IMG/VR virus record: IMGVR_UViG_3300031963_000042
Location: 39,209-103,208 of that record
From: a virus
Lineage: Duplodnaviria > Caudoviricetes
Length of the DNA: 64,000 nt
Reading direction: 5' to 3' (one strand)
Shown piece by piece: positions 1 to 64,000 of this stretch. The stretch's first letter is position 1. Each line of letters starts with the position of its first letter. Made by a program: the position numbers and the translations under genes. The notes beneath the pieces are model-generated. The model was not told where the DNA came from. It worked only from the letters and a program-made list of their open reading frames with translations, and did no database searches.

Positions 1-2
1 AC

Positions 3-1361
3 TATGTAAATAAATACATAAATGAAAACTCACAATATGATATAAATACTCCTAGAGTTGATACTATGTCATTCGCTGATTTTGAAGCTCTTGTTGACGC
101 TAATGATAAAGAGGAAATCCAACAAATTGATGCTTTCCAAGACATTAATAAAAATATTGTATATAATGATAAAAATATAACAATATATCTGGCAGATGAA
201 AAACCTGTTGCTATTGCTTTAGGATTTGGTCGAAGTTGGTGTACTAGCCGTAAAGGTGGTGGTAATTTGTTCTATAATTACAGATTTGATAAAAATCTGA
301 CAATATACCACGTTGTAAATCACACATTAGATTATAATGACATTAATTATACATTAGTAGTGCTTGTTGATCCTCAAGGTAATATGAGGCTTGCTGACAA
401 AACTAACTCAGGTGACTACGCTGGAATAACCGTAGTAGCTTGGGATACAATAACGAGAAAATGTAAATTTTTAGAAGATCTTAAATATATATTCAAGCCT
501 ATTCCGCTAACAAAAAGCGAACAAGCTTTATATGCGGAAATGAAAAAAATTGAGGTAGGAAATAATCCAACAGCATTCTTTAATAACGATGATGTTAAAG
601 TCGCTTTATGGCTAGAATTGACTTCTGAAAAAATTTCAGATGAACAATATAAAAACTTATCATCTGAAATGCAGAAAAAATATGTAGCTTTAGGTTATAG
701 TCTAAACTACAGTAAATTAGAAAATACTAAACAGGATACTCTTGAGTATATAATAACAAAAAGTATCGTTAGAATTTCACAATTAAAATTATCTGAATTG
801 TCTCACGACGATATTGTTTTGTTAAACAGTAACACAGGTCGTATGAATAAAATCAAGAAAGAGAGAAAATCCGATTTTGAAGCTGAAATAAATATGCCTC
901 AGGCTGCCGATAGTAGACGAATGCTAGATATTCAATACCCAGAAACAACTGACTCAAAATATGCCGCGCTTTATGGCCTAGATGATCTATTTAATAAGGT
1001 CAACGAACCAGAAAAATATAGCACGATAAATATATCAACAAAAAATTCTGGTATTGATGATGTAACATTAAATGTTGAAATACCAAGATCTATTGGTAAA
1101 TTTGTTAATATTAACACGCTATCTTTGTCTGGTGGGGTAATTAAAATCCCGGAAGAAATTTGTAAACTAGAAAACCTTACAGGCCTCTTTATAAGAGATA
1201 ATAAAAGGCTTACGACGATTCCAAGCTGTATTTTTCGTCTTCCTAGACTTGTTTCTATTAATCTATCAATGAATCCAAGTCTTAGTTTGCCGAACGAGAT
1301 TTTTGAAAGATATGATGAGGTTAATAATTCTAAATTTTTTAACCGTAAAAAAAGTAAATAA
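3..1361 (+). CDS. 5'-truncated protein with WCTS motif and C-terminal leucine-rich repeats
   Basis: Frame is open from the window start (no stop before ATG 66); GRSWCTSR motif; LRR-like repeats IPRSIGKFVNINTLSLS / IPEEICKLENLTGLFIRDN / IPSCIFRLPRLVSINLSMN. Confidence 0.75.
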   Translation, partial: YVNKYINENSQYDINTPRVDTMSFADFEALVDANDKEEIQQIDAFQDINKNIVYNDKNITIYLADEKPVAIALGFGRSWCTSRKGGGNLFYNYRFDKNLTIYHVVNHTLDYNDINYTLVVLVDPQGNMRLADKTNSGDYAGITVVAWDTITRKCKFLEDLKYIFKPIPLTKSEQALYAEMKKIEVGNNPTAFFNNDDVKVALWLELTSEKISDEQYKNLSSEMQKKYVALGYSLNYSKLENTKQDTLEYIITKSIVRISQLKLSELSHDDIVLLNSNTGRMNKIKKERKSDFEAEINMPQAADSRRMLDIQYPETTDSKYAALYGLDDLFNKVNEPEKYSTINISTKNSGIDDVTLNVEIPRSIGKFVNINTLSLSGGVIKIPEEICKLENLTGLFIRDNKRLTTIPSCIFRLPRLVSINLSMNPSLSLPNEIFERYDEVNNSKFFNRKKSK

Positions 1362-1395
1362 AAAAAACCCCCATGTTATCGTGGGGGTTTTTTTT
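1360..1395. terminator. Bidirectional intrinsic terminator
   Basis: A8-CCCCCATG-TTAT-CGTGGGGG-T8 between convergent genes. Confidence 0.85.
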
Positions 1396-1990
1396 ATTTT
1401 ATATCAGAGCTCTCTATCAATGTGTATGTAAATTTGTTGCCGTATAAATCTCTGGATTTCCTACAAATATTCATAAAATCATCAAAATCTTTTCTACGTC
1501 TAAAGACCTGGCAGCCTTCACTCCAATTTTCAACTAATAAAGACTCTGTTCTTGGATTTGACCTGTGAATATTGATTCCAAATACACCTTCTTGTATTAT
1601 CTTCTCATCAAAAGTCATGTCTTTATTACTATCTCTAAAAACTTTTAAAGGGCTATCTTGGCATAAAGCTTCATATTCGTTTCTATGCTTTCTGATACTG
1701 TGAGATCTTAGATATTGTCCAGGAACCAATCTAGCAACACCATTCCTAGCTTTGAATGCGACAACCGCTTTCCGGCCTGGATCTGTAGTTATTGGCCATT
1801 CAAAATATTGCCATTTACCTTCGGCAACAAAAGACACTGTTAATAAGTCATCGAATACGTTAGTTACTCGTTTACCTGTAGAAGAGTTTCTTATACCGAT
1901 TATATTTATATTATACTCTCTAGGGCCATCAAACCAAGCATATTTTTTATCTAAAATAGCTTTTTTTATTTTTTCTACACTATATACCAT
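1394..1990 (-). CDS. Putative endolysin, L,D-transpeptidase-like (His/Cys) cell-wall enzyme
   Basis: TTDPG motif and GINIHR...WSEGCQV, a His...Ser-x-Gly-Cys catalytic pattern. Confidence 0.6.
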   Translation of the reverse strand: MVYSVEKIKKAILDKKYAWFDGPREYNINIIGIRNSSTGKRVTNVFDDLLTVSFVAEGKWQYFEWPITTDPGRKAVVAFKARNGVARLVPGQYLRSHSIRKHRNEYEALCQDSPLKVFRDSNKDMTFDEKIIQEGVFGINIHRSNPRTESLLVENWSEGCQVFRRRKDFDDFMNICRKSRDLYGNKFTYTLIESSDIK

Positions 1991-2082
1991 AAGTTCTTAA
2001 TATTTATTATATAAATATTTTATTTGAACTAAAAATTCAAACAATTTTAAATTATTGTGTATTTATAAATAACTAGTTTAGT

Positions 2083-3096
2083 ATGAAAAAAGACCTTTTA
2101 TTATTTGAAAAATACTTAAAATCTATAGTTAACAACGTAATCGTTGAGACTCATGACGAATCTAACCATCCTGGACGATATTATATATTAAGAGGATTGT
2201 ATTTTTATGTTGATGACGATAGAATGTACTTAGCAGATAAATCAACGGGAGAATTAAGCCCCAATATGAGTGTTGAATTTCCATCTACAAATGAAATTTC
2301 AGCAATCTGGACATCAAGAACTCAAGAATATGATGACGAGAATATTAAAGGTATCGAATTAAAAAATCTTGATTTTGATGAAAAAATGAAAAATGCCATA
2401 AAATATGGTAAATATTTGCAAGCAAACAATCAAGAAATTGCGAATATTGGTACTTTAAATCCAATTATATTCTATTCTAGAAAATATAGGGCACCATCAT
2501 TGGGTGGCTTTATTATAAGCTCAGAATATCCTGAAAGTATTGAAGGACCAACAACATTAATAGACCCAATTCCTGGAAATAAAATATACTTCCAGCAATC
2601 AGCATTTAAGAAAGGAAAAGAGTTTGGTATAAGGTTAGATCTTTCAACATATGGTGAAGAACTCAATTTAAAAGACTTTGGTATCAATCAAAATATGTTA
2701 AGGCTACCAAAAACATTTAACATTGGTGACTTCTTTGAAGAAAATTCAGCCATACCAAAAAATATAGACAAAGCCTCATTTGTTGAAATGATAAAAGAAT
2801 TTATTAAGAAAGGAGGTAAGATAAATAAAGTAACTGTAATTGCTTCTACATCAAAAGTTCCGGCAGGACATGTTGATAATGATACAAATAAGTCTAAATG
2901 GATTGATGTTAAAGATTTTGATACAGTAGTTAACGGTAATAATGATGATAATACCGGTAATTTACAGTTGACAAAAGCAAAATCTTTTAATACATATTCA
3001 CATCTAAAGAAACACATTCCAGAATTAACAAGTGCCCCATATGTTTTAAAAGCTGATGGCCCATCTGGAGAATATGTTCATGTCCGTTTTGAATAA
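2083..3096 (+). CDS. Hypothetical virion-associated protein with degenerate OmpA_C-like C-terminus
   Basis: KVTVIASTS...NLQLTKAKS resembles the OmpA peptidoglycan-binding signature; TATTTATA upstream. Confidence 0.4.
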   Translation: MKKDLLLFEKYLKSIVNNVIVETHDESNHPGRYYILRGLYFYVDDDRMYLADKSTGELSPNMSVEFPSTNEISAIWTSRTQEYDDENIKGIELKNLDFDEKMKNAIKYGKYLQANNQEIANIGTLNPIIFYSRKYRAPSLGGFIISSEYPESIEGPTTLIDPIPGNKIYFQQSAFKKGKEFGIRLDLSTYGEELNLKDFGINQNMLRLPKTFNIGDFFEENSAIPKNIDKASFVEMIKEFIKKGGKINKVTVIASTSKVPAGHVDNDTNKSKWIDVKDFDTVVNGNNDDNTGNLQLTKAKSFNTYSHLKKHIPELTSAPYVLKADGPSGEYVHVRFE

Positions 3097-3172
3097 AAAA
3101 AAATGAAAAACATTAAAGTAAGATTATTATATTATTGTGTGCAAATAAATGAAAAGATTCCTTGGAATCTTT

Positions 3173-3448
3173 TCATTTAAACACAATTTTTACTTCTAAA
3201 TCGCCAGATCCTTTAATTAATCTGTGCCATACATATTTAGGAATGAGTATCTCTTCTCCAATTACAAGTTTTCTTGGAAATTCGTTATCTAATTGGACCA
3301 TCCAATCAGTTTCGTGCAGTGGGGATACCAATCTATCTTCAAGATCCTGATGCCATTTTAGTTCGGCATCGTCAACGTTTTCTAAAAACGTTCTTAACTT
3401 AAAATTACCGTTATCTACTTCGGTAAAAGGTAAAAATTCTTCTGCCAT
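3173..3448 (-). CDS. Small cupin-fold protein
   Basis: WHQDLEDR and IPKYVWHRLIKG metal-binding cupin pattern. Confidence 0.55.
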   Translation of the reverse strand: MAEEFLPFTEVDNGNFKLRTFLENVDDAELKWHQDLEDRLVSPLHETDWMVQLDNEFPRKLVIGEEILIPKYVWHRLIKGSGDLEVKIVFK

Positions 3449-3449
3449 A

Positions 3450-4070
3450 TTACCAACTTCTTGATGATTTAAGTCCTAATTTTTTAGCGTACCTACCAAC
3501 ATTACAACTCCAGTATCCGGCTGTTGTTTTGTCTTTTTTCTGGTCGCATTTATGCCTAGCTCTGAAAGATTTTGCTCTACTTTTGCTAGCGTTTTTTATT
3601 TTTAGGTTAGGATCGCCGAACGTTACTTTTTTAATTGTTCCTTTAGGTGTTTTAACGTAAACAGCAAACTTCTTAGGCCCACCTGGAGTTCTGAATGGGC
3701 TGTTTAATCTTACATTTTTACCTCTATGCGTAGCTTCAGAAACTAACTCCGGAAGATCATCTTCGTATATTGGGGCATCTAGATACACTTCATCTCCGTT
3801 TTCAAGTAAAATTTTTTTACCTAGGTCGGACTCTAATAACCATTGATCATCTTCGTTGTTAAATTTTATTGCACCAAAAGTATTCAAATCTCTAGCTTCA
3901 TTTAGTAATTCAAAATAAGCTTCAGAGTATATTCTGAAAACATTTTCGGATAAAGGAATTTTATTTTCAATATGATATCTCATATTTTCAGACATTTCTA
4001 CGTCAATTAATACTTCTATCGGATTTGAAGTATATTCTTTTAGAACTTTCGTAATTATTGATAAATCCAT
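3450..4070 (-). CDS. Phage protein with basic C-terminal domain (KKFAVYV...FGDP...FRARHKC...YWSC)
   Basis: ORF track; basic domain follows an LVSE putative protease site; recognised as a recurrent large-phage domain. Confidence 0.6.
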   Translation of the reverse strand: MDLSIITKVLKEYTSNPIEVLIDVEMSENMRYHIENKIPLSENVFRIYSEAYFELLNEARDLNTFGAIKFNNEDDQWLLESDLGKKILLENGDEVYLDAPIYEDDLPELVSEATHRGKNVRLNSPFRTPGGPKKFAVYVKTPKGTIKKVTFGDPNLKIKNASKSRAKSFRARHKCDQKKDKTTAGYWSCNVGRYAKKLGLKSSRSW

Positions 4071-4141
4071 ACTTATTTTTTTATTATAAATATAATACTA
4101 ATGTGATAATTTTATATATTTATTGTAAAAAACAATGTAAC

Positions 4142-5107
4142 ATGAAAAAATATATAATAACACAAAAACAATATTTTAGTGTATTGAATGACATAATTTT
4201 AGAACAAGATAATTACAATCAAGGTGTGCAATTTGGAAATATAATATATTATCCAAATTCAATTAGAGTCACTAATCAGCCTAATGTTGTTGTCGTAAAA
4301 GACACGGTAACACAAAAAGATTACGCCTTAAAAATAAATGCCCAAGGAACTCCTGTAGATTGGTTTAGAGGTGATCCTAGCACTTTAAACGTTGGTAGGA
4401 ATAAAACTGATGTAGAACAAGTTAAACAACAAGCATGTAATGGTAGAGGATTCCCTAGTGTTTGGTTTTTGATAAATAAAATTATTGCTCAGTTAGAAGG
4501 TAACTATTATCATCCAAATATGATTAGAAATACAAATGGCGTTTATTCATTTATAGGTGATAATAGGTATGGTGATTCAGGTGAAACTTTTTTAGGTATA
4601 GATAGAAAAAATTGGGGAGATGAATCACCAGAAGAATTTCAAAAATTCTGGAATTTAATTGATAAGGATAAAGAAAAAAAGAAAAATATGGGTAATAAAA
4701 AATATTGGAAAAAATGGAATTATGGATTAGAAGACGACCCACAATTACTTAAGGTTTTGAAAGAATCTGCAACTCAACTTATACGTAATAGAGTAGAGTT
4801 GTATGGCCAACAATATTTAACACAACAAGCTAAAAATCTTGTTACCTGCGAGGCTAATCTATTATTACATTTCATTTATGCTGCCTATAATGGCCGAAAA
4901 TATTTTAATGAGATGGCAAATATTGTAAATAGAACAATTAGTAGTGGAGGAAATGTTAATCAATGTTTAAGTGCTTTAAACTCATATAGAGTAAATTATA
5001 GGAATAGTTTGATTAAGCAAACAGGGGAAAAAATACTTAGTATAATTAAAAGCGGTGTTTTGGATACCGTTCCTACAGTAGCTTACGCAGCATTTAAATT
5101 ACAATAG
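4142..5107 (+). CDS. GH108-like (EGGY-type) muramidase paralog 1
   Basis: LEGNYYHP...DSGETFLGIDR; start moved to ATG 4142 after TATTTAT motif. Confidence 0.6.
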   Translation: MKKYIITQKQYFSVLNDIILEQDNYNQGVQFGNIIYYPNSIRVTNQPNVVVVKDTVTQKDYALKINAQGTPVDWFRGDPSTLNVGRNKTDVEQVKQQACNGRGFPSVWFLINKIIAQLEGNYYHPNMIRNTNGVYSFIGDNRYGDSGETFLGIDRKNWGDESPEEFQKFWNLIDKDKEKKKNMGNKKYWKKWNYGLEDDPQLLKVLKESATQLIRNRVELYGQQYLTQQAKNLVTCEANLLLHFIYAAYNGRKYFNEMANIVNRTISSGGNVNQCLSALNSYRVNYRNSLIKQTGEKILSIIKSGVLDTVPTVAYAAFKLQ

Positions 5108-5133
5108 ATTTTTTAAAAAAAATATAATATAAT

Positions 5134-5985
5134 ATGAAAGATTCTGAAAAAAAAAGAATATTAGAAATGCATATCAATGCAACAAAAAATCATTATTTAC
5201 ATGAGGCAACTAACATAGTTGACAACTATGACGAATATTGGGATTATAAAGAAGAAAATGGACAATATTATGCAAAACGTAAAGGAACCAATGACTGGGT
5301 TTTAGCTAGAGGCAGAGCAAAGAAAAGTATTGAATCAAATGTATTCAATAAAAATGCTCAAAACATTCCACCATCAAATGCGATAACTAACCCTCAAGCA
5401 GGTATTACTGGTGGAGCTCAGTCTACTAGCATAAGTGAAATAGTTAAAACTATTGTGCAAAATTTAGAAGGCGGTTACTATCATCCTGATATGTTAAGAG
5501 ACGGTAGAGTTAGAGATGGTAGATACGGAAAGTCTGGTGAAACAATGTTCGGTATGGATAGGTTAAGAGGTGGTGATTTTGTTAAAACACCCGCAGGTCA
5601 AAGATTTTGGGCGTTAATAGATAGTGCTAACGCTAGAAAAACTTGGAAATGGAATTACTATGGAGGAAATCTACAATCAGAATTAATTGAACTTACAGCA
5701 CAAATGATTCAACCATTTTATGACAAATATTCAAAATCATATTTATCTCCAGAATCTATTAACATTGTTAATAACAATTATAAATTAAAATTTAATTTTG
5801 TTTACGCGGTATTTAATGGGCCAAAATTATTCAAGCATTTGGCTTCATTGGTTAATAAACAAGTTGCATCTGGAAACACTAATCCAGACAGTTTGGCTAA
5901 TGTTGTTTTAAGTGCTAGATTAAATCATAATAAGTCGTTATATAGACAATCTGGCAAAAAAATTAAAAATATTTTAGGTATGTAA
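5134..5985 (+). CDS. GH108-like muramidase paralog 2
   Basis: LEGGYYHP...KSGETMFGMDR; clearly homologous to the upstream gene. Confidence 0.6.
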   Translation: MKDSEKKRILEMHINATKNHYLHEATNIVDNYDEYWDYKEENGQYYAKRKGTNDWVLARGRAKKSIESNVFNKNAQNIPPSNAITNPQAGITGGAQSTSISEIVKTIVQNLEGGYYHPDMLRDGRVRDGRYGKSGETMFGMDRLRGGDFVKTPAGQRFWALIDSANARKTWKWNYYGGNLQSELIELTAQMIQPFYDKYSKSYLSPESINIVNNNYKLKFNFVYAVFNGPKLFKHLASLVNKQVASGNTNPDSLANVVLSARLNHNKSLYRQSGKKIKNILGM

Positions 5986-6008
5986 TTTTTTTTATAAAAA
6001 AAGCGTCA

Positions 6009-6016
6009 TATCTTTG
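6009..6016 (+). promoter_or_regulatory. Bacteroidota-type -7 promoter element
   Basis: TATCTTTG matches TAnnTTTG, 4 nt before ATG 6021 (likely leaderless or very short leader). Confidence 0.6.
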
Positions 6017-6020
6017 CGTC

Positions 6021-6416
6021 ATGAAAATGATACAAGACAAAGAAGACGCTATCAATATCGCAACAGCCACCTTTGATTGGTGCAAACGATTTTTCGCCGT
6101 TAGTGATACTCATTTTAATATAAAAATAATAGTATCATTTGATCGCAGAGTTAAACGTAGGTATGGCTATTACTCAAATGGTGTTATTGTTGTTTATCCT
6201 TTGTTGTGTAAAACAAAAAAGATGTTGATTAAAACTGTACTTCATGAGTATAAACATTTTATTCAAATGCCATATGTAAACAGTATGGCTAATTATTCAA
6301 TACTGCAAGAATATTTTGATTACGAGTCAAATCCTTATGAAATAGAAGCAAATAATTTTGCAGATGAACAATATAAAAGATGCTATGCCTCATTAAAGAG
6401 GAAAAAAGTTATATAA
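6021..6416 (+). CDS. Zincin/SprT-like metallopeptidase
   Basis: VLHEYKH with downstream PYEIEA. Confidence 0.7.
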   Translation: MKMIQDKEDAINIATATFDWCKRFFAVSDTHFNIKIIVSFDRRVKRRYGYYSNGVIVVYPLLCKTKKMLIKTVLHEYKHFIQMPYVNSMANYSILQEYFDYESNPYEIEANNFADEQYKRCYASLKRKKVI

Positions 6417-6448
6417 AAAAAAAGGCCTATCGTTTGATAGGCCTTTTT
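6415..6448. terminator. Bidirectional intrinsic terminator
   Basis: AAAAAGGCCTATC-GTTT-GATAGGCCTTTTT. Confidence 0.8.
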
Positions 6449-6594
6449 GCGTTCATTTCGTTTTTATATGTTATTATAACTTCAACGGGACCAAATTTTG
6501 ATTTTGTTTTATCAAATTTCCAAATATCTATCGATATTTCGTCTTCAAATTTGAGTTCGTATTTCAATTTTGTGTCTTTTTGTTTAGTTGCCAT
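6427..6594 (-). CDS. 55-aa hypothetical protein (not in ORF track)
   Basis: MATKQKDTKLKYELKFEDEISIDIWKFDK...; ATG abuts the stop of the upstream minus-strand gene. Confidence 0.6.
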   Translation of the reverse strand: MATKQKDTKLKYELKFEDEISIDIWKFDKTKSKFGPVEVIITYKNEMNAKRPIKR

Positions 6595-7224
6595 TTATTT
6601 TTCTTTAAAACGTGAAATTAGGTTTGTTAATATTTCTTTTGTCAACTGTCCTGCCCCCAATGAGATCATTGAAGCTACGATTCTTGATGCTATTTGTTTA
6701 GCTGATTCTGGTGTTGAGTTACTAATATCCAATAAAATTGGGATTATTGGAATTAAAAATGTATATGAAATAATTTTTGAGCTTTCAAGTGCCGCAATAT
6801 TCAAACTTTTTAGTAATGATACGAAAGATTTTTTAAGCTCTTTTGCTTCGGATAAGGCTTCTAAGTATTCTTTTTCCAATCCTCTTTCATAGACAAGCTG
6901 AATTAGTTTTTTAGTTTCTGTTTTACGAGCATTATAAACAATGGCTGATACTGCGCAAGCAATTAAAGCAGCATCTTGTTTAGTTAGATTAAACTCAGAT
7001 GTCATTAGAAAGTTATTTAATGGCCCGATGAATCCTGCTACACCAGCCCCCCATGTTGTTAACATAGTTAAATTCATTTTTGTATCCTGGGATACCTCTT
7101 TTATAATTGAATTTGAAACCTTTATACTATTTTTTAACTCATCTTTAATTGGCTTATATTTAGATTCTGTTAATAAAATAACAAATTGCGATTCATTTAT
7201 TAGTATTTTCATTATAGACGACAA
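6595..7224 (-). CDS. Hypothetical membrane-associated virion protein
   Basis: MKILINESQF leader; hydrophobic helices. Confidence 0.6.
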   Translation of the reverse strand: MSSIMKILINESQFVILLTESKYKPIKDELKNSIKVSNSIIKEVSQDTKMNLTMLTTWGAGVAGFIGPLNNFLMTSEFNLTKQDAALIACAVSAIVYNARKTETKKLIQLVYERGLEKEYLEALSEAKELKKSFVSLLKSLNIAALESSKIISYTFLIPIIPILLDISNSTPESAKQIASRIVASMISLGAGQLTKEILTNLISRFKEK

Positions 7225-7273
7225 TATTTATTGTAATAAATATTATCAATAATATATTTAATATAAAAAGACC

Positions 7274-7777
7274 ATGAAAAGATATCTATTAAAAGTAAAT
7301 AAGTCAGAGAGAGATAGCATTTTAGAAATGCATAATACGCAACAACCTATCTGGGGTAAAACTAAGATAAATGAAAGTATAAGATCCGAATATGAAGGAA
7401 TGACTACTCATTACGGACAAAATAATAGCACACCATTATTTGTAGAAGATTTTGCCGCAGATAAAAAAGGGATCACTGTTAATAACAAAGGTGATGTAAT
7501 GGAGTATCGCAATACGGAAATCAATGAGAAGAAAAAGAAGTGCAAAAAATGCGGTTTAAATGAGGAGGTTTGCAAATGTGGCAAGAAAAAAGGCAAGCCG
7601 ACTAAATGTAAAAAATGCGGTTTAAATGAAGAAGTCTGCGAGTGTGGCACTATGAATGAAATGGATGAAATTGATGGCTTTACAGGCAAATTTGATTATA
7701 CTGAGAGTGATCACATGTCATTAGACGAATCGATAAATAAATCCCTTAATATGTTTAAACGTATTAGAATAATTTAA
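7274..7777 (+). CDS. Hypothetical protein with duplicated CKKCGLNEEVCxCG motif
   Basis: ORF track; ILEMH leader; internal repeat. Confidence 0.7.
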   Translation: MKRYLLKVNKSERDSILEMHNTQQPIWGKTKINESIRSEYEGMTTHYGQNNSTPLFVEDFAADKKGITVNNKGDVMEYRNTEINEKKKKCKKCGLNEEVCKCGKKKGKPTKCKKCGLNEEVCECGTMNEMDEIDGFTGKFDYTESDHMSLDESINKSLNMFKRIRII

Positions 7778-7780
7778 ATT

Positions 7781-8086
7781 ATGGAAATAATTGAGTTAAT
7801 ATCATATAACATTAATATTGATTCAAAAATCATTGAAGTAGAATTTAGAGTGTCAACTGACACTGTAAATGACCCTGTAAATGAAACTGAAGATGATTTC
7901 AGATCAGATATAATTGAATTAAACGAGCTAAACAATTTTGGATTTACCGACGAGGATGTAATAATTAATTATGATGATGATTTAGAGCCTATTGAATTTA
8001 ATTTTGAGGGGTATGATTTATTGTCATTCTTAAATGAATATTATGTTGTATATCCGGAAAGAATGCCTAAAAAAAGCTTTTTATAA
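7781..8086 (+). CDS. Acidic hypothetical protein
   Basis: ORF track, operon spacing. Confidence 0.65.
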   Translation: MEIIELISYNINIDSKIIEVEFRVSTDTVNDPVNETEDDFRSDIIELNELNNFGFTDEDVIINYDDDLEPIEFNFEGYDLLSFLNEYYVVYPERMPKKSFL

Positions 8087-8091
8087 TATTT

Positions 8092-8361
8092 ATGTATAGT
8101 ATTAACGAAATAATTAAAATTATGAATAAATACACCACACAATACAGTGAGTTGGGTGAGCAAGCTGATGTAGAAGCTACACCAAAAAGCAATGTTACTG
8201 TTTGGTCTAGTGGTGCAACTAGGGGTAAAGCAAATCCATTGATGACTAAAGACCAAAAATGGGATTCAGGGGCATCTAGAGGGCTTGCAAACCCAATTTC
8301 AAACCAAAAATGGAGTGATAATTATTCAATAAAAAGAGGAGCAGCAAATCCATTACCGTAA
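8092..8361 (+). CDS. Small protein with three WxSGxxRGxANP-type repeats
   Basis: WSSGATRGKANP / WDSGASRGLANP / WSDNYSIKRGAANP. Confidence 0.7.
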   Translation: MYSINEIIKIMNKYTTQYSELGEQADVEATPKSNVTVWSSGATRGKANPLMTKDQKWDSGASRGLANPISNQKWSDNYSIKRGAANPLP

Positions 8362-9560
8362 TGATTAAGCAAAATTATAAAATAGATAAACGTAGCATAC
8401 TTGAACAGCATAAATTTAGTTCCTTTAACAAGAAAAACGAAACATATGCTATAGTTGAGTGGGTTTCTCCCGATGATAAGTATGTAATCTTTTTAGACGA
8501 ATTAATAGACGTTAAAAACAAAAGGATAATTGGTAATATCCTTGAAGATTATAATAATCTAAAGTTTTTTTTAGAATATTCTTATAATGTATCTAAAAAC
8601 ATCCCTAAAGTTGTTAAGGAAGGTTTAATAAAAGAAGTTAGATCCTTAGTTTTAACTGAAAATATTTCTACCTTTAAAAAACAAATTAACGAAACAGTAT
8701 CATTCACTAAGCAAAACAAAAAAATATTGCTTGAAGCCGAGAATGAAGGTGGTGGCCTTTTAAATAAATTTGGTAATTGGTTAGGAAATGAGTATAATAA
8801 AACAGTTTCTGGGGTAACAGACTTTGCTAATACTGTAGCTACAGGTGCAAAAGATTTAGGATCTGCTGTGGCAAATTTTGATTGGGCAAAAATAAAAGAT
8901 ATTCTATCAAAAGGTGTATTGTATATTGCTAGATCAATAAGATCTGCGATGTATTCAGTGGCAGGAGGTATTGTTGATGCTATTCTTGTCGCAACAGGTA
9001 TTGGTAAAGCTGTACAGTGGATTCCCTGGTTTATTATTGTAATGTTAGATTTTTATGAAATCTATACTGGAGAGTATGAAGACCCTAACGTACCTGAATG
9101 GCTTAGATACGTTACTATAGGTATTGATTGTATCGGACTATTTACTACAGGTGCGGCGGCTATTGCAGCTAAAAAAACTTTTGGTACTGTAGCCGCAATA
9201 ACTAAAAATCCAGAGTCTGTCGGATTTTTACAAAAAATAATTGGATATTTTGGAAATTTACCTGGTAAAATATCTGAAGGAATGTCGATATTGAAAAATA
9301 AATCGCCAAAAATTTATTCGTTTTTTGCTCCAATTGTTAGTGGTATTTCAAATTTTATTCAAAGAGCGGTTACTGTACTTGGTAATATTGTCACCAAAAA
9401 AACTGGAAATGTCGCAAAAAATGTTGGTGCTGAAGTAGGTGTTAACTTTGCCGCCGATACCGTAACAAATCAAGATAATAGCCGTATGGTTCCAGTCGCT
9501 ACTGCTAATCAAATAGATTACATGGTTAATCAGTTAAAAACTGATCCATTCTTTAACTAA
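8361..9560 (+). CDS. Putative ejected/membrane-inserting virion protein
   Basis: ILEQH leader, several LxE sites, hydrophobic hairpins (VAGGIVDAILVATGIG...WIPWFIIVML). Confidence 0.6.
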   Translation: MIKQNYKIDKRSILEQHKFSSFNKKNETYAIVEWVSPDDKYVIFLDELIDVKNKRIIGNILEDYNNLKFFLEYSYNVSKNIPKVVKEGLIKEVRSLVLTENISTFKKQINETVSFTKQNKKILLEAENEGGGLLNKFGNWLGNEYNKTVSGVTDFANTVATGAKDLGSAVANFDWAKIKDILSKGVLYIARSIRSAMYSVAGGIVDAILVATGIGKAVQWIPWFIIVMLDFYEIYTGEYEDPNVPEWLRYVTIGIDCIGLFTTGAAAIAAKKTFGTVAAITKNPESVGFLQKIIGYFGNLPGKISEGMSILKNKSPKIYSFFAPIVSGISNFIQRAVTVLGNIVTKKTGNVAKNVGAEVGVNFAADTVTNQDNSRMVPVATANQIDYMVNQLKTDPFFN

Positions 9561-9570
9561 AAAAAATGAC

Positions 9571-10335
9571 ATGAATCAAAGTGAAATTAATTTATATTTA
9601 AATAAATTCAAACTATTATCAGAATACGATAATAGATTTAATCATAATGAGAGTTCTAATTTAATTAATGAGAATTTATTTCGTAAAATAGGTAGAAGTT
9701 TGGGTATATATGGTCAAGTTTTAAAAAAATTAACCAAAGATATTGAGCCGCAAAATTTACAAAAATATAGCAACATGACTTATGATGAGATCAAGTTAGC
9801 TGTTGATAACTTAAATCCAAGTAGAACTGCGGCATATGATCCTGCTCTTATGAAAGAAATAAAAGATGCTAGAAAAATTGCCGTTCTTAAAAGAGCAGCT
9901 GAACTAGAACAAGCTAGAGGGTCTAAATTAAGTTCAGACGAGATAAAATCAATATTTGATGAAGTTAAAACTAAATTTACTCCAAGTACCTACTCTAAAG
10001 AGGCTACAAATGTATTAAATAAATATTCTCCAGACGAGTCGACAATAAATTTGTTTAGTGCTCAATTTAATAAATTAAAACCAGATCAAATAAATTTTTT
10101 AGCTAAAACAGACGCAAAACTAAGCGGGTTAGGTTCTAAAGGGCAAATAGTTCAAAGTGCTGGAAATATGAATCAACAGTCTTTTATTAGTTATTATCGC
10201 GATTATTTTAATGCTATAGGAATAACGTTAGCGATGGCAGGATTGGTTTATTGGTATTACAACCGAGTTTATAACGGAGAGCCTGAACAATTCAAGACAA
10301 ATATTTTACCAGATTATTCTATTAAATCACAGTAA
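9571..10335 (+). CDS. Hypothetical protein with C-terminal TM helix
   Basis: AIGITLAMAGLVYWYY; LINE site. Confidence 0.65.
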   Translation: MNQSEINLYLNKFKLLSEYDNRFNHNESSNLINENLFRKIGRSLGIYGQVLKKLTKDIEPQNLQKYSNMTYDEIKLAVDNLNPSRTAAYDPALMKEIKDARKIAVLKRAAELEQARGSKLSSDEIKSIFDEVKTKFTPSTYSKEATNVLNKYSPDESTINLFSAQFNKLKPDQINFLAKTDAKLSGLGSKGQIVQSAGNMNQQSFISYYRDYFNAIGITLAMAGLVYWYYNRVYNGEPEQFKTNILPDYSIKSQ

Positions 10336-10375
10336 TTATATTTATAATTATAATATTTATATTAAAAAATAAGAT

Positions 10376-11356
10376 ATGAAAAAATCAATTCATGACATAA
10401 AAAAAGATTTTTTGTTGTATACAAACTATGATACAAGAAAAACTTTACGTGAAAATATTGAGTTAGTTAGCGAGCAAGAAGAAGGTGGTGCTATTCCAAC
10501 ATATGAACCAAGATCTGTAAGAAATACTAATATTAGAGTAAATAGTGAAGGCGAAAATGATCCTAATGGTGAATTTACAGTTAAAATAGTTAGAACTCCT
10601 TCCGGACAAGACATTGCTTTAATATTCGACAATAATAACAAGCCTCAAGGATATTACAGAGGTGGTGGGTCAGTTAACCCTGCAACACCAGAAAATGTTA
10701 AAAACACAATTAACTATTTATATAGTTGGTTTAATCAATGCAAGTCAAAAGATGCGTTAGGTAGTAATTGGTCAAATCAAGTACAAGCAAAACTACAAAG
10801 GTTATCTGCTGAATTAACCGATATATTAGATGAAGGGCCTAAATCTGGTGTATATGATACAGATGCTCTAATTGGTTTTTTAGGTAACTTTAGCAATTTT
10901 GATGAATTGTGCCTTTTTAACCTTTTTTACGGTTCTTTAGATAATAAATCTAAATTTTTAGCACAACTATCTGATTTCTATTATAGAAATCCTGGTGATA
11001 AAAAATTTAGAGAGGTATTAAACATAATATCTAGATTGGCATCAGAACAATCAAATACTCCAAGTACACCTGGTGGCGGAACACCAGGTGGGGGAGGAAC
11101 ACCAGGTGGTTCAGGATACGTTAATTGCCCAGGTCCTGAGTATAGATTTGGTTGCATTAGTCCTGCAATTTCAAAAATTCAATCTTGTGCTGGATTACCT
11201 AGAGACGACAAATTTGGACCATCTACTTTAGATTATGTTAAGAGAACATTAGGAAAGGAAACATTTGATACAAACACTGACCTGAATAAACTATGTCCTA
11301 ACGGGGTTCCTAACACACCTCCGCCAGGGGCTTACGACGAAGTTAACGAAAGATAA
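10376..11356 (+). CDS. Hypothetical protein with GT/PG-rich linker and peptidoglycan-binding-like C-terminus
   Basis: TPGGG repeats, then IQSCAGLPRDDKFGPST (DGxFGPxT-like). Confidence 0.55.
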   Translation: MKKSIHDIKKDFLLYTNYDTRKTLRENIELVSEQEEGGAIPTYEPRSVRNTNIRVNSEGENDPNGEFTVKIVRTPSGQDIALIFDNNNKPQGYYRGGGSVNPATPENVKNTINYLYSWFNQCKSKDALGSNWSNQVQAKLQRLSAELTDILDEGPKSGVYDTDALIGFLGNFSNFDELCLFNLFYGSLDNKSKFLAQLSDFYYRNPGDKKFREVLNIISRLASEQSNTPSTPGGGTPGGGGTPGGSGYVNCPGPEYRFGCISPAISKIQSCAGLPRDDKFGPSTLDYVKRTLGKETFDTNTDLNKLCPNGVPNTPPPGAYDEVNER

Positions 11357-11380
11357 TTAAAATATATAAAATTTCATCTT

Positions 11381-12517
11381 ATGAGAGAAAAGTTTGAAAA
11401 AAAAATAATAAATGAGCAAGGAACTGGTCTGTCACTGCCTAATCCTATTACTATGGCAGACTTAGTTGCGAATAATTCATGTAAATTTACTACCGGATTG
11501 CAGCCGACTGATACCGGAACTTATTGGCTAGCTATAGCCGATGTTGATCGTCCGGATCGAAAACCGCCAGTAAAAAGAGGTGATTATTATGTTGTTTCTG
11601 ATGATTTTGAATTTGTAAACGGAACACCTAAAGGGACTTATGCTTTATTTAGATATGGTAGTTATGTTCCTGGTACGTATGATAAAAACACTGGTAAATA
11701 TCTATTAAGATGGACTTGTGAAAATTATCAACCACCAACGAATTTAATTTCAGCTGGAAATCTAACTCCAGCTCAAAAAGAATGGATAAATAATAGTAGA
11801 TACCTTAAACAGGGATATAGCTTGAGTGCAAATACGCAGGAAGGTTGTATAACTACACCATTTGACGAAAAATTATGTGACAGAGTTGATTTAGCTGAAA
11901 AAGCACCTGACGTTTTTTTTAAAAAAGGCGTATATTACTTATATAAATCTAAAACCGCTCTTAATCAACAGCAAAAAGAACAACAAGCACAAATTATTAA
12001 CTCTTATAAGTCATTAAGTGGTTGTACTGATGTAGTCCCACCAGCTACTCAAATTAACCAATATTATCAAGTAAGATTATCTCAAATTCCTGAGTTTCGT
12101 AATTTATTTGACTCAAATTTTGTAATGTATTGTCCTTATTCAGCAATAACTAAAGGAAATAGAGCATCAGTTATTGACGGTATTAAAAATAAATTAAACA
12201 TGTCAAGTGTTACGGATGATTGTCAATTTGCTATGACTGTTATTTATGATGGGTTATACAAACGTAAAAATCAATATTCAAGGCAGTTAGATCTTCAAGA
12301 AATAACTTATTTAAAAAATGTTTTAAAACAGTGTGCTACAGCTAGGGATGAAAGAGGTAGAGCCTTTAATTTTAAATACAAAAATAATTACCAAGAATTA
12401 GTTAGGCTAAATAAAGATAATCCTGCATCACTAGCAGAAAGTAAAACAAAAGATTTAACAACTATAATTAGAGAACAACTAGTTGAAGCTTATAATAGGA
12501 AGAATAGAAGATATTAA
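11381..12517 (+). CDS. Hypothetical Cys-containing virion-associated protein
   Basis: IINE leader; ORF track. Confidence 0.6.
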   Translation: MREKFEKKIINEQGTGLSLPNPITMADLVANNSCKFTTGLQPTDTGTYWLAIADVDRPDRKPPVKRGDYYVVSDDFEFVNGTPKGTYALFRYGSYVPGTYDKNTGKYLLRWTCENYQPPTNLISAGNLTPAQKEWINNSRYLKQGYSLSANTQEGCITTPFDEKLCDRVDLAEKAPDVFFKKGVYYLYKSKTALNQQQKEQQAQIINSYKSLSGCTDVVPPATQINQYYQVRLSQIPEFRNLFDSNFVMYCPYSAITKGNRASVIDGIKNKLNMSSVTDDCQFAMTVIYDGLYKRKNQYSRQLDLQEITYLKNVLKQCATARDERGRAFNFKYKNNYQELVRLNKDNPASLAESKTKDLTTIIREQLVEAYNRKNRRY

Positions 12518-12576
12518 TAGATAATTAGGTTTAGTCACCTAATTTTATAAATGTTTTTAAAAAAAGGAGGTAATTA

Positions 12577-12616
12577 AAACAAATGGGAGGCTTATTGCCC
12601 CCCATTTGTTTTTTTT
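12577..12616. terminator. Bidirectional terminator
   Basis: AAAACAAATGGGAGGC-TTATT-GCCCCCCATTTGTTTT overlapping the clpP stop. Confidence 0.7.
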
Positions 12617-13275
12617 CGAATTACTTCGTCGATGATTCCATATTCTAGAGCTTCATCAGCAGTTAGCCATAGATCACGTTGTGCGTGTCGTTTAACTTCT
12701 TCTTTGTCTTTCGAGCAAAATTCACCAAGAAGTTCGAATAGAATTTCATTACTTCTCATCCATTCATCCATATAGATTGTTGCGTCTTGAATATTACCTC
12801 TAAATCCGGCTGATGATTGGTGTAGCATAGTCCTTGAGAACTTAAGAGATCGTCTTAGGCCCTTAGTTCCGGCACCAAGTATAACTGATCCCATAGATGC
12901 TGCAATTCCAGTATTTACGGTTGCGATATTTGAGTTAATGTACTGCATAATATCGACAATAGAAAGCCCTGACTTTACAGATCCTCCTGGGCTATCAACG
13001 TGCATTGCGATCTCTTTATTTTCGACAGAATCGAGGAACATGAGTTGTGCTTGCACTATGGTTGACATGTTATCGTCGACTTCACCTGCAACCCAAAGAA
13101 TGCGTTCTCGCATAAGTCTTGAAAAGATATCGATCTGAGTTGCTCTTAGTTCTCTTTCTTCAAGAACGTAAGGTGTTAGAGAGCTATTAATCCTTTGGGA
13201 GTAATAATCGATATGTGATGATGGTTTATACAGGTGATTTGTGTAGTAAGATGTAAATTCTTTTGTAATATCCAT
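12592..13275 (-). CDS. clpP: ATP-dependent Clp protease proteolytic subunit
   Basis: DIFSRLMRERIL, DSPGGSV, GIAASMGS (catalytic Ser), TMLHQ (His), RDLWLTADEALEYGIIDEV (Asp). Confidence 0.97.
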   Translation of the reverse strand: MDITKEFTSYYTNHLYKPSSHIDYYSQRINSSLTPYVLEERELRATQIDIFSRLMRERILWVAGEVDDNMSTIVQAQLMFLDSVENKEIAMHVDSPGGSVKSGLSIVDIMQYINSNIATVNTGIAASMGSVILGAGTKGLRRSLKFSRTMLHQSSAGFRGNIQDATIYMDEWMRSNEILFELLGEFCSKDKEEVKRHAQRDLWLTADEALEYGIIDEVIRKKTNGGQ

Positions 13276-13292
13276 AATTTATCTTGTTTGAG

Positions 13293-13374
13293 TGCGGTAA
13301 AAGGGACTCGAACCCCCACTCCTTTCGGAATATCATCCTTAGTGATACGTGTCTACCAATTTCACCACTACCGC
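13293..13374 (-). tRNA. tRNA-Leu(AAG)
   Basis: GCGGTAG/TTACCGC acceptor, Leu-type D loop GGTGAAATTGGTAGACAC, anticodon arm TATCA-CTAAGGA-TGATA, long V arm, GGTTCGAGTCC. Confidence 0.9.
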
Positions 13375-13419
13375 ATTATTTACTCAACAAGAGTATAAAT
13401 TAGTTTTTACATTGTCAAA

Positions 13420-13914
13420 TTAATATGTGAACGATTTTTTGTAGTCAATCCAGACATCTTCCATAGAATTTGTGAGGATTTCTGCAAAAATAGAAGGTTC
13501 GAATGGTTTTTTAATCATAACCATGTTAGCTTCTTTAGGTGTTCTATCTGCTTTATTAAAATTACATTTATTACAGCAAGTTACCATATTATTCCATGAG
13601 TTATCACCACCTCGTGATTTTGGTACTACGTGATCTATCGTAAGGTTTCTTTTAGACCCACAATAAACGCATTCAAAACCATCTCTTCTATATATTCGTG
13701 TTTTTGACACTTTTAAATGTTTTTTGCTGATACTTACATAATTTAGCAACCTGATAATCAGTGGCTTTATGTAAGTTCTGTATATTGAAGATATACGATC
13801 TTCAGACTCTTTAACAACTTCTGCCTTACCTTTGTGCACAAGTTTAAACCCTCTTTTTTGAGAGGTAACGTTTATTGGAGTATAATCTGCATTTAATACT
13901 AATACTTTATCCAT
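13420..13914 (-). CDS. HNH endonuclease
   Basis: VLVLNADY N-terminus; RDGFECVYCG, TIDHVVPKSRGG, CCNKCNFNK. Confidence 0.9.
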   Translation of the reverse strand: MDKVLVLNADYTPINVTSQKRGFKLVHKGKAEVVKESEDRISSIYRTYIKPLIIRLLNYVSISKKHLKVSKTRIYRRDGFECVYCGSKRNLTIDHVVPKSRGGDNSWNNMVTCCNKCNFNKADRTPKEANMVMIKKPFEPSIFAEILTNSMEDVWIDYKKSFTY

Positions 13915-14073
13915 ATATAATTATTAATTAATTATTTTAATTATAATAATATTATTATTATATATATTTAATATATAAATATATTATCTAAATAATAATA
14001 CTAGATATTTTTTCTATCGGCAAGTAGTTTTGTTGTTTTTTTTTAAAATAAAAATATTTATAATAAAAAAGTT

Positions 14074-14820
14074 ATGAACAAAAGTTATAGTAAAATAAGG
14101 CATATTAAAGAAGCTAATATGCAAATCGAGCAAAAATTCTTAAATGAAGGTCAATCAGTTATTAATGGCGGTAAAGTTGGGAGAATAGATGAAGCTTTTA
14201 TTCCTATTCCTGAAGAACCAAGGGAAGTAATAGCTGATAAATTATTAAAGAAAATTATAGATAAAAATATTTATTTTATACACAACTTATTACATAAGTT
14301 GAGGTATGAAAAATTTTACTTAAAAAGTAAAAAGTCTATTGTAAAAAAAATCATAGATTTTTCTGGTAGTGGTAAATATAGTTTAGTGACATATTCTGAT
14401 CTTCTTAGGAATCTAATACAAGTAGCTCCGTATTATAAATCAAGTATTGACCCTATACTTACAGATATTAAATCTGTAATGGAGGACCTTAACAAGTTTG
14501 ATTATAGCGATAATTCAAATGTTTATATCGCAACAGTAACTTTATATAATTTATTTGAACGTATCGATGCTAAGTTTGACATTTTTTTCAAATCGCCGAA
14601 AAAAAGATCTTCTACGCTAGATAGGCCATATAGGTCATACGGGTCACATACAAATTCAGGCAAAAAAAAGGATGACGATGATGACTTTAAATTCCCTACT
14701 TTTGATCCAAATATTTTTGGTGGTGGCCCTGGTGGCGGTAGTTTTGGTGGTGGGGACTTTGGTGGCGGTAGTTTTGGTGGTGGGGACTTTGGTGGCGGAG
14801 GTGCAGGTGGTGATTGGTAA
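14074..14820 (+). CDS. Hypothetical protein with Gly-rich tail ending GGGGAGGDW
   Basis: ORF track; tail resembles TPM/YgcG-family C-termini. Confidence 0.7.
   Translation: MNKSYSKIRHIKEANMQIEQKFLNEGQSVINGGKVGRIDEAFIPIPEEPREVIADKLLKKIIDKNIYFIHNLLHKLRYEKFYLKSKKSIVKKIIDFSGSGKYSLVTYSDLLRNLIQVAPYYKSSIDPILTDIKSVMEDLNKFDYSDNSNVYIATVTLYNLFERIDAKFDIFFKSPKKRSSTLDRPYRSYGSHTNSGKKKDDDDDFKFPTFDPNIFGGGPGGGSFGGGDFGGGSFGGGDFGGGGAGGDW
14731..14790 (+). repeat. Perfect 30-bp tandem duplication (GGGSFGGGDF x2)
   Basis: ggtggcggtagttttggtggtggggacttt twice. Confidence 0.95.
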
Positions 14821-14838
14821 AAAATACTTTAAAAAATA

Positions 14839-14871
14839 TTTGGACTTTTGAATTGTATTATCGTATCTTTG
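14839..14871 (+). promoter_or_regulatory. Bacteroidota primary-sigma promoter (-33 TTTG / -7 TATCTTTG)
   Basis: 21-nt spacer, directly before tRNA-Glu; similar -7 elements at 15949, 16089, 16841, 18917, 22754, 27551 (+) and 33108-33115 (-). Confidence 0.8.
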
Positions 14872-14890
14872 CAGTGTCATTAAATGAAAT

Positions 14891-14963
14891 GTCGGGTTCG
14901 TATAGTTGGTTAGTACATAGCCCTTTCAAGGCTAAAACGCGGGTTCGAACCCCGTACCCGATA
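14891..14963 (+). tRNA. tRNA-Glu(TTC)
   Basis: TAGCC-CTTTCAA-GGCTA; GGTTCGAACCC. Confidence 0.92.
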
Positions 14964-14970
14964 CTTAATT

Positions 14971-15042
14971 GCCTCCATAGTTAAACGGATATAACGAGAC
15001 TCTTCTAAAGTCTAATTGGTGGTTCGATTCCATCTGGGGGTA
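14971..15042 (+). tRNA. tRNA-Arg(TCT)
   Basis: AGACT-CTTCTAA-AGTCT; GGTTCGATTCC. Confidence 0.9.
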
Positions 15043-15054
15043 CAAAAACATCTT

Positions 15055-15315
15055 ATGTTAAGAACATTTATTGTATTAGGACTGATTGTCACTTTGTTTT
15101 GGGGTTTTATTTCTGATAACAAATCTTCACAAATAAGTTATAGTAAAGAAACCATAGTAGATGTTGATACGGTGCAAGTTGTTAATAACGTTTTACCTAA
15201 TCTAACAAAATTTGCCTATAAAACAAACAATGGGTCATATTTTGTTTTGAACTCTTGCCGATATTCTGTGGGGGATAAAATAAAAATAACAAATATAACT
15301 TATTATGAAAAATAA
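15055..15315 (+). CDS. Small protein with N-terminal TM/signal segment
   Basis: MLRTFIVLGLIVTLFWGFIS; start moved out of the tRNA. Confidence 0.55.
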   Translation: MLRTFIVLGLIVTLFWGFISDNKSSQISYSKETIVDVDTVQVVNNVLPNLTKFAYKTNNGSYFVLNSCRYSVGDKIKITNITYYEK

Positions 15316-15388
15316 AGTTTTTTTTGCTTATCCGGAAGACGATGAGGATGATTATCCGGAAGATCCTGGTGATATTATTAGTTTTTAA
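15305..15388 (+). CDS. 27-aa acidic micropeptide (not in ORF track)
   Basis: MKNKVFFAYPEDDEDDYPEDPGDIISF*, overlaps the upstream stop, precedes the 15397-15425 hairpin. Confidence 0.4.
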   Translation: MKNKVFFAYPEDDEDDYPEDPGDIISF

Positions 15389-15427
15389 CTAAAAAAATAA
15401 AGGCTGGATAAACTCCAGCCTTTATAA

Positions 15428-15619
15428 TTAACCCTCAACAGGCTGATCTGCTTTTTTCTTAGAGATGAAAGACCATACTAAACCCGCGATTGAAACAAGG
15501 GCTGATGTTACCTCTAAGAATAGAGACTCATCAAGAACACCTTTGGCTACTAAGTAGCCACCAACAAAAGTTAATACGTGTCTAACGATACCTAAAAATT
15601 GATCTCTAGTCATTCCCAT
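15428..15619 (-). CDS. Small two-TM holin-like membrane protein
   Basis: LGIVRHVLTFVGGYLVAKG...LVSIAGLVWSFISKK. Confidence 0.55.
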   Translation of the reverse strand: MGMTRDQFLGIVRHVLTFVGGYLVAKGVLDESLFLEVTSALVSIAGLVWSFISKKKADQPVEG

Positions 15620-15735
15620 TTTTAACAAAATTTAAAAAAAAAGTTTATTTATTATTACCTATAAATATCTTTTTTTAGAAAAAAAATTGACTTATTATAA
15701 ACTTTTTACTAACATTGAGATATATATAAGATATT

Positions 15736-15813
15736 ATGAACTTTAACTTATTTAAACATACGCAAGATTCTAACCCGGCGATTAGCTGGTTTGCATCGTT
15801 ATTTATTAAATAA
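15736..15813 (+). CDS. Putative 25-aa leader peptide of an attenuator
   Basis: MNFNLFKHTQDSNPAISWFASLFIK*; stop abuts a segment complementary to the downstream terminator. Confidence 0.55.
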   Translation: MNFNLFKHTQDSNPAISWFASLFIK

Positions 15814-15847
15814 GTTCAGGTTATTTATATAATTTTATAGATATAAT

Positions 15848-15878
15848 AAAAACCCTGGACTAAAATCCGGGGTTTTTT
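15848..15878 (+). terminator. Intrinsic terminator, putative attenuator hairpin
   Basis: AAAAACCCTGGA-CTAAAA-TCCGGGGTTTTTT. Confidence 0.8.
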
Positions 15879-15890
15879 GTTCTTTGACAT
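15879..15890 (+). promoter_or_regulatory. boxA-like antitermination element
   Basis: GTTCTTTGACAT resembles rrn boxA (GYTCTTTRAMA), upstream of the tRNA array. Confidence 0.6.
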
Positions 15891-15969
15891 ATTGGATAGT
15901 TAATTAAAAAAAATATTGCTCACTTGTTGCGAATATGAAAAATACTCGTACCTTTGCAGAGCAAATAAT

Positions 15970-16042
15970 TACTCAGTGGTGTAAAGGCTAACATTTCAGA
16001 ATTTGAATCTGAAGATTGTAGGTTCGAGTCCTACCTGAGTAA
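15970..16042 (+). tRNA. tRNA-Gln(TTG)
   Basis: TCAGA-ATTTGAA-TCTGA; TACTCAG/CTGAGTA. Confidence 0.9.
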
Positions 16043-16243
16043 CGAAAAAAAAATAAAAAAACTTCTTGCTCAATTCGAAATAAGTTTATATCTTTGCAGT
16101 GTCAATCGTTAACCACTAAAAATGAAAAAAAATGCTAAACTTTATCTTGTTTCTTATCGCATTGAATTTGGTTGTATGTGGTTCGGTTCTCCTCATATCA
16201 AAGGATGTTGAAAACAAAAGAAGTATTTAATCCTTTATAACAT

Positions 16244-16317
16244 GGTTTTATTGGTGTTATCGGCTAGCACAGGAGTTTGTGGATCTCCAAGATCGAGTTC
16301 GAATCTCGAATAAAGCC
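16244..16317 (+). tRNA. tRNA-His(GTG)
   Basis: G-1:C73; GGAGT-TTGTGGA-TCTCC. Confidence 0.88.
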
Positions 16318-16329
16318 CAGGTTGATTAG

Positions 16330-16409
16330 GCCCCCTTTAGGCAGTTTATTTGATACTTTATTGATAGCGTAGTAGTTCTGATTATTTATTTCATAGCCTT
16401 AAAGGGGGC
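16330..16409 (+). ncRNA. Putative non-tRNA stem-loop RNA A in the tRNA array
   Basis: GCCCCCTTTAGGC...GCCTTAAAGGGGGC terminal stem closing about 53 nt. Confidence 0.4.
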
Positions 16410-16428
16410 ATTTTTAAAAACAACATTA

Positions 16429-16500
16429 CCCTCATTAGCAAACAGGTGTAGGCAGTAGACTTTTAATCTACGGGGGCAGGATCGATACCTGCATGGGGGA
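16429..16500 (+). tRNA. tRNA-Lys(TTT), atypical T loop ATCGATA
   Basis: GTAGA-CTTTTAA-TCTAC; GCAGG-ATCGATA-CCTGC. Confidence 0.85.
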
Positions 16501-16511
16501 CAATAAAATAC

Positions 16512-16586
16512 AGGCTAATAACTCAGTTGGTTTAGAGTGCTTATTTTACACGTAAGTGGTCGCAAGTTCGAATCTTGCTTAGCCTA
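16512..16586 (+). tRNA. tRNA-Val(TAC)
   Basis: CTTAT-TTTACAC-GTAAG. Confidence 0.9.
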
Positions 16587-16602
16587 CAAAAAATAATTTA
16601 AT

Positions 16603-16809
16603 ATGCAAAAATGTAAATATGATTCATGTTATAAGGGCTACTGTGGAGAACCGGTTGTTAAAGGTGAGGAATATTGCAAAGAGCATCTAGGTAAAAAATG
16701 CTGGAAATGCGATAAACAAGCAATAGGGGATTGCAATAAATTTGACGGTTCATATATATGTGGTTCTCCAATGTGTCAAGATCATAAACATGGTGATCAT
16801 AATATTTAA
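16603..16809 (+). CDS. Cys/His-rich small zinc-binding protein
   Basis: 9 Cys in 68 aa, YCKEH and CQDH motifs. Confidence 0.65.
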   Translation: MQKCKYDSCYKGYCGEPVVKGEEYCKEHLGKKCWKCDKQAIGDCNKFDGSYICGSPMCQDHKHGDHNI

Positions 16810-16860
16810 AAATTAATTTGAATAATACAAAAAAAGGTTATACCTTTGCAGAGCAAACAA

Positions 16861-16933
16861 GGTGACTAAGCTAACTAGGTAGAAGCGTAAGTCTGAAAAA
16901 CTTAAGGAGCCGGTTCGATACCGGCAGTCACCA
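16861..16933 (+). tRNA. tRNA-Phe(GAA)
   Basis: TAAGT-CTGAAAA-ACTTA. Confidence 0.88.
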
Positions 16934-16946
16934 CTAAACAACAAAC

Positions 16947-17156
16947 ATGAAAAATAACCAAACAAACGAGCAATTGCTGTCAGAGATCGACAAAAAGTAC
17001 AAAGTACTGTATGAAACAGTATTTAGTATTCTTTCAGATACTGTTGCAGCTGATTACGAAGGTAAGGATGATGATGTGAATATTATGTTCAATATCAGAT
17101 CTCTTGTTGGTCAACTCTCTCTATACGAGAGATATTATCCTGAAATGTTGTTTTAA
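16947..17156 (+). CDS. Small hypothetical protein
   Basis: ORF track, A-rich upstream. Confidence 0.6.
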   Translation: MKNNQTNEQLLSEIDKKYKVLYETVFSILSDTVAADYEGKDDDVNIMFNIRSLVGQLSLYERYYPEMLF

Positions 17157-17158
17157 TT

Positions 17159-17245
17159 GGAAGAGGCCCGGCATGGACGAGGACACTGTCTTGAAAACAG
17201 CTGGTCGGTAACACCGATTCGTGAGTTCGATTCTCATCTCTTCCG
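17159..17245 (+). tRNA. tRNA-Ser(TGA)
   Basis: ACTGT-CTTGAAA-ACAGC; long V arm; G73. Confidence 0.85.
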
Positions 17246-17313
17246 CTTGAGATATCTATTCTTTAGATAGATAAGTAGATTTAGAGTATTATTTAATTCT
17301 TTTTGTATTAAAT

Positions 17314-17367
17314 CACGTAAGGGGGGTAGTTTATTGTAATATTAGCCCTACCCCCCATTGCGTGCCA
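17314..17367 (+). ncRNA. Putative hairpin/minihelix RNA B ending in CCA
   Basis: CACGTAA-GGGGGGTAG...CTACCCCCC-A-TTGCGTG-CCA. Confidence 0.45.
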
Positions 17368-17373
17368 AAAAAT

Positions 17374-17446
17374 TGCCCCGTAGTTTAACGGATTAGAATA
17401 TATCACTACGAATGATAAGGTCTGGGTTCGATTCCTGGTGGGGCAA
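17374..17446 (+). tRNA. tRNA-Arg(ACG)
   Basis: TATCA-CTACGAA-TGATA. Confidence 0.9.
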
Positions 17447-17453
17447 CATCGAA

Positions 17454-17539
17454 GGAGAGTAAAATAAGGAGGTCCTTGTCGCCGTTTGCTAAACGGATGG
17501 TACCTTAACAGGTATGTGCATCATGCGCACTGCTCTCCG
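17454..17539 (+). tRNA. tRNA-Ser(GCT), non-canonical D and T loops
   Basis: GCCGT-TTGCTAA-ACGGA; V arm TACC..GGTA; T arm GTGC-ATCATGC-GCAC; GGAGAGT/GCTCTCC-G. Confidence 0.75.
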
Positions 17540-17550
17540 CTCACTAATAT

Positions 17551-17620
17551 GGGCCAGATTCCGAAGGCAGGAGGCTTCACTTGCAATGAAGCTATTTGGG
17601 TTCGATTCCCACTGTGTCCA
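17551..17620 (+). tRNA. tRNA-Ala(TGC), bulged acceptor stem
   Basis: CTTCA-CTTGCAA-TGAAG; G3:U70; A73. Confidence 0.75.
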
Positions 17621-17628
17621 CACAATAC

Positions 17629-17701
17629 TGGGGTGTATATCAGATGGTAGATTTCTTGGTTTGGGACCAAGAGGCCGCCGGTTCGAGCCCGGCTACCCCA
17701 A
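17629..17701 (+). tRNA. tRNA-Pro(TGG)
   Basis: CTTGG-TTTGGGA-CCAAG. Confidence 0.9.
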
Positions 17702-17711
17702 CAATTTTAAT

Positions 17712-17783
17712 CGGTATATAGTTCAGTGGTAGAACACTTCTCTCATAAGGAAGATGTCATTGGTTCGATTCCATTTATACCGA
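17712..17783 (+). tRNA. tRNA-CAT (Met or lysidine-Ile2)
   Basis: CTTCT-CTCATAA-GGAAG. Confidence 0.88.
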
Positions 17784-17800
17784 CAATAATCCAACAATAT

Positions 17801-17874
17801 TGGCATGTATTTCAGCTGGTTAGAATATCTCTCTGATAAGGAGAAGGTCGCCGGTTCAAGTCCGGCCATGCCAA
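17801..17874 (+). tRNA. tRNA-Ile(GAT)
   Basis: TCTCT-CTGATAA-GGAGA. Confidence 0.9.
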
Positions 17875-17888
17875 CATAAAATTTTTAT

Positions 17889-17959
17889 GGCCTGATGTCA
17901 GAGTGTTTATGTGAACGATTGCAAACCGTTCTAGGTTGGTTAGATTCCAACTCAGGCCT
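17889..17959 (+). tRNA. tRNA-Cys(GCA)
   Basis: AACGA-TTGCAAA-CCGTT; U73; T loop TTAGATT. Confidence 0.85.
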
Positions 17960-17968
17960 CAATTTAAC

Positions 17969-18042
17969 GTGCTCGTGGTGTTAATGGAATAGCATGGTAG
18001 TCTCCAAAACTATTGGTCTTGGTTCGAATCCAAGCGGGTGCG
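17969..18042 (+). tRNA. tRNA-Trp(CCA)
   Basis: GTAGT-CTCCAAA-ACTAT. Confidence 0.9.
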
Positions 18043-18051
18043 CAATTAGAA

Positions 18052-18134
18052 TGGTAGGTAGCCTAGTGGCCTAAGGCAATTGACTGTTAATCAATCGAGG
18101 AAACTCATCGAGGGTTCGAATCCCTCCCTACCAG
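18052..18134 (+). tRNA. tRNA-Asn(GTT) with long variable arm
   Basis: ATTGA-CTGTTAA-TCAAT followed by GAG-GAAA-CTC V-arm hairpin; G73. Confidence 0.88.
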
Positions 18135-18146
18135 CAACAACTACAT

Positions 18147-18231
18147 TCCGATGTCGCATAGCGGTTGATTGCACCTGACTTGTAATCAGGCCCTCTCACG
18201 AGGCACGCCAGTTCGAATCTGGCCATCGGAT
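18147..18231 (+). tRNA. tRNA-Thr(TGT) with long variable arm
   Basis: CCTGA-CTTGTAA-TCAGG followed by CCTC-TCAC-GAGG V-arm hairpin. Confidence 0.85.
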
Positions 18232-18243
18232 CTTAATTAACAT

Positions 18244-18316
18244 GGTCTATTGGTGTTAATGGCTAACATACTGCACTGTCTATGCTGAGCTCTCGGTTCG
18301 AATCCGTGATAGACCG
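18244..18316 (+). tRNA. tRNA-Asp(GTC)
   Basis: CTGCA-CTGTCTA-TGCTG; G73. Confidence 0.85.
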
Positions 18317-18328
18317 CTTAATAATACT

Positions 18329-18399
18329 GCGGATATAGTATAGTGGTATTACACTAGATTGCCAATCTAGTGACGTCAGTTCGATTCTGGTTATCCGCA
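18329..18399 (+). tRNA. tRNA-Gly(GCC)
   Basis: CTAGA-TTGCCAA-TCTAG. Confidence 0.9.
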
Positions 18400-18410
18400 C
18401 ATAATAAATT

Positions 18411-18481
18411 GCGGATATCGTATAGTGGTAATATACTAGTCTTCCAAACTAATGCTGCCAGTTCGATTCTGGCTATCCGCA
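18411..18481 (+). tRNA. tRNA-Gly(TCC)
   Basis: TAGT-CTTCCAA-ACTA; near-duplicate of the upstream Gly gene. Confidence 0.9.
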
Positions 18482-18503
18482 CACAAAAATAATCTAATTA
18501 ACT

Positions 18504-18731
18504 ATGTCTAATATATCAAACAAAGGCCCATATACTAATTTTACAGAGTATTATCCTAATTATCCTCCTAACAATAATTATATACCCTTAGGTTGGCAAT
18601 GTCCGATATGTAAAACAGTTTATTCTCCTAATGTTTTATCATGCCACAAGCATGAAGATATTCAAAAAAATATAACATCATCTAGTACAGATACTGTTAA
18701 GGTAAATGATCATGAAAAACGTATTCTATAA
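18504..18731 (+). CDS. Small zinc-ribbon protein
   Basis: GWQCPICKTVYSP...SCH. Confidence 0.65.
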   Translation: MSNISNKGPYTNFTEYYPNYPPNNNYIPLGWQCPICKTVYSPNVLSCHKHEDIQKNITSSSTDTVKVNDHEKRIL

Positions 18732-18742
18732 TATAATAAATT

Positions 18743-18916
18743 ATGTATTACCTAATACTGTTATTCCCAATACTAATATTTGTTTTGGTTTTAATAGCAA
18801 TATGTTTTTATTTGGCATATTTGTATATAGCATTTACTTTGTTTTTTAATATAATTTTTGGTTTTATTTTTTTTATTTATATTGTTATAAAGCTTTTCTA
18901 TTTGGCAAAAAAGTAA
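18743..18916 (+). CDS. Possible 57-aa highly hydrophobic membrane peptide (not in ORF track)
   Basis: MYYLILLFPILIFVLVLIAICFYLAYLYIAFTLFFNIIFGFIFFIYIVIKLFYLAKK*; may be an artefact of T-richness. Confidence 0.35.
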   Translation: MYYLILLFPILIFVLVLIAICFYLAYLYIAFTLFFNIIFGFIFFIYIVIKLFYLAKK

Positions 18917-18935
18917 TATCTTTGTATCACAAACT

Positions 18936-19019
18936 GGCCCGGTGGTGGAACAGGTAGACACGAGGGACTTAAAATCCCTTGGCCTTGCGGTCGTGCGGGT
19001 TCGATTCCCGTCTGGGCTA
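18936..19019 (+). tRNA. tRNA-Leu(TAA)
   Basis: AGGGA-CTTAAAA-TCCCT; long V arm. Confidence 0.93.
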
Positions 19020-19054
19020 CAATTTTGAGCCTCTTTGATATATTTATTGTTATT

Positions 19055-20242
19055 ATGGACAATAGATTAATCAAAGAGGCTCTTGGCGTTAGGCCTGAGT
19101 TGCTTGAAATTGCCAAGCAACTATATGCGGATATACTCTCAACTTTGAGTATACTTGATCCATCGACTAGTATCTTTTTTTTAGATAAAAAAGCATTTTT
19201 TTTAAACTTAAAAAACAATATTTTTTCTCTAAAAAAACTAAGTATTGGTTTTTCAATTAACCAAATAGGTTATAATCGCCTTGATATAATCAATTTTCAA
19301 ACTCAGATTCCAGGATCATTAGTAAATGATAGAATTATTTACTCCGATGGCTATAATAGTTATATCCTAATAAGGATAAACGCAGCTAGATATATGAGAG
19401 TATATGACCTCATGCATCATTTTAAGGAAGAAAAGGCGTTAATTGTTTCATCGTTATCTCACGAATTAAAACATTTTTTTGACTATTTAATTCAGAAATC
19501 AACTAAAACATCAAATGCTTATAAAGCAGAGGTTTATCGTCAATTATCTAGTGAGGAAAACAGAGTTAGTCAAATTATTAGTAATGGATGGTATCTCACG
19601 TCCATTAACGAACTCATAGTTGCACCAACTCATTTATATGCCGAACTGAGGTCTATGAATGTAACAAAGAAAACATTTTTAGAAGATTTAAAAAATAGTG
19701 ATGTAATAAAAAAATATCAAAATATCGCCAAGGATTTTTATTATGACCAAATTTATAGAAGAATTTTTGTCAGAATATCGGCAAGTATGGGGGATTCAGA
19801 TTTTAAGAATTCTACTTTCGATGAAAGTAAAAAATATGTTGAGGGAGGGATTACAAATCTTAACGAGTTGATTTCATTTGCTACCGAACTAACATTTTAT
19901 GAAGCCAGAAAAAATTTTTACAAATCAATATTAAATCAAATACTTAGCAATAATTCTAAGAATAATTTACCATTAGCTAATTTAACGCAAGAAAATATTG
20001 ACGATCCTAAAGCGTTATTATCATATCATAATATTTCTAAGACTGATTATTATTCAGAACCTGAATTTTCCTTGAAAGATTCCCCAGGCAAAAACAAACT
20101 TTTTTTTACACGTGAAATTAATAAAATAAGAGAGAGAGCAAATAATATTTTAATAAAGTTGTATAAAATATATTCATTATTGCCTGATCGTAAACCCCCT
20201 AATGTTAGCGGGAGTTATAAAAAGAAAATAAAAAATAATTAA
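19055..20242 (+). CDS. HExxH zinc-metalloprotease-like paralog 1
   Basis: LSHELKH, downstream Y.TSI.EL; LIKEALG leader; start moved to ATG 19055. Confidence 0.7.
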   Translation: MDNRLIKEALGVRPELLEIAKQLYADILSTLSILDPSTSIFFLDKKAFFLNLKNNIFSLKKLSIGFSINQIGYNRLDIINFQTQIPGSLVNDRIIYSDGYNSYILIRINAARYMRVYDLMHHFKEEKALIVSSLSHELKHFFDYLIQKSTKTSNAYKAEVYRQLSSEENRVSQIISNGWYLTSINELIVAPTHLYAELRSMNVTKKTFLEDLKNSDVIKKYQNIAKDFYYDQIYRRIFVRISASMGDSDFKNSTFDESKKYVEGGITNLNELISFATELTFYEARKNFYKSILNQILSNNSKNNLPLANLTQENIDDPKALLSYHNISKTDYYSEPEFSLKDSPGKNKLFFTREINKIRERANNILIKLYKIYSLLPDRKPPNVSGSYKKKIKNN

Positions 20243-20271
20243 TTATATAGTGACTAAGATATTTATTCTTT

Positions 20272-21447
20272 ATGAAGAATAAATTAATCAAAGAGGCTCT
20301 TGGCGTTAGGCCTGAATTATTTAAATTAGCACAGATCGTTTATACGGAAGTGCTCTCTTATTTGAGAGCTAATAAAGATATACTGATAGGTAAGAATCCG
20401 GAACATTCAATCAATGTTAAAATTGGTAATTTTCCTTTGATGTTAGCTTTTAAAGATAAAGCAGAATTCATTTTAGATTATATTAAAGAAATTGAAGTCG
20501 AACTTAGGTTCATCTATACTAAAGATGAGAGCCCTGAAATAAAAACCGCAGCATTTAGTATTCCGTATGTTAGTGTACGTGATTATTATATTTCTAAACA
20601 TAAGGCTAAGCCTGTTATTGAATTTAGAGTAACAGGTAAAAAAAATATAAAATTTTCACAGATAGCAGATTTTTTAGTTGAAAAAGAGCCTAAAATAATT
20701 ACTCTATTAGCCCACGAGCTAAAGCATATGTATGATGCTTTAATTGGTCATAAAAGATATCCTGCCAATGATGTAAGTTATGCTGCTAGTGTTAAACCAG
20801 TATTTAATAAAGACATTATTGAATATGGTAAAAAAATAGCTGAAGCTGCGTATTACACAAGTATCGTAGAGTTACACATTAGAGCTACTGAGATTTATGC
20901 TTATTTAATGTCAAGATCAATCACTAAAAAAGAATTTTTAAATGAATTAAGCGAATTATCAATCATATTGAGATATAAAGGGTATATAAAAACTTTTGAT
21001 TATGATTTATTCATTGCTCAAATCTTTCAAGATTTGGCAAAATCTAACAATAATAGATCTTTATATCATATGACCGAAAAAGTATTTAACGTTAAAAATC
21101 CTAGCATAGATACAGTGAAATATGTTGGAGTTGAATACATATTATATTTAATTCGGAAAGATTACTTTAAAAATGTGTCAAATATTAGTAAAAATATATT
21201 TCCTTTTTATAATTTTATTTCTTTCTGGAAAAAATTTGGCTTTTTTAAAAAAGAGCAAAATGTCAATCCTAAAGATATTATTAATAAATTAAGTGTTGGC
21301 AATTATTATAACGAACCTAAATTTACTAAAGAAAGTATAAAGAGAAACAGTTTTTTTTTCAAAAAAATGTTTAAAACGATAAGATACAGATCTCATAATA
21401 TTTTAAGAAAATTGTATAAAGTTTACTCATTATTACCTGACAGGTAA
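20272..21447 (+). CDS. HExxH zinc-metalloprotease-like paralog 2
   Basis: LAHELKH; shared N- and C-terminal motifs. Confidence 0.7.
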   Translation: MKNKLIKEALGVRPELFKLAQIVYTEVLSYLRANKDILIGKNPEHSINVKIGNFPLMLAFKDKAEFILDYIKEIEVELRFIYTKDESPEIKTAAFSIPYVSVRDYYISKHKAKPVIEFRVTGKKNIKFSQIADFLVEKEPKIITLLAHELKHMYDALIGHKRYPANDVSYAASVKPVFNKDIIEYGKKIAEAAYYTSIVELHIRATEIYAYLMSRSITKKEFLNELSELSIILRYKGYIKTFDYDLFIAQIFQDLAKSNNNRSLYHMTEKVFNVKNPSIDTVKYVGVEYILYLIRKDYFKNVSNISKNIFPFYNFISFWKKFGFFKKEQNVNPKDIINKLSVGNYYNEPKFTKESIKRNSFFFKKMFKTIRYRSHNILRKLYKVYSLLPDR

Positions 21448-21513
21448 CAGCCTTTTTATAGCTTCCGCTATAAAAAAAAGGTGATTTTTAATTATATAGC
21501 ATATTTATTTGTT

Positions 21514-22713
21514 ATGAAAAACAAATTAATCAAAGAGGCTCTAGGCGTTAGAGAAGAATTGTTTAATGCCGCAAAATTAATTTATTCTGAAATAATTCAG
21601 AAATTAAACCTAATTGGCTTACATAAAAATGTAACCGAATTAGAAAATTCGGTATTAAGATTAGATTTAAAATCTAATATTAATTATCTACAAAAAATAG
21701 ATGTTTATTTTGATATAAAATATCATGATAAAGATACTATAGATATCATTGGTCTTGTTGCTCGAATGTCGACATCACTTAAAAATGATAGAGTTCACTA
21801 TTCAACTAGTGATACAGCAAATTTAGTAATAGAATTAGAGTCTAATCGCAGCAAAGAAATTGATGATGTTGTCAAAAATTTACAAACCAATTCAAATTTA
21901 TATGTACCATCAATAGCTCACGAATTAAAACATTTTTTTGATAATACAACTGAAAGATCAAATAATCTTAAAAGACGATTAAAATATAAAGCTTATCTTG
22001 ATTTAAGTAATAACTCTAACACAATTACTCAAATTGTTGCTGATGCTTGGTATCGTACATCTATTGATGAATTGTTAGTAATTCCAACCGAAATATATTC
22101 AGAATTAAAGTATATGAATATAACAAAAAAAAATTTTTTAGATGCATTAAAAAATTCTAAATATATTGTTATATATAAAGACTATATCGATAATCTTTAC
22201 TACGATAAAATATATAACACAACACTTAAACAAGTCCTGGAATCTTTTGAAGAAGACCCACAGACTAAATATCAAGTGTTTGAGCGTAGCAAAAAATATG
22301 TAGATCAAGGGATATCTAATAACTATACTTTAGCCTTATTTTTAACAGAACTCTTATTCTATAGAACCAGAGCTTCGTTTTATGATGAAATACGAAATGG
22401 AATAATTAGAAAGTATGAGCCGTTAGATCCTATACGTGATATTGCGTTTATGCTTGGGATGATCTCAAGAAGAGATATTACTGACCCTAAAGCATTATTA
22501 CTATATAATAAGATGTCCAAAAATAATTATTACGCTGAACCAGAGTTTTCGTTTAAAGATTCACCAACGAGAAATGAGATATTTTTTGAACGTGAATTTA
22601 AAAAAATAAGGCGTAAATCGGCTAATATTCTAAAAAAGATATATAAAATATACTCATTGCTACCTAATAGGATCCCACCTCGTGTTAGTGGAAGTTATAA
22701 AAAAAAGGGTTAA
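21514..22713 (+). CDS. HExxH zinc-metalloprotease-like paralog 3
   Basis: IAHELKH; start moved to ATG 21514. Confidence 0.7.
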   Translation: MKNKLIKEALGVREELFNAAKLIYSEIIQKLNLIGLHKNVTELENSVLRLDLKSNINYLQKIDVYFDIKYHDKDTIDIIGLVARMSTSLKNDRVHYSTSDTANLVIELESNRSKEIDDVVKNLQTNSNLYVPSIAHELKHFFDNTTERSNNLKRRLKYKAYLDLSNNSNTITQIVADAWYRTSIDELLVIPTEIYSELKYMNITKKNFLDALKNSKYIVIYKDYIDNLYYDKIYNTTLKQVLESFEEDPQTKYQVFERSKKYVDQGISNNYTLALFLTELLFYRTRASFYDEIRNGIIRKYEPLDPIRDIAFMLGMISRRDITDPKALLLYNKMSKNNYYAEPEFSFKDSPTRNEIFFEREFKKIRRKSANILKKIYKIYSLLPNRIPPRVSGSYKKKG

Positions 22714-22772
22714 ATAATATGTAAACACATTTGATTGTCTGGAATAAAGATCTTACCTTTGTAGTGCAAAAC

Positions 22773-22854
22773 AGCCGGGTGGTGAAATTGGTAGACACGA
22801 AAGACTTAGAATCTTTTGGCTTATGTCATGCGGGTTCGATTCCCGTCCCGGCTA
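22773..22854 (+). tRNA. tRNA-Leu(TAG)
   Basis: AAAGA-CTTAGAA-TCTTT. Confidence 0.92.
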
Positions 22855-22863
22855 CACATACAA

Positions 22864-22937
22864 TGGCCCGTAGCTCAGCAGGTTAGAGCGTCTGACTCAT
22901 AATCAGAGGGTCGCAGGTTCAAATCCTGTCGGGCCAA
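22864..22937 (+). tRNA. tRNA-CAT (elongator Met or Ile2)
   Basis: TCTGA-CTCATAA-TCAGA; lacks the three G:C initiator pairs. Confidence 0.92.
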
Positions 22938-22987
22938 CTATAATAAATTGACTTTTCAATATATTTATTAGTTATTATATAAATGAT

Positions 22988-23716
22988 ATGAAAAGACGTT
23001 TATTTGAAAGTATTAATTTAGTTCTAAAGGAAGAAGTGTCATATCAAGACGCTATTAACACGTTTAAAAAGTATTCTGGCCGTGATGATATTGGTACGTT
23101 ACCATATGAAGATTTACGAAAAATTTATAGGGCTTTAGCTATTAAACACCATCCAGATAAAGGCGGAGATCGCCGAATATTTGCTGAAATAGCAAATGCT
23201 TATGATGTAATATTAAAAAATAAAAGTTCTAGTGGTTCTAGTGGTTATGAGACTGATGACTTCATTTCTAAAATGAAAGAAAAGCTTCGCAAAGAAAGAG
23301 AAGCTGCATATATAAGATTTCAAGAAGAAAAAGCACGCCAGGAAGCAGAAAGAAGAAAAAGGGAGGCTCAAGATAAAAAATATGAACAATCTAAAGGTAA
23401 TACAAAAACAAAGTACGGCCAAGAATTATTCGAGGAATTTCAATACAAATATCATAAAGGGTTTAAATTAAACGAGTCATTTTTAGATAGGATTATAAAT
23501 TTCTTCAATTTAAGAGGTTATGATCGAGCAGACCATGAAGCATATAACATGTTTAGGGATAATGTAAGGCGGGCTAGAGTATATTTTAAAAAGAGGTATA
23601 AAGGATATGAAGGGTTGACTGAAGATCTTATGCGAGAATATATTGATTGGTTTGATAACTATTACATGAACAACCTTAAAAACTGGAAAGAGTACTTTAA
23701 AAATAAATACAGATAA
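22988..23716 (+). CDS. J-domain protein (DnaK co-chaperone-like)
   Basis: LRKIYRALAIKHHPDKGGD...FAEIANAYDVI, then coiled coil. Confidence 0.88.
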   Translation: MKRRLFESINLVLKEEVSYQDAINTFKKYSGRDDIGTLPYEDLRKIYRALAIKHHPDKGGDRRIFAEIANAYDVILKNKSSSGSSGYETDDFISKMKEKLRKEREAAYIRFQEEKARQEAERRKREAQDKKYEQSKGNTKTKYGQELFEEFQYKYHKGFKLNESFLDRIINFFNLRGYDRADHEAYNMFRDNVRRARVYFKKRYKGYEGLTEDLMREYIDWFDNYYMNNLKNWKEYFKNKYR

Positions 23717-23761
23717 CTTCATTGATTTATTTATAAATAAATTATATGTTTTATATATAAT

Positions 23762-23840
23762 GGGTGTGCATTGGAGATCCTTGCCGGACTGTAAATTCGG
23801 TGCTTAAACGCTTAGTCGAGTTCGAATCTCACCACTCCCA
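23762..23840 (+). tRNA. tRNA-Tyr(GTA) with degenerate D arm
   Basis: CCGGA-CTGTAAA-TTCGG; GAGTTCGAATCTC; D region short and largely unpaired. Confidence 0.7.
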
Positions 23841-23860
23841 CAAAAATTTAACCTTAATAT

Positions 23861-23941
23861 GGTGGGGTACCATTGGATGCTTATATCATCTATACATGTA
23901 GCGGTAAGTTGAAAACGTGGGTTCGAATCCCTCCCCCACTA
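23861..23941 (+). ncRNA. Rearranged tRNA-like RNA with UAU anticodon loop
   Basis: GGTGGGG/CCCCACT-A acceptor, GGG-TTCGAAT-CCC T arm, GGATG-CTTATAT-CATCT arm nested in TACC/GGTA. Confidence 0.65.
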
Positions 23942-23943
23942 CA

Positions 23944-23977
23944 ATCAAAAGCCAGAATTTACATTCTGGCTTTTTTT
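23944..23977. repeat. Hairpin repeat copy 1 (terminator), left border of the sugar cassette
   Basis: ATCAAAAGCCAGAAT-TTAC-ATTCTGGCTTTTTTT. Confidence 0.9.
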
Positions 23978-24024
23978 TATTTTTAACTTTAAAAGTTACT
24001 GATAAATAGTTATTTTTATTACAT

Positions 24025-24462
24025 ATGAATAAAAATGATAAAAAAATTTCTTTAGGTGAAAATGTATCTATTGTAGAACCATGTAATTTATATGGCTGTG
24101 AGATAGGTAATAACGTAAAAATAGGCCCATTTGTTGAGATCCAAGCAGATTCTATTGTAGGAGAAAACACAACAATAAGTTCTCATAGTTTTATATGTTC
24201 AGGTGTAAAAATCGGTAGTGGAACATTTATAGGTCATGGAGTAATGTTTATAAATGACAAATTTGATTCCGACTCAATAAAAAATTGGAAGATGATGGAA
24301 ACTGTTGTTGGTGATAGAGTTAGGATAGGTAGTAACGCAACTATTCTCCCAGTTAATATAGGTGATGATAGTATCATTGGTGCCGGTGCTGTTGTAACAA
24401 AAGACGTACCATCTAGGCATGTTGCCTATGGAAATCCAGCTAAATGTTACCCTTTGAGTTAA
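24025..24462 (+). CDS. Hexapeptide-repeat sugar N-acetyltransferase (WbpD/WlbB-like)
   Basis: Left-handed beta-helix repeats, FIND, IGAGAVVTKDV...YGNPAK. Confidence 0.9.
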   Translation: MNKNDKKISLGENVSIVEPCNLYGCEIGNNVKIGPFVEIQADSIVGENTTISSHSFICSGVKIGSGTFIGHGVMFINDKFDSDSIKNWKMMETVVGDRVRIGSNATILPVNIGDDSIIGAGAVVTKDVPSRHVAYGNPAKCYPLS

Positions 24463-24477
24463 AATTTAATAATAGAA

Positions 24478-25314
24478 ATGAAAATATGTATAATAGGTAA
24501 CGGATATTGGGGGAAGATAATAGAAAAAAATCTTTATAATCTAGGATATAGTGAGATTAAAATAATAGACAAAGTTCTGAATAATTATCATGAACTTACG
24601 GATGAATTCGATTATTATTTTATCGCCACACCATTCTCTACGCATAAAAGTATCTTAAATGATCTTTCTAATTTTTCAGAAAAAAGAATTTGGTCGGAAA
24701 AACCATTAGTCGAGTCTTTAGATTCAGCAAAGACAATATACGCGCAGCTTGAAGAGAATGGTAATATGTTATTTGTTGATTGGACATATACGTTTAACCC
24801 ATGTATTTTTTATCTTAGAGATGAATTATCAGATAAAAAAATTAAGCAAATAGTCCTTAATAGAACTAATAGCGGGCCTATCCGAGAAGATACATCATCT
24901 ATTTTTGATCTTTCATCACATGACTTGTCAATTATTTATTTCATTTTTGGAAACGACATATTAGATTTTTCATGGAATGAATTTTCACTAAGTAAAAATA
25001 AAAATACTGGATCTAATTTGAGCTGGGCCTACAGTAATGGAATGCAAATAATAATAAATTCGAGTTGGGAGCATGACGCCAAAAATAGAGTATCTTTTAT
25101 TGTGACAAAAGACAATGGTATTATTATTTTTGATGACGAGAAAAAAATAATTATTGATGAAGCAGGTAGACAACTAGATTTTTCTAGGCATGAAAGTCCT
25201 CTTAATTCGGCAATTAAATTTTTTTTTGAATCTGAAAATTTTGAAAACAATAAAAAGTTGACCCTTGCTATAACAAAAACACTAGACAATGCAAGGCATA
25301 AATATGAAATATGA
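24478..25314 (+). CDS. Gfo/Idh/MocA oxidoreductase (WbpB/WlbA-like)
   Basis: IIGNGYWG Rossmann motif, ATP..H, EKP, DLSSHD. Confidence 0.88.
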   Translation: MKICIIGNGYWGKIIEKNLYNLGYSEIKIIDKVLNNYHELTDEFDYYFIATPFSTHKSILNDLSNFSEKRIWSEKPLVESLDSAKTIYAQLEENGNMLFVDWTYTFNPCIFYLRDELSDKKIKQIVLNRTNSGPIREDTSSIFDLSSHDLSIIYFIFGNDILDFSWNEFSLSKNKNTGSNLSWAYSNGMQIIINSSWEHDAKNRVSFIVTKDNGIIIFDDEKKIIIDEAGRQLDFSRHESPLNSAIKFFFESENFENNKKLTLAITKTLDNARHKYEI

Positions 25315-26414
25315 TAAAATTTAATGACTTAGGGAAACAATGGGAATGCATCAGAAAAAAATCTTTAGATGAAATAGACATTCTCGGTTACAACGGAGAT
25401 TATATAGGTGGATCTCGATTAGAAAATTTTGAGGCACAATTTGCTAATTACGTTGGCTGTCGATATGGCGTAGGAGTGTCTAATGGTACAGATGCTTTGA
25501 AGTTAGCTTTACAGTGCTTTGAGCCTAATAGTGACGATACCGTGATAATCCCTGCCAACACATTCATTGCTGATTATTTAGCAGTAAAACATTTACCAAC
25601 AAATAAAAAACCTAAGGTTGTTCTAATAGATCATGACGAAAAATTCGTTATTAACGTTGAACATTTAGAATCATGGCTTAAAAATAATGATTCTAAAGGT
25701 AGAATTTTTGTTATTGCCGTGCATTTGTATGGCCATTCTTGCGATATGGGTAAAATCATGTCACTTAAAAAAGATTATGGCTTCTATTTAATTGAAGATT
25801 GTTCTCAATCTCACGGTACTAAGTACAATAAAAAAATGACGGGTTCTTTTGGTGATGTATCAGTTTTCTCGTTATACCCTGGCAAAAATTTAGGGGCTGT
25901 TGGTGATGCCGGAATATTAACAACAGATTCTGAGGATATATCAGAAAAACTAAAATGTATTAGGAATTATGGGTCTAGAAAAAAGTATGAGTACGATTTG
26001 GTTGGGCACAATAATAGACTTGATTCGTTACAATGTATTTTCCTATCTGAAAAATTAAAATTGTTAGATTCCTGGAATTCAAAAAAAATAGCAATAGCTA
26101 ATGAATATATTAGCAGAATGAATGTTAAAACGCCTATAATTAGTCAAGAATGTGATCATAGTTTTCATATTTTTTGTCTAGTTATAGAAAATAGAGATTA
26201 TTTCATAAATAATCTAAATTCAAATGGAATTCCAACTATAATACATTATCCTATCCCTATTCATAAAACAGCCATATGGGATAGCTCTGATGTAGTATTT
26301 TCAGATGAAAATACCGTATATAATGCGTCTAAAATTGTTTCAATTCCAATTCATCCGTTTTTAACTGATGATGAAGTTGATTTAATAATAAAAACAGTAA
26401 ATAATTCAATATGA
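25311..26414 (+). CDS. DegT/DnrJ/EryC1/StrS aminotransferase
   Basis: GVSNGTDAL, VHLYG, IEDCSQSHG, SLYPGKNLGAVGDAG (PLP Lys). Confidence 0.95.
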   Translation: MIKFNDLGKQWECIRKKSLDEIDILGYNGDYIGGSRLENFEAQFANYVGCRYGVGVSNGTDALKLALQCFEPNSDDTVIIPANTFIADYLAVKHLPTNKKPKVVLIDHDEKFVINVEHLESWLKNNDSKGRIFVIAVHLYGHSCDMGKIMSLKKDYGFYLIEDCSQSHGTKYNKKMTGSFGDVSVFSLYPGKNLGAVGDAGILTTDSEDISEKLKCIRNYGSRKKYEYDLVGHNNRLDSLQCIFLSEKLKLLDSWNSKKIAIANEYISRMNVKTPIISQECDHSFHIFCLVIENRDYFINNLNSNGIPTIIHYPIPIHKTAIWDSSDVVFSDENTVYNASKIVSIPIHPFLTDDEVDLIIKTVNNSI

Positions 26415-27466
26415 AAATTGGTATAATATATACTAGCTATAATTGTGAAAAATACGTTGATGAAAGTTTAGAGCCTTGGTTAAGATTGAAAGATGAATTC
26501 AACATCATTTTTGCTGCTAACAGTGGAATGTTTAGAGATTATTTATCCGTAGGAATAGAAGAAAAAAACGAAGGAACTTTGCGTAAAATTCTAGAAAAAA
26601 AACTTGATTTCCTTATTACTACATCCGGTAAAAATTTATTAGGTGAAGATGCTAGTAGAAATATGTGTTTAGAATATTTAAAACAACAAGATTGTGATAT
26701 TTTATTATTACTAGATGGTGATGAAATTTATACTGAAGACCAAATAAGAGGCATTTTTAAATTTGTGGAGGAAAATCCAGAGTATGATGGGTATTCAATA
26801 AATTTTAAAAATTACACAATAAGACCAGGTTTATTCCAATACGAATATTGCCATAGAAGACTGTTGTGGATGAAAAGAAATGGAGGAATATCTCACTTTC
26901 ATTTTGATAATTATTTTCATTATGTAGAAAATGCGGAATGCAATAGTATTTGTATACCTAAAAATATTGCTTATGTTGATCATTACAGTTGGGTTAATAC
27001 CGATTCTAGAGTGATAGATAAAATTTCATATCAAAATTATAGATATTCTGGTGTTGGGGGTAGTTTACCTATTCACCTTAGATGCGCATTTAGACTAAAC
27101 GATGAAACTGGCCACCTTGAATTTAATGATAAATTCTGGGATTGTTTTTTTGACCAAGTTCCTGTACTTCATGAGATGATAGGAGATAAGTTTTGTTTTG
27201 ATTTTGAAATAGATTTTGATAGGAAGCAAAACACAATTCTAATAAAAAGAAATACGTATACTGGTAAAATATTTGTTAGAATATATAACGGAGATACTAA
27301 CGAATTGATATATGAAACATATATGGACATTCTTGAGAATATAGATTATTGGATTGCACCAATAGGCTATTATGATTTTGAAAATGATCCTAATTTTAAT
27401 AAATTCAAAATACACATAACAGGTGAAAATATTGATCATGAAGAATATATCATAATAAAACCATAA
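26411..27466 (+). CDS. GT-A fold glycosyltransferase
   Basis: YTSYNCE, SRN..L, LLDGDE (DxD), HYSW. Confidence 0.75.
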   Translation: MKIGIIYTSYNCEKYVDESLEPWLRLKDEFNIIFAANSGMFRDYLSVGIEEKNEGTLRKILEKKLDFLITTSGKNLLGEDASRNMCLEYLKQQDCDILLLLDGDEIYTEDQIRGIFKFVEENPEYDGYSINFKNYTIRPGLFQYEYCHRRLLWMKRNGGISHFHFDNYFHYVENAECNSICIPKNIAYVDHYSWVNTDSRVIDKISYQNYRYSGVGGSLPIHLRCAFRLNDETGHLEFNDKFWDCFFDQVPVLHEMIGDKFCFDFEIDFDRKQNTILIKRNTYTGKIFVRIYNGDTNELIYETYMDILENIDYWIAPIGYYDFENDPNFNKFKIHITGENIDHEEYIIIKP

Positions 27467-27495
27467 TTTATATTTAATTATAAATATAAATTATG

Positions 27496-27529
27496 ATCAA
27501 AAGCCAGAATGTAAATTCTGGCTTTTTTT
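27496..27529. repeat. Hairpin repeat copy 2 (terminator), right border of the sugar cassette
   Basis: ATCAAAAGCCAGAAT-GTAA-ATTCTGGCTTTTTTT; loop is the reverse complement of copy 1. Confidence 0.9.
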
Positions 27530-27578
27530 GTTTATATCAAATATTTCATTTACCTTTGCGTAAAAATAAAAAACAACC

Positions 27579-28037
27579 ATGAACATATTTTATCTTGATT
27601 CTAATGTCGAAAAATGTGCACAATATCATTGCGACAAGCATGTTGTTAAAATGATTCTTGAGTATTCACAATTACTTTGTTCTGTTCATTGGTCTTTGGG
27701 TATTGAGGCTCCATACAAATTGACGCACAAAAATCATCCTTGTTCTATCTGGGCTAGGCAGTCTTTGTCTAATTATAATTATTTGGTTAATCTGGCAATT
27801 GAGCTTTCTGATGAGTACACGTTCCGCTATAACAAGGTCCATAAGTCTAGATCCGTAATTGATTGGTGCTCCGCTAATACCCCTAATTTGCCCGACGTTG
27901 GCTTTACAGAGCTTCCGAAAGCTATGCCTGATGAGTATAAGGTAACGTCTGTTGTAGAGTCTTACAGGAACTATTACAGGGGTGATAAGGTTAATTTTGC
28001 AACATGGAAATATCGAGAGATGCCTGAGTGGTTTTAA
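27579..28037 (+). CDS. Pyrimidine-dimer DNA glycosylase / DenV-related protein
   Basis: MNIFYLD...HCDKHVVKMILE...THKNHPC...AMPDEYK...YRNYY. Confidence 0.8.
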   Translation: MNIFYLDSNVEKCAQYHCDKHVVKMILEYSQLLCSVHWSLGIEAPYKLTHKNHPCSIWARQSLSNYNYLVNLAIELSDEYTFRYNKVHKSRSVIDWCSANTPNLPDVGFTELPKAMPDEYKVTSVVESYRNYYRGDKVNFATWKYREMPEWF

Positions 28038-28056
28038 CTATTAAACTTTAAAAAGT

Positions 28057-28656
28057 ATGCTTGAATTTAAAAAAACAAAAAACGAAAAAACTCCAGACGT
28101 TTTTATATTCTCAGATCCGCATTATAACCATCGAAATTTATGCCGGTGGATCAGTAATTGGGAGGGGGAATCATATGAAAAAACCAGGAATTACTATACC
28201 CTGGAAGATATGAATAATTCCATATTAAAAGGAATTAATTCTACTGTTGATCCAGATGATATTCTAATCTGTCTTGGTGATTGGTCTTTTAATGGTATAG
28301 AATCAGCGATCGAGTTTCGAGAAAAAATTGCCTGTAAAACAGTTCATCTGGTTCTTGGTAATCATGATAATATCATTGCGAAGAATACTAACGATGTTAA
28401 AAGTATTTTTACGTCTGTTGAATTTTATCAAGAATTGAATATCTTTTCTGAAAAATTTATGTTGATGCATTACCCTATTGAGTCCTGGAACGGAATGAGA
28501 AAATCAGTATGTCATTTGCACGGTCACATGCATTATTATTCTGATAAAAGAATCACAGGTAAAAATCGCATGGATGTAGGGTTAGATGGGCATCCTGAGT
28601 TTAGACCATATCACATTATGGATGAAATTATCCCGATCCTAAAAGTTACTGATTAG
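28057..28656 (+). CDS. Calcineurin-like metallophosphoesterase
   Basis: SDPH, LGD, GNHD, HYP, HGHMH. Confidence 0.92.
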   Translation: MLEFKKTKNEKTPDVFIFSDPHYNHRNLCRWISNWEGESYEKTRNYYTLEDMNNSILKGINSTVDPDDILICLGDWSFNGIESAIEFREKIACKTVHLVLGNHDNIIAKNTNDVKSIFTSVEFYQELNIFSEKFMLMHYPIESWNGMRKSVCHLHGHMHYYSDKRITGKNRMDVGLDGHPEFRPYHIMDEIIPILKVTD

Positions 28657-28729
28657 TAAAAAAAAAAGCTCAGCAAACGCTGAGCTTTTTTTGTTTTTGA
28701 ATATTTATTGTAATATTTTATTTTTTAAT

Positions 28730-29329
28730 ATGGAAATAACTGAAATTATTGTTGCAGTAATAAGTGGTATTATTGGCCCAATATTACTTCTTGTGCTTAA
28801 AGATAAGTACGAGAATCGTAAGAAAAAAAATGATGTCGTTGTTGACGCTTTAATCCTAAGTGAAAAAGTCATGGATAAGCTGGAATATATTAAGGACGAA
28901 TTTGAAGCCGATAGAGTATGGATAGCACAATTTCACAATGGGGGTAATTTTTATCCTACAGGTAAATCGATAGCAAAATTTAGCATAATATACGAAACCG
29001 TTAATTTAAACGTTGCATCAATTCAATCTAATTTCCAAAACATACCGGTAACGTTATTTAGCAAATCAATAAATCAATTATATGAAAACGACATAATCGC
29101 CATACAAGATTATACAGACGATAATGTTTTAACATATGGCCTAAAGTATATTGCTGAAGAATCCGGATGTAAATCAGGTTATTTATTTGCAATAAAGACA
29201 ATTGATCATAAATTTATTGGTATATTAGGCCTTGATATTACAAAAAGTGTCCGTAATTTTGATCAAATGCAGATTTTACATCTCAGTAATCATGCTGCCA
29301 GTCTTGGCGGTGTTCTTAATACTCGATAG
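28730..29329 (+). CDS. Single-TM plus GAF-like domain protein, possible T4 holin T-like
   Basis: N-terminal TM, ADRVWIAQFHNGG, FIGILGLD. Confidence 0.55.
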   Translation: MEITEIIVAVISGIIGPILLLVLKDKYENRKKKNDVVVDALILSEKVMDKLEYIKDEFEADRVWIAQFHNGGNFYPTGKSIAKFSIIYETVNLNVASIQSNFQNIPVTLFSKSINQLYENDIIAIQDYTDDNVLTYGLKYIAEESGCKSGYLFAIKTIDHKFIGILGLDITKSVRNFDQMQILHLSNHAASLGGVLNTR

Positions 29330-30173
29330 ACTCATCACGAAATAGCTTGTATATTTCATCTTCGATGAAATCCGGGTCATATAGTCTTATATTTAAAAAT
29401 TTATTATATCTGTCATCTGCTCTTAATTTAACATCAGAAGAATCGAATTGTTTTAGAACAAATGTCTTATTGTGGTATTTTTCATCGATACTAAGACATA
29501 TAGTATTATTTACATAATCACCATAATCTTCAACTACTATACTTAAGCAATAGTTTTTTCCGCAAAAAAATTTAATATCATCATTTTCCCTTAGTTCACT
29601 AAATGGAATATGTTCATTTTTTTCTAATTTTTTCCTGATGTAATTATTAACATCATTGTTTAGCGAGTACGCAGCATAGACATGTATATCAACATACGGC
29701 TCGCCATCTATTCTTCCTCCTTCGCAATCAGGGCAGCTTATCTCACCTAAACCTTCACATTCACTGCATTCTATATGACCTTCACCGCTACAACCTGGGC
29801 ATACCTCACCATCTTCAATTTCAGAGCAATATGGGCATTCTATTAGCCCATAAGAACAGTTATCACAGTCATAAAACCCTTTATTGCAGCTACAAGAATA
29901 TGAGTAATTTGTTTGTGAAAAACTTACAAAATATGTAAATCTAATATCCTTAATAATTCTGTTAATAATAGAATCTAAGTACGGGTCATTTTTATGGTGA
30001 TTAAAAACTAAATTACCCAAAAATAACGTTGTTGTGTCAAATCCGGATCTTAACATGGATTGAAATATTTTCGAACCAAAAATATCAAATTCAGAGCCAA
30101 GCCCAATAAGTTTATAATTTCTTTTTTTAAGAAGATTATATACCACCTTTACAGATTTATTGTTTATTTTCAT
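29316..30173 (-). CDS. DnaJ-type CxxCxGxG zinc-finger paralog 4
   Basis: CPGCSGEG, CSECEGLG, CPDCEGG. Confidence 0.8.
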   Translation of the reverse strand: MKINNKSVKVVYNLLKKRNYKLIGLGSEFDIFGSKIFQSMLRSGFDTTTLFLGNLVFNHHKNDPYLDSIINRIIKDIRFTYFVSFSQTNYSYSCSCNKGFYDCDNCSYGLIECPYCSEIEDGEVCPGCSGEGHIECSECEGLGEISCPDCEGGRIDGEPYVDIHVYAAYSLNNDVNNYIRKKLEKNEHIPFSELRENDDIKFFCGKNYCLSIVVEDYGDYVNNTICLSIDEKYHNKTFVLKQFDSSDVKLRADDRYNKFLNIRLYDPDFIEDEIYKLFRDESIEY

Positions 30174-31069
30174 TCTTTACAAAAATTACTTTTTAAAATG
30201 CTGGTTATACTGGGTTTAGTGCGTAGATAAAATGTTGTATGATTTAAAGTTAATAAAATGTTAGGATCAAATAAATCGTATACGCCAATAACATAGCTAT
30301 TGGCGTAATATTTTTCATCTATATCGAAATTTATCGCACCATCATAATCATAATATGAAAGGGTGAAATCTTCGACGTTCATTCTCATTTGACCAACATT
30401 TACGTTTTTATTAAATATTAATTTATCCATTTCAATAAGAAAATCTTCATAATCGCCTTCATTATTATACTCTATAAACTGATAGGTTAACCTATCATTT
30501 AATTCCTCTTTCATTGAATAGTAACCAATAACATCTATTTCTGTGAAATCATTTGTAGATAAATAACCTGCCCCATCGCACTCATCACACAAAATATAAC
30601 TATCACCCTCACAATTTCCACAACCAATCTCACCACTACCCAAGCATAGTTCACAATCAATTATTTCCTCAGTCTCTTCATCAGCTTGATTTCCTGTACC
30701 ATTGCAACTATCACACTTTATAGTTCCTGCACCATCGCATAGGCCACATTCATGATAACCATCTTCACAAGAACAGCCAATAGTACTATTTTTTTCGCTA
30801 AATTCAACGACAACAAATATTCTTAAATTTTTAAGAATGAAATTCAATGTCTCCTCTGGAGGTTCATATGAGTTTAACATAATTGAAAGAAGGTTTATAA
30901 TAAAAATTGTTTTATCGTCAAAACTATTTTTAATAGTTTTAGAAATAGCTGTAGATAATGTGCCATAAAATTTAATATAGTTATTATGGCTTATATTATG
31001 CTCATAATCTCTAGAGTTTCTAAGTCTTTTAGCTAAATTTATTACTATTTTTTTAGTACTTGGTGTCAT
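30170..31069 (-). CDS. DnaJ-type zinc-finger paralog 3
   Basis: CGLCDGAG, CDSCNGTG, CELCLGSG, CDECDGAG. Confidence 0.8.
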   Translation of the reverse strand: MTPSTKKIVINLAKRLRNSRDYEHNISHNNYIKFYGTLSTAISKTIKNSFDDKTIFIINLLSIMLNSYEPPEETLNFILKNLRIFVVVEFSEKNSTIGCSCEDGYHECGLCDGAGTIKCDSCNGTGNQADEETEEIIDCELCLGSGEIGCGNCEGDSYILCDECDGAGYLSTNDFTEIDVIGYYSMKEELNDRLTYQFIEYNNEGDYEDFLIEMDKLIFNKNVNVGQMRMNVEDFTLSYYDYDGAINFDIDEKYYANSYVIGVYDLFDPNILLTLNHTTFYLRTKPSITSILKSNFCKE

Positions 31070-31072
31070 ATC

Positions 31073-31939
31073 TTAAGTAAAATGAGTTTCTAATATTGAT
31101 TCTATTCTAGGATCGAAATCAACCATAAAATAGGTTTCGTTTATACTTAGTATTATTTTCGGGTCAAATAAATCAAAAACGCCTAAAACATATGACTTAC
31201 CATAATAATCTTCACTAATTTCAAAATTTATCACACCAGAACCAAAATTTTCATGATTAACGTCAAAATCTTCCAATATATCAAAGTAATGCGTATTTTT
31301 AACATTAATATTACCAGCATTCTTAGGTTTGCTTTTTTTACCATCAATATTTAATGCTAAGTCAGAATAAATATCAATAGATTCCCGGTCTAAGGTAAAG
31401 AAAGAATAAGGTTTTATCTCAGCATAAGGTCCTTCCTTATAATAACCACGTCCATTGCAATCGTTACAGTCATAAAAGCCTTCACCTCCACAATAATTAC
31501 AAGGAAGCTCTCCTGAGCCAGAACATTGTTCACATTCATATACTTCATCATCATCCTCAAAAGTTAATGAACCCTCTCCATCACAATGATCGCATGTAAT
31601 TGTCCCCCTTGAGCATTCATCGCAAGGAAATGTTCCAGAATCACAATAACAATAAACATCATCTAATCTATCACTAATATGAACAACTAAAAATATTTTT
31701 AAGTTATCCAGTACTCGTTTTAGCGTTATTTCAGGTGGTTCTAATTCATTTAATTCGTCCGCAAGTACACTTATCAGCAATACAAATTTAGGCGAAAAAC
31801 TGTTTTTAATAGTTTTAGCTAATGCCGAATAAATAGGTATAGGAAATTTTACTCTATAACCTTGTTTGTAGCCTTTAGAAGATTTTAAACGTTTAGCTAC
31901 AGTTATTAACGCTTTTTTATTTATGTTATTATTGCTCAT
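31073..31939 (-). CDS. DnaJ-type zinc-finger paralog 2
   Basis: CDHCDGEG, CEQCSGSG, CNYCGGEG, CNDCNGRG. Confidence 0.8.
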   Translation of the reverse strand: MSNNNINKKALITVAKRLKSSKGYKQGYRVKFPIPIYSALAKTIKNSFSPKFVLLISVLADELNELEPPEITLKRVLDNLKIFLVVHISDRLDDVYCYCDSGTFPCDECSRGTITCDHCDGEGSLTFEDDDEVYECEQCSGSGELPCNYCGGEGFYDCNDCNGRGYYKEGPYAEIKPYSFFTLDRESIDIYSDLALNIDGKKSKPKNAGNINVKNTHYFDILEDFDVNHENFGSGVINFEISEDYYGKSYVLGVFDLFDPKIILSINETYFMVDFDPRIESILETHFT

Positions 31940-32758
31940 TTATGTAAATAAATTTTCTATCATATCGGATACTTTATATATATCTTTAAAAGTAACCAGA
32001 AATAATCTATTCAAAATGTTATTTTTAATGATTAAATCATCATCATATAAGTCATTTATAGTTAATAAGTATTTGTTTCCACAGTATTTCTTATGAATCA
32101 TCGCGCAGATTTCGTCGCCATCTTCGTAATTTCTATCTTCAAAAAATCCATTGACTAATTCTTGGGTGTTTTCTTTTGATAACAAATTTTCTATTGGCTT
32201 TTTATTCTGTAAGGCATCCTCAAACTTATTTTTGTTTGTACTAGAAATAAACACTAAAGAAGAAATTTCGTAGTTACAATAAGATTCTGATTTAACATAA
32301 CCCTCACCTTCACAGTTTTCGCATGGGATAAATGTTGTTCCATAACATTCCGGGCATTCTACTTCTCTGCTACCTTTGCACCTTCTGCAAGATCTATCTC
32401 CAGTGTATTTGCAATCAGGGCATTTAATATTCCCAGTATCACAATCGCAGAAAAGTTGTTTACCCCCATTACATTTTCGACACAAAATTTTATTTAACGC
32501 ATTACTAAATGTAACAATTACCCCTATTCTAATATTATTTTTTACTCGCGTAATAGTCTCCTCAATTGACTCATTATCATTTAATTCAATATAAATTATT
32601 GCGATTAATAGTAATGTCTTACTATCAATAGAGGTTAATAATGTTTTCAAAAAGATATTCGACCCCCAGTATTTCATACTTAGAATTGAGTATGGGTGTT
32701 TAGATATCTCTTTTCGTTGAAATTGCTTCAATAATTTAACTATTAATTGGTTATTCAT
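31940..32758 (-). CDS. DnaJ-type zinc-finger paralog 1
   Basis: CRKCNGG, CRRCKGS, CPECYG, CENCEGEG. Confidence 0.8.
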   Translation of the reverse strand: MNNQLIVKLLKQFQRKEISKHPYSILSMKYWGSNIFLKTLLTSIDSKTLLLIAIIYIELNDNESIEETITRVKNNIRIGVIVTFSNALNKILCRKCNGGKQLFCDCDTGNIKCPDCKYTGDRSCRRCKGSREVECPECYGTTFIPCENCEGEGYVKSESYCNYEISSLVFISSTNKNKFEDALQNKKPIENLLSKENTQELVNGFFEDRNYEDGDEICAMIHKKYCGNKYLLTINDLYDDDLIIKNNILNRLFLVTFKDIYKVSDMIENLFT

Positions 32759-32826
32759 TTTAGATAGTAATTAACTATAAATATTATATATAGTAGAAAA
32801 GCCAAAACAATCGTCTTGGCTTTTTG

Positions 32827-33089
32827 TGGAGGCGGAGGCATCGAAGCCTCGTCTTGCCCGTAAAATAATTAAACATCTACACGTTTAGGATGCCATTAAT
32901 ATTCTGGCCCAGGATATTATTAAAAATAAGACTAAACTAAAACTGTTGAATCGTCATATTTAACGATTCCGTTCAAAACTAAATTGTCAATAATGTTGCC
33001 ATTTGTTGTGTTGAATTGTTTTTAAGAGTACAATACAAACTCTACGTGCATTTAATTACGTTTAACGTCAATCAATTCCTTTCGCCCCC
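32827..33089 (-). ncRNA. ssrA: tmRNA (263 nt)
   Basis: 5' GGGGGCG pairs with 3' CGCCTCC-A (G3:U70), GAC-GAGGC-TTCGAT-GCCTC T arm, tag ORF 33000-32932, -7 promoter at 33108-33115, terminator 32797-32825. Confidence 0.9.
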
Positions 33090-33202
33090 TTGTTTATAAA
33101 CTTTACGCAAAGATATAAATATTTTATTTATTACGCAAATAAACCTTTCGGTTTATTTTAAATATAACTTGTTTAATATTTATTGTAAAATAATATAATA
33201 AA

Positions 33203-34264
33203 ATGTTATCAGAAAAAATTATCGATTTTTTAAACAAAGATATATCAAAATCTGAATTAATTAAATTTTTATATATAGAAAGTGATGGGAATTACAATAT
33301 AAGTATTTTAGGTAATTATTTACTTGTTTTTGATTTAAAATCAGATCTTAATTATTTAGTAGAAATTATTAAAAATGATGATGGGTTTAAAAGTGATAAA
33401 GAATATGAATTTTTTAGCAGAGTGTTAAATCAGTATTATAACCTGGCAAGTTATTATAACATTGATGATCGGGCATACTCTGATAGTTATGAATATGTTA
33501 CGGAAGACAATTATCTTTGTGATATATATTCTACTCGTGTTCAGGAAAAAATTTCTGAATATGCTAGAAAATTGGGACTTAGTGAATGTCAGGATTTAAT
33601 AAAATTATTTGATAAATATATTAATTATGATAGGATTTCAGACGAACATGCATCACAACGTATTGATGATTATTCTAATATAACTTTTAGTAGTGTTGAA
33701 AATACCTTAGAAACATTTTTGAGGTTAATATTAGGGTTTACTGTGTTAAATCGGAATGAAAAAACATATTATATTAGTCTAACCAAACTTTTGAGAATAT
33801 TAAAAGTTTTTGAAAACATCCACGATCAAACGTATGAAACATTCACAGAATACATTTCTAAGGTTTACTATAATACAACCTCAATAGATGAAGATTTTGT
33901 ATACGAATACATAGATGAGTGTTTTTGGGAGACATCTGTAACAGATAGTGAAGCCTATGAAAAAGTTATTATTGATGTGTTAGAGGATGCTTATATTGAA
34001 GTATTAGAACAACGCAGGGATATTAAAGAATTTAATGAAATTATTAATTTCATCGAAAAAAAATTAAAAATTGAGATAGGTTATATGGTTTATCACCCAT
34101 TACCAAAAAATCCTAAAATTGAGTTTAGAGTTAAATCCATATCAGAAGATAATAAAATTTTGGTACTGTATAAAAATGTTGATGAGTATTTACCTAAAAG
34201 TGCTCAATTATCATTTGATAATTTCAAATTATTTCTTTATCATCCAGAATTAGATCTAAAATAG
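33203..34264 (+). CDS. Acidic Tyr-rich hypothetical protein
   Basis: ORF track; TATTTAT at 33177. Confidence 0.7.
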   Translation: MLSEKIIDFLNKDISKSELIKFLYIESDGNYNISILGNYLLVFDLKSDLNYLVEIIKNDDGFKSDKEYEFFSRVLNQYYNLASYYNIDDRAYSDSYEYVTEDNYLCDIYSTRVQEKISEYARKLGLSECQDLIKLFDKYINYDRISDEHASQRIDDYSNITFSSVENTLETFLRLILGFTVLNRNEKTYYISLTKLLRILKVFENIHDQTYETFTEYISKVYYNTTSIDEDFVYEYIDECFWETSVTDSEAYEKVIIDVLEDAYIEVLEQRRDIKEFNEIINFIEKKLKIEIGYMVYHPLPKNPKIEFRVKSISEDNKILVLYKNVDEYLPKSAQLSFDNFKLFLYHPELDLK

Positions 34265-34270
34265 AAAAAA

Positions 34271-35128
34271 ATGGATACAAACAGTGTTTTACTTTTGAAA
34301 AAAATTTTGTCAGTCCCTACAAAAACAGGAAAAGAGGATTTAATGGTCAAATTCATTACAGAATGGCTATTAGAAAATAACATACATTATTATGTTGATG
34401 TGCATAAGAATATTTATGCTACAAAATTAGACTCACAATCAGATGCAAACAAAGATCAAATATTCCCATGTGTCATCTCCCATACAGATACCGTTCATGG
34501 AATTGACACTATTAATGTTGTCGAAGAATACAAGCTAAATGCGCAAAAACAACGAAAATTAGCATTGACAGCTTATAATGATCTTGGCTGGGCAACAGGT
34601 ATTGGTGGTGATGATAAATGCGGTGTGTTTGCTTGTTTGACTTTGCTAAAGGAACTTCCAGTACTTAAAGCAGCTTTTTTTGTTTCTGAAGAAAATGGTT
34701 GCAACGGATCTAAGTTCGCAGATCCAGAATTCTTTAAAAACGTAGGCTATGCAATACAATTTGACGCACCGGAAAACAATCTTGTAACAGAAACTTGTTT
34801 TGGGGTTAAATTGTTTGATAGAGATAGCGAATTTTTCAAAAAATGTGATAATGTAATAAAAGAAAATTATGTAAGTGAGGTTAAATACATGAATCATCCA
34901 TATACTGATGTGTATGCCTTGAAAAAGATTTTTGATTTTTCATGTCTTAATTTATCAATAGGTTACTATGATTATCACACATCAAAAGAATATGTAGTTA
35001 TTGAGGATGTCTTTAATGGAATTAATGTTGGTAGGAATTTGATCGCCTTACTAGGATGTGAAAAATATAAATATGAATGGACAGATAAATTTCAGTTAGG
35101 AAGCGGATCTTTAGCGTCAATTTTTTAG
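34271..35128 (+). CDS. M20/M28/M42-type zinc aminopeptidase
   Basis: SHTDTV, GGDDKCG, SEENG, QFD, YHT..E. Confidence 0.88.
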   Translation: MDTNSVLLLKKILSVPTKTGKEDLMVKFITEWLLENNIHYYVDVHKNIYATKLDSQSDANKDQIFPCVISHTDTVHGIDTINVVEEYKLNAQKQRKLALTAYNDLGWATGIGGDDKCGVFACLTLLKELPVLKAAFFVSEENGCNGSKFADPEFFKNVGYAIQFDAPENNLVTETCFGVKLFDRDSEFFKKCDNVIKENYVSEVKYMNHPYTDVYALKKIFDFSCLNLSIGYYDYHTSKEYVVIEDVFNGINVGRNLIALLGCEKYKYEWTDKFQLGSGSLASIF

Positions 35129-35183
35129 TAAAAAATATAATAAATAAAACCCCCAATTTGAGATTCAAACTGGGGGTTTTATT

Positions 35184-37187
35184 TTATATTATCACAATTT
35201 CATTATTCTCGTACTTAACAGTATACTCTGTATTTTCAAGCATTGTATCATACAGGATACCATCTGAGATCTTATTTTCAAGATTAAACGTGATAGCTCG
35301 TTTTATGGGCCTAGCTCCAAATTCTGGATCAAATCCTACTTTTGATATGTAGTCAATAACTGACTCATCAAAATTTAGCTTATAATTTAAATCCTCCATT
35401 CTAGTCTTAAGTTCATTTATCTCGATTTTAACCACTTTTTTAATATCAGCTTCTGATAGAGAATTAAAATAAACAATGTCATCAATTCTATTAAGAAATT
35501 CTGGGGCAAAGAAATTTTTAAGTTCTTTCTTTAGATAACTCTTTCTTTCTTCATCTTGTTTGTACGCATCTGCTGGCTTTGAAAAGCCAATACCACCACC
35601 TAAGTCTTGGAATCGTTTAATCCCCAGGTTTGACGTCATAATTATAATGCAATTTTTAAAATTGATAGTTTTACCTAATGCATCTGTAATATGACCATCA
35701 TCAAGTATTTGCAGTAGTAATGAGAAAATATTCTTATGAGCTTTTTCTATTTCATCCAGAAGAACAACAGAATATGGTTGATTTTTAACTTTTTCTGTCA
35801 ATTGTCCACCTTCTTCATATCCTACAAATGATGGCGGAGCACCGATCAATCTAGATATTGTATGTTGTTCTTGATATTCACTCATATCAAGTCTTATCAA
35901 GTTATCCTCACTACCAAACATTTCTTTTGCCAGTTTTTTCGCTAGATGAGTTTTACCAACACCTGTTGGGCCTAAGAAAATAAATGATCCGATAGGTTTC
36001 TTAGAGTCTTTTACACCAATTCTATTTCTCTTAATAGATTCAGAAATCAGTTTAACAGCATCTTTTTGACCGATTACCTGCTCAGATAGTACGCTATCAA
36101 GGTTTTTTAGAACATTTTTCTGATTAACATCAAGTTTAGATATTGGGATGTTGGTCATATTTGAAACTACATCATAAACAGAATCTAATGTGACGATTTT
36201 TTTGTCTTCAGACATTGATTTTTGAAATTTTTCTTTTTCAGCATCTAGCTTGGCAAGAATTTTCTTTTCTTTATCCCTCAGTTCTGCTGCTTCTTCGTAA
36301 TTTTGGTTTCTAACGACATCAATCTTTTTATTTTTAATCTCTTGGGCTTTAGCCTTAAGCTCGTCAATAATTTCAGGAGTTTTAATAGTTATTTGATACC
36401 TAGCCCCCAATTCATCCATGACATCAATTGCTTTATCTGGAAATTCTCTATTTGGCATATATCTATCAGCCAATTTAACACAGGCCATTAGAACTTCATC
36501 AGAAAAGGTAACTTTGTGATGAGATTCATATCTTCCAGCAATATTTTTAAGTATCTCATACGTTTCAGAGATGCTTGACCCATTTACGGTAACTTTTTGA
36601 AACCTCCGGTCCAAAGCACCATCTTTTTCGATATGCTTTTTGTATTCATCAAATGTAGTTGCCCCAATGCACTGTAGTTCACCTCTAGCCATAGCTGGCT
36701 TAAAAATATTTGAGGCGTCAAGAGAACCGGAAGAATTTCCAGCACCAACCATAGTATGAATTTCATCAATAAAGATAATAATGTGTGGGTTAGCTTTAAG
36801 CTCTTGCATTATTACTTTCATTCTCTCTTCAAATTGCCCTCTATATTTTGTTCCGGCAACTACGGAAGTTAGATCTAGTGTATAGATTTTTTTGTCTACT
36901 AGATTTCTAGGGCAATTACCTTCAACAATTTTCATAGCTAGGCCTTCGACGATTGCTGTTTTACCGCAGCCAGGATCACCAATAAGAATAGGGTTATTTT
37001 TCTTTCGTCTAGAAAGGATTTGAGCTATTCTTAGAATTTCCTTTTCTCTACCGACAACAGGATCCAGTTTACCTTCCTCAGCCATTTTGTTTAGGTCTCG
37101 GCAGAAATTATCCAAAGCAGGGGTATCGCTATCAGATGATCTACTTAATTTTTTACTCGTTTGATTTTCATCCATTTCGTCTATCAT
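35184..37187 (-). CDS. clpC: ClpC-like AAA+ ATPase lacking the N-terminal Clp repeat domain
   Basis: [10 protein letters not shown] near the N-terminus, [15 protein letters not shown]-type M domain [22 protein letters not shown] ClpP-docking loop, GARP. Confidence 0.93.
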
Positions 37188-37252
37188 GTTTTTAATGTTT
37201 TTTATAAACTTACAAAAATTGTGCTTAACCGTCAAGTTATACGAATATTATG

Positions 37253-37373
37253 TACAAATTGTCAGCCACATGTCATTTTGACAGTTTGCTTTATTAAATT
37301 ATGACAATTTGTCATGTGCTCTTTATTGTTTAATAAGAAAAACCTATATTTCATAAAAAGGAATAATTATTGA
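37253..37373. promoter_or_regulatory. TGACA/TGTCA palindromic sites plus sigma54-like GG-N10-GA element
   Basis: TGTCA-TTT-TGACA 37271-83, TGACA-ATT-TGTCA 37302-14, GGAATAATTATTGA 37360-73. Confidence 0.5.
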
Positions 37374-37399
37374 TAAATAACATAAAAAAAACTTAAAAT

Positions 37400-37756
37400 A
37401 TGGAACACGACAGATTTATTAAATTTTTGATGGACTACTTTGGTGACAGTGGTCTAAAAAGCCGGAACTACAGTTATAGTCTCGGATCACCCTTTGTTAC
37501 TGTTTATTACACAACAAATCTTGACGACAATCCAACAGAAACCACTGAGTATTTAGAAAAGTTGTTAGAAAGTGCAATCAAGACTGAAAATTATGAGCTT
37601 GCAATTAAAATAAGGGATAAGCTCGCAAAATCAAATAATCCGGAAATTGATTCTTTGAAAGAGGAACTTGAATCTGCGGTTAAAGAGCAAAATTTTGAAC
37701 GAGCGATAGAACTAAGGGATAAGATCGCAAATCTAACAAATAAAGCGCACAAATAG
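37400..37756 (+). CDS. Tandem UVR-domain protein, putative ClpC adaptor
   Basis: LESAIKTENYELAIKIRDKL and LESAVKEQNFERAIELRDKI. Confidence 0.85.
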   Translation: MEHDRFIKFLMDYFGDSGLKSRNYSYSLGSPFVTVYYTTNLDDNPTETTEYLEKLLESAIKTENYELAIKIRDKLAKSNNPEIDSLKEELESAVKEQNFERAIELRDKIANLTNKAHK

Positions 37757-37791
37757 TGCGCTTTTCTTTTATAATGAAATAATTATATAGT

Positions 37792-38070
37792 ATGGGTATA
37801 GTTAGTGAAGAATATTCTGGAACATCTATTATAACCACAATTAACTCATCAAATATTGATAATTGTGTTTATGATACCAGAGACAGCAAATTATCTGTTA
37901 AGTTTAAAAATGGGGTTATTTATGAATATTATAATGTACCTCACCATATTTTTACTAAGTTTAGATTTTCTGAATCGCAAGGCAAATATTTATCTACAGT
38001 AATTGCTAAGACTTATAATTATAAAAAATTAGTTATTGAAGATAATGGAGAAGATAATACAAAGCTTTGA
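37792..38070 (+). CDS. KTSC-domain protein
   Basis: SSNI...YD....L.VKFKNG..YEYYNVP...SQGKY. Confidence 0.88.
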   Translation: MGIVSEEYSGTSIITTINSSNIDNCVYDTRDSKLSVKFKNGVIYEYYNVPHHIFTKFRFSESQGKYLSTVIAKTYNYKKLVIEDNGEDNTKL

Positions 38071-38788
38071 GCCAAAAAAAGAACTAAACCCCAAAATTTG
38101 GGATAATCAGAAAGGTGATGGCCGCCCCACATTAAAACCAGAAATAAGAGAAAATTTACTGGCAACAGCAAATAGCTTTATAGACTTTCTAGAACTAGAT
38201 TTATTTATCGATGATGCGGTAATAACAGGATCGATATGTAATTATACCTGGTCGGAATATTCTGATATTGATATTCACTTAATAATCGATATATCGCAAT
38301 TCCCTGAAGACATCCAGGACTTATATAAAAAAATTTTTTCACTTAAAAGGCTATTGTTTAATAAAGAATATAACATAAAAGTAAAAAATCATGACGTTGA
38401 AGTTTACGCTCAAGAAAAAGCTGAAAAGCATGAGAGTCCTGCGATATTTTCTTTAGTTAAAGATGAGTGGGTTAAATTTCCTAAAAAGGAGCCACTAAAT
38501 GTGAATACCAAAGAAGTACTCGAAAAGGCAAATAATCTTATGAAATATATCGACACAATCTTGAGTAATTACGAAGAAGATGATTTAGATACCATAAAAA
38601 AAATAACGGGAAAAGTTAAAGAAAAATTATCTAAATATAGAAAATCAGGTTTATCAACAAAAGGCGAACTTTCATTAGAAAATTTGGTATATAAAATATT
38701 GAGACGTAAAGGTTATCTTGATAAATTATATGATTTTGATAAAAAAATTGCAGGAAAAAGATTTACTGTAGAGCAACATTCTTGGTAA
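38045..38788 (+). CDS. Pol-beta-superfamily nucleotidyltransferase
   Basis: TGS.....SEYSDIDIH, then VEVY. Confidence 0.8.
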   Translation: MEKIIQSFEPKKELNPKIWDNQKGDGRPTLKPEIRENLLATANSFIDFLELDLFIDDAVITGSICNYTWSEYSDIDIHLIIDISQFPEDIQDLYKKIFSLKRLLFNKEYNIKVKNHDVEVYAQEKAEKHESPAIFSLVKDEWVKFPKKEPLNVNTKEVLEKANNLMKYIDTILSNYEEDDLDTIKKITGKVKEKLSKYRKSGLSTKGELSLENLVYKILRRKGYLDKLYDFDKKIAGKRFTVEQHSW

Positions 38789-38829
38789 TATTACAACATT
38801 CAATATATTTATATATAAATATTATAAAA

Positions 38830-39081
38830 ATGGCAGCAAATAACGTAAAAGTTGGAGATAAATTTGAGATTAATTTTACTGGAGCATCATCTTTGCAAGG
38901 TATAAGATATGAAGTTTATCACGTTACAGAAAAAACTAATTATATTCCTGTTTCAGACGTATTGGTTTTTTTAAAATTAATTAGTAAAGATGGCTTTAAT
39001 AAAGGTGCTAAACTTAATGATATAGTTCCTTTAGAACATTTAGACATTTTTTATAAACCAGTTACTACACGTAGTGCATAA
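38830..39081 (+). CDS. Small hypothetical protein
   Basis: Start moved to ATG 38830 after TATTTATA. Confidence 0.6.
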   Translation: MAANNVKVGDKFEINFTGASSLQGIRYEVYHVTEKTNYIPVSDVLVFLKLISKDGFNKGAKLNDIVPLEHLDIFYKPVTTRSA

Positions 39082-39102
39082 TAATTTTAAATAAATTAAA
39101 AA

Positions 39103-39276
39103 ATGCCAACAACATACTCAGCAGGAACATACGATGCACAAATTTGTGAAGTATGTGACACAACAACAGAATTTAGAACAGATACCCCGCACCCATCATA
39201 TACAAATGAAAAGGGGGATGTTGTTATTCAAACAACTATGGTTACAGCCGGAGGATTTAACGGCCTAAATAATTAA
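39103..39276 (+). CDS. 57-aa protein with CxxC (not in ORF track)
   Basis: MPTTYSAGTYDAQICEVCDTTTEFRTDTPHPSYTNEKGDVVIQTTMVTAGGFNGLNN*; fills the gap with an A-rich leader. Confidence 0.7.
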   Translation: MPTTYSAGTYDAQICEVCDTTTEFRTDTPHPSYTNEKGDVVIQTTMVTAGGFNGLNN

Positions 39277-39293
39277 AATATAAATAAAAAATA

Positions 39294-40727
39294 ATGGCAG
39301 ATTTAAGACCACTAGGTAGCGAAAAATTACAAGGCGTCGATAAGTTAAAAAGAATTATCGAAATTGCTACATATAACGATAAAAGAGTAGCTCCTGTAAA
39401 TGAAAATAAAAATAGCGATTATAGTATTCGTTTAGCTGACGGTAATACTTACCATATTGTTAAAGAAAGAAATGGTTATATTATTAAACATAATATAACT
39501 GAATCTGTTATTGGGTATATCGAACCAATAGAGGAAAGAAAATATTATGAGTCTTATTCGAAAGCATTGAATAGATTAAATATTATTGCTAAAGAGTTAA
39601 ACTCTCTTTATGGAAACAATGAAGGCACTAGCTTGTTTTATGAGCAAAAAAGATACACTCTAAAAACACCTAAACCTAAAATGCCTATGGATGATGTTGA
39701 AAATGTTCCTCTTCCGGCAGATCCTGGTATGGATGCTCAAGCACCACCACCGCCTCCACCTGATATGGGTGGTATGGATCAGTCTGGTATGGGAGCAGGT
39801 GCTCCTCCACCACCACCTCCACCTATGGGGGGTGACGCAAGTGGTGCACCAGAAGCGGTTAAAATTCCTACCCCATCTGACGATGAATTCGGAGGGTATG
39901 ATAACGAAGAAGATTTTGATTTTGGAGGCGAAGGTTCTGCCGATGAATTTGATTTTGGAGGCGAAGATGAGGGAGAAGAAGGTTATGGTAACGTTACTTT
40001 CAAAACAATAGAAAAACTAACCGGTAAACTAAGCCAAAAATTAAGATCATATGGTGACGATAATGAAATGACATCTAAAGATATTAAGTATGTCGTTAAT
40101 TCGATATTATCTGCTGTTGATTTGTCGATATTAGATGAAGAAGACCTTGATGATATTATGTCAAAGTTTGATATGGAACCTGAAGGTGAGTTTGATTCAG
40201 ACGAATTTGGTGGTTATGAAGATGAAGAATCTGAGCCAAATGAATTTGATTTTGAAGATCAAAGTTATGATGGTGGTTATGGTGAACCTATGGGTGATAT
40301 GCCACCACCACCCCCACCACCCCCACCTCCAGGTGGTTCTATGCCGCCTAGTTTAGGTGAATCAACTTGGGGTGATTTTGCGGATGATGTTATTAAAAAC
40401 ACGGCGTTAAAATATATGAATAAAAAAGCCATAAATAACGAGAGTAAATATTTAACAGATAATTTAGTAGAGAATACATTGTCAAGTTATTTCATGGAAA
40501 GTGTTGATGAGAGGAGATACAATAAAAAAGTTTTACAAGACCGTTATTCATCAGTATTAAAAGAAATAAATAAATTTTCTGAAAATGATTTACAGCGTGA
40601 ATCTGCAACAAAATTTGCGTTTAGAAATAGTGATGCCAAATTAATAGGAAAATCAAATAAAAATAATTTGATTTTTGAACTTAATGGATCGCAATATAAG
40701 ATAACACCAAAAGGTAGTGTTTTATGA
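39294..40727 (+). CDS. Head-associated protein with poly-Pro and acidic disordered regions
   Basis: ORF track; position in the head module. Confidence 0.7.
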   Translation: MADLRPLGSEKLQGVDKLKRIIEIATYNDKRVAPVNENKNSDYSIRLADGNTYHIVKERNGYIIKHNITESVIGYIEPIEERKYYESYSKALNRLNIIAKELNSLYGNNEGTSLFYEQKRYTLKTPKPKMPMDDVENVPLPADPGMDAQAPPPPPPDMGGMDQSGMGAGAPPPPPPPMGGDASGAPEAVKIPTPSDDEFGGYDNEEDFDFGGEGSADEFDFGGEDEGEEGYGNVTFKTIEKLTGKLSQKLRSYGDDNEMTSKDIKYVVNSILSAVDLSILDEEDLDDIMSKFDMEPEGEFDSDEFGGYEDEESEPNEFDFEDQSYDGGYGEPMGDMPPPPPPPPPPGGSMPPSLGESTWGDFADDVIKNTALKYMNKKAINNESKYLTDNLVENTLSSYFMESVDERRYNKKVLQDRYSSVLKEINKFSENDLQRESATKFAFRNSDAKLIGKSNKNNLIFELNGSQYKITPKGSVL

Positions 40728-41137
40728 GTTTATTGATTTTTGTTAATGGGTTAGGAACAAATTATAAAGGTGACAATATCTATGAGTTTATTTTTTCTGA
40801 CACAATAGAAGATATTTGGGATGATTCTTGGGATCATAAACCATCGAATGGATATCCAAAACCTCCAGATATTGATTACATATCCAGTGTTGCAGTATTA
40901 AAAAATTTTGACATAGAATTAGAATTAATACAGAACTCAGATTTTTTTAGTATGTCAGATAGTATTGATGGTGTGATTGCTTTAGCTTGGGAAAAGGATA
41001 ATGAAACCATTGATTTTAATAAAAAAACTAGACTTGTTTTTAGATATGGAGATACCTTTGAACAAGTTAGCGATAAACTCTACGAAAGAGATATAATTCT
41101 TGAATTAGAAAATAAATTACAACATGAAAACAAATAG
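40724..41137 (+). CDS. Hypothetical protein
   Basis: ORF track, overlapping start/stop. Confidence 0.7.
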   Translation: MSLLIFVNGLGTNYKGDNIYEFIFSDTIEDIWDDSWDHKPSNGYPKPPDIDYISSVAVLKNFDIELELIQNSDFFSMSDSIDGVIALAWEKDNETIDFNKKTRLVFRYGDTFEQVSDKLYERDIILELENKLQHENK

Positions 41138-42050
41138 GTATAGAAATTTGATTAATTTTGGGATCAGCCCAAAAACCCTAATGTCTCTTAGCGAATCGGA
41201 AATTAGAGCATTACATTCGTCTTTAATTGAAGCCTCAACTCAGGATCAAAGAATAAGACAAACCACATATACACCATCAGAAGTTACTGGATTAAAGAAC
41301 AAAAATCAGGGTCTAAATGTTAATGGTGAGGTATCCTTAAAAAGCGATGGAAGTATGGTTGTAAACCAACGACTTGAAAGTGAATTACGTGAAAGTAGGA
41401 AAAAAGGTAAAAACCCCTGGGCTATATGCACGGCAGAAATGGGTAAACAATTTGGAACTCCCGACAGAAGCGAATGGACTAAAGCTCAAAAAGCTAAATA
41501 TGAAAGATGTGTAAAAGGTGCTAAAGTCGCGATTAAAGAAGGTAGAGATCCATCTGAATTTATTCTAGAAAATAGAATAATGGAATTAGTTGACAAAAAG
41601 ATAAATAATGCTAATGATTCTTTATCAAAAGGTGAACTATTAAGAATAATTGAAAGAAAAATGTCTAGAAGCGGGCCAGAAATCGCAGAACCTGAGGTTA
41701 AGCCAAAAACTAAGCCAAAACCAAAAGAAACTCCAGATAAACGTCCAAGCCCATTTAAGCCACCAAAGGAAGCACCAAGACCAAAACCTAAAGGTAAATC
41801 CCGACGTAATTGGAATATGTATGAGACTGAAGAAATTGCTGAACCTGAGGTTAAGCCAAAAACTACACCAAAGCCAAAGCAAAATCCGAAAGAAACTCCA
41901 AGCCCATTTAAACCGCCAAAAAAAGCCCCAAGGCCAAAACCTAAAGGTATGGGTGGAAGAAGAGAGATGAGAGAAAATAAACCATCAAAAGCTAATAATT
42001 TTGGATTACCTAGTTGGTTAACATTTAGATCATTAAACAAATTACGATAA
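41124..42050 (+). CDS. Protein with duplicated Lys/Pro-rich repeat
   Basis: EIAEPEVKPKT..KPK..PSPFKPPK.APRPKPKG twice (about 41679-41795 and 41832-41948). Confidence 0.75.
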   Translation: MKTNRYRNLINFGISPKTLMSLSESEIRALHSSLIEASTQDQRIRQTTYTPSEVTGLKNKNQGLNVNGEVSLKSDGSMVVNQRLESELRESRKKGKNPWAICTAEMGKQFGTPDRSEWTKAQKAKYERCVKGAKVAIKEGRDPSEFILENRIMELVDKKINNANDSLSKGELLRIIERKMSRSGPEIAEPEVKPKTKPKPKETPDKRPSPFKPPKEAPRPKPKGKSRRNWNMYETEEIAEPEVKPKTTPKPKQNPKETPSPFKPPKKAPRPKPKGMGGRREMRENKPSKANNFGLPSWLTFRSLNKLR

Positions 42051-43387
42051 TGAAAAAACATATTAAAGAAGCTATTGACTATAGTGGCTTACGGCCTTCA
42101 GAAAGAATAGATAAAAAATCTGAAACTCGCTTACGTGATAAAAGTTTTCCGTTGGCTAGAAACAAAGCATTCCCTGATGTTAAACAAGGTGAAATTCCAT
42201 CTAATTTTGCTGAATTACTCGCATCAGAATCTTTTAGAAATACGATACAAAAGCTAAAACAGTATACTGGATTAGAAGAAATTGATTCTTCACAAACAAC
42301 TGTGTATACTTTATACAGTATATTTGCCAGATCATATCAAAAAATACTTGAAATTGAAAGTGAGCATAAAGAGTATTTAGAAGATCTAGCTGTAGATATT
42401 ATTCAAAGAGAATTTGGAATTTCCTCTGATGATTTAGAGCTAAGGCCAGAACTTATAACAGGTGATGGTGTAATTCGTGATAAGATCGATTTTGAAGAAA
42501 TAGAAATAAATAATGAAGAGGCTGTAACATATTTTTCTAATTCAAAAAAACATTCTGACGATTTACTTAGAAATGTTAAAGCGATAGACGATGCTACAGA
42601 AAATTTTAATCTGGAGGTAGAAAAACGTAGACTTGTTAATAGTATAATTCACGGAGCAGCTAGAAGAGGTGAAAATTTATTTCATTTGCTTAGAGATGAG
42701 TTAAATGCTATAGACCCTCAGCTATTTAATTTATATTGTATTGTAATGGCATACAATAGATATACGTACTGGATGTATGATATTGATCATTTACAGGACC
42801 TCATGTCTAATGGTGGATCATTTACAGGTATTGTTAAAGTTATTGACAAAGATGATGAAGAAGGCGGTGATGAAGGTGATGAAGGTGATGAAGGTGATGA
42901 AGAATATGCTAATGAAGGTTCTAATATTGCAGTTCATGCTAAAGCAACAATGTTTCCTGTCCTATTGCACGAATTAGTTAAAGGTGTTTACGATGTTTTA
43001 GGTATGTCCAGTTTACCTTTAGGTACTGCCGGAGAATTAGTTGTTAAGAAGGCTGATGATCCTAGAGCAGAAATATGGGATTTAAGACTAGGTGAAGAAA
43101 TTTATAGTAGAATTATGAAAGCGTACCCTAAAGAACTTTTTGATGAACAAAAAAGGTATTTACAACACTTTCTAACTCAAAGATTTTTTTCATTGCCAGC
43201 TAATGAATTTTTAGCTTTAGCTAAATTGCTTTTAAGCGGGTCAGCATCTGGCGCAAATATGTTGCAATCTATGGTTAATGAAATCGTTGAAAATTTAAAA
43301 CAATATGAATCGGCGGAAGATCCTGAAGAAAATAAATTCACGGGGTTTGATTTTGATGATGATGATGACGATTTAAGCTCTATATAA
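42050..43387 (+). CDS. Hypothetical head-region protein
   Basis: IKEA leader; LLHELVKG; acidic tail. Confidence 0.7.
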   Translation: MKKHIKEAIDYSGLRPSERIDKKSETRLRDKSFPLARNKAFPDVKQGEIPSNFAELLASESFRNTIQKLKQYTGLEEIDSSQTTVYTLYSIFARSYQKILEIESEHKEYLEDLAVDIIQREFGISSDDLELRPELITGDGVIRDKIDFEEIEINNEEAVTYFSNSKKHSDDLLRNVKAIDDATENFNLEVEKRRLVNSIIHGAARRGENLFHLLRDELNAIDPQLFNLYCIVMAYNRYTYWMYDIDHLQDLMSNGGSFTGIVKVIDKDDEEGGDEGDEGDEGDEEYANEGSNIAVHAKATMFPVLLHELVKGVYDVLGMSSLPLGTAGELVVKKADDPRAEIWDLRLGEEIYSRIMKAYPKELFDEQKRYLQHFLTQRFFSLPANEFLALAKLLLSGSASGANMLQSMVNEIVENLKQYESAEDPEENKFTGFDFDDDDDDLSSI

Positions 43388-43390
43388 AAT

Positions 43391-45157
43391 ATGTCAATAA
43401 CTAAAGAACATTACATATTAGAATATACTAAGTGCGTCAAGGATACTCCTTACGCACTTAGTACTTATTTACAGACATATGACAACACTGTTTCTAGATA
43501 TGTTCCATTAGAATTATTTCCTGATCAAATATCATTAATAGAGGATTATGAAAATTACAATGAAAATATTGCATTAAAATATAGACAAGCCGGAGTTTCA
43601 ACTGTTACAGCGGCTTGGGCTTCAAAAAAAATAGTTTTTGCATCAAAGAAAAAACCTGAAAAAATCCTTATTATCGCAAATAAATTAGAGACAGCGATTG
43701 AGATGTCAAATAAGGTTAAATCTTTTATATCTCAATGGCCAAAATGGATGGGTATTGATTTTTCAAAAGATAAGAATTCTCAGAGACATTATAAATTATC
43801 TAATGGATGCGAAGTAAAAGCTGTTGCAACGTCAAAAGACGCATTAAGAGGTTACACTCCAACAGTATTAATATTCGATGAGGCTGCGTATATTGAAGCT
43901 GACGGAGATTTTTGGTCTGCATGTATGGCATCACTTTCAACAGGTGGTAAAGTTATCGTAATCTCGACACCAAACGGTTATGACCCGATATACTATGAAA
44001 TTTATGACCAGGCTCTCAGAAATATGAATAATTTCAAAATATCTGAGATGTTATGGTATAAAGATCCTAGATATACAAAAGATCTTAAATTATTGAAGAT
44101 TGAAAACGCAATTAATTATATCCTAAATAAAGAAGATTATCCTGATATTGAAATAATTGAGTATTCTAGTGTACCTTATAAGGAACGTAATTTTGACGAA
44201 ATTAAAGAAAAAATTTCAGATGGATTTAAACCTTATTCAACATGGTATGAAGGGATGATCCGAAAATTTAAGTTTGACAGGCGTAAAGTTTCTCAAGAAT
44301 TAGAGTGTAACTTCTTAGGTTCTGGTGATAACGTCTTTGAATCTAATTTATTACAATCTGTCAGGCATAATATGATTCGTGAACCCATTAATAAGTTAAT
44401 GGGTAACTCATTATGGTTATGGAAAGAGCCTGTTGCTGGCCATAGATATATTTTAGGATGTGATGTCTCTAGAGGTGACTCAGAAGACTTTACATCAATA
44501 GTTATTATTGATTTTGATGAAAGAGAACAGGTCGCGGAATACATTGGTAAGATACCTCCAGATGTTGCAGCAGAAATTGCCTATAAATGGGGTACTATGT
44601 ATAGTGCTTTTATTGTTGTTGATATAACTGGTGGTATGGGTGTGTCAACATCTAGGAAATTACAAGAAATGGGTTATAGTGGCTTGTATGTTGATGGTAT
44701 TGATTTTAGTAATAAATGGAAATATGACCCTAAAAGTTTGGACAAAATACCTGGAATAAACTTCAATAGCAAACGAGTTCAAATAATATCTGCATTCGAG
44801 GAAGCTATGCGTCATGGATTTAAGGTATACAGCACTCGCCTATTGAATGAAATGAATACATTTATATATATAAATGGGCGACCTGATCATCAAAAAGGCC
44901 ATCACGATGATTTGATCATGGCAATATCTATGGCTATTTTTGTCGGCGAAAATTCTTTTACCAAACTTACTAAAGTTAACGAACAAACTAAAGCTATGAT
45001 TGATTCTTGGCAAGTTACCGACAATCAATCAATATCTAAGAATATTGCCTTTAATCCTGTTTTACCTGTAGGAGCGATAAATCCTATGACCGCGCAAAAC
45101 GAGGCGACAAAAAATGATTATATTAAATACAGTTGGTTATTTGGTGGTAAATATTAA
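43391..45157 (+). CDS. Terminase large subunit (T4 gp17-like)
   Basis: KYRQAGVST Walker A, LIFDEAA Walker B, ISTPNG, QELEC.FLGS, GCDVSRG, HDDLIMA. Confidence 0.95.
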   Translation: MSITKEHYILEYTKCVKDTPYALSTYLQTYDNTVSRYVPLELFPDQISLIEDYENYNENIALKYRQAGVSTVTAAWASKKIVFASKKKPEKILIIANKLETAIEMSNKVKSFISQWPKWMGIDFSKDKNSQRHYKLSNGCEVKAVATSKDALRGYTPTVLIFDEAAYIEADGDFWSACMASLSTGGKVIVISTPNGYDPIYYEIYDQALRNMNNFKISEMLWYKDPRYTKDLKLLKIENAINYILNKEDYPDIEIIEYSSVPYKERNFDEIKEKISDGFKPYSTWYEGMIRKFKFDRRKVSQELECNFLGSGDNVFESNLLQSVRHNMIREPINKLMGNSLWLWKEPVAGHRYILGCDVSRGDSEDFTSIVIIDFDEREQVAEYIGKIPPDVAAEIAYKWGTMYSAFIVVDITGGMGVSTSRKLQEMGYSGLYVDGIDFSNKWKYDPKSLDKIPGINFNSKRVQIISAFEEAMRHGFKVYSTRLLNEMNTFIYINGRPDHQKGHHDDLIMAISMAIFVGENSFTKLTKVNEQTKAMIDSWQVTDNQSISKNIAFNPVLPVGAINPMTAQNEATKNDYIKYSWLFGGKY

Positions 45158-45214
45158 TATTTAAAAACCGAAAAATATGATTATATTTATATTTATAATT
45201 ATAACATATTTAAT

Positions 45215-47101
45215 ATGGAAAATAACCAAGAAAAATTAACGATTTGGCAAAGACTATCACAAACATTCGGGCCAAATTCTCTTTTAAACCAGGATTACCC
45301 GGTTTACAAATACGATAAAAAAGAATTATTAAAGACAAAAGATAAAGATGAGTTTGAACTTGCTAAGTTACAAGCTCAGCAGACAATGTATTTGTCTGCA
45401 CAGTGGACAAAGATAGAAAATAACCTATATACACAAGGTGTTTATTTTGAACCAACAAGGTTAGCTTCATATTATGATTATGAGTCAATGGAATACACTC
45501 CAGAAATTTCTGCGGCATTGGATATATATGGTGAAGAATCTACTACAGCGGATCAAAATGGTTTCATATTACAAATATATTCAGAATCTAAACGAATAAA
45601 ATCAGTATTAACTGATTTATTTAATAATGCTTTAGATATTAATACAAATTTAGCAATGTGGACGAGAAACACATGCAAATATGGTGATAATTTTGTCTAC
45701 CTAAAATTAGACCCAAATAAAGGTGTTGTTGGATGTTTTCAATTGCCAAATATTGAAATAGAAAGGATAGAAAAAAGTATGAAGGGTAAAGCTGCGTTGG
45801 ACAACACAGGTACCGAACAGAAAGCTTTAAAATTTAGTTGGAAGAATAGAGACTTAGAGTTTAATACCTGGGAAATTGCGCATTTTAGATTACTTGGTGA
45901 CGATCGTAAATTACCATATGGCACATCTATGTTAGAAAAGGCTAGAAGAATTTGGAAACAGCTATTGTTATCTGAAGATGCTATGTTAATTTATAGAACA
46001 TCAAGAGCACCTGAAAGGAGAGTATTCAAAGTTTTTGTCGGTAACATGGATGATAAAGACGTCGAACCATATGTACAGCGTGTTGCCAATAAGTTTAAAC
46101 GTGATCAAGTTGTTGACAACAAAACAGGTAATGTCGACTTGAGGTTTAATCAAATGGCTGTAGACCAGGATTATTTTATACCTGTTAGAGAGGCAAACGC
46201 TAGTAGTCCAATCGAAACTCTTGCAGGGGCTTCCAATTTATCAGAAATAGCTGATATTGAATACATTCAGAAAAAATTACTTACAGCATTACGTGTACCA
46301 AAAGCTTTCTTAGGATTTGAAGAAGTTGTTGGTGAAGGTAAAAATTTATCTTTGCAAGATATTCGATTCGCAAGAACTATTAATAGAATACAAAAATGTA
46401 TGTTAGCAGAATTAAATAAAATTGCTATCATTCACTTATTTTTATTAGGATTCGAAGATGAATTGACAAATTTTACGTTAGGACTAACTAATCCTTCCAC
46501 ACAAGCTGATTTATTAAAAATCGATGTATGGAAAGAGAAAATTATGCTTTATAAAGATGCTGTAAGCCCTATTGAAGGCATCGCACCAACATCAGTTTCT
46601 TGGGCTAAAAAGCACGTTTTAGGGTTTTCAGATGAAGAGATTAAACTTGATTTGCAGCAACAAAGATTAGAAAAAGCAGTTGGTGCCGAATTAATTAATA
46701 CAGCAACAGTTATCATTAAAACAGGTATATTTGATACTGTTGATAAGTTGTATGGAACAACTAGTGGTACTACGCAAGGTGCTCAAGCTGCACAACCACC
46801 TGGTGGTGATTTAGGTGGATTTGGGGCCGATCTTGGAGGGTTAGGTGGCTTTGGCGGAGGCCTTGGTGGCGAAGTTGGCGGAGCTGCAACTCCTGCTGCA
46901 CCTGCTCCGGCTGGAGGAGAAACTGGTGGCGGCGGCCTTTTTGGCGAATCAGATGAAAGTGAGAAAGACTTATTAAAAATTTTGCTAGAGAATGACGATT
47001 TATTAACCGAAGACACTATCATTGATTTATCTAAAGGAAAAAATTCTTTAGGTGAAATTGAGTCAGCATTAGATAAACTTTTAAATAGCAAATATTTATA
47101 G
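45215..47101 (+). CDS. Portal protein (T4 gp20-like)
   Basis: LSEDAMLIYRTSRAPERRVFKV.VGN, DYFIP, IETLAG, ALRVPK. Confidence 0.95.
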   Translation: MENNQEKLTIWQRLSQTFGPNSLLNQDYPVYKYDKKELLKTKDKDEFELAKLQAQQTMYLSAQWTKIENNLYTQGVYFEPTRLASYYDYESMEYTPEISAALDIYGEESTTADQNGFILQIYSESKRIKSVLTDLFNNALDINTNLAMWTRNTCKYGDNFVYLKLDPNKGVVGCFQLPNIEIERIEKSMKGKAALDNTGTEQKALKFSWKNRDLEFNTWEIAHFRLLGDDRKLPYGTSMLEKARRIWKQLLLSEDAMLIYRTSRAPERRVFKVFVGNMDDKDVEPYVQRVANKFKRDQVVDNKTGNVDLRFNQMAVDQDYFIPVREANASSPIETLAGASNLSEIADIEYIQKKLLTALRVPKAFLGFEEVVGEGKNLSLQDIRFARTINRIQKCMLAELNKIAIIHLFLLGFEDELTNFTLGLTNPSTQADLLKIDVWKEKIMLYKDAVSPIEGIAPTSVSWAKKHVLGFSDEEIKLDLQQQRLEKAVGAELINTATVIIKTGIFDTVDKLYGTTSGTTQGAQAAQPPGGDLGGFGADLGGLGGFGGGLGGEVGGAATPAAPAPAGGETGGGGLFGESDESEKDLLKILLENDDLLTEDTIIDLSKGKNSLGEIESALDKLLNSKYL

Positions 47102-47115
47102 TTAAAAATAAAATT

Positions 47116-47820
47116 ATGAAATTTGGAGCATTAAAATCTAAAATAGAGGAAAAGTTAAATAACTCATATATCAATGAAACTTTTAATAAGGAAATCAAAG
47201 TCTTTAATCATTTAGTTTTGGAGAAAAAAAATGTGGCTAAAGCGTATTATTTATACGACGAGTTGTCTAAGCCAAAAGGATTTGATACTGATTATGCTAA
47301 GGATTATTTGAATGAGTGTATAGAACAGTATGAAAATATTTTCATATCTGAAAGTACTCTAAAAAAAATAGAGAACTGGGTAAAAGATATTAAAGTAAAA
47401 AATAAGTACAATCATATTGATAATGTCTTCAACAAAGATTCAATTTTAATTGAGAGTATTATAGACAGTAAAAAATTAATACTTGAAACCTTGGTATCAA
47501 CTAAAGTTGAGATTAAAAAGTCCGCGTTACCTCATGAATATGTTGTAACAGCAGCTAAAGAATCTTTATCAAAATATCTAGACACATTAAACGAGTCACA
47601 GTTATTAGAGATTAAAAAGTATAAGTCACTTTCAGAGTCAGATTTAAAATCTAGATATGATGTTCTAAGCGAGATGGCTATAGAGAAACTTAATTTGCTA
47701 TATGAAAACAATGATTCTGAAACTAAAGATAAGATCTCTAGCACAATAGAAAGAATTAAGAATGATGAACCAAATGCAATAACTCTATATAAGTTAAAGC
47801 AACTTACTGAGAGTCTTTAA
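47116..47820 (+). CDS. Hypothetical head-module protein
   Basis: ORF track, multiple LNE sites. Confidence 0.7.
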   Translation: MKFGALKSKIEEKLNNSYINETFNKEIKVFNHLVLEKKNVAKAYYLYDELSKPKGFDTDYAKDYLNECIEQYENIFISESTLKKIENWVKDIKVKNKYNHIDNVFNKDSILIESIIDSKKLILETLVSTKVEIKKSALPHEYVVTAAKESLSKYLDTLNESQLLEIKKYKSLSESDLKSRYDVLSEMAIEKLNLLYENNDSETKDKISSTIERIKNDEPNAITLYKLKQLTESL

Positions 47821-47992
47821 ATTTTTGTTTGTATTTTGCATTTAAAAGATCATTTCGTCTTTTAACCGATTTTTTTACGTATTCTTGCCTTTCTTTAAGT
47901 TTTTCGTTCTGTTTTGAACGAATTACTTTACCTTTTAATATTTTTAAGGCCTTGTCTATGTTTTGGTTTTCAGATATTTTAATTATGAACAT
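47804..47992 (-). CDS. rpsU: Ribosomal protein bS21
   Basis: MFIIKISENQNIDKALKILKGKV...LKERQEYVKKSVKRR...AKYKQ. Confidence 0.88.
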   Translation of the reverse strand: MFIIKISENQNIDKALKILKGKVIRSKQNEKLKERQEYVKKSVKRRNDLLNAKYKQKFKDSQ

Positions 47993-48063
47993 ATTCAATA
48001 TATATTATTATGTTTTATTTTTTTGACAAATGTGTATTTTTTTTTTACATTTTTTAAAAAAGA

Positions 48064-48498
48064 ATGAAGAAAGGTAAAAATATTAAAATAAACGGTTATG
48101 ATAGGTTTAAGATTAATTATGGTACCGTTGATTGTAAAGATTTTAAATCAGTATTTCTTAATATACAGACATGGGCTGAGCCGATAGATCACATTGAAAA
48201 TCCGACAAAAGCAGTAATGTCTTTGACAAAATCAATAAAATATACAATATTCGATAATATTTGTGACGAAACCTTTGAGAATAGATTTATCGTGGATTTA
48301 GACCTCCGATCTAGTGGAATACAATATGGTAAAAAATCGTTTCTAAATTTAGAATGTGTTTTTTTCATTAAGAATGAACAAATAGCTTTTAAATCGAATG
48401 AAATAAAATCAACGATTAAATCAATTGTTGATTCGATTTTATCAAATAATTTCATAAAAAATAAACAATTTAATTTTTACAACAGGAAAATTGAATAG
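48064..48498 (+). CDS. Hypothetical protein
   Basis: ORF track. Confidence 0.7.
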   Translation: MKKGKNIKINGYDRFKINYGTVDCKDFKSVFLNIQTWAEPIDHIENPTKAVMSLTKSIKYTIFDNICDETFENRFIVDLDLRSSGIQYGKKSFLNLECVFFIKNEQIAFKSNEIKSTIKSIVDSILSNNFIKNKQFNFYNRKIE

Positions 48499-48533
48499 AC
48501 AAACATATTTATATCTATAAATTAGATGTAAAT

Positions 48534-49265
48534 ATGAAAATATTAGGACCGAATGATTTAGGCACTGGTATACTAATAGAATATGACGCAGGGTATGTTT
48601 CACCAACAGAAAGATATAACACCCCATTAATAAGAGAAGGTAAAGATCTTTTAGATTATTCAAAACCTTTTGAATTATATGCGGTATTACAAAAAAGTGA
48701 TACACCGAATAGAAATGGTAGGGTATACCCAGATAAATTATTAAAGCGTGAAATAGATAATTACAAAAAAGCCATTTCTAAGAATACGGCATTATCAGAG
48801 TTAAATCATCCAGAATCATCTCTAGTTGATTTAGATAGAGTTTCACACATGATAACAGATATTTGGTGGGAAGGTCCAAATGTTGTTATGGGCAAACTTC
48901 GACTACTAACAACACCAGGATTTCACGAAAGAGGTATTGTTTCAAGTAAAGCCGATTTAGCTGCAAATTATTTAAGACACGGGGTTACGTTAGGTATCTC
49001 TTCAAGAGGTGTTGGATCGTTAGTTAAAAAAGGTGAACAAAATCATGTACAAGATGATTTCGAATTAATATGCTTTGACTTAGTTTGGTCCCCATCTACG
49101 CCAGGTGCTTACTTATTCCACAATAAAGATGATAGAATGAAATATGAGGAAAACTTGGAAGAAGAAAATAGCATGAGACAAACCAGGTTCAGTGCATCAC
49201 AATCAAGCTCCGGAAATAAATCGCTTGACTTAATGAAAAAATTAGAAGATTATTTATCAAAATAA
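48534..49265 (+). CDS. Prohead core protease (T4 gp21-like)
   Basis: NRNGRVY, ELNHP, VSH, LGISSRGVGS, FDLVWSPS. Confidence 0.95.
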   Translation: MKILGPNDLGTGILIEYDAGYVSPTERYNTPLIREGKDLLDYSKPFELYAVLQKSDTPNRNGRVYPDKLLKREIDNYKKAISKNTALSELNHPESSLVDLDRVSHMITDIWWEGPNVVMGKLRLLTTPGFHERGIVSSKADLAANYLRHGVTLGISSRGVGSLVKKGEQNHVQDDFELICFDLVWSPSTPGAYLFHNKDDRMKYEENLEEENSMRQTRFSASQSSSGNKSLDLMKKLEDYLSK

Positions 49266-49273
49266 AATACACT

Positions 49274-49483
49274 ATGGACGAAAAATATTTCATCGTAAAA
49301 GTACAACTTGACATCGTTGACGAGAATTCAGGGAAAATTAAAAAAATTAAAGAAGAAAAGCTTGTTAAGGGCTTTTCTGTAACAGATGTTGAGGCAAAAG
49401 TTACAGAAAACTTTAAAGATTTCCCTCAAGATTGGAGAATAACTTCTGTTTCAGAATCTAAAATTGATACGGTTATTAACTAA
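49274..49483 (+). CDS. Small DUF4494-like protein
   Basis: YFIVKV...GKIKKIKE..LV...SVTDVEAKV...ITSVSESKI. Confidence 0.6.
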   Translation: MDEKYFIVKVQLDIVDENSGKIKKIKEEKLVKGFSVTDVEAKVTENFKDFPQDWRITSVSESKIDTVIN

Positions 49484-49662
49484 TATAATCTCAAATACAG
49501 TATGATCTAAATGGCCAGAATTATTTTCTGGCCATTTTTTTTATTTTTTTTTGAAAGGTGACTTACTAAAGTCGCCTTTTTTTATTTTTCATAATATTTA
49601 TATTGTTGTATACTATTTGCAACAATATAAAAAATAATGTTTGTTTAAAAACATAAATGTAA

Positions 49663-51702
49663 ATGGCACAAAAAGAAAACATTGTAGAAGAAGCACTAGT
49701 CCAAATAAAAGGTTTGGAAGATATAGTGACAGAAAACGCAAAAGGAATACTTTCCGCCACAATGGGGAATGAAATCAGCAGTTTAGTAAAAGAGTCATTA
49801 AAGACTAATACCAAAAAAGCTCGTAGGATTAACGAGGAGGATGAAGATGATCTTGCAAAAGATATTGAAGATGATGAAGATCTTGAAGCACTTGATGCTG
49901 AAATGAATCTTGATGATCTTGAAGATGATGAAATGGATCTTGATGATCTTGAAGATGATGAAATGGATCTTGATGATCTTGAAGATGATGAAATGGATCT
50001 TGATGATCTTGAAGATAACGAAATGGGAACATTTAGTGCAGATGACTTTGAAGATGACATGAGTACTGATATTCGTGTCGACGGTATAACTGGTGATGAT
50101 GATACTGAAATCGACCTAACTCACGCTAGTACTGATGAAATTTTAAAAGTATTTAAAGCAATGAAAGAAACCGATGGCATTATCGTAAAAAAAACAGGTA
50201 ATACCATAGACTTATCAGATTCAGAATCTGATGTCGAATATAAAATAGCCTTAGGAGAATCTATGAAACGTAGAAATTTATTTGAGAATATGTACGAAGA
50301 CGAAGATATTGATATGATGTCAGGATCTAGAGCTTCTGATAATGATTATGATGAGATGCCAGGTTTTGGTGATTCTGATTATGATGAATTTGATGATCGT
50401 CCTTCGGGTAGTAGAGTTGATTTGGATCCAATGGACCAAGAAATAATTGACAATAACTTATTTAGTGAATTAGCTCCAGAAGAAATTAAAGCACACATTG
50501 ATCGTGTAATTGCTGCTGGTCGTCGTAGTGGTATTGACTTTGATGATGAAGGAGAAGAAGAATTTGACATACCATTAGACACCTATGGAAACGATGAAGA
50601 CGATGAAGACGATGATGAATTTGATATGTCATTAGGGTCCGCGTCATCCGATGAAGATGATATGATGGGTTCTGGACGTTTTCGTGGTGAATATTCCGAG
50701 GGATATGATGAAGAAGAAGATGATGACACTTTAAATGAAGAAATTCTTTATGAACTTGAATTAGGAACAGATATGTTCCCGGATACCTTTGACCGTGAAT
50801 CAAACTACGAAAAATTTGGTATCGATGGTGAAAATGTGTCTGATATGGAAAAGTATGATACAGATGATGATGATGATTATATGTCTATACCTGATCTTGA
50901 GGATGATAATGAAGAAGCTGACTTTGAGGAATATGAAAGAAATGGCCTTGATTTTGAAGAAGATATCTATGATGATAGATATGGAGGGGAAGAAGTTTCT
51001 GATTATGATGACATAAAGGAAGCATTTAAACCAAAAGGTATGGGCATGGGTAAACCAAGTAAATTTTCTTATAAAAAACAATCTGGTGGTTTTAAAACAA
51101 AAATGAAACGTGGTACTAGAGGTGTTGGTATGGGTAAGCCTAAATTTGAATTCAAAGAAGAAAATACTGATTTTAAAATGCGACCAAAAAAATCCGAAAC
51201 TACTGAAGCTTCAAGAACTCTTGGTGCTGGAAAATTTTTCGGTAAAAAAGGATTACCAAAACCAAAAGCAGCTCCTAGACATTTAAGAACAGAAAGTGTT
51301 GAAAATGAGCTTATTCTTTTAAGAGAAAAGAATGAAGAGTATAGGAACGCTTTAAATATGTTTAGAGAAAAGTTAAATGAAGTCGCTGTATTCAATTCTA
51401 ATTTAGCGTATGCGACAAGATTGTTTACTGAACATTCAACAACTAAACAGGAAAAAATAAATATCTTAAGAAGATTTGATGGTGTTGAATCACTAAAAGA
51501 GTCTAAGAATTTATACAAATCAATAAAAAACGAACTTTCAAATAAAAATTCAGGCGGAGTTGTTACTGAATCAATTCAAAATAAAATAGATAAAACTCAA
51601 TATTCTGGGTCTGCATCTAATTTGATTGAATCAAAAACATACGAAAATCCTCAGTTTTTAAGAATGAAAGATCTAATGACTAAAGTTAATAACGTCATAT
51701 AA
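49663..51702 (+). CDS. Prohead core scaffold protein (gp22-like), highly acidic
   Basis: Between protease and MCP; C-terminal coiled coil LNEVAVFNSNLAY. Confidence 0.8.
   Translation: MAQKENIVEEALVQIKGLEDIVTENAKGILSATMGNEISSLVKESLKTNTKKARRINEEDEDDLAKDIEDDEDLEALDAEMNLDDLEDDEMDLDDLEDDEMDLDDLEDDEMDLDDLEDNEMGTFSADDFEDDMSTDIRVDGITGDDDTEIDLTHASTDEILKVFKAMKETDGIIVKKTGNTIDLSDSESDVEYKIALGESMKRRNLFENMYEDEDIDMMSGSRASDNDYDEMPGFGDSDYDEFDDRPSGSRVDLDPMDQEIIDNNLFSELAPEEIKAHIDRVIAAGRRSGIDFDDEGEEEFDIPLDTYGNDEDDEDDDEFDMSLGSASSDEDDMMGSGRFRGEYSEGYDEEEDDDTLNEEILYELELGTDMFPDTFDRESNYEKFGIDGENVSDMEKYDTDDDDDYMSIPDLEDDNEEADFEEYERNGLDFEEDIYDDRYGGEEVSDYDDIKEAFKPKGMGMGKPSKFSYKKQSGGFKTKMKRGTRGVGMGKPKFEFKEENTDFKMRPKKSETTEASRTLGAGKFFGKKGLPKPKAAPRHLRTESVENELILLREKNEEYRNALNMFREKLNEVAVFNSNLAYATRLFTEHSTTKQEKINILRRFDGVESLKESKNLYKSIKNELSNKNSGGVVTESIQNKIDKTQYSGSASNLIESKTYENPQFLRMKDLMTKVNNVI
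49907..50026 (+). repeat. 30-bp tandem repeat x4 (DLDDLEDDEM)
   Basis: atcttgatgatcttgaagatgatgaaatgg. Confidence 0.95.
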
Positions 51703-51739
51703 TTTAAAAAATAAACTAAACCTAAAAAAAAAATAAAAC

Positions 51740-53593
51740 ATGGGTGCATTATTAGAAAGCGGTCTTGTTGGTAACATAGGATTAAAACATTTAAAAGTTA
51801 TCAAAGAGGACACAATTAACAAATGGGATCGTCTAGGGTTCTTAGAAGGTCTTAGAGGTCACATGAAAGAAAACGTTGCTCAATTATATGAAAACCAAGC
51901 GTCTTTCTTGATAAACGAAGCGTCATCTACAGATTCTTCAGGTTCTTTTGAAACTGTTGTTTTCCCGATAGTTAGAAGAGTTTTCTCTAAATTATTAGCA
52001 AACGACATTGTTTCGGTTCAAGCTATGAATCTACCTATCGGTAAGTTATTCTACTTTGTGCCGAGAATTCAAGGTTATTCTGGAGCAACCGTTGATGGTA
52101 ATATTCCTGGTGGATTCTCCGATTCTGGTTCGCACTATGCTCCAGTTGGATCTCCTGGTAACTACCCAGGTTCACCTGGTGCTGGATATCCTAACGATGC
52201 AAATGCTTACACTAAAAACTTATATGATTTATTCTATGAGGGTGCTGAGCCAGCATTAAATCCTGCTGGATTATTTGATTACTCAAAAGGTCGTTTCTTA
52301 TTTGTAACAGCTAACACACAAACTGTTGCGTGGAATAATGGTGCTTTAATTACATCTGCATACACTAATGGTGAATTCAGAAAGATATTATTAGGTATGT
52401 CTGGTTTCACGTCAACAGGTGACGGTAAGTTGATTGGCCCTGATGGTCAAGAAATGGATACAGAATCATTCTTATCGGACTTAAAACTTTATACTACAAA
52501 TTCAACTGTAGCAACGGAATTAGGAACATCAACATATGCTCCATTATTATTCAGAGTCGTTACTCAGAAATATGGTAAGGGTATGGTTGAGTATGGCTCA
52601 AACACAACAGCAGCATTTAATAGGTCAACAACAGGTGGTAATGGTGGTACATTCTATGACATTTGCAGTGCAACTGGCGTAATTTACTTAGAAATTGATA
52701 CACAAGTCCCTGTTTGCGTTTCATGCGGTCAATCAACACCTGATGGTTATTCTGGTGCAACAATAACAACAAATGCTTGGAGTGGAACAGGTGCTAATGC
52801 TCCTATCAAAGCTGTTTGGAAGCGTTACGAAGAATTAGAATTTGAAGATAAAATTGGTGAAGTTTCTTTTGATCTTGAGTCAGTAACTGTATCTGTTACA
52901 GAAAGAAAACTAAGAGCACAATGGTCTCCAGAATTAGCTCAAGACGTAGCCGCATTCCACAATATTGATGCTGAGGCTGAGTTAACAGCATTGTTATCTG
53001 AGCAAATCGCAGCAGAGATTGACCGTGAAATCTTACGTGACTTACGTAAAGGTGCTGCATGGACATTACGTTGGGATTACAATGGATGGAGAAGACTTGC
53101 AAATACAACATCTTATACGCAAAAAGATTGGAACCAAACGTTGATTACTGCTATAAACCAAATTTCTGCCCAAATCCACAAATCTACATTGAGAGGTGGT
53201 GCTAACTGGATTGTTGTTTCATCTGAAATTTCAGCAATTTTTGATGACTTAGAATACTTCCACGTATCAAATGCATCTCCAGATCAGGATCAGTACAACA
53301 TGGGTATTGAAAGAGTTGGTTCATTAGCTGGTCGTTACCAAGTTTATCGTGACCCTTACTTCCCACCTAATACAGTATTAATGGGACACAAAGGTACATC
53401 ATTGTTAGATACTGGTTACATCTACGCACCATATGTTCCATTACAATTAACACCAACAATGTATAATCCATTTAACTTTACGCCAATCAAAGGTATCATG
53501 ACTAGATACGCTAAGAAAATGGTTAACAATAGGTTCTATGGTAGAATTGTTGTTGATGGTGTTAGAACATTTGACTTACAAGAATTAAGATAA
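51740..53593 (+). CDS. Major capsid protein (T4 gp23-like)
   Basis: PIVRRVF...IVSVQAM, RKLRAQWSPELAQD..AFH.IDAEAEL, GYIYAPYVPL, KGIMTRYA. Confidence 0.97.
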   Translation: MGALLESGLVGNIGLKHLKVIKEDTINKWDRLGFLEGLRGHMKENVAQLYENQASFLINEASSTDSSGSFETVVFPIVRRVFSKLLANDIVSVQAMNLPIGKLFYFVPRIQGYSGATVDGNIPGGFSDSGSHYAPVGSPGNYPGSPGAGYPNDANAYTKNLYDLFYEGAEPALNPAGLFDYSKGRFLFVTANTQTVAWNNGALITSAYTNGEFRKILLGMSGFTSTGDGKLIGPDGQEMDTESFLSDLKLYTTNSTVATELGTSTYAPLLFRVVTQKYGKGMVEYGSNTTAAFNRSTTGGNGGTFYDICSATGVIYLEIDTQVPVCVSCGQSTPDGYSGATITTNAWSGTGANAPIKAVWKRYEELEFEDKIGEVSFDLESVTVSVTERKLRAQWSPELAQDVAAFHNIDAEAELTALLSEQIAAEIDREILRDLRKGAAWTLRWDYNGWRRLANTTSYTQKDWNQTLITAINQISAQIHKSTLRGGANWIVVSSEISAIFDDLEYFHVSNASPDQDQYNMGIERVGSLAGRYQVYRDPYFPPNTVLMGHKGTSLLDTGYIYAPYVPLQLTPTMYNPFNFTPIKGIMTRYAKKMVNNRFYGRIVVDGVRTFDLQELR

Positions 53594-53614
53594 TCCAAAT
53601 AAGAATATTATTTC

Positions 53615-53650
53615 AAATAAAGGGAGCGATTAGTCGCTCCCTTTCTTATT
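53615..53650. terminator. Bidirectional terminator after the capsid gene
   Basis: AAAGGGAGCGA-TTAG-TCGCTCCCTTT. Confidence 0.85.
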
Positions 53651-54016
53651 TAATAACGAGTCAAAAACCAGCTCTGCTGTACTAGAATTTGTCGCTAGAG
53701 GAACGTCATGAACGTTACAGATTCTTAATAGCATGTTAACGTCAACTTGGTGCGGATGGACATCCAATGGGTCAACAAAAAAGATTACACAATCAATTTC
53801 TTTATTAGCAATTTTAGCAGCAATTTGAGCATCACCACCAATTGGGCCGCTTAAAACAGTTTTAACGTTATTTAGTCCTGCATTTTTTAAATATTTACCA
53901 GTTGTACCTGTTGCAAATATTTGTATATCATTACTAGAAAAGTAGCTTAATCTTTTAAGGATAAAAGATACCATATCAGGTTTTTTATTATCGTGTGATA
54001 TTAGGGCTATATTCAT
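53630..54016 (-). CDS. mgsA: Methylglyoxal synthase
   Basis: IALISHDNKK, ATGTTG, SGPIGGDAQI, DPLDVHPHQVDV, PLATN. Confidence 0.95.
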   Translation of the reverse strand: MNIALISHDNKKPDMVSFILKRLSYFSSNDIQIFATGTTGKYLKNAGLNNVKTVLSGPIGGDAQIAAKIANKEIDCVIFFVDPLDVHPHQVDVNMLLRICNVHDVPLATNSSTAELVFDSLLNKKGSD

Positions 54017-54019
54017 ATA

Positions 54020-54238
54020 TTATTTAGATATTAGTTCTCTGATTGATTTAGATACTATTTCAGCTTCAGCTAAAGAATATACATTATTTGTATATGCATA
54101 CTGTACGGCTTCGACTAAAAAAAATATAGCTTGGGTTTTGTTAAGGTCTGTTACAAAATTATTTAGTTCATCTAAATTATTATATTTAAATTTTCCAAAT
54201 AATGTACCTATATTCTGAGGTTCATTATGATTTTCCAT
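54020..54238 (-). CDS. Small hypothetical protein
   Basis: ORF track, operon with mgsA. Confidence 0.65.
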   Translation of the reverse strand: MENHNEPQNIGTLFGKFKYNNLDELNNFVTDLNKTQAIFFLVEAVQYAYTNNVYSLAEAEIVSKSIRELISK

Positions 54239-54252
54239 ATATTTATAATAAT

Positions 54253-54804
54253 ATGGAAAATAGAATTATTAGTCAAATAGAAGAAGCTACAAATTCACCT
54301 TTAGGTGGATCTTACACAAGTCCATTAAAAAATAAAATTAGAAAATGGAAAGATTATAGTCTAAAACCATTTTTAATTGATGTGTCTGATTCCACAGACC
54401 CAGAAGAATATGTTGATGATTTAGATGAAAAAGAAGTAGTTAAAGAAGATCTTGGAGTTTGGTTTGGCACAAAGAAAAAACCAAAAGGCAGTTCTCAACC
54501 TAAAGGGCCTTGGGTTAATATATGTAGGAAAGATAAAAATGGGAAACACCCCCCATGTGGTAGAAAAGAGGCTGACGATTCCGCATACCCCAAATGTAGA
54601 GCTGCCGGTGTTGCTGGCAAGATGACAGACTCTCAAAAAAAATCGGCTTGCCAACAAAAGAGACAAGCCGAAAAAACTCATAATAAAAGTGGTACGGGAA
54701 ACAAACCTAAAATGGTAAAATATGTACCTAAAAAGGATAAAAAATTAAACGAAATTATTAGTAGAGTTTTGGAAGAATATGTTAATAACGGTACTTCTTT
54801 CTAA
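54253..54804 (+). CDS. Protein with basic Cys-containing domain (PWVNIC...CGR...YPKCR)
   Basis: Start moved to ATG 54253 after TATTTATA; VVKE site precedes the domain. Confidence 0.65.
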   Translation: MENRIISQIEEATNSPLGGSYTSPLKNKIRKWKDYSLKPFLIDVSDSTDPEEYVDDLDEKEVVKEDLGVWFGTKKKPKGSSQPKGPWVNICRKDKNGKHPPCGRKEADDSAYPKCRAAGVAGKMTDSQKKSACQQKRQAEKTHNKSGTGNKPKMVKYVPKKDKKLNEIISRVLEEYVNNGTSF

Positions 54805-55309
54805 ATGCGGATGGTTTCATAATGTTTGAATTGTCCCATATACCTATTTTTATTCTTCTAGCTCTTAAATATGCTTTTTTGTACTTAGGATTAATGTCTT
54901 TGCGTCCATCAGGTACGTACCAACCATACCCATTTTTTAACATATATTCGGCGACATCTACACTATCTAAATAAACCGCAGCTACATGTCTATCATATAC
55001 GTCTCGATATAAAGTATCTACTGTTACTATTTTATTTTTTAAATAGTTTCTCATGTAATCGGCAACCATTCTACCATCAGCTTGATCTCTGGTTACATAA
55101 TTACTCCTAACTTCGGGGGCATCTACTAGATTAAGCCTGATCCAAATCTTAGTATTTGTTGTGTCGCCTATGTAAGCTATTTTATATGAGTCACCATCAT
55201 GAACAGCGTATACTTTAGCAAAAGGTAATTGTGTGTAACTAATTGTTGTAAAAAACAACATAACAAGTGTTAAAAAATTTTTTAATTTCTTCATTTCTTT
55301 TTTTTTCAT
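54782..55309 (-). CDS. Secreted thermonuclease (SNase family)
   Basis: Signal peptide; VHDGDS, IRL..VDAPE, DVYDR, GIW. Confidence 0.9.
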   Translation of the reverse strand: MKKKEMKKLKNFLTLVMLFFTTISYTQLPFAKVYAVHDGDSYKIAYIGDTTNTKIWIRLNLVDAPEVRSNYVTRDQADGRMVADYMRNYLKNKIVTVDTLYRDVYDRHVAAVYLDSVDVAEYMLKNGYGWYVPDGRKDINPKYKKAYLRARRIKIGIWDNSNIMKPSAFRKKYRY

Positions 55310-55356
55310 AAATATATACCTATTATTGATTAAATCAAATTTAAATAAAAAAAATT

Positions 55357-55785
55357 ATGACTAAAAATGTACAAAAAGGTGATGGTGTCCGATTTAGCTA
55401 TACGATGTGGGATTTAGATGGTAAACAAATTTGGGAAAGTGAATTCCCTATGTATTCTGAAATAGGATCAAACGAGTTATTACCAATAGTTGAGAACTCC
55501 TTAATCGGAATGCATATAGGTGAAAGCAAACGAATTGTGGTAAACCCTGAAGATGGTTTTGGTGCTAGGGATGAAAATTTAATTATCGATATTGATAAAT
55601 CATCAATTAATGGTGAAATAAATGTCGGAAATTACGTGACAACTAGGATTAAAAATCGTATAGTTACTGCGGAAGTTTTATCCATGACTGACGACAAAGT
55701 TAAATTAGATTTGAATAACCCTTTGGCTGGTAAAGGATTTATCTTTGAAGTTGTAATTGTTGATATTAAATTAATTGAAAGTTAA
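55357..55785 (+). CDS. FKBP-type peptidyl-prolyl isomerase, SlyD-like
   Basis: LIGM..GE...VNPEDGFG.RD, LDLNNPLAGK..FEV. Confidence 0.88.
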   Translation: MTKNVQKGDGVRFSYTMWDLDGKQIWESEFPMYSEIGSNELLPIVENSLIGMHIGESKRIVVNPEDGFGARDENLIIDIDKSSINGEINVGNYVTTRIKNRIVTAEVLSMTDDKVKLDLNNPLAGKGFIFEVVIVDIKLIES

Positions 55786-55797
55786 ACAACCATAATT

Positions 55798-56205
55798 ATG
55801 AAAAAAATTACCTTAATTCTCGCATTTATTTTTCACAGTGTAATGTCTTATTCTCAGATAGGAACATACACCTTTAACAACATTTATTATGTTGAGGCTG
55901 ATACCGCCTTTGTTGGTACTGAATTTAAAGTCAAAACTAACCTTTGTTTTTCTGAAGATAGATTTGATATTGTCTATAATAAAGACGGTAATAGTATAAA
56001 ATCGATACTCAGTGATGTCCCACTAATTTCGACAGGATGGACAGAAGAAACCTCTTTTGACGATTATGTTATTTATTCACAAAAAGCTCACAATAGGTCG
56101 ATTTATTATATTTGGTTTAATAAGACAACAAATACTGTTTTTAAAATGATTGCTCTAGATTTACTAGACGCGGCAATGTTCTTAGCTATTGATGAAAATA
56201 AATAA
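55798..56205 (+). CDS. Secreted hypothetical protein
   Basis: MKKITLILAFIFHSVMSYSQ, Bacteroidota-style signal peptide ending before Gln. Confidence 0.7.
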   Translation: MKKITLILAFIFHSVMSYSQIGTYTFNNIYYVEADTAFVGTEFKVKTNLCFSEDRFDIVYNKDGNSIKSILSDVPLISTGWTEETSFDDYVIYSQKAHNRSIYYIWFNKTTNTVFKMIALDLLDAAMFLAIDENK

Positions 56206-56429
56206 TGCCAAAATATGTCACTAAAATAAAAGCTATAAACCCAAAAGATGGTGTTTTATGTGAGTGGTTAGGCCCATACATCGAAGCAGATTCTTTTTAT
56301 GACGCCCAAATATATTGTGAAAATAATGGGTTAGGTTATTGTGAAATAATTGGCGAATATATTGCTGAGATAGACGAAAATTTGGGACCTTTTGCTTCCA
56401 GACTTTTAGATGATAGTATTTTAAACTAA
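56205..56429 (+). CDS. Small hypothetical protein
   Basis: ORF track. Confidence 0.6.
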   Translation: MPKYVTKIKAINPKDGVLCEWLGPYIEADSFYDAQIYCENNGLGYCEIIGEYIAEIDENLGPFASRLLDDSILN

Positions 56430-56462
56430 AAAAGCCCCCAGTTTATATTGGGGGCTTTTTAT

Positions 56463-56918
56463 TTAGCAATATGGGGGAGAGCATCTTTTTTTACCATCTA
56501 AACCAGGTTTAGATCCTTTACAAACTTGTACCGCATATCCGTTTGCATAGGCTGAAGGATACACCTTAAATTTCGATTTTGCGGCAGCTTTTCCTCTCGC
56601 GCAAAGCTTGGTACCACTTTTCTTTTTTCCTTCCTCTAAGGGCATATTATTGCGGTTCTTTAAGAAGTTATATACTTCTTCTACATCATCTTTTGATGTT
56701 GATATATGATCTACAGCCCAGGCATGTCCATCACTTAAAATTCTATCGACATTGTTTCTCGACATTTGTAATATCTCATCGGCCTGATCTCTTATTTGTT
56801 CTAAATTAGAAAAAAACATATAATTACCACTTTCTGAATTGTAGTCCTCTGAGGCTTTTTCTGTTAAAAATTCTTTTATTAAAGAATGTATCTCTATTTT
56901 ACTGTATGTGTTCCTCAT
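56463..56918 (-). CDS. Protein with C-terminal YPSAYANG domain
   Basis: AAKSKFKVYPSAYANGYAVQVC; LIKEFLTE leader. Confidence 0.7.
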   Translation of the reverse strand: MRNTYSKIEIHSLIKEFLTEKASEDYNSESGNYMFFSNLEQIRDQADEILQMSRNNVDRILSDGHAWAVDHISTSKDDVEEVYNFLKNRNNMPLEEGKKKSGTKLCARGKAAAKSKFKVYPSAYANGYAVQVCKGSKPGLDGKKRCSPPYC

Positions 56919-57208
56919 CTATTTTTTTGATTATATTGCATAAGTTCATTTAACACAGTAAACAACTTATCATTTATTTCTGATAGTTTCAGATATGATT
57001 GTATATCACTAACATTAGATATTTTACTCAACTCATTGTCAATAAAGTCCATAGTTTTATATATTTGGGCTTTTACTGTTAACAAGTCGTCTCCACTAGG
57101 ATTTTTAAGGTTATCAAGATAAGAAAGTTCATCGTCATTAGTTTCTCTTATAACCCGTTTAACTATTTTGGTTAGATCTCTCTCCGTTAATTTTATAATT
57201 TTTTTCAT
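56915..57208 (-). CDS. Small protein with MKKIIKLTERDL leader
   Basis: ORF track. Confidence 0.7.
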   Translation of the reverse strand: MKKIIKLTERDLTKIVKRVIRETNDDELSYLDNLKNPSGDDLLTVKAQIYKTMDFIDNELSKISNVSDIQSYLKLSEINDKLFTVLNELMQYNQKNR

Positions 57209-57211
57209 AAT

Positions 57212-58711
57212 TTATTTTTTATTAACAATTTGGAATTTTAAAGTTCTTTTATAAATATTAGTTTCTCCACTAGTATTCACTTTTATGTCGATAAAATATT
57301 CATTAGGAATTTTATCTCTAGTATCAAAAATAAAATAATATTCATTTGCAGTTTTATTTATTCTTGTCCAATCCTGGATTTGAACTTCTGTTGTACCCTC
57401 TCTAACGTAGACTCTATATTGAGCATTTACGTTCTGCAATAAGTTGTGTGATGTGTAAGCTTTCTTTAGTAACACACCAACTTTACGTATTTCAGTATTT
57501 AAGATTTTCTCGTCTTGATTTATGCCATAATAATCGAATCCATAGATCTGAGGCTCTTTTGAATCTGGGCCTATATTGATTTTTTTACTGTAAGAGTATA
57601 ATGTAAAATTGTTTTCTATATTTGGTAGGCTAATTGAATTATACGATATGTTTTTCCACACATCCGTAAATTCACAAGGTGTTGAATATCCGCTTAAAGC
57701 TGGTATAACGACCTCATATACACCTTTAGTCCTTTGACATGTAGTTAGACCCGTGTAGCCAGGAATAGGGTCTCCTGAAGGATCTAATACATCCACAGTA
57801 GGGTTAGTATCTAGGCTAACAAGATCACCGTCAACATAAGCTAACATATATAGTTTGTTTTGAGTAAATTCTACAAACAAATTTCTATCGTCTTGAATTA
57901 GATCATCGTATGTTGTTAGCAAATATGGCTCGTAAAAAGTTTGAGTGTGTCTAGTAAAAAAAGAAACGCTGTAGTTTGATGTTAATCCAGTTATCAATTC
58001 AAACTCAGGCCTATAAGCAATGCCCCATCCTGTAACATTAGTTATTGTCCCATCTAGAATTCCGTTAATTTCTGATGTCATATCAAAATTGATATCTTCA
58101 TCACCTCTTTCAAAATGTTGAATATCAATTATAATTAAATCGTTATAATTGACCAATGTTGAGTTGTTTCTATTAGAATATAGTCCAGGAACTGACCATC
58201 CACTCATATTTATATTTTCATACCAGTTTGACGGTCTCGTTGAGTATGTATTATCAGTAAATGGTTGGGTGTAGAATAAAGCTCCGGCTGTGTCTGTTGT
58301 TTTTATATTATTTGTAAAATCATAACCTACCCCCTCATCCCATATTTGCGTGTCACCGGTAGCACCAGAATATCTAGGGATTCTAAATAAAATAAGATCA
58401 AATGAGCTAGCCCGTTTCCTAGAGTCCGAATTAAATGTATTTAACAGATCGTCATTAAATCTGATCGTATTAGTCATAGTAAGAGTATGAGTAATACCTG
58501 AAGTGCACGTAATGTTAATTACGTTGCTATTAACCTTATCTATTAATTGTGATAGGTCAATATTGAATAAAAACCGGCTAAAACCATTTAATGAGACTGA
58601 TGTAGTATCTGACCCGAAAAAAATGTCTGTTACAGGATTTCTACCTGTATTTGCATACGAGTTATACGCTATAGTATTGTTTTTGTTAAAATACGACCTA
58701 TGTATCGACAT
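57212..58711 (-). CDS. Putative tail/baseplate structural protein
   Basis: Beta-rich Thr/Asn composition, WDEGVG motif, context. Confidence 0.55.
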   Translation of the reverse strand: MSIHRSYFNKNNTIAYNSYANTGRNPVTDIFFGSDTTSVSLNGFSRFLFNIDLSQLIDKVNSNVINITCTSGITHTLTMTNTIRFNDDLLNTFNSDSRKRASSFDLILFRIPRYSGATGDTQIWDEGVGYDFTNNIKTTDTAGALFYTQPFTDNTYSTRPSNWYENINMSGWSVPGLYSNRNNSTLVNYNDLIIIDIQHFERGDEDINFDMTSEINGILDGTITNVTGWGIAYRPEFELITGLTSNYSVSFFTRHTQTFYEPYLLTTYDDLIQDDRNLFVEFTQNKLYMLAYVDGDLVSLDTNPTVDVLDPSGDPIPGYTGLTTCQRTKGVYEVVIPALSGYSTPCEFTDVWKNISYNSISLPNIENNFTLYSYSKKINIGPDSKEPQIYGFDYYGINQDEKILNTEIRKVGVLLKKAYTSHNLLQNVNAQYRVYVREGTTEVQIQDWTRINKTANEYYFIFDTRDKIPNEYFIDIKVNTSGETNIYKRTLKFQIVNKK

Positions 58712-58733
58712 TATATGTTTTTACATATAAATA

Positions 58734-60299
58734 TCAATTAATCCTAATATTTTGATTTAAAATCGTATTATCTGCATCTGTAAGTCTGGCAAGTAATTCT
58801 GATACTGTAGATCCGTCAGTTCCTGTTGGTACTGGGGGTATTCCAGGGAAGGAATGCACGTGAGAAATTAAGAATCTTGTTAAATAATTCAAGAAACTAA
58901 TTAATTCATCACCACGAACAGTAGGACTTGTTTTCGGTAATATATTATTAATAATGTAGGATTGCTCTATGCCATATAAAGCATTTGGGTCATCCCAATT
59001 TATTTGATATTTACCTGAATTTATATGTGATATAAATATAAATTTATCAGCCCCTTGAATATTATATGTTACCGGTGCATTACTTATAATATATTCATTC
59101 TCTACCGTTTTAACTACTTTTAATTGTACTCCTGCAACATCTTTCGCAGATACTAACCCGTAACCCCCATTTTGGTTCAAAATTTTTATCTGATTAAAGA
59201 ATGAAATTACGTTTGTGTATTCTGGGCTTGGTGCTTGTGAGTTAAATATCTTTAATATTGATTTTGATGGCCTGTAATAAAATGGGAAATAATATATATC
59301 TAATTTAGGGTAGTTAGGGGCACTAATAGTTCCATCATTACATCCTTTTATTATCCCATTAATAATGTTTTCAGCATTAGCCTGGCTAATTGATGCAAAT
59401 GAATATTTCTGAATTAGTGATTTATCACTTTCTGAAACTTCGGTATCGACCGAAAATAATTTACAGCTATATTTGTTATTATATGCTATCTTATAAAGAT
59501 AAACTTCAATCGTAAAAACATTTTGGGTATTTTCAGGATTTATTATGTTCCATTCTATCAATAATTTTACATTTTCATCTACAATATCAACAGAATTCTT
59601 TGTTACCTCAGGGCCTAAACTTTCAGTACTATTAAAATTTGATAACTGAATAAAGCTTCTATTCAAATTTGCTGTAACAAATTTAGATTTATCGTCTGGG
59701 ATCTCTTTGCTTTTACCCGCCCTTAGTAATACATCATTTTGTTTTAAAACAAGATCTGTAGTACCCCTACTTTGAATACCAATATCCGATGGTTCAATAA
59801 ATACGCCTTTCAGTAGATCAGCAGATACATTATATTCATTGTTTACCGGATTCTTAATATCTACAGCATTTTTGATATTTATTTTACTGGCAAACCCTCT
59901 TTGTGAATTATTATTCTCATATGATATTGTTAATGGAGACGAGAATGGCCCTGGCACATAATATTGTTCATTATGCGTAGAATTTCTTGGGCTTACAGAT
60001 GTTATCGGATATATAATTTGAACCGATTCATTTAGCTTAGGTAAAACATTAATGAATATTGGTAATAAAGGTAAAACACAAAAAGGATCAATCTCAGTCC
60101 ACTTAAATTCAGGTTGGAGATCTGTATTAGCAGCATTCTTTGTCCTCTTACCTTTACTAGTATCCGGTATTGAATTTAATAACGCGATATTGGACTCTAA
60201 ATCAAAAGATACGCGAACTCTATTCGCCATCTTTGGATCTTCAGTATCAATTACCGTTCCTATGTTTAGTATCCTAATATTATTTATATTTTCAGCCAT
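58734..60299 (-). CDS. Putative baseplate hub / gp5-like spike protein
   Basis: GTVIDTEDP..ANRVRV OB-fold start, P.LP......PK.NE.V, C-terminal HVH. Confidence 0.6.
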   Translation of the reverse strand: MAENINNIRILNIGTVIDTEDPKMANRVRVSFDLESNIALLNSIPDTSKGKRTKNAANTDLQPEFKWTEIDPFCVLPLLPIFINVLPKLNESVQIIYPITSVSPRNSTHNEQYYVPGPFSSPLTISYENNNSQRGFASKINIKNAVDIKNPVNNEYNVSADLLKGVFIEPSDIGIQSRGTTDLVLKQNDVLLRAGKSKEIPDDKSKFVTANLNRSFIQLSNFNSTESLGPEVTKNSVDIVDENVKLLIEWNIINPENTQNVFTIEVYLYKIAYNNKYSCKLFSVDTEVSESDKSLIQKYSFASISQANAENIINGIIKGCNDGTISAPNYPKLDIYYFPFYYRPSKSILKIFNSQAPSPEYTNVISFFNQIKILNQNGGYGLVSAKDVAGVQLKVVKTVENEYIISNAPVTYNIQGADKFIFISHINSGKYQINWDDPNALYGIEQSYIINNILPKTSPTVRGDELISFLNYLTRFLISHVHSFPGIPPVPTGTDGSTVSELLARLTDADNTILNQNIRIN

Positions 60300-60523
60300 T
60301 ACTTAATCGGATTTCGTTTATCGTATTCAGACAGAACTCTATTATACAATTTTTCTACATTATCTAAATCCTTAGTCAAATTTATTAATTTTGATTTTAT
60401 ATCGTCAAAATCTTTACTAAGTATATTTAATGCAAATTTTAAATCGTTGTTTGATGAGTCCTTTAAACTCTTAATTATTTCTACAACTTTATCTCTTTCA
60501 TTCATATTAAAACCATTTACCAA
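60299..60523 (-). CDS. Small coiled-coil protein
   Basis: ORF track. Confidence 0.6.
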   Translation of the reverse strand: MVNGFNMNERDKVVEIIKSLKDSSNNDLKFALNILSKDFDDIKSKLINLTKDLDNVEKLYNRVLSEYDKRNPIK

Positions 60524-62411
60524 AAACGCTCCCTTGAGGTATTGTTGTTAATGTTGCTGGGTTTACCACTAATGGGGGGACAAATACTTGCACTTTGCCA
60601 TTTTCATATTGCTCCTTAGCTATACCATCTATCATAGATGATATGAATTGATTCATTAGATTTGGGCTTCCATCTGGCATAGGATTTGTCGGAATTCCCA
60701 ATTTTTGAAGTTCTTCTAAAACATTTATTTTAGCCCTTGTTGTTGAGTAGCCGTCTAACATAGAAGAAAACGCTAGCAAATAGCTAGGTATTCTATTATC
60801 GTTACCGACATTTACTAGTTGTAGCAATCTTACCATCTCGTCTACCACACTTTTACATTTTCTCCAATCAACACCAGCCTTTGCTAGAATAATAATAGCC
60901 TCAGCTAATTTTAAAACGATAGCATATTTTTTAAATTTTTTATCGCTATAAAGGTCATTTTTTATCCTAGAGACTAAAACAAAAATGTCTTTCTTTATTA
61001 TAAGGAATAGTTCTTCAATAAATAAACTACCAACTTTTGACATAATATTTGTCAAATACTTATTATATACGTTAATGAATTCACTATAATTGGTAAAATT
61101 ACCAATTTTTTGAGCCGTAGCCCTAGACATTATCAATAAAGGCAACAACACTTTTGGGGACAATAATGCAAATAATAATGCTTTTGGTAAATTTTTTACA
61201 AAACTTAAATTTAATGAGATATCTAAATTAACTTTTGACGGTATCAAAATTTTCCATTCATTATTATTAATAATAATGTTTGTTAGATTATCCGCGACCT
61301 CTTCATAATAATTTATTGTGCTGCCACTATTAAACTTAATTAGTTCAGATAGTATTTGTGCATTATTTAGTGGTAATTTAACGTTGTCACAATCTTCAAA
61401 TTCGATTACACCATTCTGTATATTATCAATTTCTAATTCGATATTTCTTAGATCGATGTCTGTTAGCTCAAAAAATGAAGTATCAACACCGTCTAACTCT
61501 GAAATTTTTGAGTTTCCGGTTACATCAATTTCTCTAGTACTATCAAAACAAAGGCCTAAAATACGTTGTAATATAATATTAAATTTACGTTTTTCTTTTA
61601 GTTCACTAAATCCAATTTCAGCCGTAAATGAAACTGACCCAAGCATCACATCAAGTAAATTTTGAAAAAAGTTATTAGTGTCTAATAATTTTATTGATTT
61701 ATAATAATCAACAATAAAATTACTAACACTGTTAATATTATTTTGTAATGAAAATAATTCTATTTTCAGAAAATCACCTGGTGTACCATTGTTGTCTTGA
61801 GTTACGTAGCTAACATCAAATAATTTTTCTTTAGATGCTCCATATATTGATACAGGATTACCTATTGATTGTATAAGAGACCAAATCTGCCGATTCATAC
61901 TATATGGTATTTGTGACGAAACGGGATCATTTGTTTCATATGACAATTGGCCTATTGTGGATTCTGGACTATTTTGTAGCAATCTATTTAAGTCAATGCT
62001 TCGAATATCAATGTAAATTCCCTGTAAATTTGGTGCGTATGTTTGTTCAATAGAACATCCTAATGCTTTTATTGACTCTTCTGTTAAAATTTCAAATAGC
62101 TTAGGTTCCGCATTTAAAGCTGCTTGTATAAATTTTGTTTTTAAATATTTGATAGAGGATAACCCGCTACCCGCGTTGAATCCAAATATTTCTATTAACT
62201 CATCTAGCTGAGTTTTTTCCTGCCTTTGGTATCTTTTATTCTGGGTCTTTAATTTATCTGCTGTTGTTGTGGTATTAATTATATTTTGAGATAAATTATC
62301 TTTAGCCTCTTCTTTTAGCTTTGAAGAGTTGTCTAGGGTTTCAACGTATGTTTGAAATGCTTTTATCGTTGACCCAATATCTTGATAAGATTTAGTTAGG
62401 TCAACACTCAT
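60507..62411 (-). CDS. Large hypothetical (probably structural) protein
   Basis: ORF track, operon context. Confidence 0.7.
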   Translation of the reverse strand: MSVDLTKSYQDIGSTIKAFQTYVETLDNSSKLKEEAKDNLSQNIINTTTTADKLKTQNKRYQRQEKTQLDELIEIFGFNAGSGLSSIKYLKTKFIQAALNAEPKLFEILTEESIKALGCSIEQTYAPNLQGIYIDIRSIDLNRLLQNSPESTIGQLSYETNDPVSSQIPYSMNRQIWSLIQSIGNPVSIYGASKEKLFDVSYVTQDNNGTPGDFLKIELFSLQNNINSVSNFIVDYYKSIKLLDTNNFFQNLLDVMLGSVSFTAEIGFSELKEKRKFNIILQRILGLCFDSTREIDVTGNSKISELDGVDTSFFELTDIDLRNIELEIDNIQNGVIEFEDCDNVKLPLNNAQILSELIKFNSGSTINYYEEVADNLTNIIINNNEWKILIPSKVNLDISLNLSFVKNLPKALLFALLSPKVLLPLLIMSRATAQKIGNFTNYSEFINVYNKYLTNIMSKVGSLFIEELFLIIKKDIFVLVSRIKNDLYSDKKFKKYAIVLKLAEAIIILAKAGVDWRKCKSVVDEMVRLLQLVNVGNDNRIPSYLLAFSSMLDGYSTTRAKINVLEELQKLGIPTNPMPDGSPNLMNQFISSMIDGIAKEQYENGKVQVFVPPLVVNPATLTTIPQGSVFGKWF

Positions 62412-62779
62412 TTTTTAGAAACTTTGTATTTTTCACTGGCAGAATTAATATCTTTATTAATTAAAGACTCTATCACGTTATCATCTAAATCCGTAATCAT
62501 AAAGTTATCGACACTTTCTTTATTTTTTTCCCAAATTGATGATTGTATTTTGGCCAGGCTAAGTTTCTTTTCTACGCAATCATTAATTATTTTTTGCTGC
62601 TCTTTGATTATAGGCCCAATTAACTGCATATCTTCAGGATCTCTCATCATTGCAAGCATCTTATTTTGGATCCTTATTGCGGTATTTCTTTGTTCGACTA
62701 ATTCGTTGTATATTTCTTGTAATATACTAACTACCGATTCTTTTGAAAAGTTTATTTCTTTCTTTTTAGGTCTGCTCAT
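62408..62779 (-). CDS. Hypothetical coiled-coil protein
   Basis: ORF track. Confidence 0.65.
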   Translation of the reverse strand: MSRPKKKEINFSKESVVSILQEIYNELVEQRNTAIRIQNKMLAMMRDPEDMQLIGPIIKEQQKIINDCVEKKLSLAKIQSSIWEKNKESVDNFMITDLDDNVIESLINKDINSASEKYKVSKK

Positions 62780-62793
62780 AATAAATAAATATT

Positions 62794-63549
62794 TTACTCT
62801 TTTAAAATCAAATTAATTATTGCCCCATAAAGTTTCTTATATTTCCTCATTGAGATTCTAATCTCCTTAGTCGTAAGGTTTGTCATTTCTCTCAACGATA
62901 AAAGAACAATATTTTTATTGAATTTATTATTGTTTGCACCTATAAATATTGTATTATAATTTTCAAATAAATCAATTAATGCAAATCCCAATTTTTTTTC
63001 GTTGTCATTAAGATTTTCTAGCTCAATAAACGATTTAAGCTCTTCAGTTAAAAGACTTATGATGGATGATGAATCCAAGTGTTCATCATCCATCATATAT
63101 GAAAATCGCATATCATCTTCTAATGAAGAAGATATATCCTCGTAAGAAATTTTGCGATTAGTTTCTTTTTGGTCTTTAATAATTTGACCCATCAAATAGT
63201 TTTTGCATATAGTGCCAAAATAAGAATATGCTTTTTTATCTATCGTTGGATCAAATTTTTCGATCTTGGTCATTAAAAAAGAATGCGTGTCAGAGTGGAT
63301 TTCTTTAAAATCCATATCTTTGCGATATAGTTTATATCGTCTAATAATTGACGATATCATCTTATCTAACGGCTTTCTTAAATATTGGTTATATATTTTA
63401 TTCTTTTCTTCCCAAGAGTCTTCAAGTAAAAATAACTTAACAGCACGCTCCTCTGCAACATCAAAATAATTTGCTGTTTTAGATCTACGGCTTTTTCGTT
63501 TAATCTCGACAAAGATTTGCGTATTATCTCCACTTTGATCTTGTATCAT
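62794..63549 (-). CDS. Phage sigma factor, T4 gp55-like (late transcription)
   Basis: NYF...E, KFDP...KAYSYFGTICKNY region-2-like motif. Confidence 0.7.
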   Translation of the reverse strand: MIQDQSGDNTQIFVEIKRKSRRSKTANYFDVAEERAVKLFLLEDSWEEKNKIYNQYLRKPLDKMISSIIRRYKLYRKDMDFKEIHSDTHSFLMTKIEKFDPTIDKKAYSYFGTICKNYLMGQIIKDQKETNRKISYEDISSSLEDDMRFSYMMDDEHLDSSSIISLLTEELKSFIELENLNDNEKKLGFALIDLFENYNTIFIGANNNKFNKNIVLLSLREMTNLTTKEIRISMRKYKKLYGAIINLILKE

Positions 63550-64000
63550 TAAATTTCCGGTTCATATTTAATTTGTCTATCATCAACAAAAAAATGTTCT
63601 TTTTTCGCGGATTCAATCCAAAACTTAACCTCGTTTTCAGATAATGGGTTATTCCCAAATTTATAATTCCAAAATATAGATCCTTCTCTAAGGTTAATAT
63701 GTTTATAGCCTAATTTTGGTATTGTCATAATACTTACTGAGTTATATGTTAACCTTAGTAAAAATTCATAAACAAATGTTAGCTTAATATTATCTTTAAA
63801 CCCACCAAAGTCTGATATTAATGATTTTTTGAACACCATACCTGAAGTTTGGAAATTTTGGTATGACATCAATGTGTCATTTGTTAAATATCCGATTTCC
63901 TGTGAAATATTTACAGCAAAAGTTGCTTCATTAGTAAAACCGGCAAATACACCTTTATCATCGATATCAACGACTATTGGTAAAAATGCCGAGACCTCAG
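63549..64000 (-). CDS. Glycosyltransferase family 2, C-terminal part (start outside the window)
   Basis: GMVFKK....FGGF......YEFLLR.......IPK.GY.H; frame extends toward the window end. Confidence 0.65.
   Translation of the reverse strand, partial: EVSAFLPIVVDIDDKGVFAGFTNEATFAVNISQEIGYLTNDTLMSYQNFQTSGMVFKKSLISDFGGFKDNIKLTFVYEFLLRLTYNSVSIMTIPKLGYKHINLREGSIFWNYKFGNNPLSENEVKFWIESAKKEHFFVDDRQIKYEPEI

What the first reader, a model, noticed from the sequence alone, without database searches (positions are those of the whole stretch)
15736..15890. Leader-peptide attenuator plus boxA upstream of the tRNA array: a possible translation-stress sensor
Seen, in order: a 25-codon ORF using 14 different amino acids; at its stop, AGTTCAGGTT (15813-22), which can pair with the terminator 5' arm AACCCTGGACT (15851-61); the terminator hairpin with U6; then directly GTTCTTTGACAT (boxA-like); then the main run of tRNA genes. 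Known: this geometry matches ribosome-mediated attenuation, and boxA recruits NusB/NusE for stable-RNA operons. Inference: a ribosome reaching the stop masks the antiterminator and transcription ends, while stalling (for example from host tRNA cleavage) allows read-through into the array, so tRNAs are supplied on demand. No single-codon run is present, consistent with a general sensor. I am not aware of this being described for a phage tRNA array. Caveat: downstream internal promoters give basal expression.
Basis: partly seen in the sequence, partly recalled or inferred. Interest (0 to 1): 0.85.

Follow-up and report, generated by a model that had tools for sequence, protein, structure and literature searches.

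The report
Leader-peptide attenuator guarding phage tRNA genes
In front of this phage's main block of tRNA genes sit a short translated reading frame, a switchable transcription stop signal and a copy of the host's ribosomal-RNA anti-stop signal; the same three-part module recurs in many phages of the same bacterial phylum, which suggests that these phages make tRNAs according to how well translation is going.

Summary
The 17 bases after the terminator (15879-15895) are letter for letter the conserved element found 14-198 nt upstream of 23S rRNA in Bacteroidota rrn operons (63 of 121 genome hits). That is the position of the rrn spacer boxA.

The composite is not a one-off. In IMG/VR I found 67 distinct 'terminator then boxA' contexts, forming 24 clusters at 70% identity.
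- 22 of 24 clusters carry a 19-45-codon ORF.
- 17 of 24 have an upstream segment complementary to the terminator 5' arm at p<=0.05. This compares with 3 of 24 for a 3'-arm control and 20 of 116 for terminators without boxA.
- The complementary segment changes together with the terminator sequence between families, and it lies at the ORF's 3' end.
- In 50 of 67 contexts the first tRNA starts <=30 nt after boxA, so read-through is its only route to expression.

The window copy fits this rule (8-bp helix, -11.3 kcal/mol, p 0.01). Its promoter is homologous to those of the other leaders.

Not shown: transcripts, translation, or the signal that is sensed. tRNA-Gln also has its own promoter. I found no description in the literature searched. 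I rate it a new variant of ribosome-mediated attenuation.

The parts
15687..15717 (+). Leader promoter, TTGACT-N17-TAACATTG (Bacteroidota-type -33/-7 layout with one mismatch in the -7 box)
   Evidence: Hexamers listed; sequence. In one search it aligns with the TTGACA...TAnCTTTG promoters of other leaders (L393, L107, L127, L171).
15736..15813 (+). Leader ORF of 25 codons (MNFNLFKHTQDSNPAISWFASLFIK) with a single Trp codon at 15787-15789
   Evidence: Equivalent ORFs of 19-45 codons occur in 22 of 24 clusters. ORF openness against shuffles: Fisher combined p 5e-9 over 24 clusters, window alone p 0.052. Trp codon present in 18 of 22 leaders.
15812..15821 (+). Antiterminator 5' strand (AAGTTCAGGT), overlapping the stop codon; it pairs with 15852-15861
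   Evidence: -11.3 kcal/mol, p 0.01. Position is +1 to +10 from the first base of the stop codon.
15848..15878 (+). Intrinsic terminator: 12-pair hairpin plus T run
   Evidence: -16.3 kcal/mol; minimum-free-energy fold of 15720-15900, z -4.83.
15879..15895 (+). boxA, GTTCTTTGACATATTGG, identical to the Bacteroidota rrn 16S-23S spacer element
   Evidence: 63 of 121 genome occurrences lie 14-198 nt before 23S. It matches 10 of 11 positions of GYTCTTTAANA, the consensus given in PMC5725501. Only one exact copy in the contig.
15924..15956 (+). Separate promoter of tRNA-Gln (TTG-N19/22-TACCTTTG), lying between boxA and the tRNA
   Evidence: sequence.
15970..19020 (+). Main run of tRNA genes (Gln to Leu-taa): 16 by ARAGORN plus 3 further Rfam tRNA-like hits, interspersed with small ORFs and internal promoters
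15428..15628 (-). Divergent 66-aa membrane-protein gene (phrog_37382). Its homologues led to the related loci L014 and L015.

Best explanation
Positions 15687-15895 form a ribosome-mediated transcription attenuator followed by a host-type boxA. The unit sits at the head of the phage's main tRNA gene run, and the phage infects a Bacteroidota host.

Proposed sequence of events:
1. Host RNA polymerase starts at the leader promoter.
2. A ribosome translates the 25-codon ORF.
3. The RNA around the stop codon (15812-21) can pair with the 5' arm of the terminator. If it does, the terminator hairpin cannot form.
4. A ribosome that reaches the stop codon in step with the polymerase covers this strand. 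The terminator then forms and transcription ends at the U run, before boxA is made.
5. If the ribosome lags, stalls earlier or never loads, the antiterminator helix forms first. The polymerase reads through and transcribes boxA.
6. By analogy with rrn operons, it is then loaded with NusB/S10 and partners, so that it runs through the about 3 kb of untranslated, hairpin-rich tRNA array.

The net effect would be more tRNA transcription when translation capacity is low. The array's own internal promoters give a basal level.

Shown here: the parts, their conservation, the covariation of the two competing helices, and the identity of boxA with the rrn element. Inferred: translation of the ORF, the direction of the switch, Nus factor binding, and the physiological signal.
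For: (1) boxA.
- In 8 of 10 loci scanned with Rfam it lies between the spacer tRNAs and 23S.
- 63 of 121 occurrences lie 14-198 nt upstream of the 23S 5' end, and 13 more are cut off by the locus end.
- rrn operons carry one box set after the promoter and one upstream of 23S (PMC10250234, passages read).

(2) Use in phage tRNA arrays.
- In an unbiased IMG/VR sample there are 104 boxA occurrences in 103 new loci.
- 32 have a same-strand tRNA within 50 nt downstream, 25 of them at 6-11 nt.
- 55 lie in loci with at least 3 same-strand tRNAs.

(3) The module recurs.
- There are 67 distinct terminator-then-boxA contexts in 24 clusters.
- 64 of 67 have a same-strand tRNA within 1.5 kb.
- In 50 of 67 the first tRNA starts within 30 nt of boxA, which leaves no room for a promoter. 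There the 'terminator' must be passable.

(4) Leader ORF.
- It has 19-45 codons in 22 of 24 clusters.
- Openness against shuffles gives Fisher p 5e-9.
- Variable sites are not biased to the third codon position ([13,14,15], [5,4,9], [4,4,6]). This fits an ORF whose translation matters more than its peptide.

(5) Antiterminator.
- An upstream complement to the 5' arm reaches p<=0.05 in 17 of 24 clusters (median p 0.025).
- The 3'-arm control reaches it in 3 of 24 (median 0.46).
- Terminators without boxA in the same loci reach it in 20 of 116 (median 0.48).
- The segment changes with the terminator family, for example CCCGAACT with AGTTCGGG, CCCATCTC with GAGATGG, GAGCCCG with CGGGCTC.
- In 18 of 22 short-ORF clusters it ends between 14 nt before and 11 nt after the first base of the stop codon.

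(6) Covariation within one family of 11 sequences (alignment A1).
- Antiterminator helix: 97.7% of cells paired against 43-65% when slid, 2 pairs changed on both sides, 1 of 500 shuffles as high.
- This is as good as the terminator helix itself: 97.5%, 2 pairs, 4 of 500.

(7) The window copy.
- The pairing has p 0.01.
- The promoter, the ATG, the ACATA block, the terminator and boxA align with other leaders.
Against: - No RNA or ribosome data exist for this locus.
- No close relative of this phage was found. The window's own helix therefore has no covariation test within its lineage.
- tRNA-Gln has its own consensus promoter at 15924-15956, after boxA. This array does not depend on read-through, and transcripts from internal promoters lack boxA.
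- The leader's -7 box has a mismatch (TAACATTG).
- At equilibrium the terminator stays in the minimum-free-energy fold under every ribosome mask tried. The antiterminator can only act kinetically.
- In the window the antiterminator strand lies just after the stop codon rather than inside the ORF. Only 2 of 24 clusters are arranged this way.
- There is no run of one codon.
- A 1:2 'anti-antiterminator' is not a family feature (3 of 22 at p<=0.05).
- 7 of 24 clusters miss p<=0.05 for the antiterminator.
- The 67 contexts come largely from a pattern that required TTTTTG before boxA. In the unbiased sample only 5 of 104 new occurrences have a strict terminator within 75 nt; 12 of the 115 stretches were already-held loci of the terminator class.
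- Clusters share ancestry, so they are not independent.
Confidence: 0.7

Rival explanations
1. The ORF (or a roughly 155-nt structured RNA spanning 15724-15880) is an independent small gene with its own promoter and an ordinary terminator. The terminator only insulates it from the tRNA array. The complementarity to the terminator arm has no function, and boxA serves only the occasional read-through.
For: - tRNA-Gln has its own promoter.
- The transcript folds well: 15720-15900 has z -4.83, and the 5' hairpin alone has z -3.3.
- Other small ORFs lie inside the array.
- Some leader families look like real small proteins, with a hydrophobic stretch followed by an acidic tail.
Against: - In 50 of 67 related contexts the first tRNA follows boxA within 30 nt with no promoter between. 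The terminator is therefore inside the tRNA transcription unit.
- The ORF-end segment covaries with the terminator arm. Terminators without boxA rarely show such a complement (20 of 116).
- 11% of 123-nt windows of the same contig fold as well as the 5' hairpin.
Confidence: 0.12
2. The switch is real, but it is set by the nascent peptide or by one codon, not by general translation speed. The ribosome would arrest at or after the conserved mid-ORF Trp codon, possibly in response to a small molecule or to one tRNA species.
For: - A Trp codon is present in 18 of 22 leaders. TGG occurs 20 times in frame against 11 and 11 in the other frames.
- It lies 20-30 nt before the antiterminator strand in 12 of 18.
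- Several clusters share a K-H ... Q ... C-W-[FY] pattern.
- The window peptide has K-H and S-W-F.
Against: - Peptide sequences differ widely between families, and within families there is no third-position bias.
- Four leader clusters lack Trp.
- The conserved ACATAT block near ORF nt 16-22 sits in two different reading frames, so it is a nucleotide-level signal and not a peptide-level one.
- No arrest assay was possible.
Confidence: 0.12
3. The arrangement arose by chance: an accidental ORF and an accidental 8-bp complement next to a terminator, with a boxA-like word in AT-rich DNA.
For: - The ORF alone has p 0.052.
- The complement alone occurs in 1.9% of genome windows.
- The finding was picked by eye after the fact.
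Against: - The exact 17-mer is unique in 103 kb and identical to the rrn element.
- The same ordered module occurs in 24 clusters with covariation.
- The promoter and leader blocks align with other members.
Confidence: 0.03

Closest known systems
Leader-peptide (ribosome-mediated) transcription attenuators of amino-acid operons (trp, his, leu, thr, ilv, pheA) and of pheST (established knowledge, recalled)
   Same: A short ORF between the promoter and an intrinsic terminator. An antiterminator helix that shares one strand with the terminator. The ribosome's position decides which helix forms.
   Different: - It controls tRNA genes of a phage, not biosynthetic or synthetase genes.
- Most leaders, including the window's, have no run of regulatory codons.
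- No conserved 1:2 anti-antiterminator exists (3 of 22), so the state without a ribosome is predicted to be read-through.
- It is followed at once by boxA.
- The host phylum lacks Shine-Dalgarno use: 1 of 81 long genes of this contig has an SD-like core.
rrn boxA and the rRNA antitermination complex (NusB, NusE/S10, NusA, NusG, SuhB, S4); PMC10250234 passages, PMC5725501 passages
   Same: The 17-mer is identical to the element upstream of 23S in Bacteroidota rrn operons. It matches 10 of 11 positions of the gamma-proteobacterial consensus GYTCTTTAANA. It precedes stable-RNA genes.
   Different: It lies directly after an intrinsic terminator and before phage tRNA genes. Binding of Nus factors was not tested.
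Lambda nut sites (boxA plus boxB with protein N)
   Same: A phage uses a host boxA to make polymerase termination-resistant.
   Different: No N-like protein or boxB recognition is shown here. The order hairpin-then-boxA is that of rrn, and the hairpin is a canonical terminator.
T-box leaders of Gram-positive bacteria (recalled)
   Same: A terminator/antiterminator switch that reads the state of the tRNA pool.
   Different: No specifier loop or T-box sequence is present. Sensing here would go through a translating ribosome, and the regulated genes are tRNAs themselves.
Other RNA elements beside phage tRNA genes, for example the theta ribozymes of gut phages (PMC10879173; only title and start of abstract seen)
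   Same: Cis-acting RNA next to phage tRNA genes in phages of gut bacteria.
   Different: Those are self-cleaving ribozymes linked to suppressor tRNAs. This is a transcription switch.

Membership tests
Ribosome-mediated transcription attenuator | Short ORF between the promoter and the terminator of the leader | tested here: met
   ORF at 15736-15813, starting 18 nt after the -7 box. ORFs of 19-45 codons in 22 of 24 clusters. Openness Fisher p 5e-9.
Ribosome-mediated transcription attenuator | Intrinsic terminator upstream of the regulated genes, inside their transcription unit | tested here: met
   Terminator at 15848-15878. In 50 of 67 related contexts the first tRNA lies within 30 nt of boxA. 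In the window itself a second promoter intervenes.
Ribosome-mediated transcription attenuator | Antiterminator helix that excludes the terminator and lies where a terminating ribosome covers it | tested here: met
   Window: p 0.01, position +1 to +10 from the stop codon. 17 of 24 clusters at p<=0.05, against 3 of 24 and 20 of 116 in the controls. Covariation counted.
Ribosome-mediated transcription attenuator | Regulatory codons cognate to the regulated product | tested here: inconclusive
   The window has no codon run. Leaders before tRNA-Asp/Glu have a run of at least 3 D/E in 8 of 19 contexts, against 0 of 38 for other first tRNAs. Label permutation gives p 0.009, or 0.14 without the Asp-first clusters. 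Relatedness confounds this.
Ribosome-mediated transcription attenuator | Pause / anti-antiterminator (1:2) helix | tested here: not met
   3 of 22 clusters at p<=0.05. The window's minimum-free-energy fold has a long 5' hairpin that sequesters the strand, but p is 0.13.
Ribosome-mediated transcription attenuator | Read-through depends on translation of the leader | not testable with these tools
   Needs reporter assays or Term-seq.
boxA (NusB/NusE site of stable-RNA operons) | Sequence match to the host's rrn boxA | tested here: met
   Identical 17-mer upstream of 23S in Bacteroidota. 10 of 11 positions of the consensus in PMC5725501.
boxA (NusB/NusE site of stable-RNA operons) | Transcribed upstream of long untranslated RNA genes | tested here: inconclusive
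   The position is right (74 nt before tRNA-Gln). In the window it is transcribed only by read-through of the terminator, and no RNA data exist.
boxA (NusB/NusE site of stable-RNA operons) | Binds NusB-S10 and confers antitermination | not testable with these tools
   Not tested here.
Rfam leader families (His_leader and others) | Score at or above the gathering threshold | tested here: not met
   Best hit is His_leader at 25.8 bits against a gathering score of 49, E 0.94.

The most novel reading that the evidence does not exclude
Phages of Bacteroidota run their tRNA genes under ribosome-read feedback. Each leader ORF would test whether the tRNAs encoded just downstream are in short supply. 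In one subfamily this would be codon-specific, with Asp/Glu codon runs placed before the antiterminator and followed by tRNA-Asp/Glu genes. Only polymerases that pass this checkpoint would be handed, through a copy of the host's rrn boxA, to the rRNA antitermination machinery. That would be a class of attenuator whose regulated product is the sensed molecule itself, a tRNA. It would let a phage refill tRNAs on demand, for example when host anticodon nucleases cut them.
Probability: 0.3. Interest if true: 0.95.

Novelty: new variant of a known kind. Interest (0 to 1): 0.85.

Why it matters
Phage tRNA genes are usually discussed in terms of what they are for: codon supply, or escape from tRNA-cutting defences (for example PMC10264068 and PMC11464382, of which I saw only titles and starts of abstracts). 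How their expression is controlled is rarely addressed.

This locus and its relatives point to a conserved, testable control circuit: a translated leader, a switchable terminator, and the host's own rRNA antitermination signal. If it works as inferred, three things follow.
- Leader-peptide attenuation would extend to a new class of regulated genes (tRNAs) and to viruses.
- Phages other than the lambdoids would be shown to borrow boxA.
- A compact part would become available that reports translational capacity in Bacteroidota, a phylum with unusual promoters and no Shine-Dalgarno use.

It also supplies the Bacteroidota boxA sequence with a 6-base extension (ATATTGG) that is conserved in hosts and phages.

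Tried and rejected
Searches and tests that gave nothing or were set aside:
- Rfam with permissive filters over 12000-24000 gave only tRNAs and chance-level hits at the locus (His_leader E 0.94, PsrR1 E 0.51, BSnc120 on the minus strand).
- The sigma-70 scan was uninformative: 57 sites against 56.5 expected.
- BLAST of the region and of 7.9 kb around it against GenBank phages found only tRNA-level or chance matches.
- Three leader families also have no GenBank phage match.
- IMG/VR searches with the 405-aa, 248-aa and ClpP proteins found no relative. An exact 30-base terminator pattern found none.
- The metagenome scan with ClpP gave 3 short contigs with different gene order and no tRNAs.
- A motif before many start codons (TTTATAGAGTATG) turned out to belong to a tandem array of paralogous genes outside the window, not to a promoter class relevant here.
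- An anti-antiterminator (1:2) helix as a family feature was rejected: 3 of 22.
- A second boxA inside the leader was rejected as a whole-motif match: 0 of 22 at p<=0.05.
- I considered the T run plus G acting as a -7 box of a promoter for boxA. No consistently placed -33 element was seen when I read the contexts. I did not test this formally.
- The minus-strand 21-codon ORF at 15825-15890 overlaps the terminator and boxA, and I treat it as spurious.

Tools that did not run or did not apply:
- The look-up of sequencing runs listed 19 DNA runs holding at least half of the sampled words and one RNA run with a share of 0.06. None was laid, so I draw no conclusion on habitat or expression from them.
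- Complex prediction, structure prediction and the protein-database searches were not used.
- Supplementary files of papers were not consulted. Those of PMC5725501 list boxA sequences and could bear on the consensus.

Literature. Searches were read only as listings with starts of abstracts. PMC10250234 and PMC5725501 were also read as passages. No listed paper describes a leader-peptide attenuator or boxA in front of phage tRNA genes. Subscription journals are not covered.
Full report
**Setting**

The window is the 3' 64 kb of a 103,208-base viral contig. It has about 31% G+C, and CheckV estimates it as 34% complete. It encodes a terminase, a portal protein, a major head protein, and ClpP-like and AAA-protease-like proteins.

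Long genes lack Shine-Dalgarno cores: 1 of 81 has one. tRNA genes are preceded by TTG-N19/20-TAnnTTTG sites. From recalled knowledge, this is the promoter layout of Bacteroidota. The host is therefore most likely a member of that phylum.

ARAGORN finds 21 tRNA genes. Rfam adds three tRNA-like hits.

**The observation**

- a 25-codon ORF at 15736-15813;
- AGTTCAGGTT at 15813-22, overlapping the stop codon;
- a 12-pair terminator at 15848-77 with a T run;
- GTTCTTTGACAT from 15879;
- tRNA-Gln at 15970.

The proposed pairing is 8 contiguous pairs (one G-U) and -11.3 kcal/mol. An equal or better duplex with the arm is found in 1.9% of 6068 windows of the contig and in 0.6% of 3000 shuffles.

On its own this is modest, and the ORF alone is unremarkable (p 0.052). 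tRNA-Gln also has its own promoter at 15924-56, and two tRNAs lie upstream of the element. From the window alone the case was open.

**How relatives were found**

Protein and DNA searches for close relatives of the phage failed.

The lead came from the divergent 66-aa gene. Of 65 IMG/VR loci with a homologue, I scanned 60 for tRNAs. Four had tRNA genes on the opposite strand. Two of these, L014 and L015, carry the same series on the tRNA strand:
- a promoter;
- a 29-30-codon ORF;
- a segment GTTCGGG near the ORF's end, complementary to the terminator arm CCCGAAC;
- the terminator and a T run;
- a motif almost identical to the window's, TTCTTTGA[CA]AT[AG]TTGG.

**The motif is the Bacteroidota rrn boxA**

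- In 8 of 10 loci scanned with Rfam it lies after the spacer tRNAs and before 23S rRNA.
- By BLAST with a 23S 5' end, 63 of 121 occurrences lie 14-198 nt (median 101) upstream of 23S on the same strand. Another 13 are cut by the locus end.
- The remaining hits include a conserved coding word in non-Bacteroidota genomes.

rrn operons carry one boxB-boxA-boxC set after the promoter and another upstream of 23S (PMC10250234). The window motif matches 10 of 11 positions of GYTCTTTAANA (PMC5725501).

'boxA-like' is therefore an understatement: it is the host-type boxA, with a conserved 3' extension. It occurs exactly once in the contig.

**boxA is a regular part of phage tRNA arrays**

Of these, 103 were new loci holding 104 occurrences.
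- 32 have a same-strand tRNA within 50 nt downstream (25 at 6-11 nt), and 48 within 200 nt.
- 19 have a tRNA within 50 nt upstream.
- 55 lie in loci with three or more same-strand tRNAs.
- 14 have a -7 box within 45 nt upstream.
- Only 5 have a strict terminator within 75 nt.

The terminator-linked form is thus a minority class: those 5, plus most of the 12 stretches that were loci already held.

**The terminator-linked class is a leader-peptide attenuator**

A first scan required TTTTTG within 20 nt before the motif. This biases the sample towards T runs, and I say so. Together with the other loci it gave 67 distinct contexts with at least 260 nt upstream, forming 24 clusters at 70% identity. 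The findings are:

- ORF length. The longest ATG-ORF ending near the terminator has 19-45 codons in 22 of 24 clusters. Dinucleotide shuffles give medians of 2-12 codons, and the Fisher combined p is 5e-9.
- ORF start. Most leaders begin MK..., 10-30 nt after a TTGACA...TAnnTTTG promoter.
- Antiterminator. An upstream segment complementary to the terminator's 5' arm reaches p<=0.05 in 17 of 24 clusters (median 0.025). The same test against the 3' arm gives 3 of 24 (median 0.46). Among 116 non-redundant terminators of the same loci without boxA downstream it gives 20 of 116 (median 0.48).
- Covariation between families. The segment follows the terminator family. In 18 of 22 short-ORF clusters it ends between 14 nt before and 11 nt after the first base of the stop codon.
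- Covariation within one family. In an 11-sequence family (A1) the antiterminator helix is paired in 97.7% of cells, against 43-65% when slid. Two pairs are changed on both sides, and 1 of 500 shuffles is as high. The terminator helix scores 97.5%, two pairs and 4 of 500.
- Position of the first tRNA. 64 of 67 contexts have a same-strand tRNA within 1.5 kb. In 50 the first tRNA begins within 30 nt of boxA. Only 14, the window among them, have a -7 box in between. In most members the tRNA can therefore only be transcribed through the 'terminator', which makes it an attenuator by position.

**The window copy as a member**

- Its promoter, ATG, an ACATA block, the terminator and boxA align with other leaders.
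- Its helix has p 0.01.
- Its peptide shares the K-H ... W-F pattern seen in several clusters.
- It differs in having the antiterminator strand just after the stop codon (as does one other cluster), a mismatch in the -7 box, and a promoter between boxA and the first tRNA.

**Mechanism**

Alone, the terminator folds at -16.3 kcal/mol. The alternative fold of 15800-15863 reaches -12.6. In every equilibrium fold the terminator wins, so the antiterminator must act by forming first, as in classical attenuators (recalled).

A ribosome with the stop codon in its A site should cover about a dozen bases downstream (recalled). That includes 15812-21. The terminator then forms, and transcription ends before boxA.

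A ribosome that lags, stalls earlier or is absent leaves the strand free, and the polymerase reads through. A conserved 1:2 helix is not a family feature (3 of 22), so the predicted state without a ribosome is read-through. In the window's own fold a long 5' hairpin does sequester the strand.

Read-through polymerases transcribe boxA. By analogy with rrn they become resistant to termination across the untranslated array. These steps are inferred; none was measured.

**What is sensed**

The window leader has no codon run, which fits a general read-out of translation capacity.

A subfamily points to codon specificity. Leaders followed by tRNA-Asp or tRNA-Glu (19 contexts) have 14.3% Asp+Glu, and 8 have a run of three or more acidic codons just before the antiterminator. 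Leaders before other tRNAs (38 contexts) have 5.7% and no such run. Permuting first-tRNA labels over 21 clusters gives p 0.009, but 0.14 without the Asp-first clusters, and related clusters share labels.

A single mid-ORF Trp codon is present in 18 of 22 leaders, 20-30 nt before the antiterminator in 12 of 18. This leaves room for a stall or arrest site.

**Comparison and novelty**

The parts are known kinds: a leader-peptide attenuator, an intrinsic terminator and boxA. New, as far as my searches reach, are:
- their combination;
- the regulated genes (phage tRNA arrays);
- the use of an rrn-type boxA by non-lambdoid phages of Bacteroidota;
- the absence of the 1:2 element.

Seven literature searches (listings and starts of abstracts only) showed no description. 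No GenBank phage matched three of the leader families.

**Limits**

- There are no RNA data.
- The main sample was ascertained with a T-run requirement.
- Clusters share ancestry.
- My terminator and ORF calls are simple rules.

**Verdict**

The attenuator-plus-boxA reading is supported by comparative evidence. The signal is open. I rate the finding as high interest.

Noticed in passing
loci L307-L409 (IMG/VR), for example L331, L342, L344, L375, L392, L396, L399: boxA also sits between adjacent tRNA genes, 5-10 nt after one tRNA and 6-11 nt before the next. In the unbiased sample 19 of 104 occurrences have a tRNA within 50 nt upstream, and 14 have tRNAs on both sides. Repeated boxA copies inside arrays may reload Nus factors after each tRNA is cut out.
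   Followed up: partly
leader ORFs of the related loci; window 15756-15761: A nucleotide block (A/G)ACATAT lies about 16-22 nt into about half of the leader ORFs. It is read in two different frames (xAC ATA versus CAT ATx), so it is conserved as RNA or DNA and not as peptide. It resembles the 3' half of boxA. The window has ACATAC. Its function is unknown; a pause site or a factor site are possibilities.
   Followed up: partly
window 15787-15789 and related leaders: A single in-frame Trp codon is present in 18 of 22 leaders, often preceded by Cys and followed by Phe or Tyr. It usually lies 20-30 nt before the antiterminator strand.
   Followed up: partly
window 16066-16244: A consensus promoter (TTGCTCA...TATCTTTGCAG) is followed by a 32-codon hydrophobic ORF (16132-16230) and then tRNA-His. 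So a small ORF and a tRNA appear to be co-transcribed here without a terminator.
   Followed up: no
window 17159-17244, 17551-17620, 17889-17959: Three tRNA-like Rfam hits that ARAGORN did not call: the tRNA-Sec model at 38.4 bits (below its threshold) and the tRNA model at 31.9 and 42 bits.
   Followed up: no
window 23861-23944: A weak tmRNA-model hit (18.2 bits against a gathering score of 47, E 4.7e-4) lies just after the second tRNA group. ARAGORN also calls tmRNA-like genes beside the 66-aa gene homologue in L001 and L010.
   Followed up: no
contig outside the window, G000:C1 about 10,880-16,500: A tandem array of about 12 paralogous genes of about 470 bp, with near-identical junctions (GGGATATTAAGGTTAAT...TTTATAGAGTATG).
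   Followed up: partly
contig outside the window, G000:C1 minus strand near 26 and 368: The same stretch of about 56 bases occurs twice, 342 bases apart, at the contig's start. It may be a terminal or tandem repeat.
   Followed up: no
loci L307, L318, L326, L328, L329, L339, L343, L377, L384, L389, L401: Eleven loci share a conserved G+C-rich structured stretch directly before boxA, with no tRNA nearby. At least three other repeated families likewise place boxA after a conserved non-coding element. boxA use in Bacteroidota phages therefore goes beyond tRNA arrays.
   Followed up: no
window 15397-15425: A strong hairpin with T runs on both strands lies between the converging small ORFs (plus strand) and the 66-aa gene (minus strand). 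It is probably a bidirectional terminator, and it separates the tRNA-Glu/Arg unit from the leader unit.
   Followed up: no
window 12500-20500: Near-identical sequence (at least half of the sampled words) is held by 19 DNA runs, of which 4 may be the source. The others come from 11 further coded studies labelled fungus, freshwater, aquatic or lake-water metagenome, or by a coded organism name. None was laid, so this is only a pointer.
   Followed up: no
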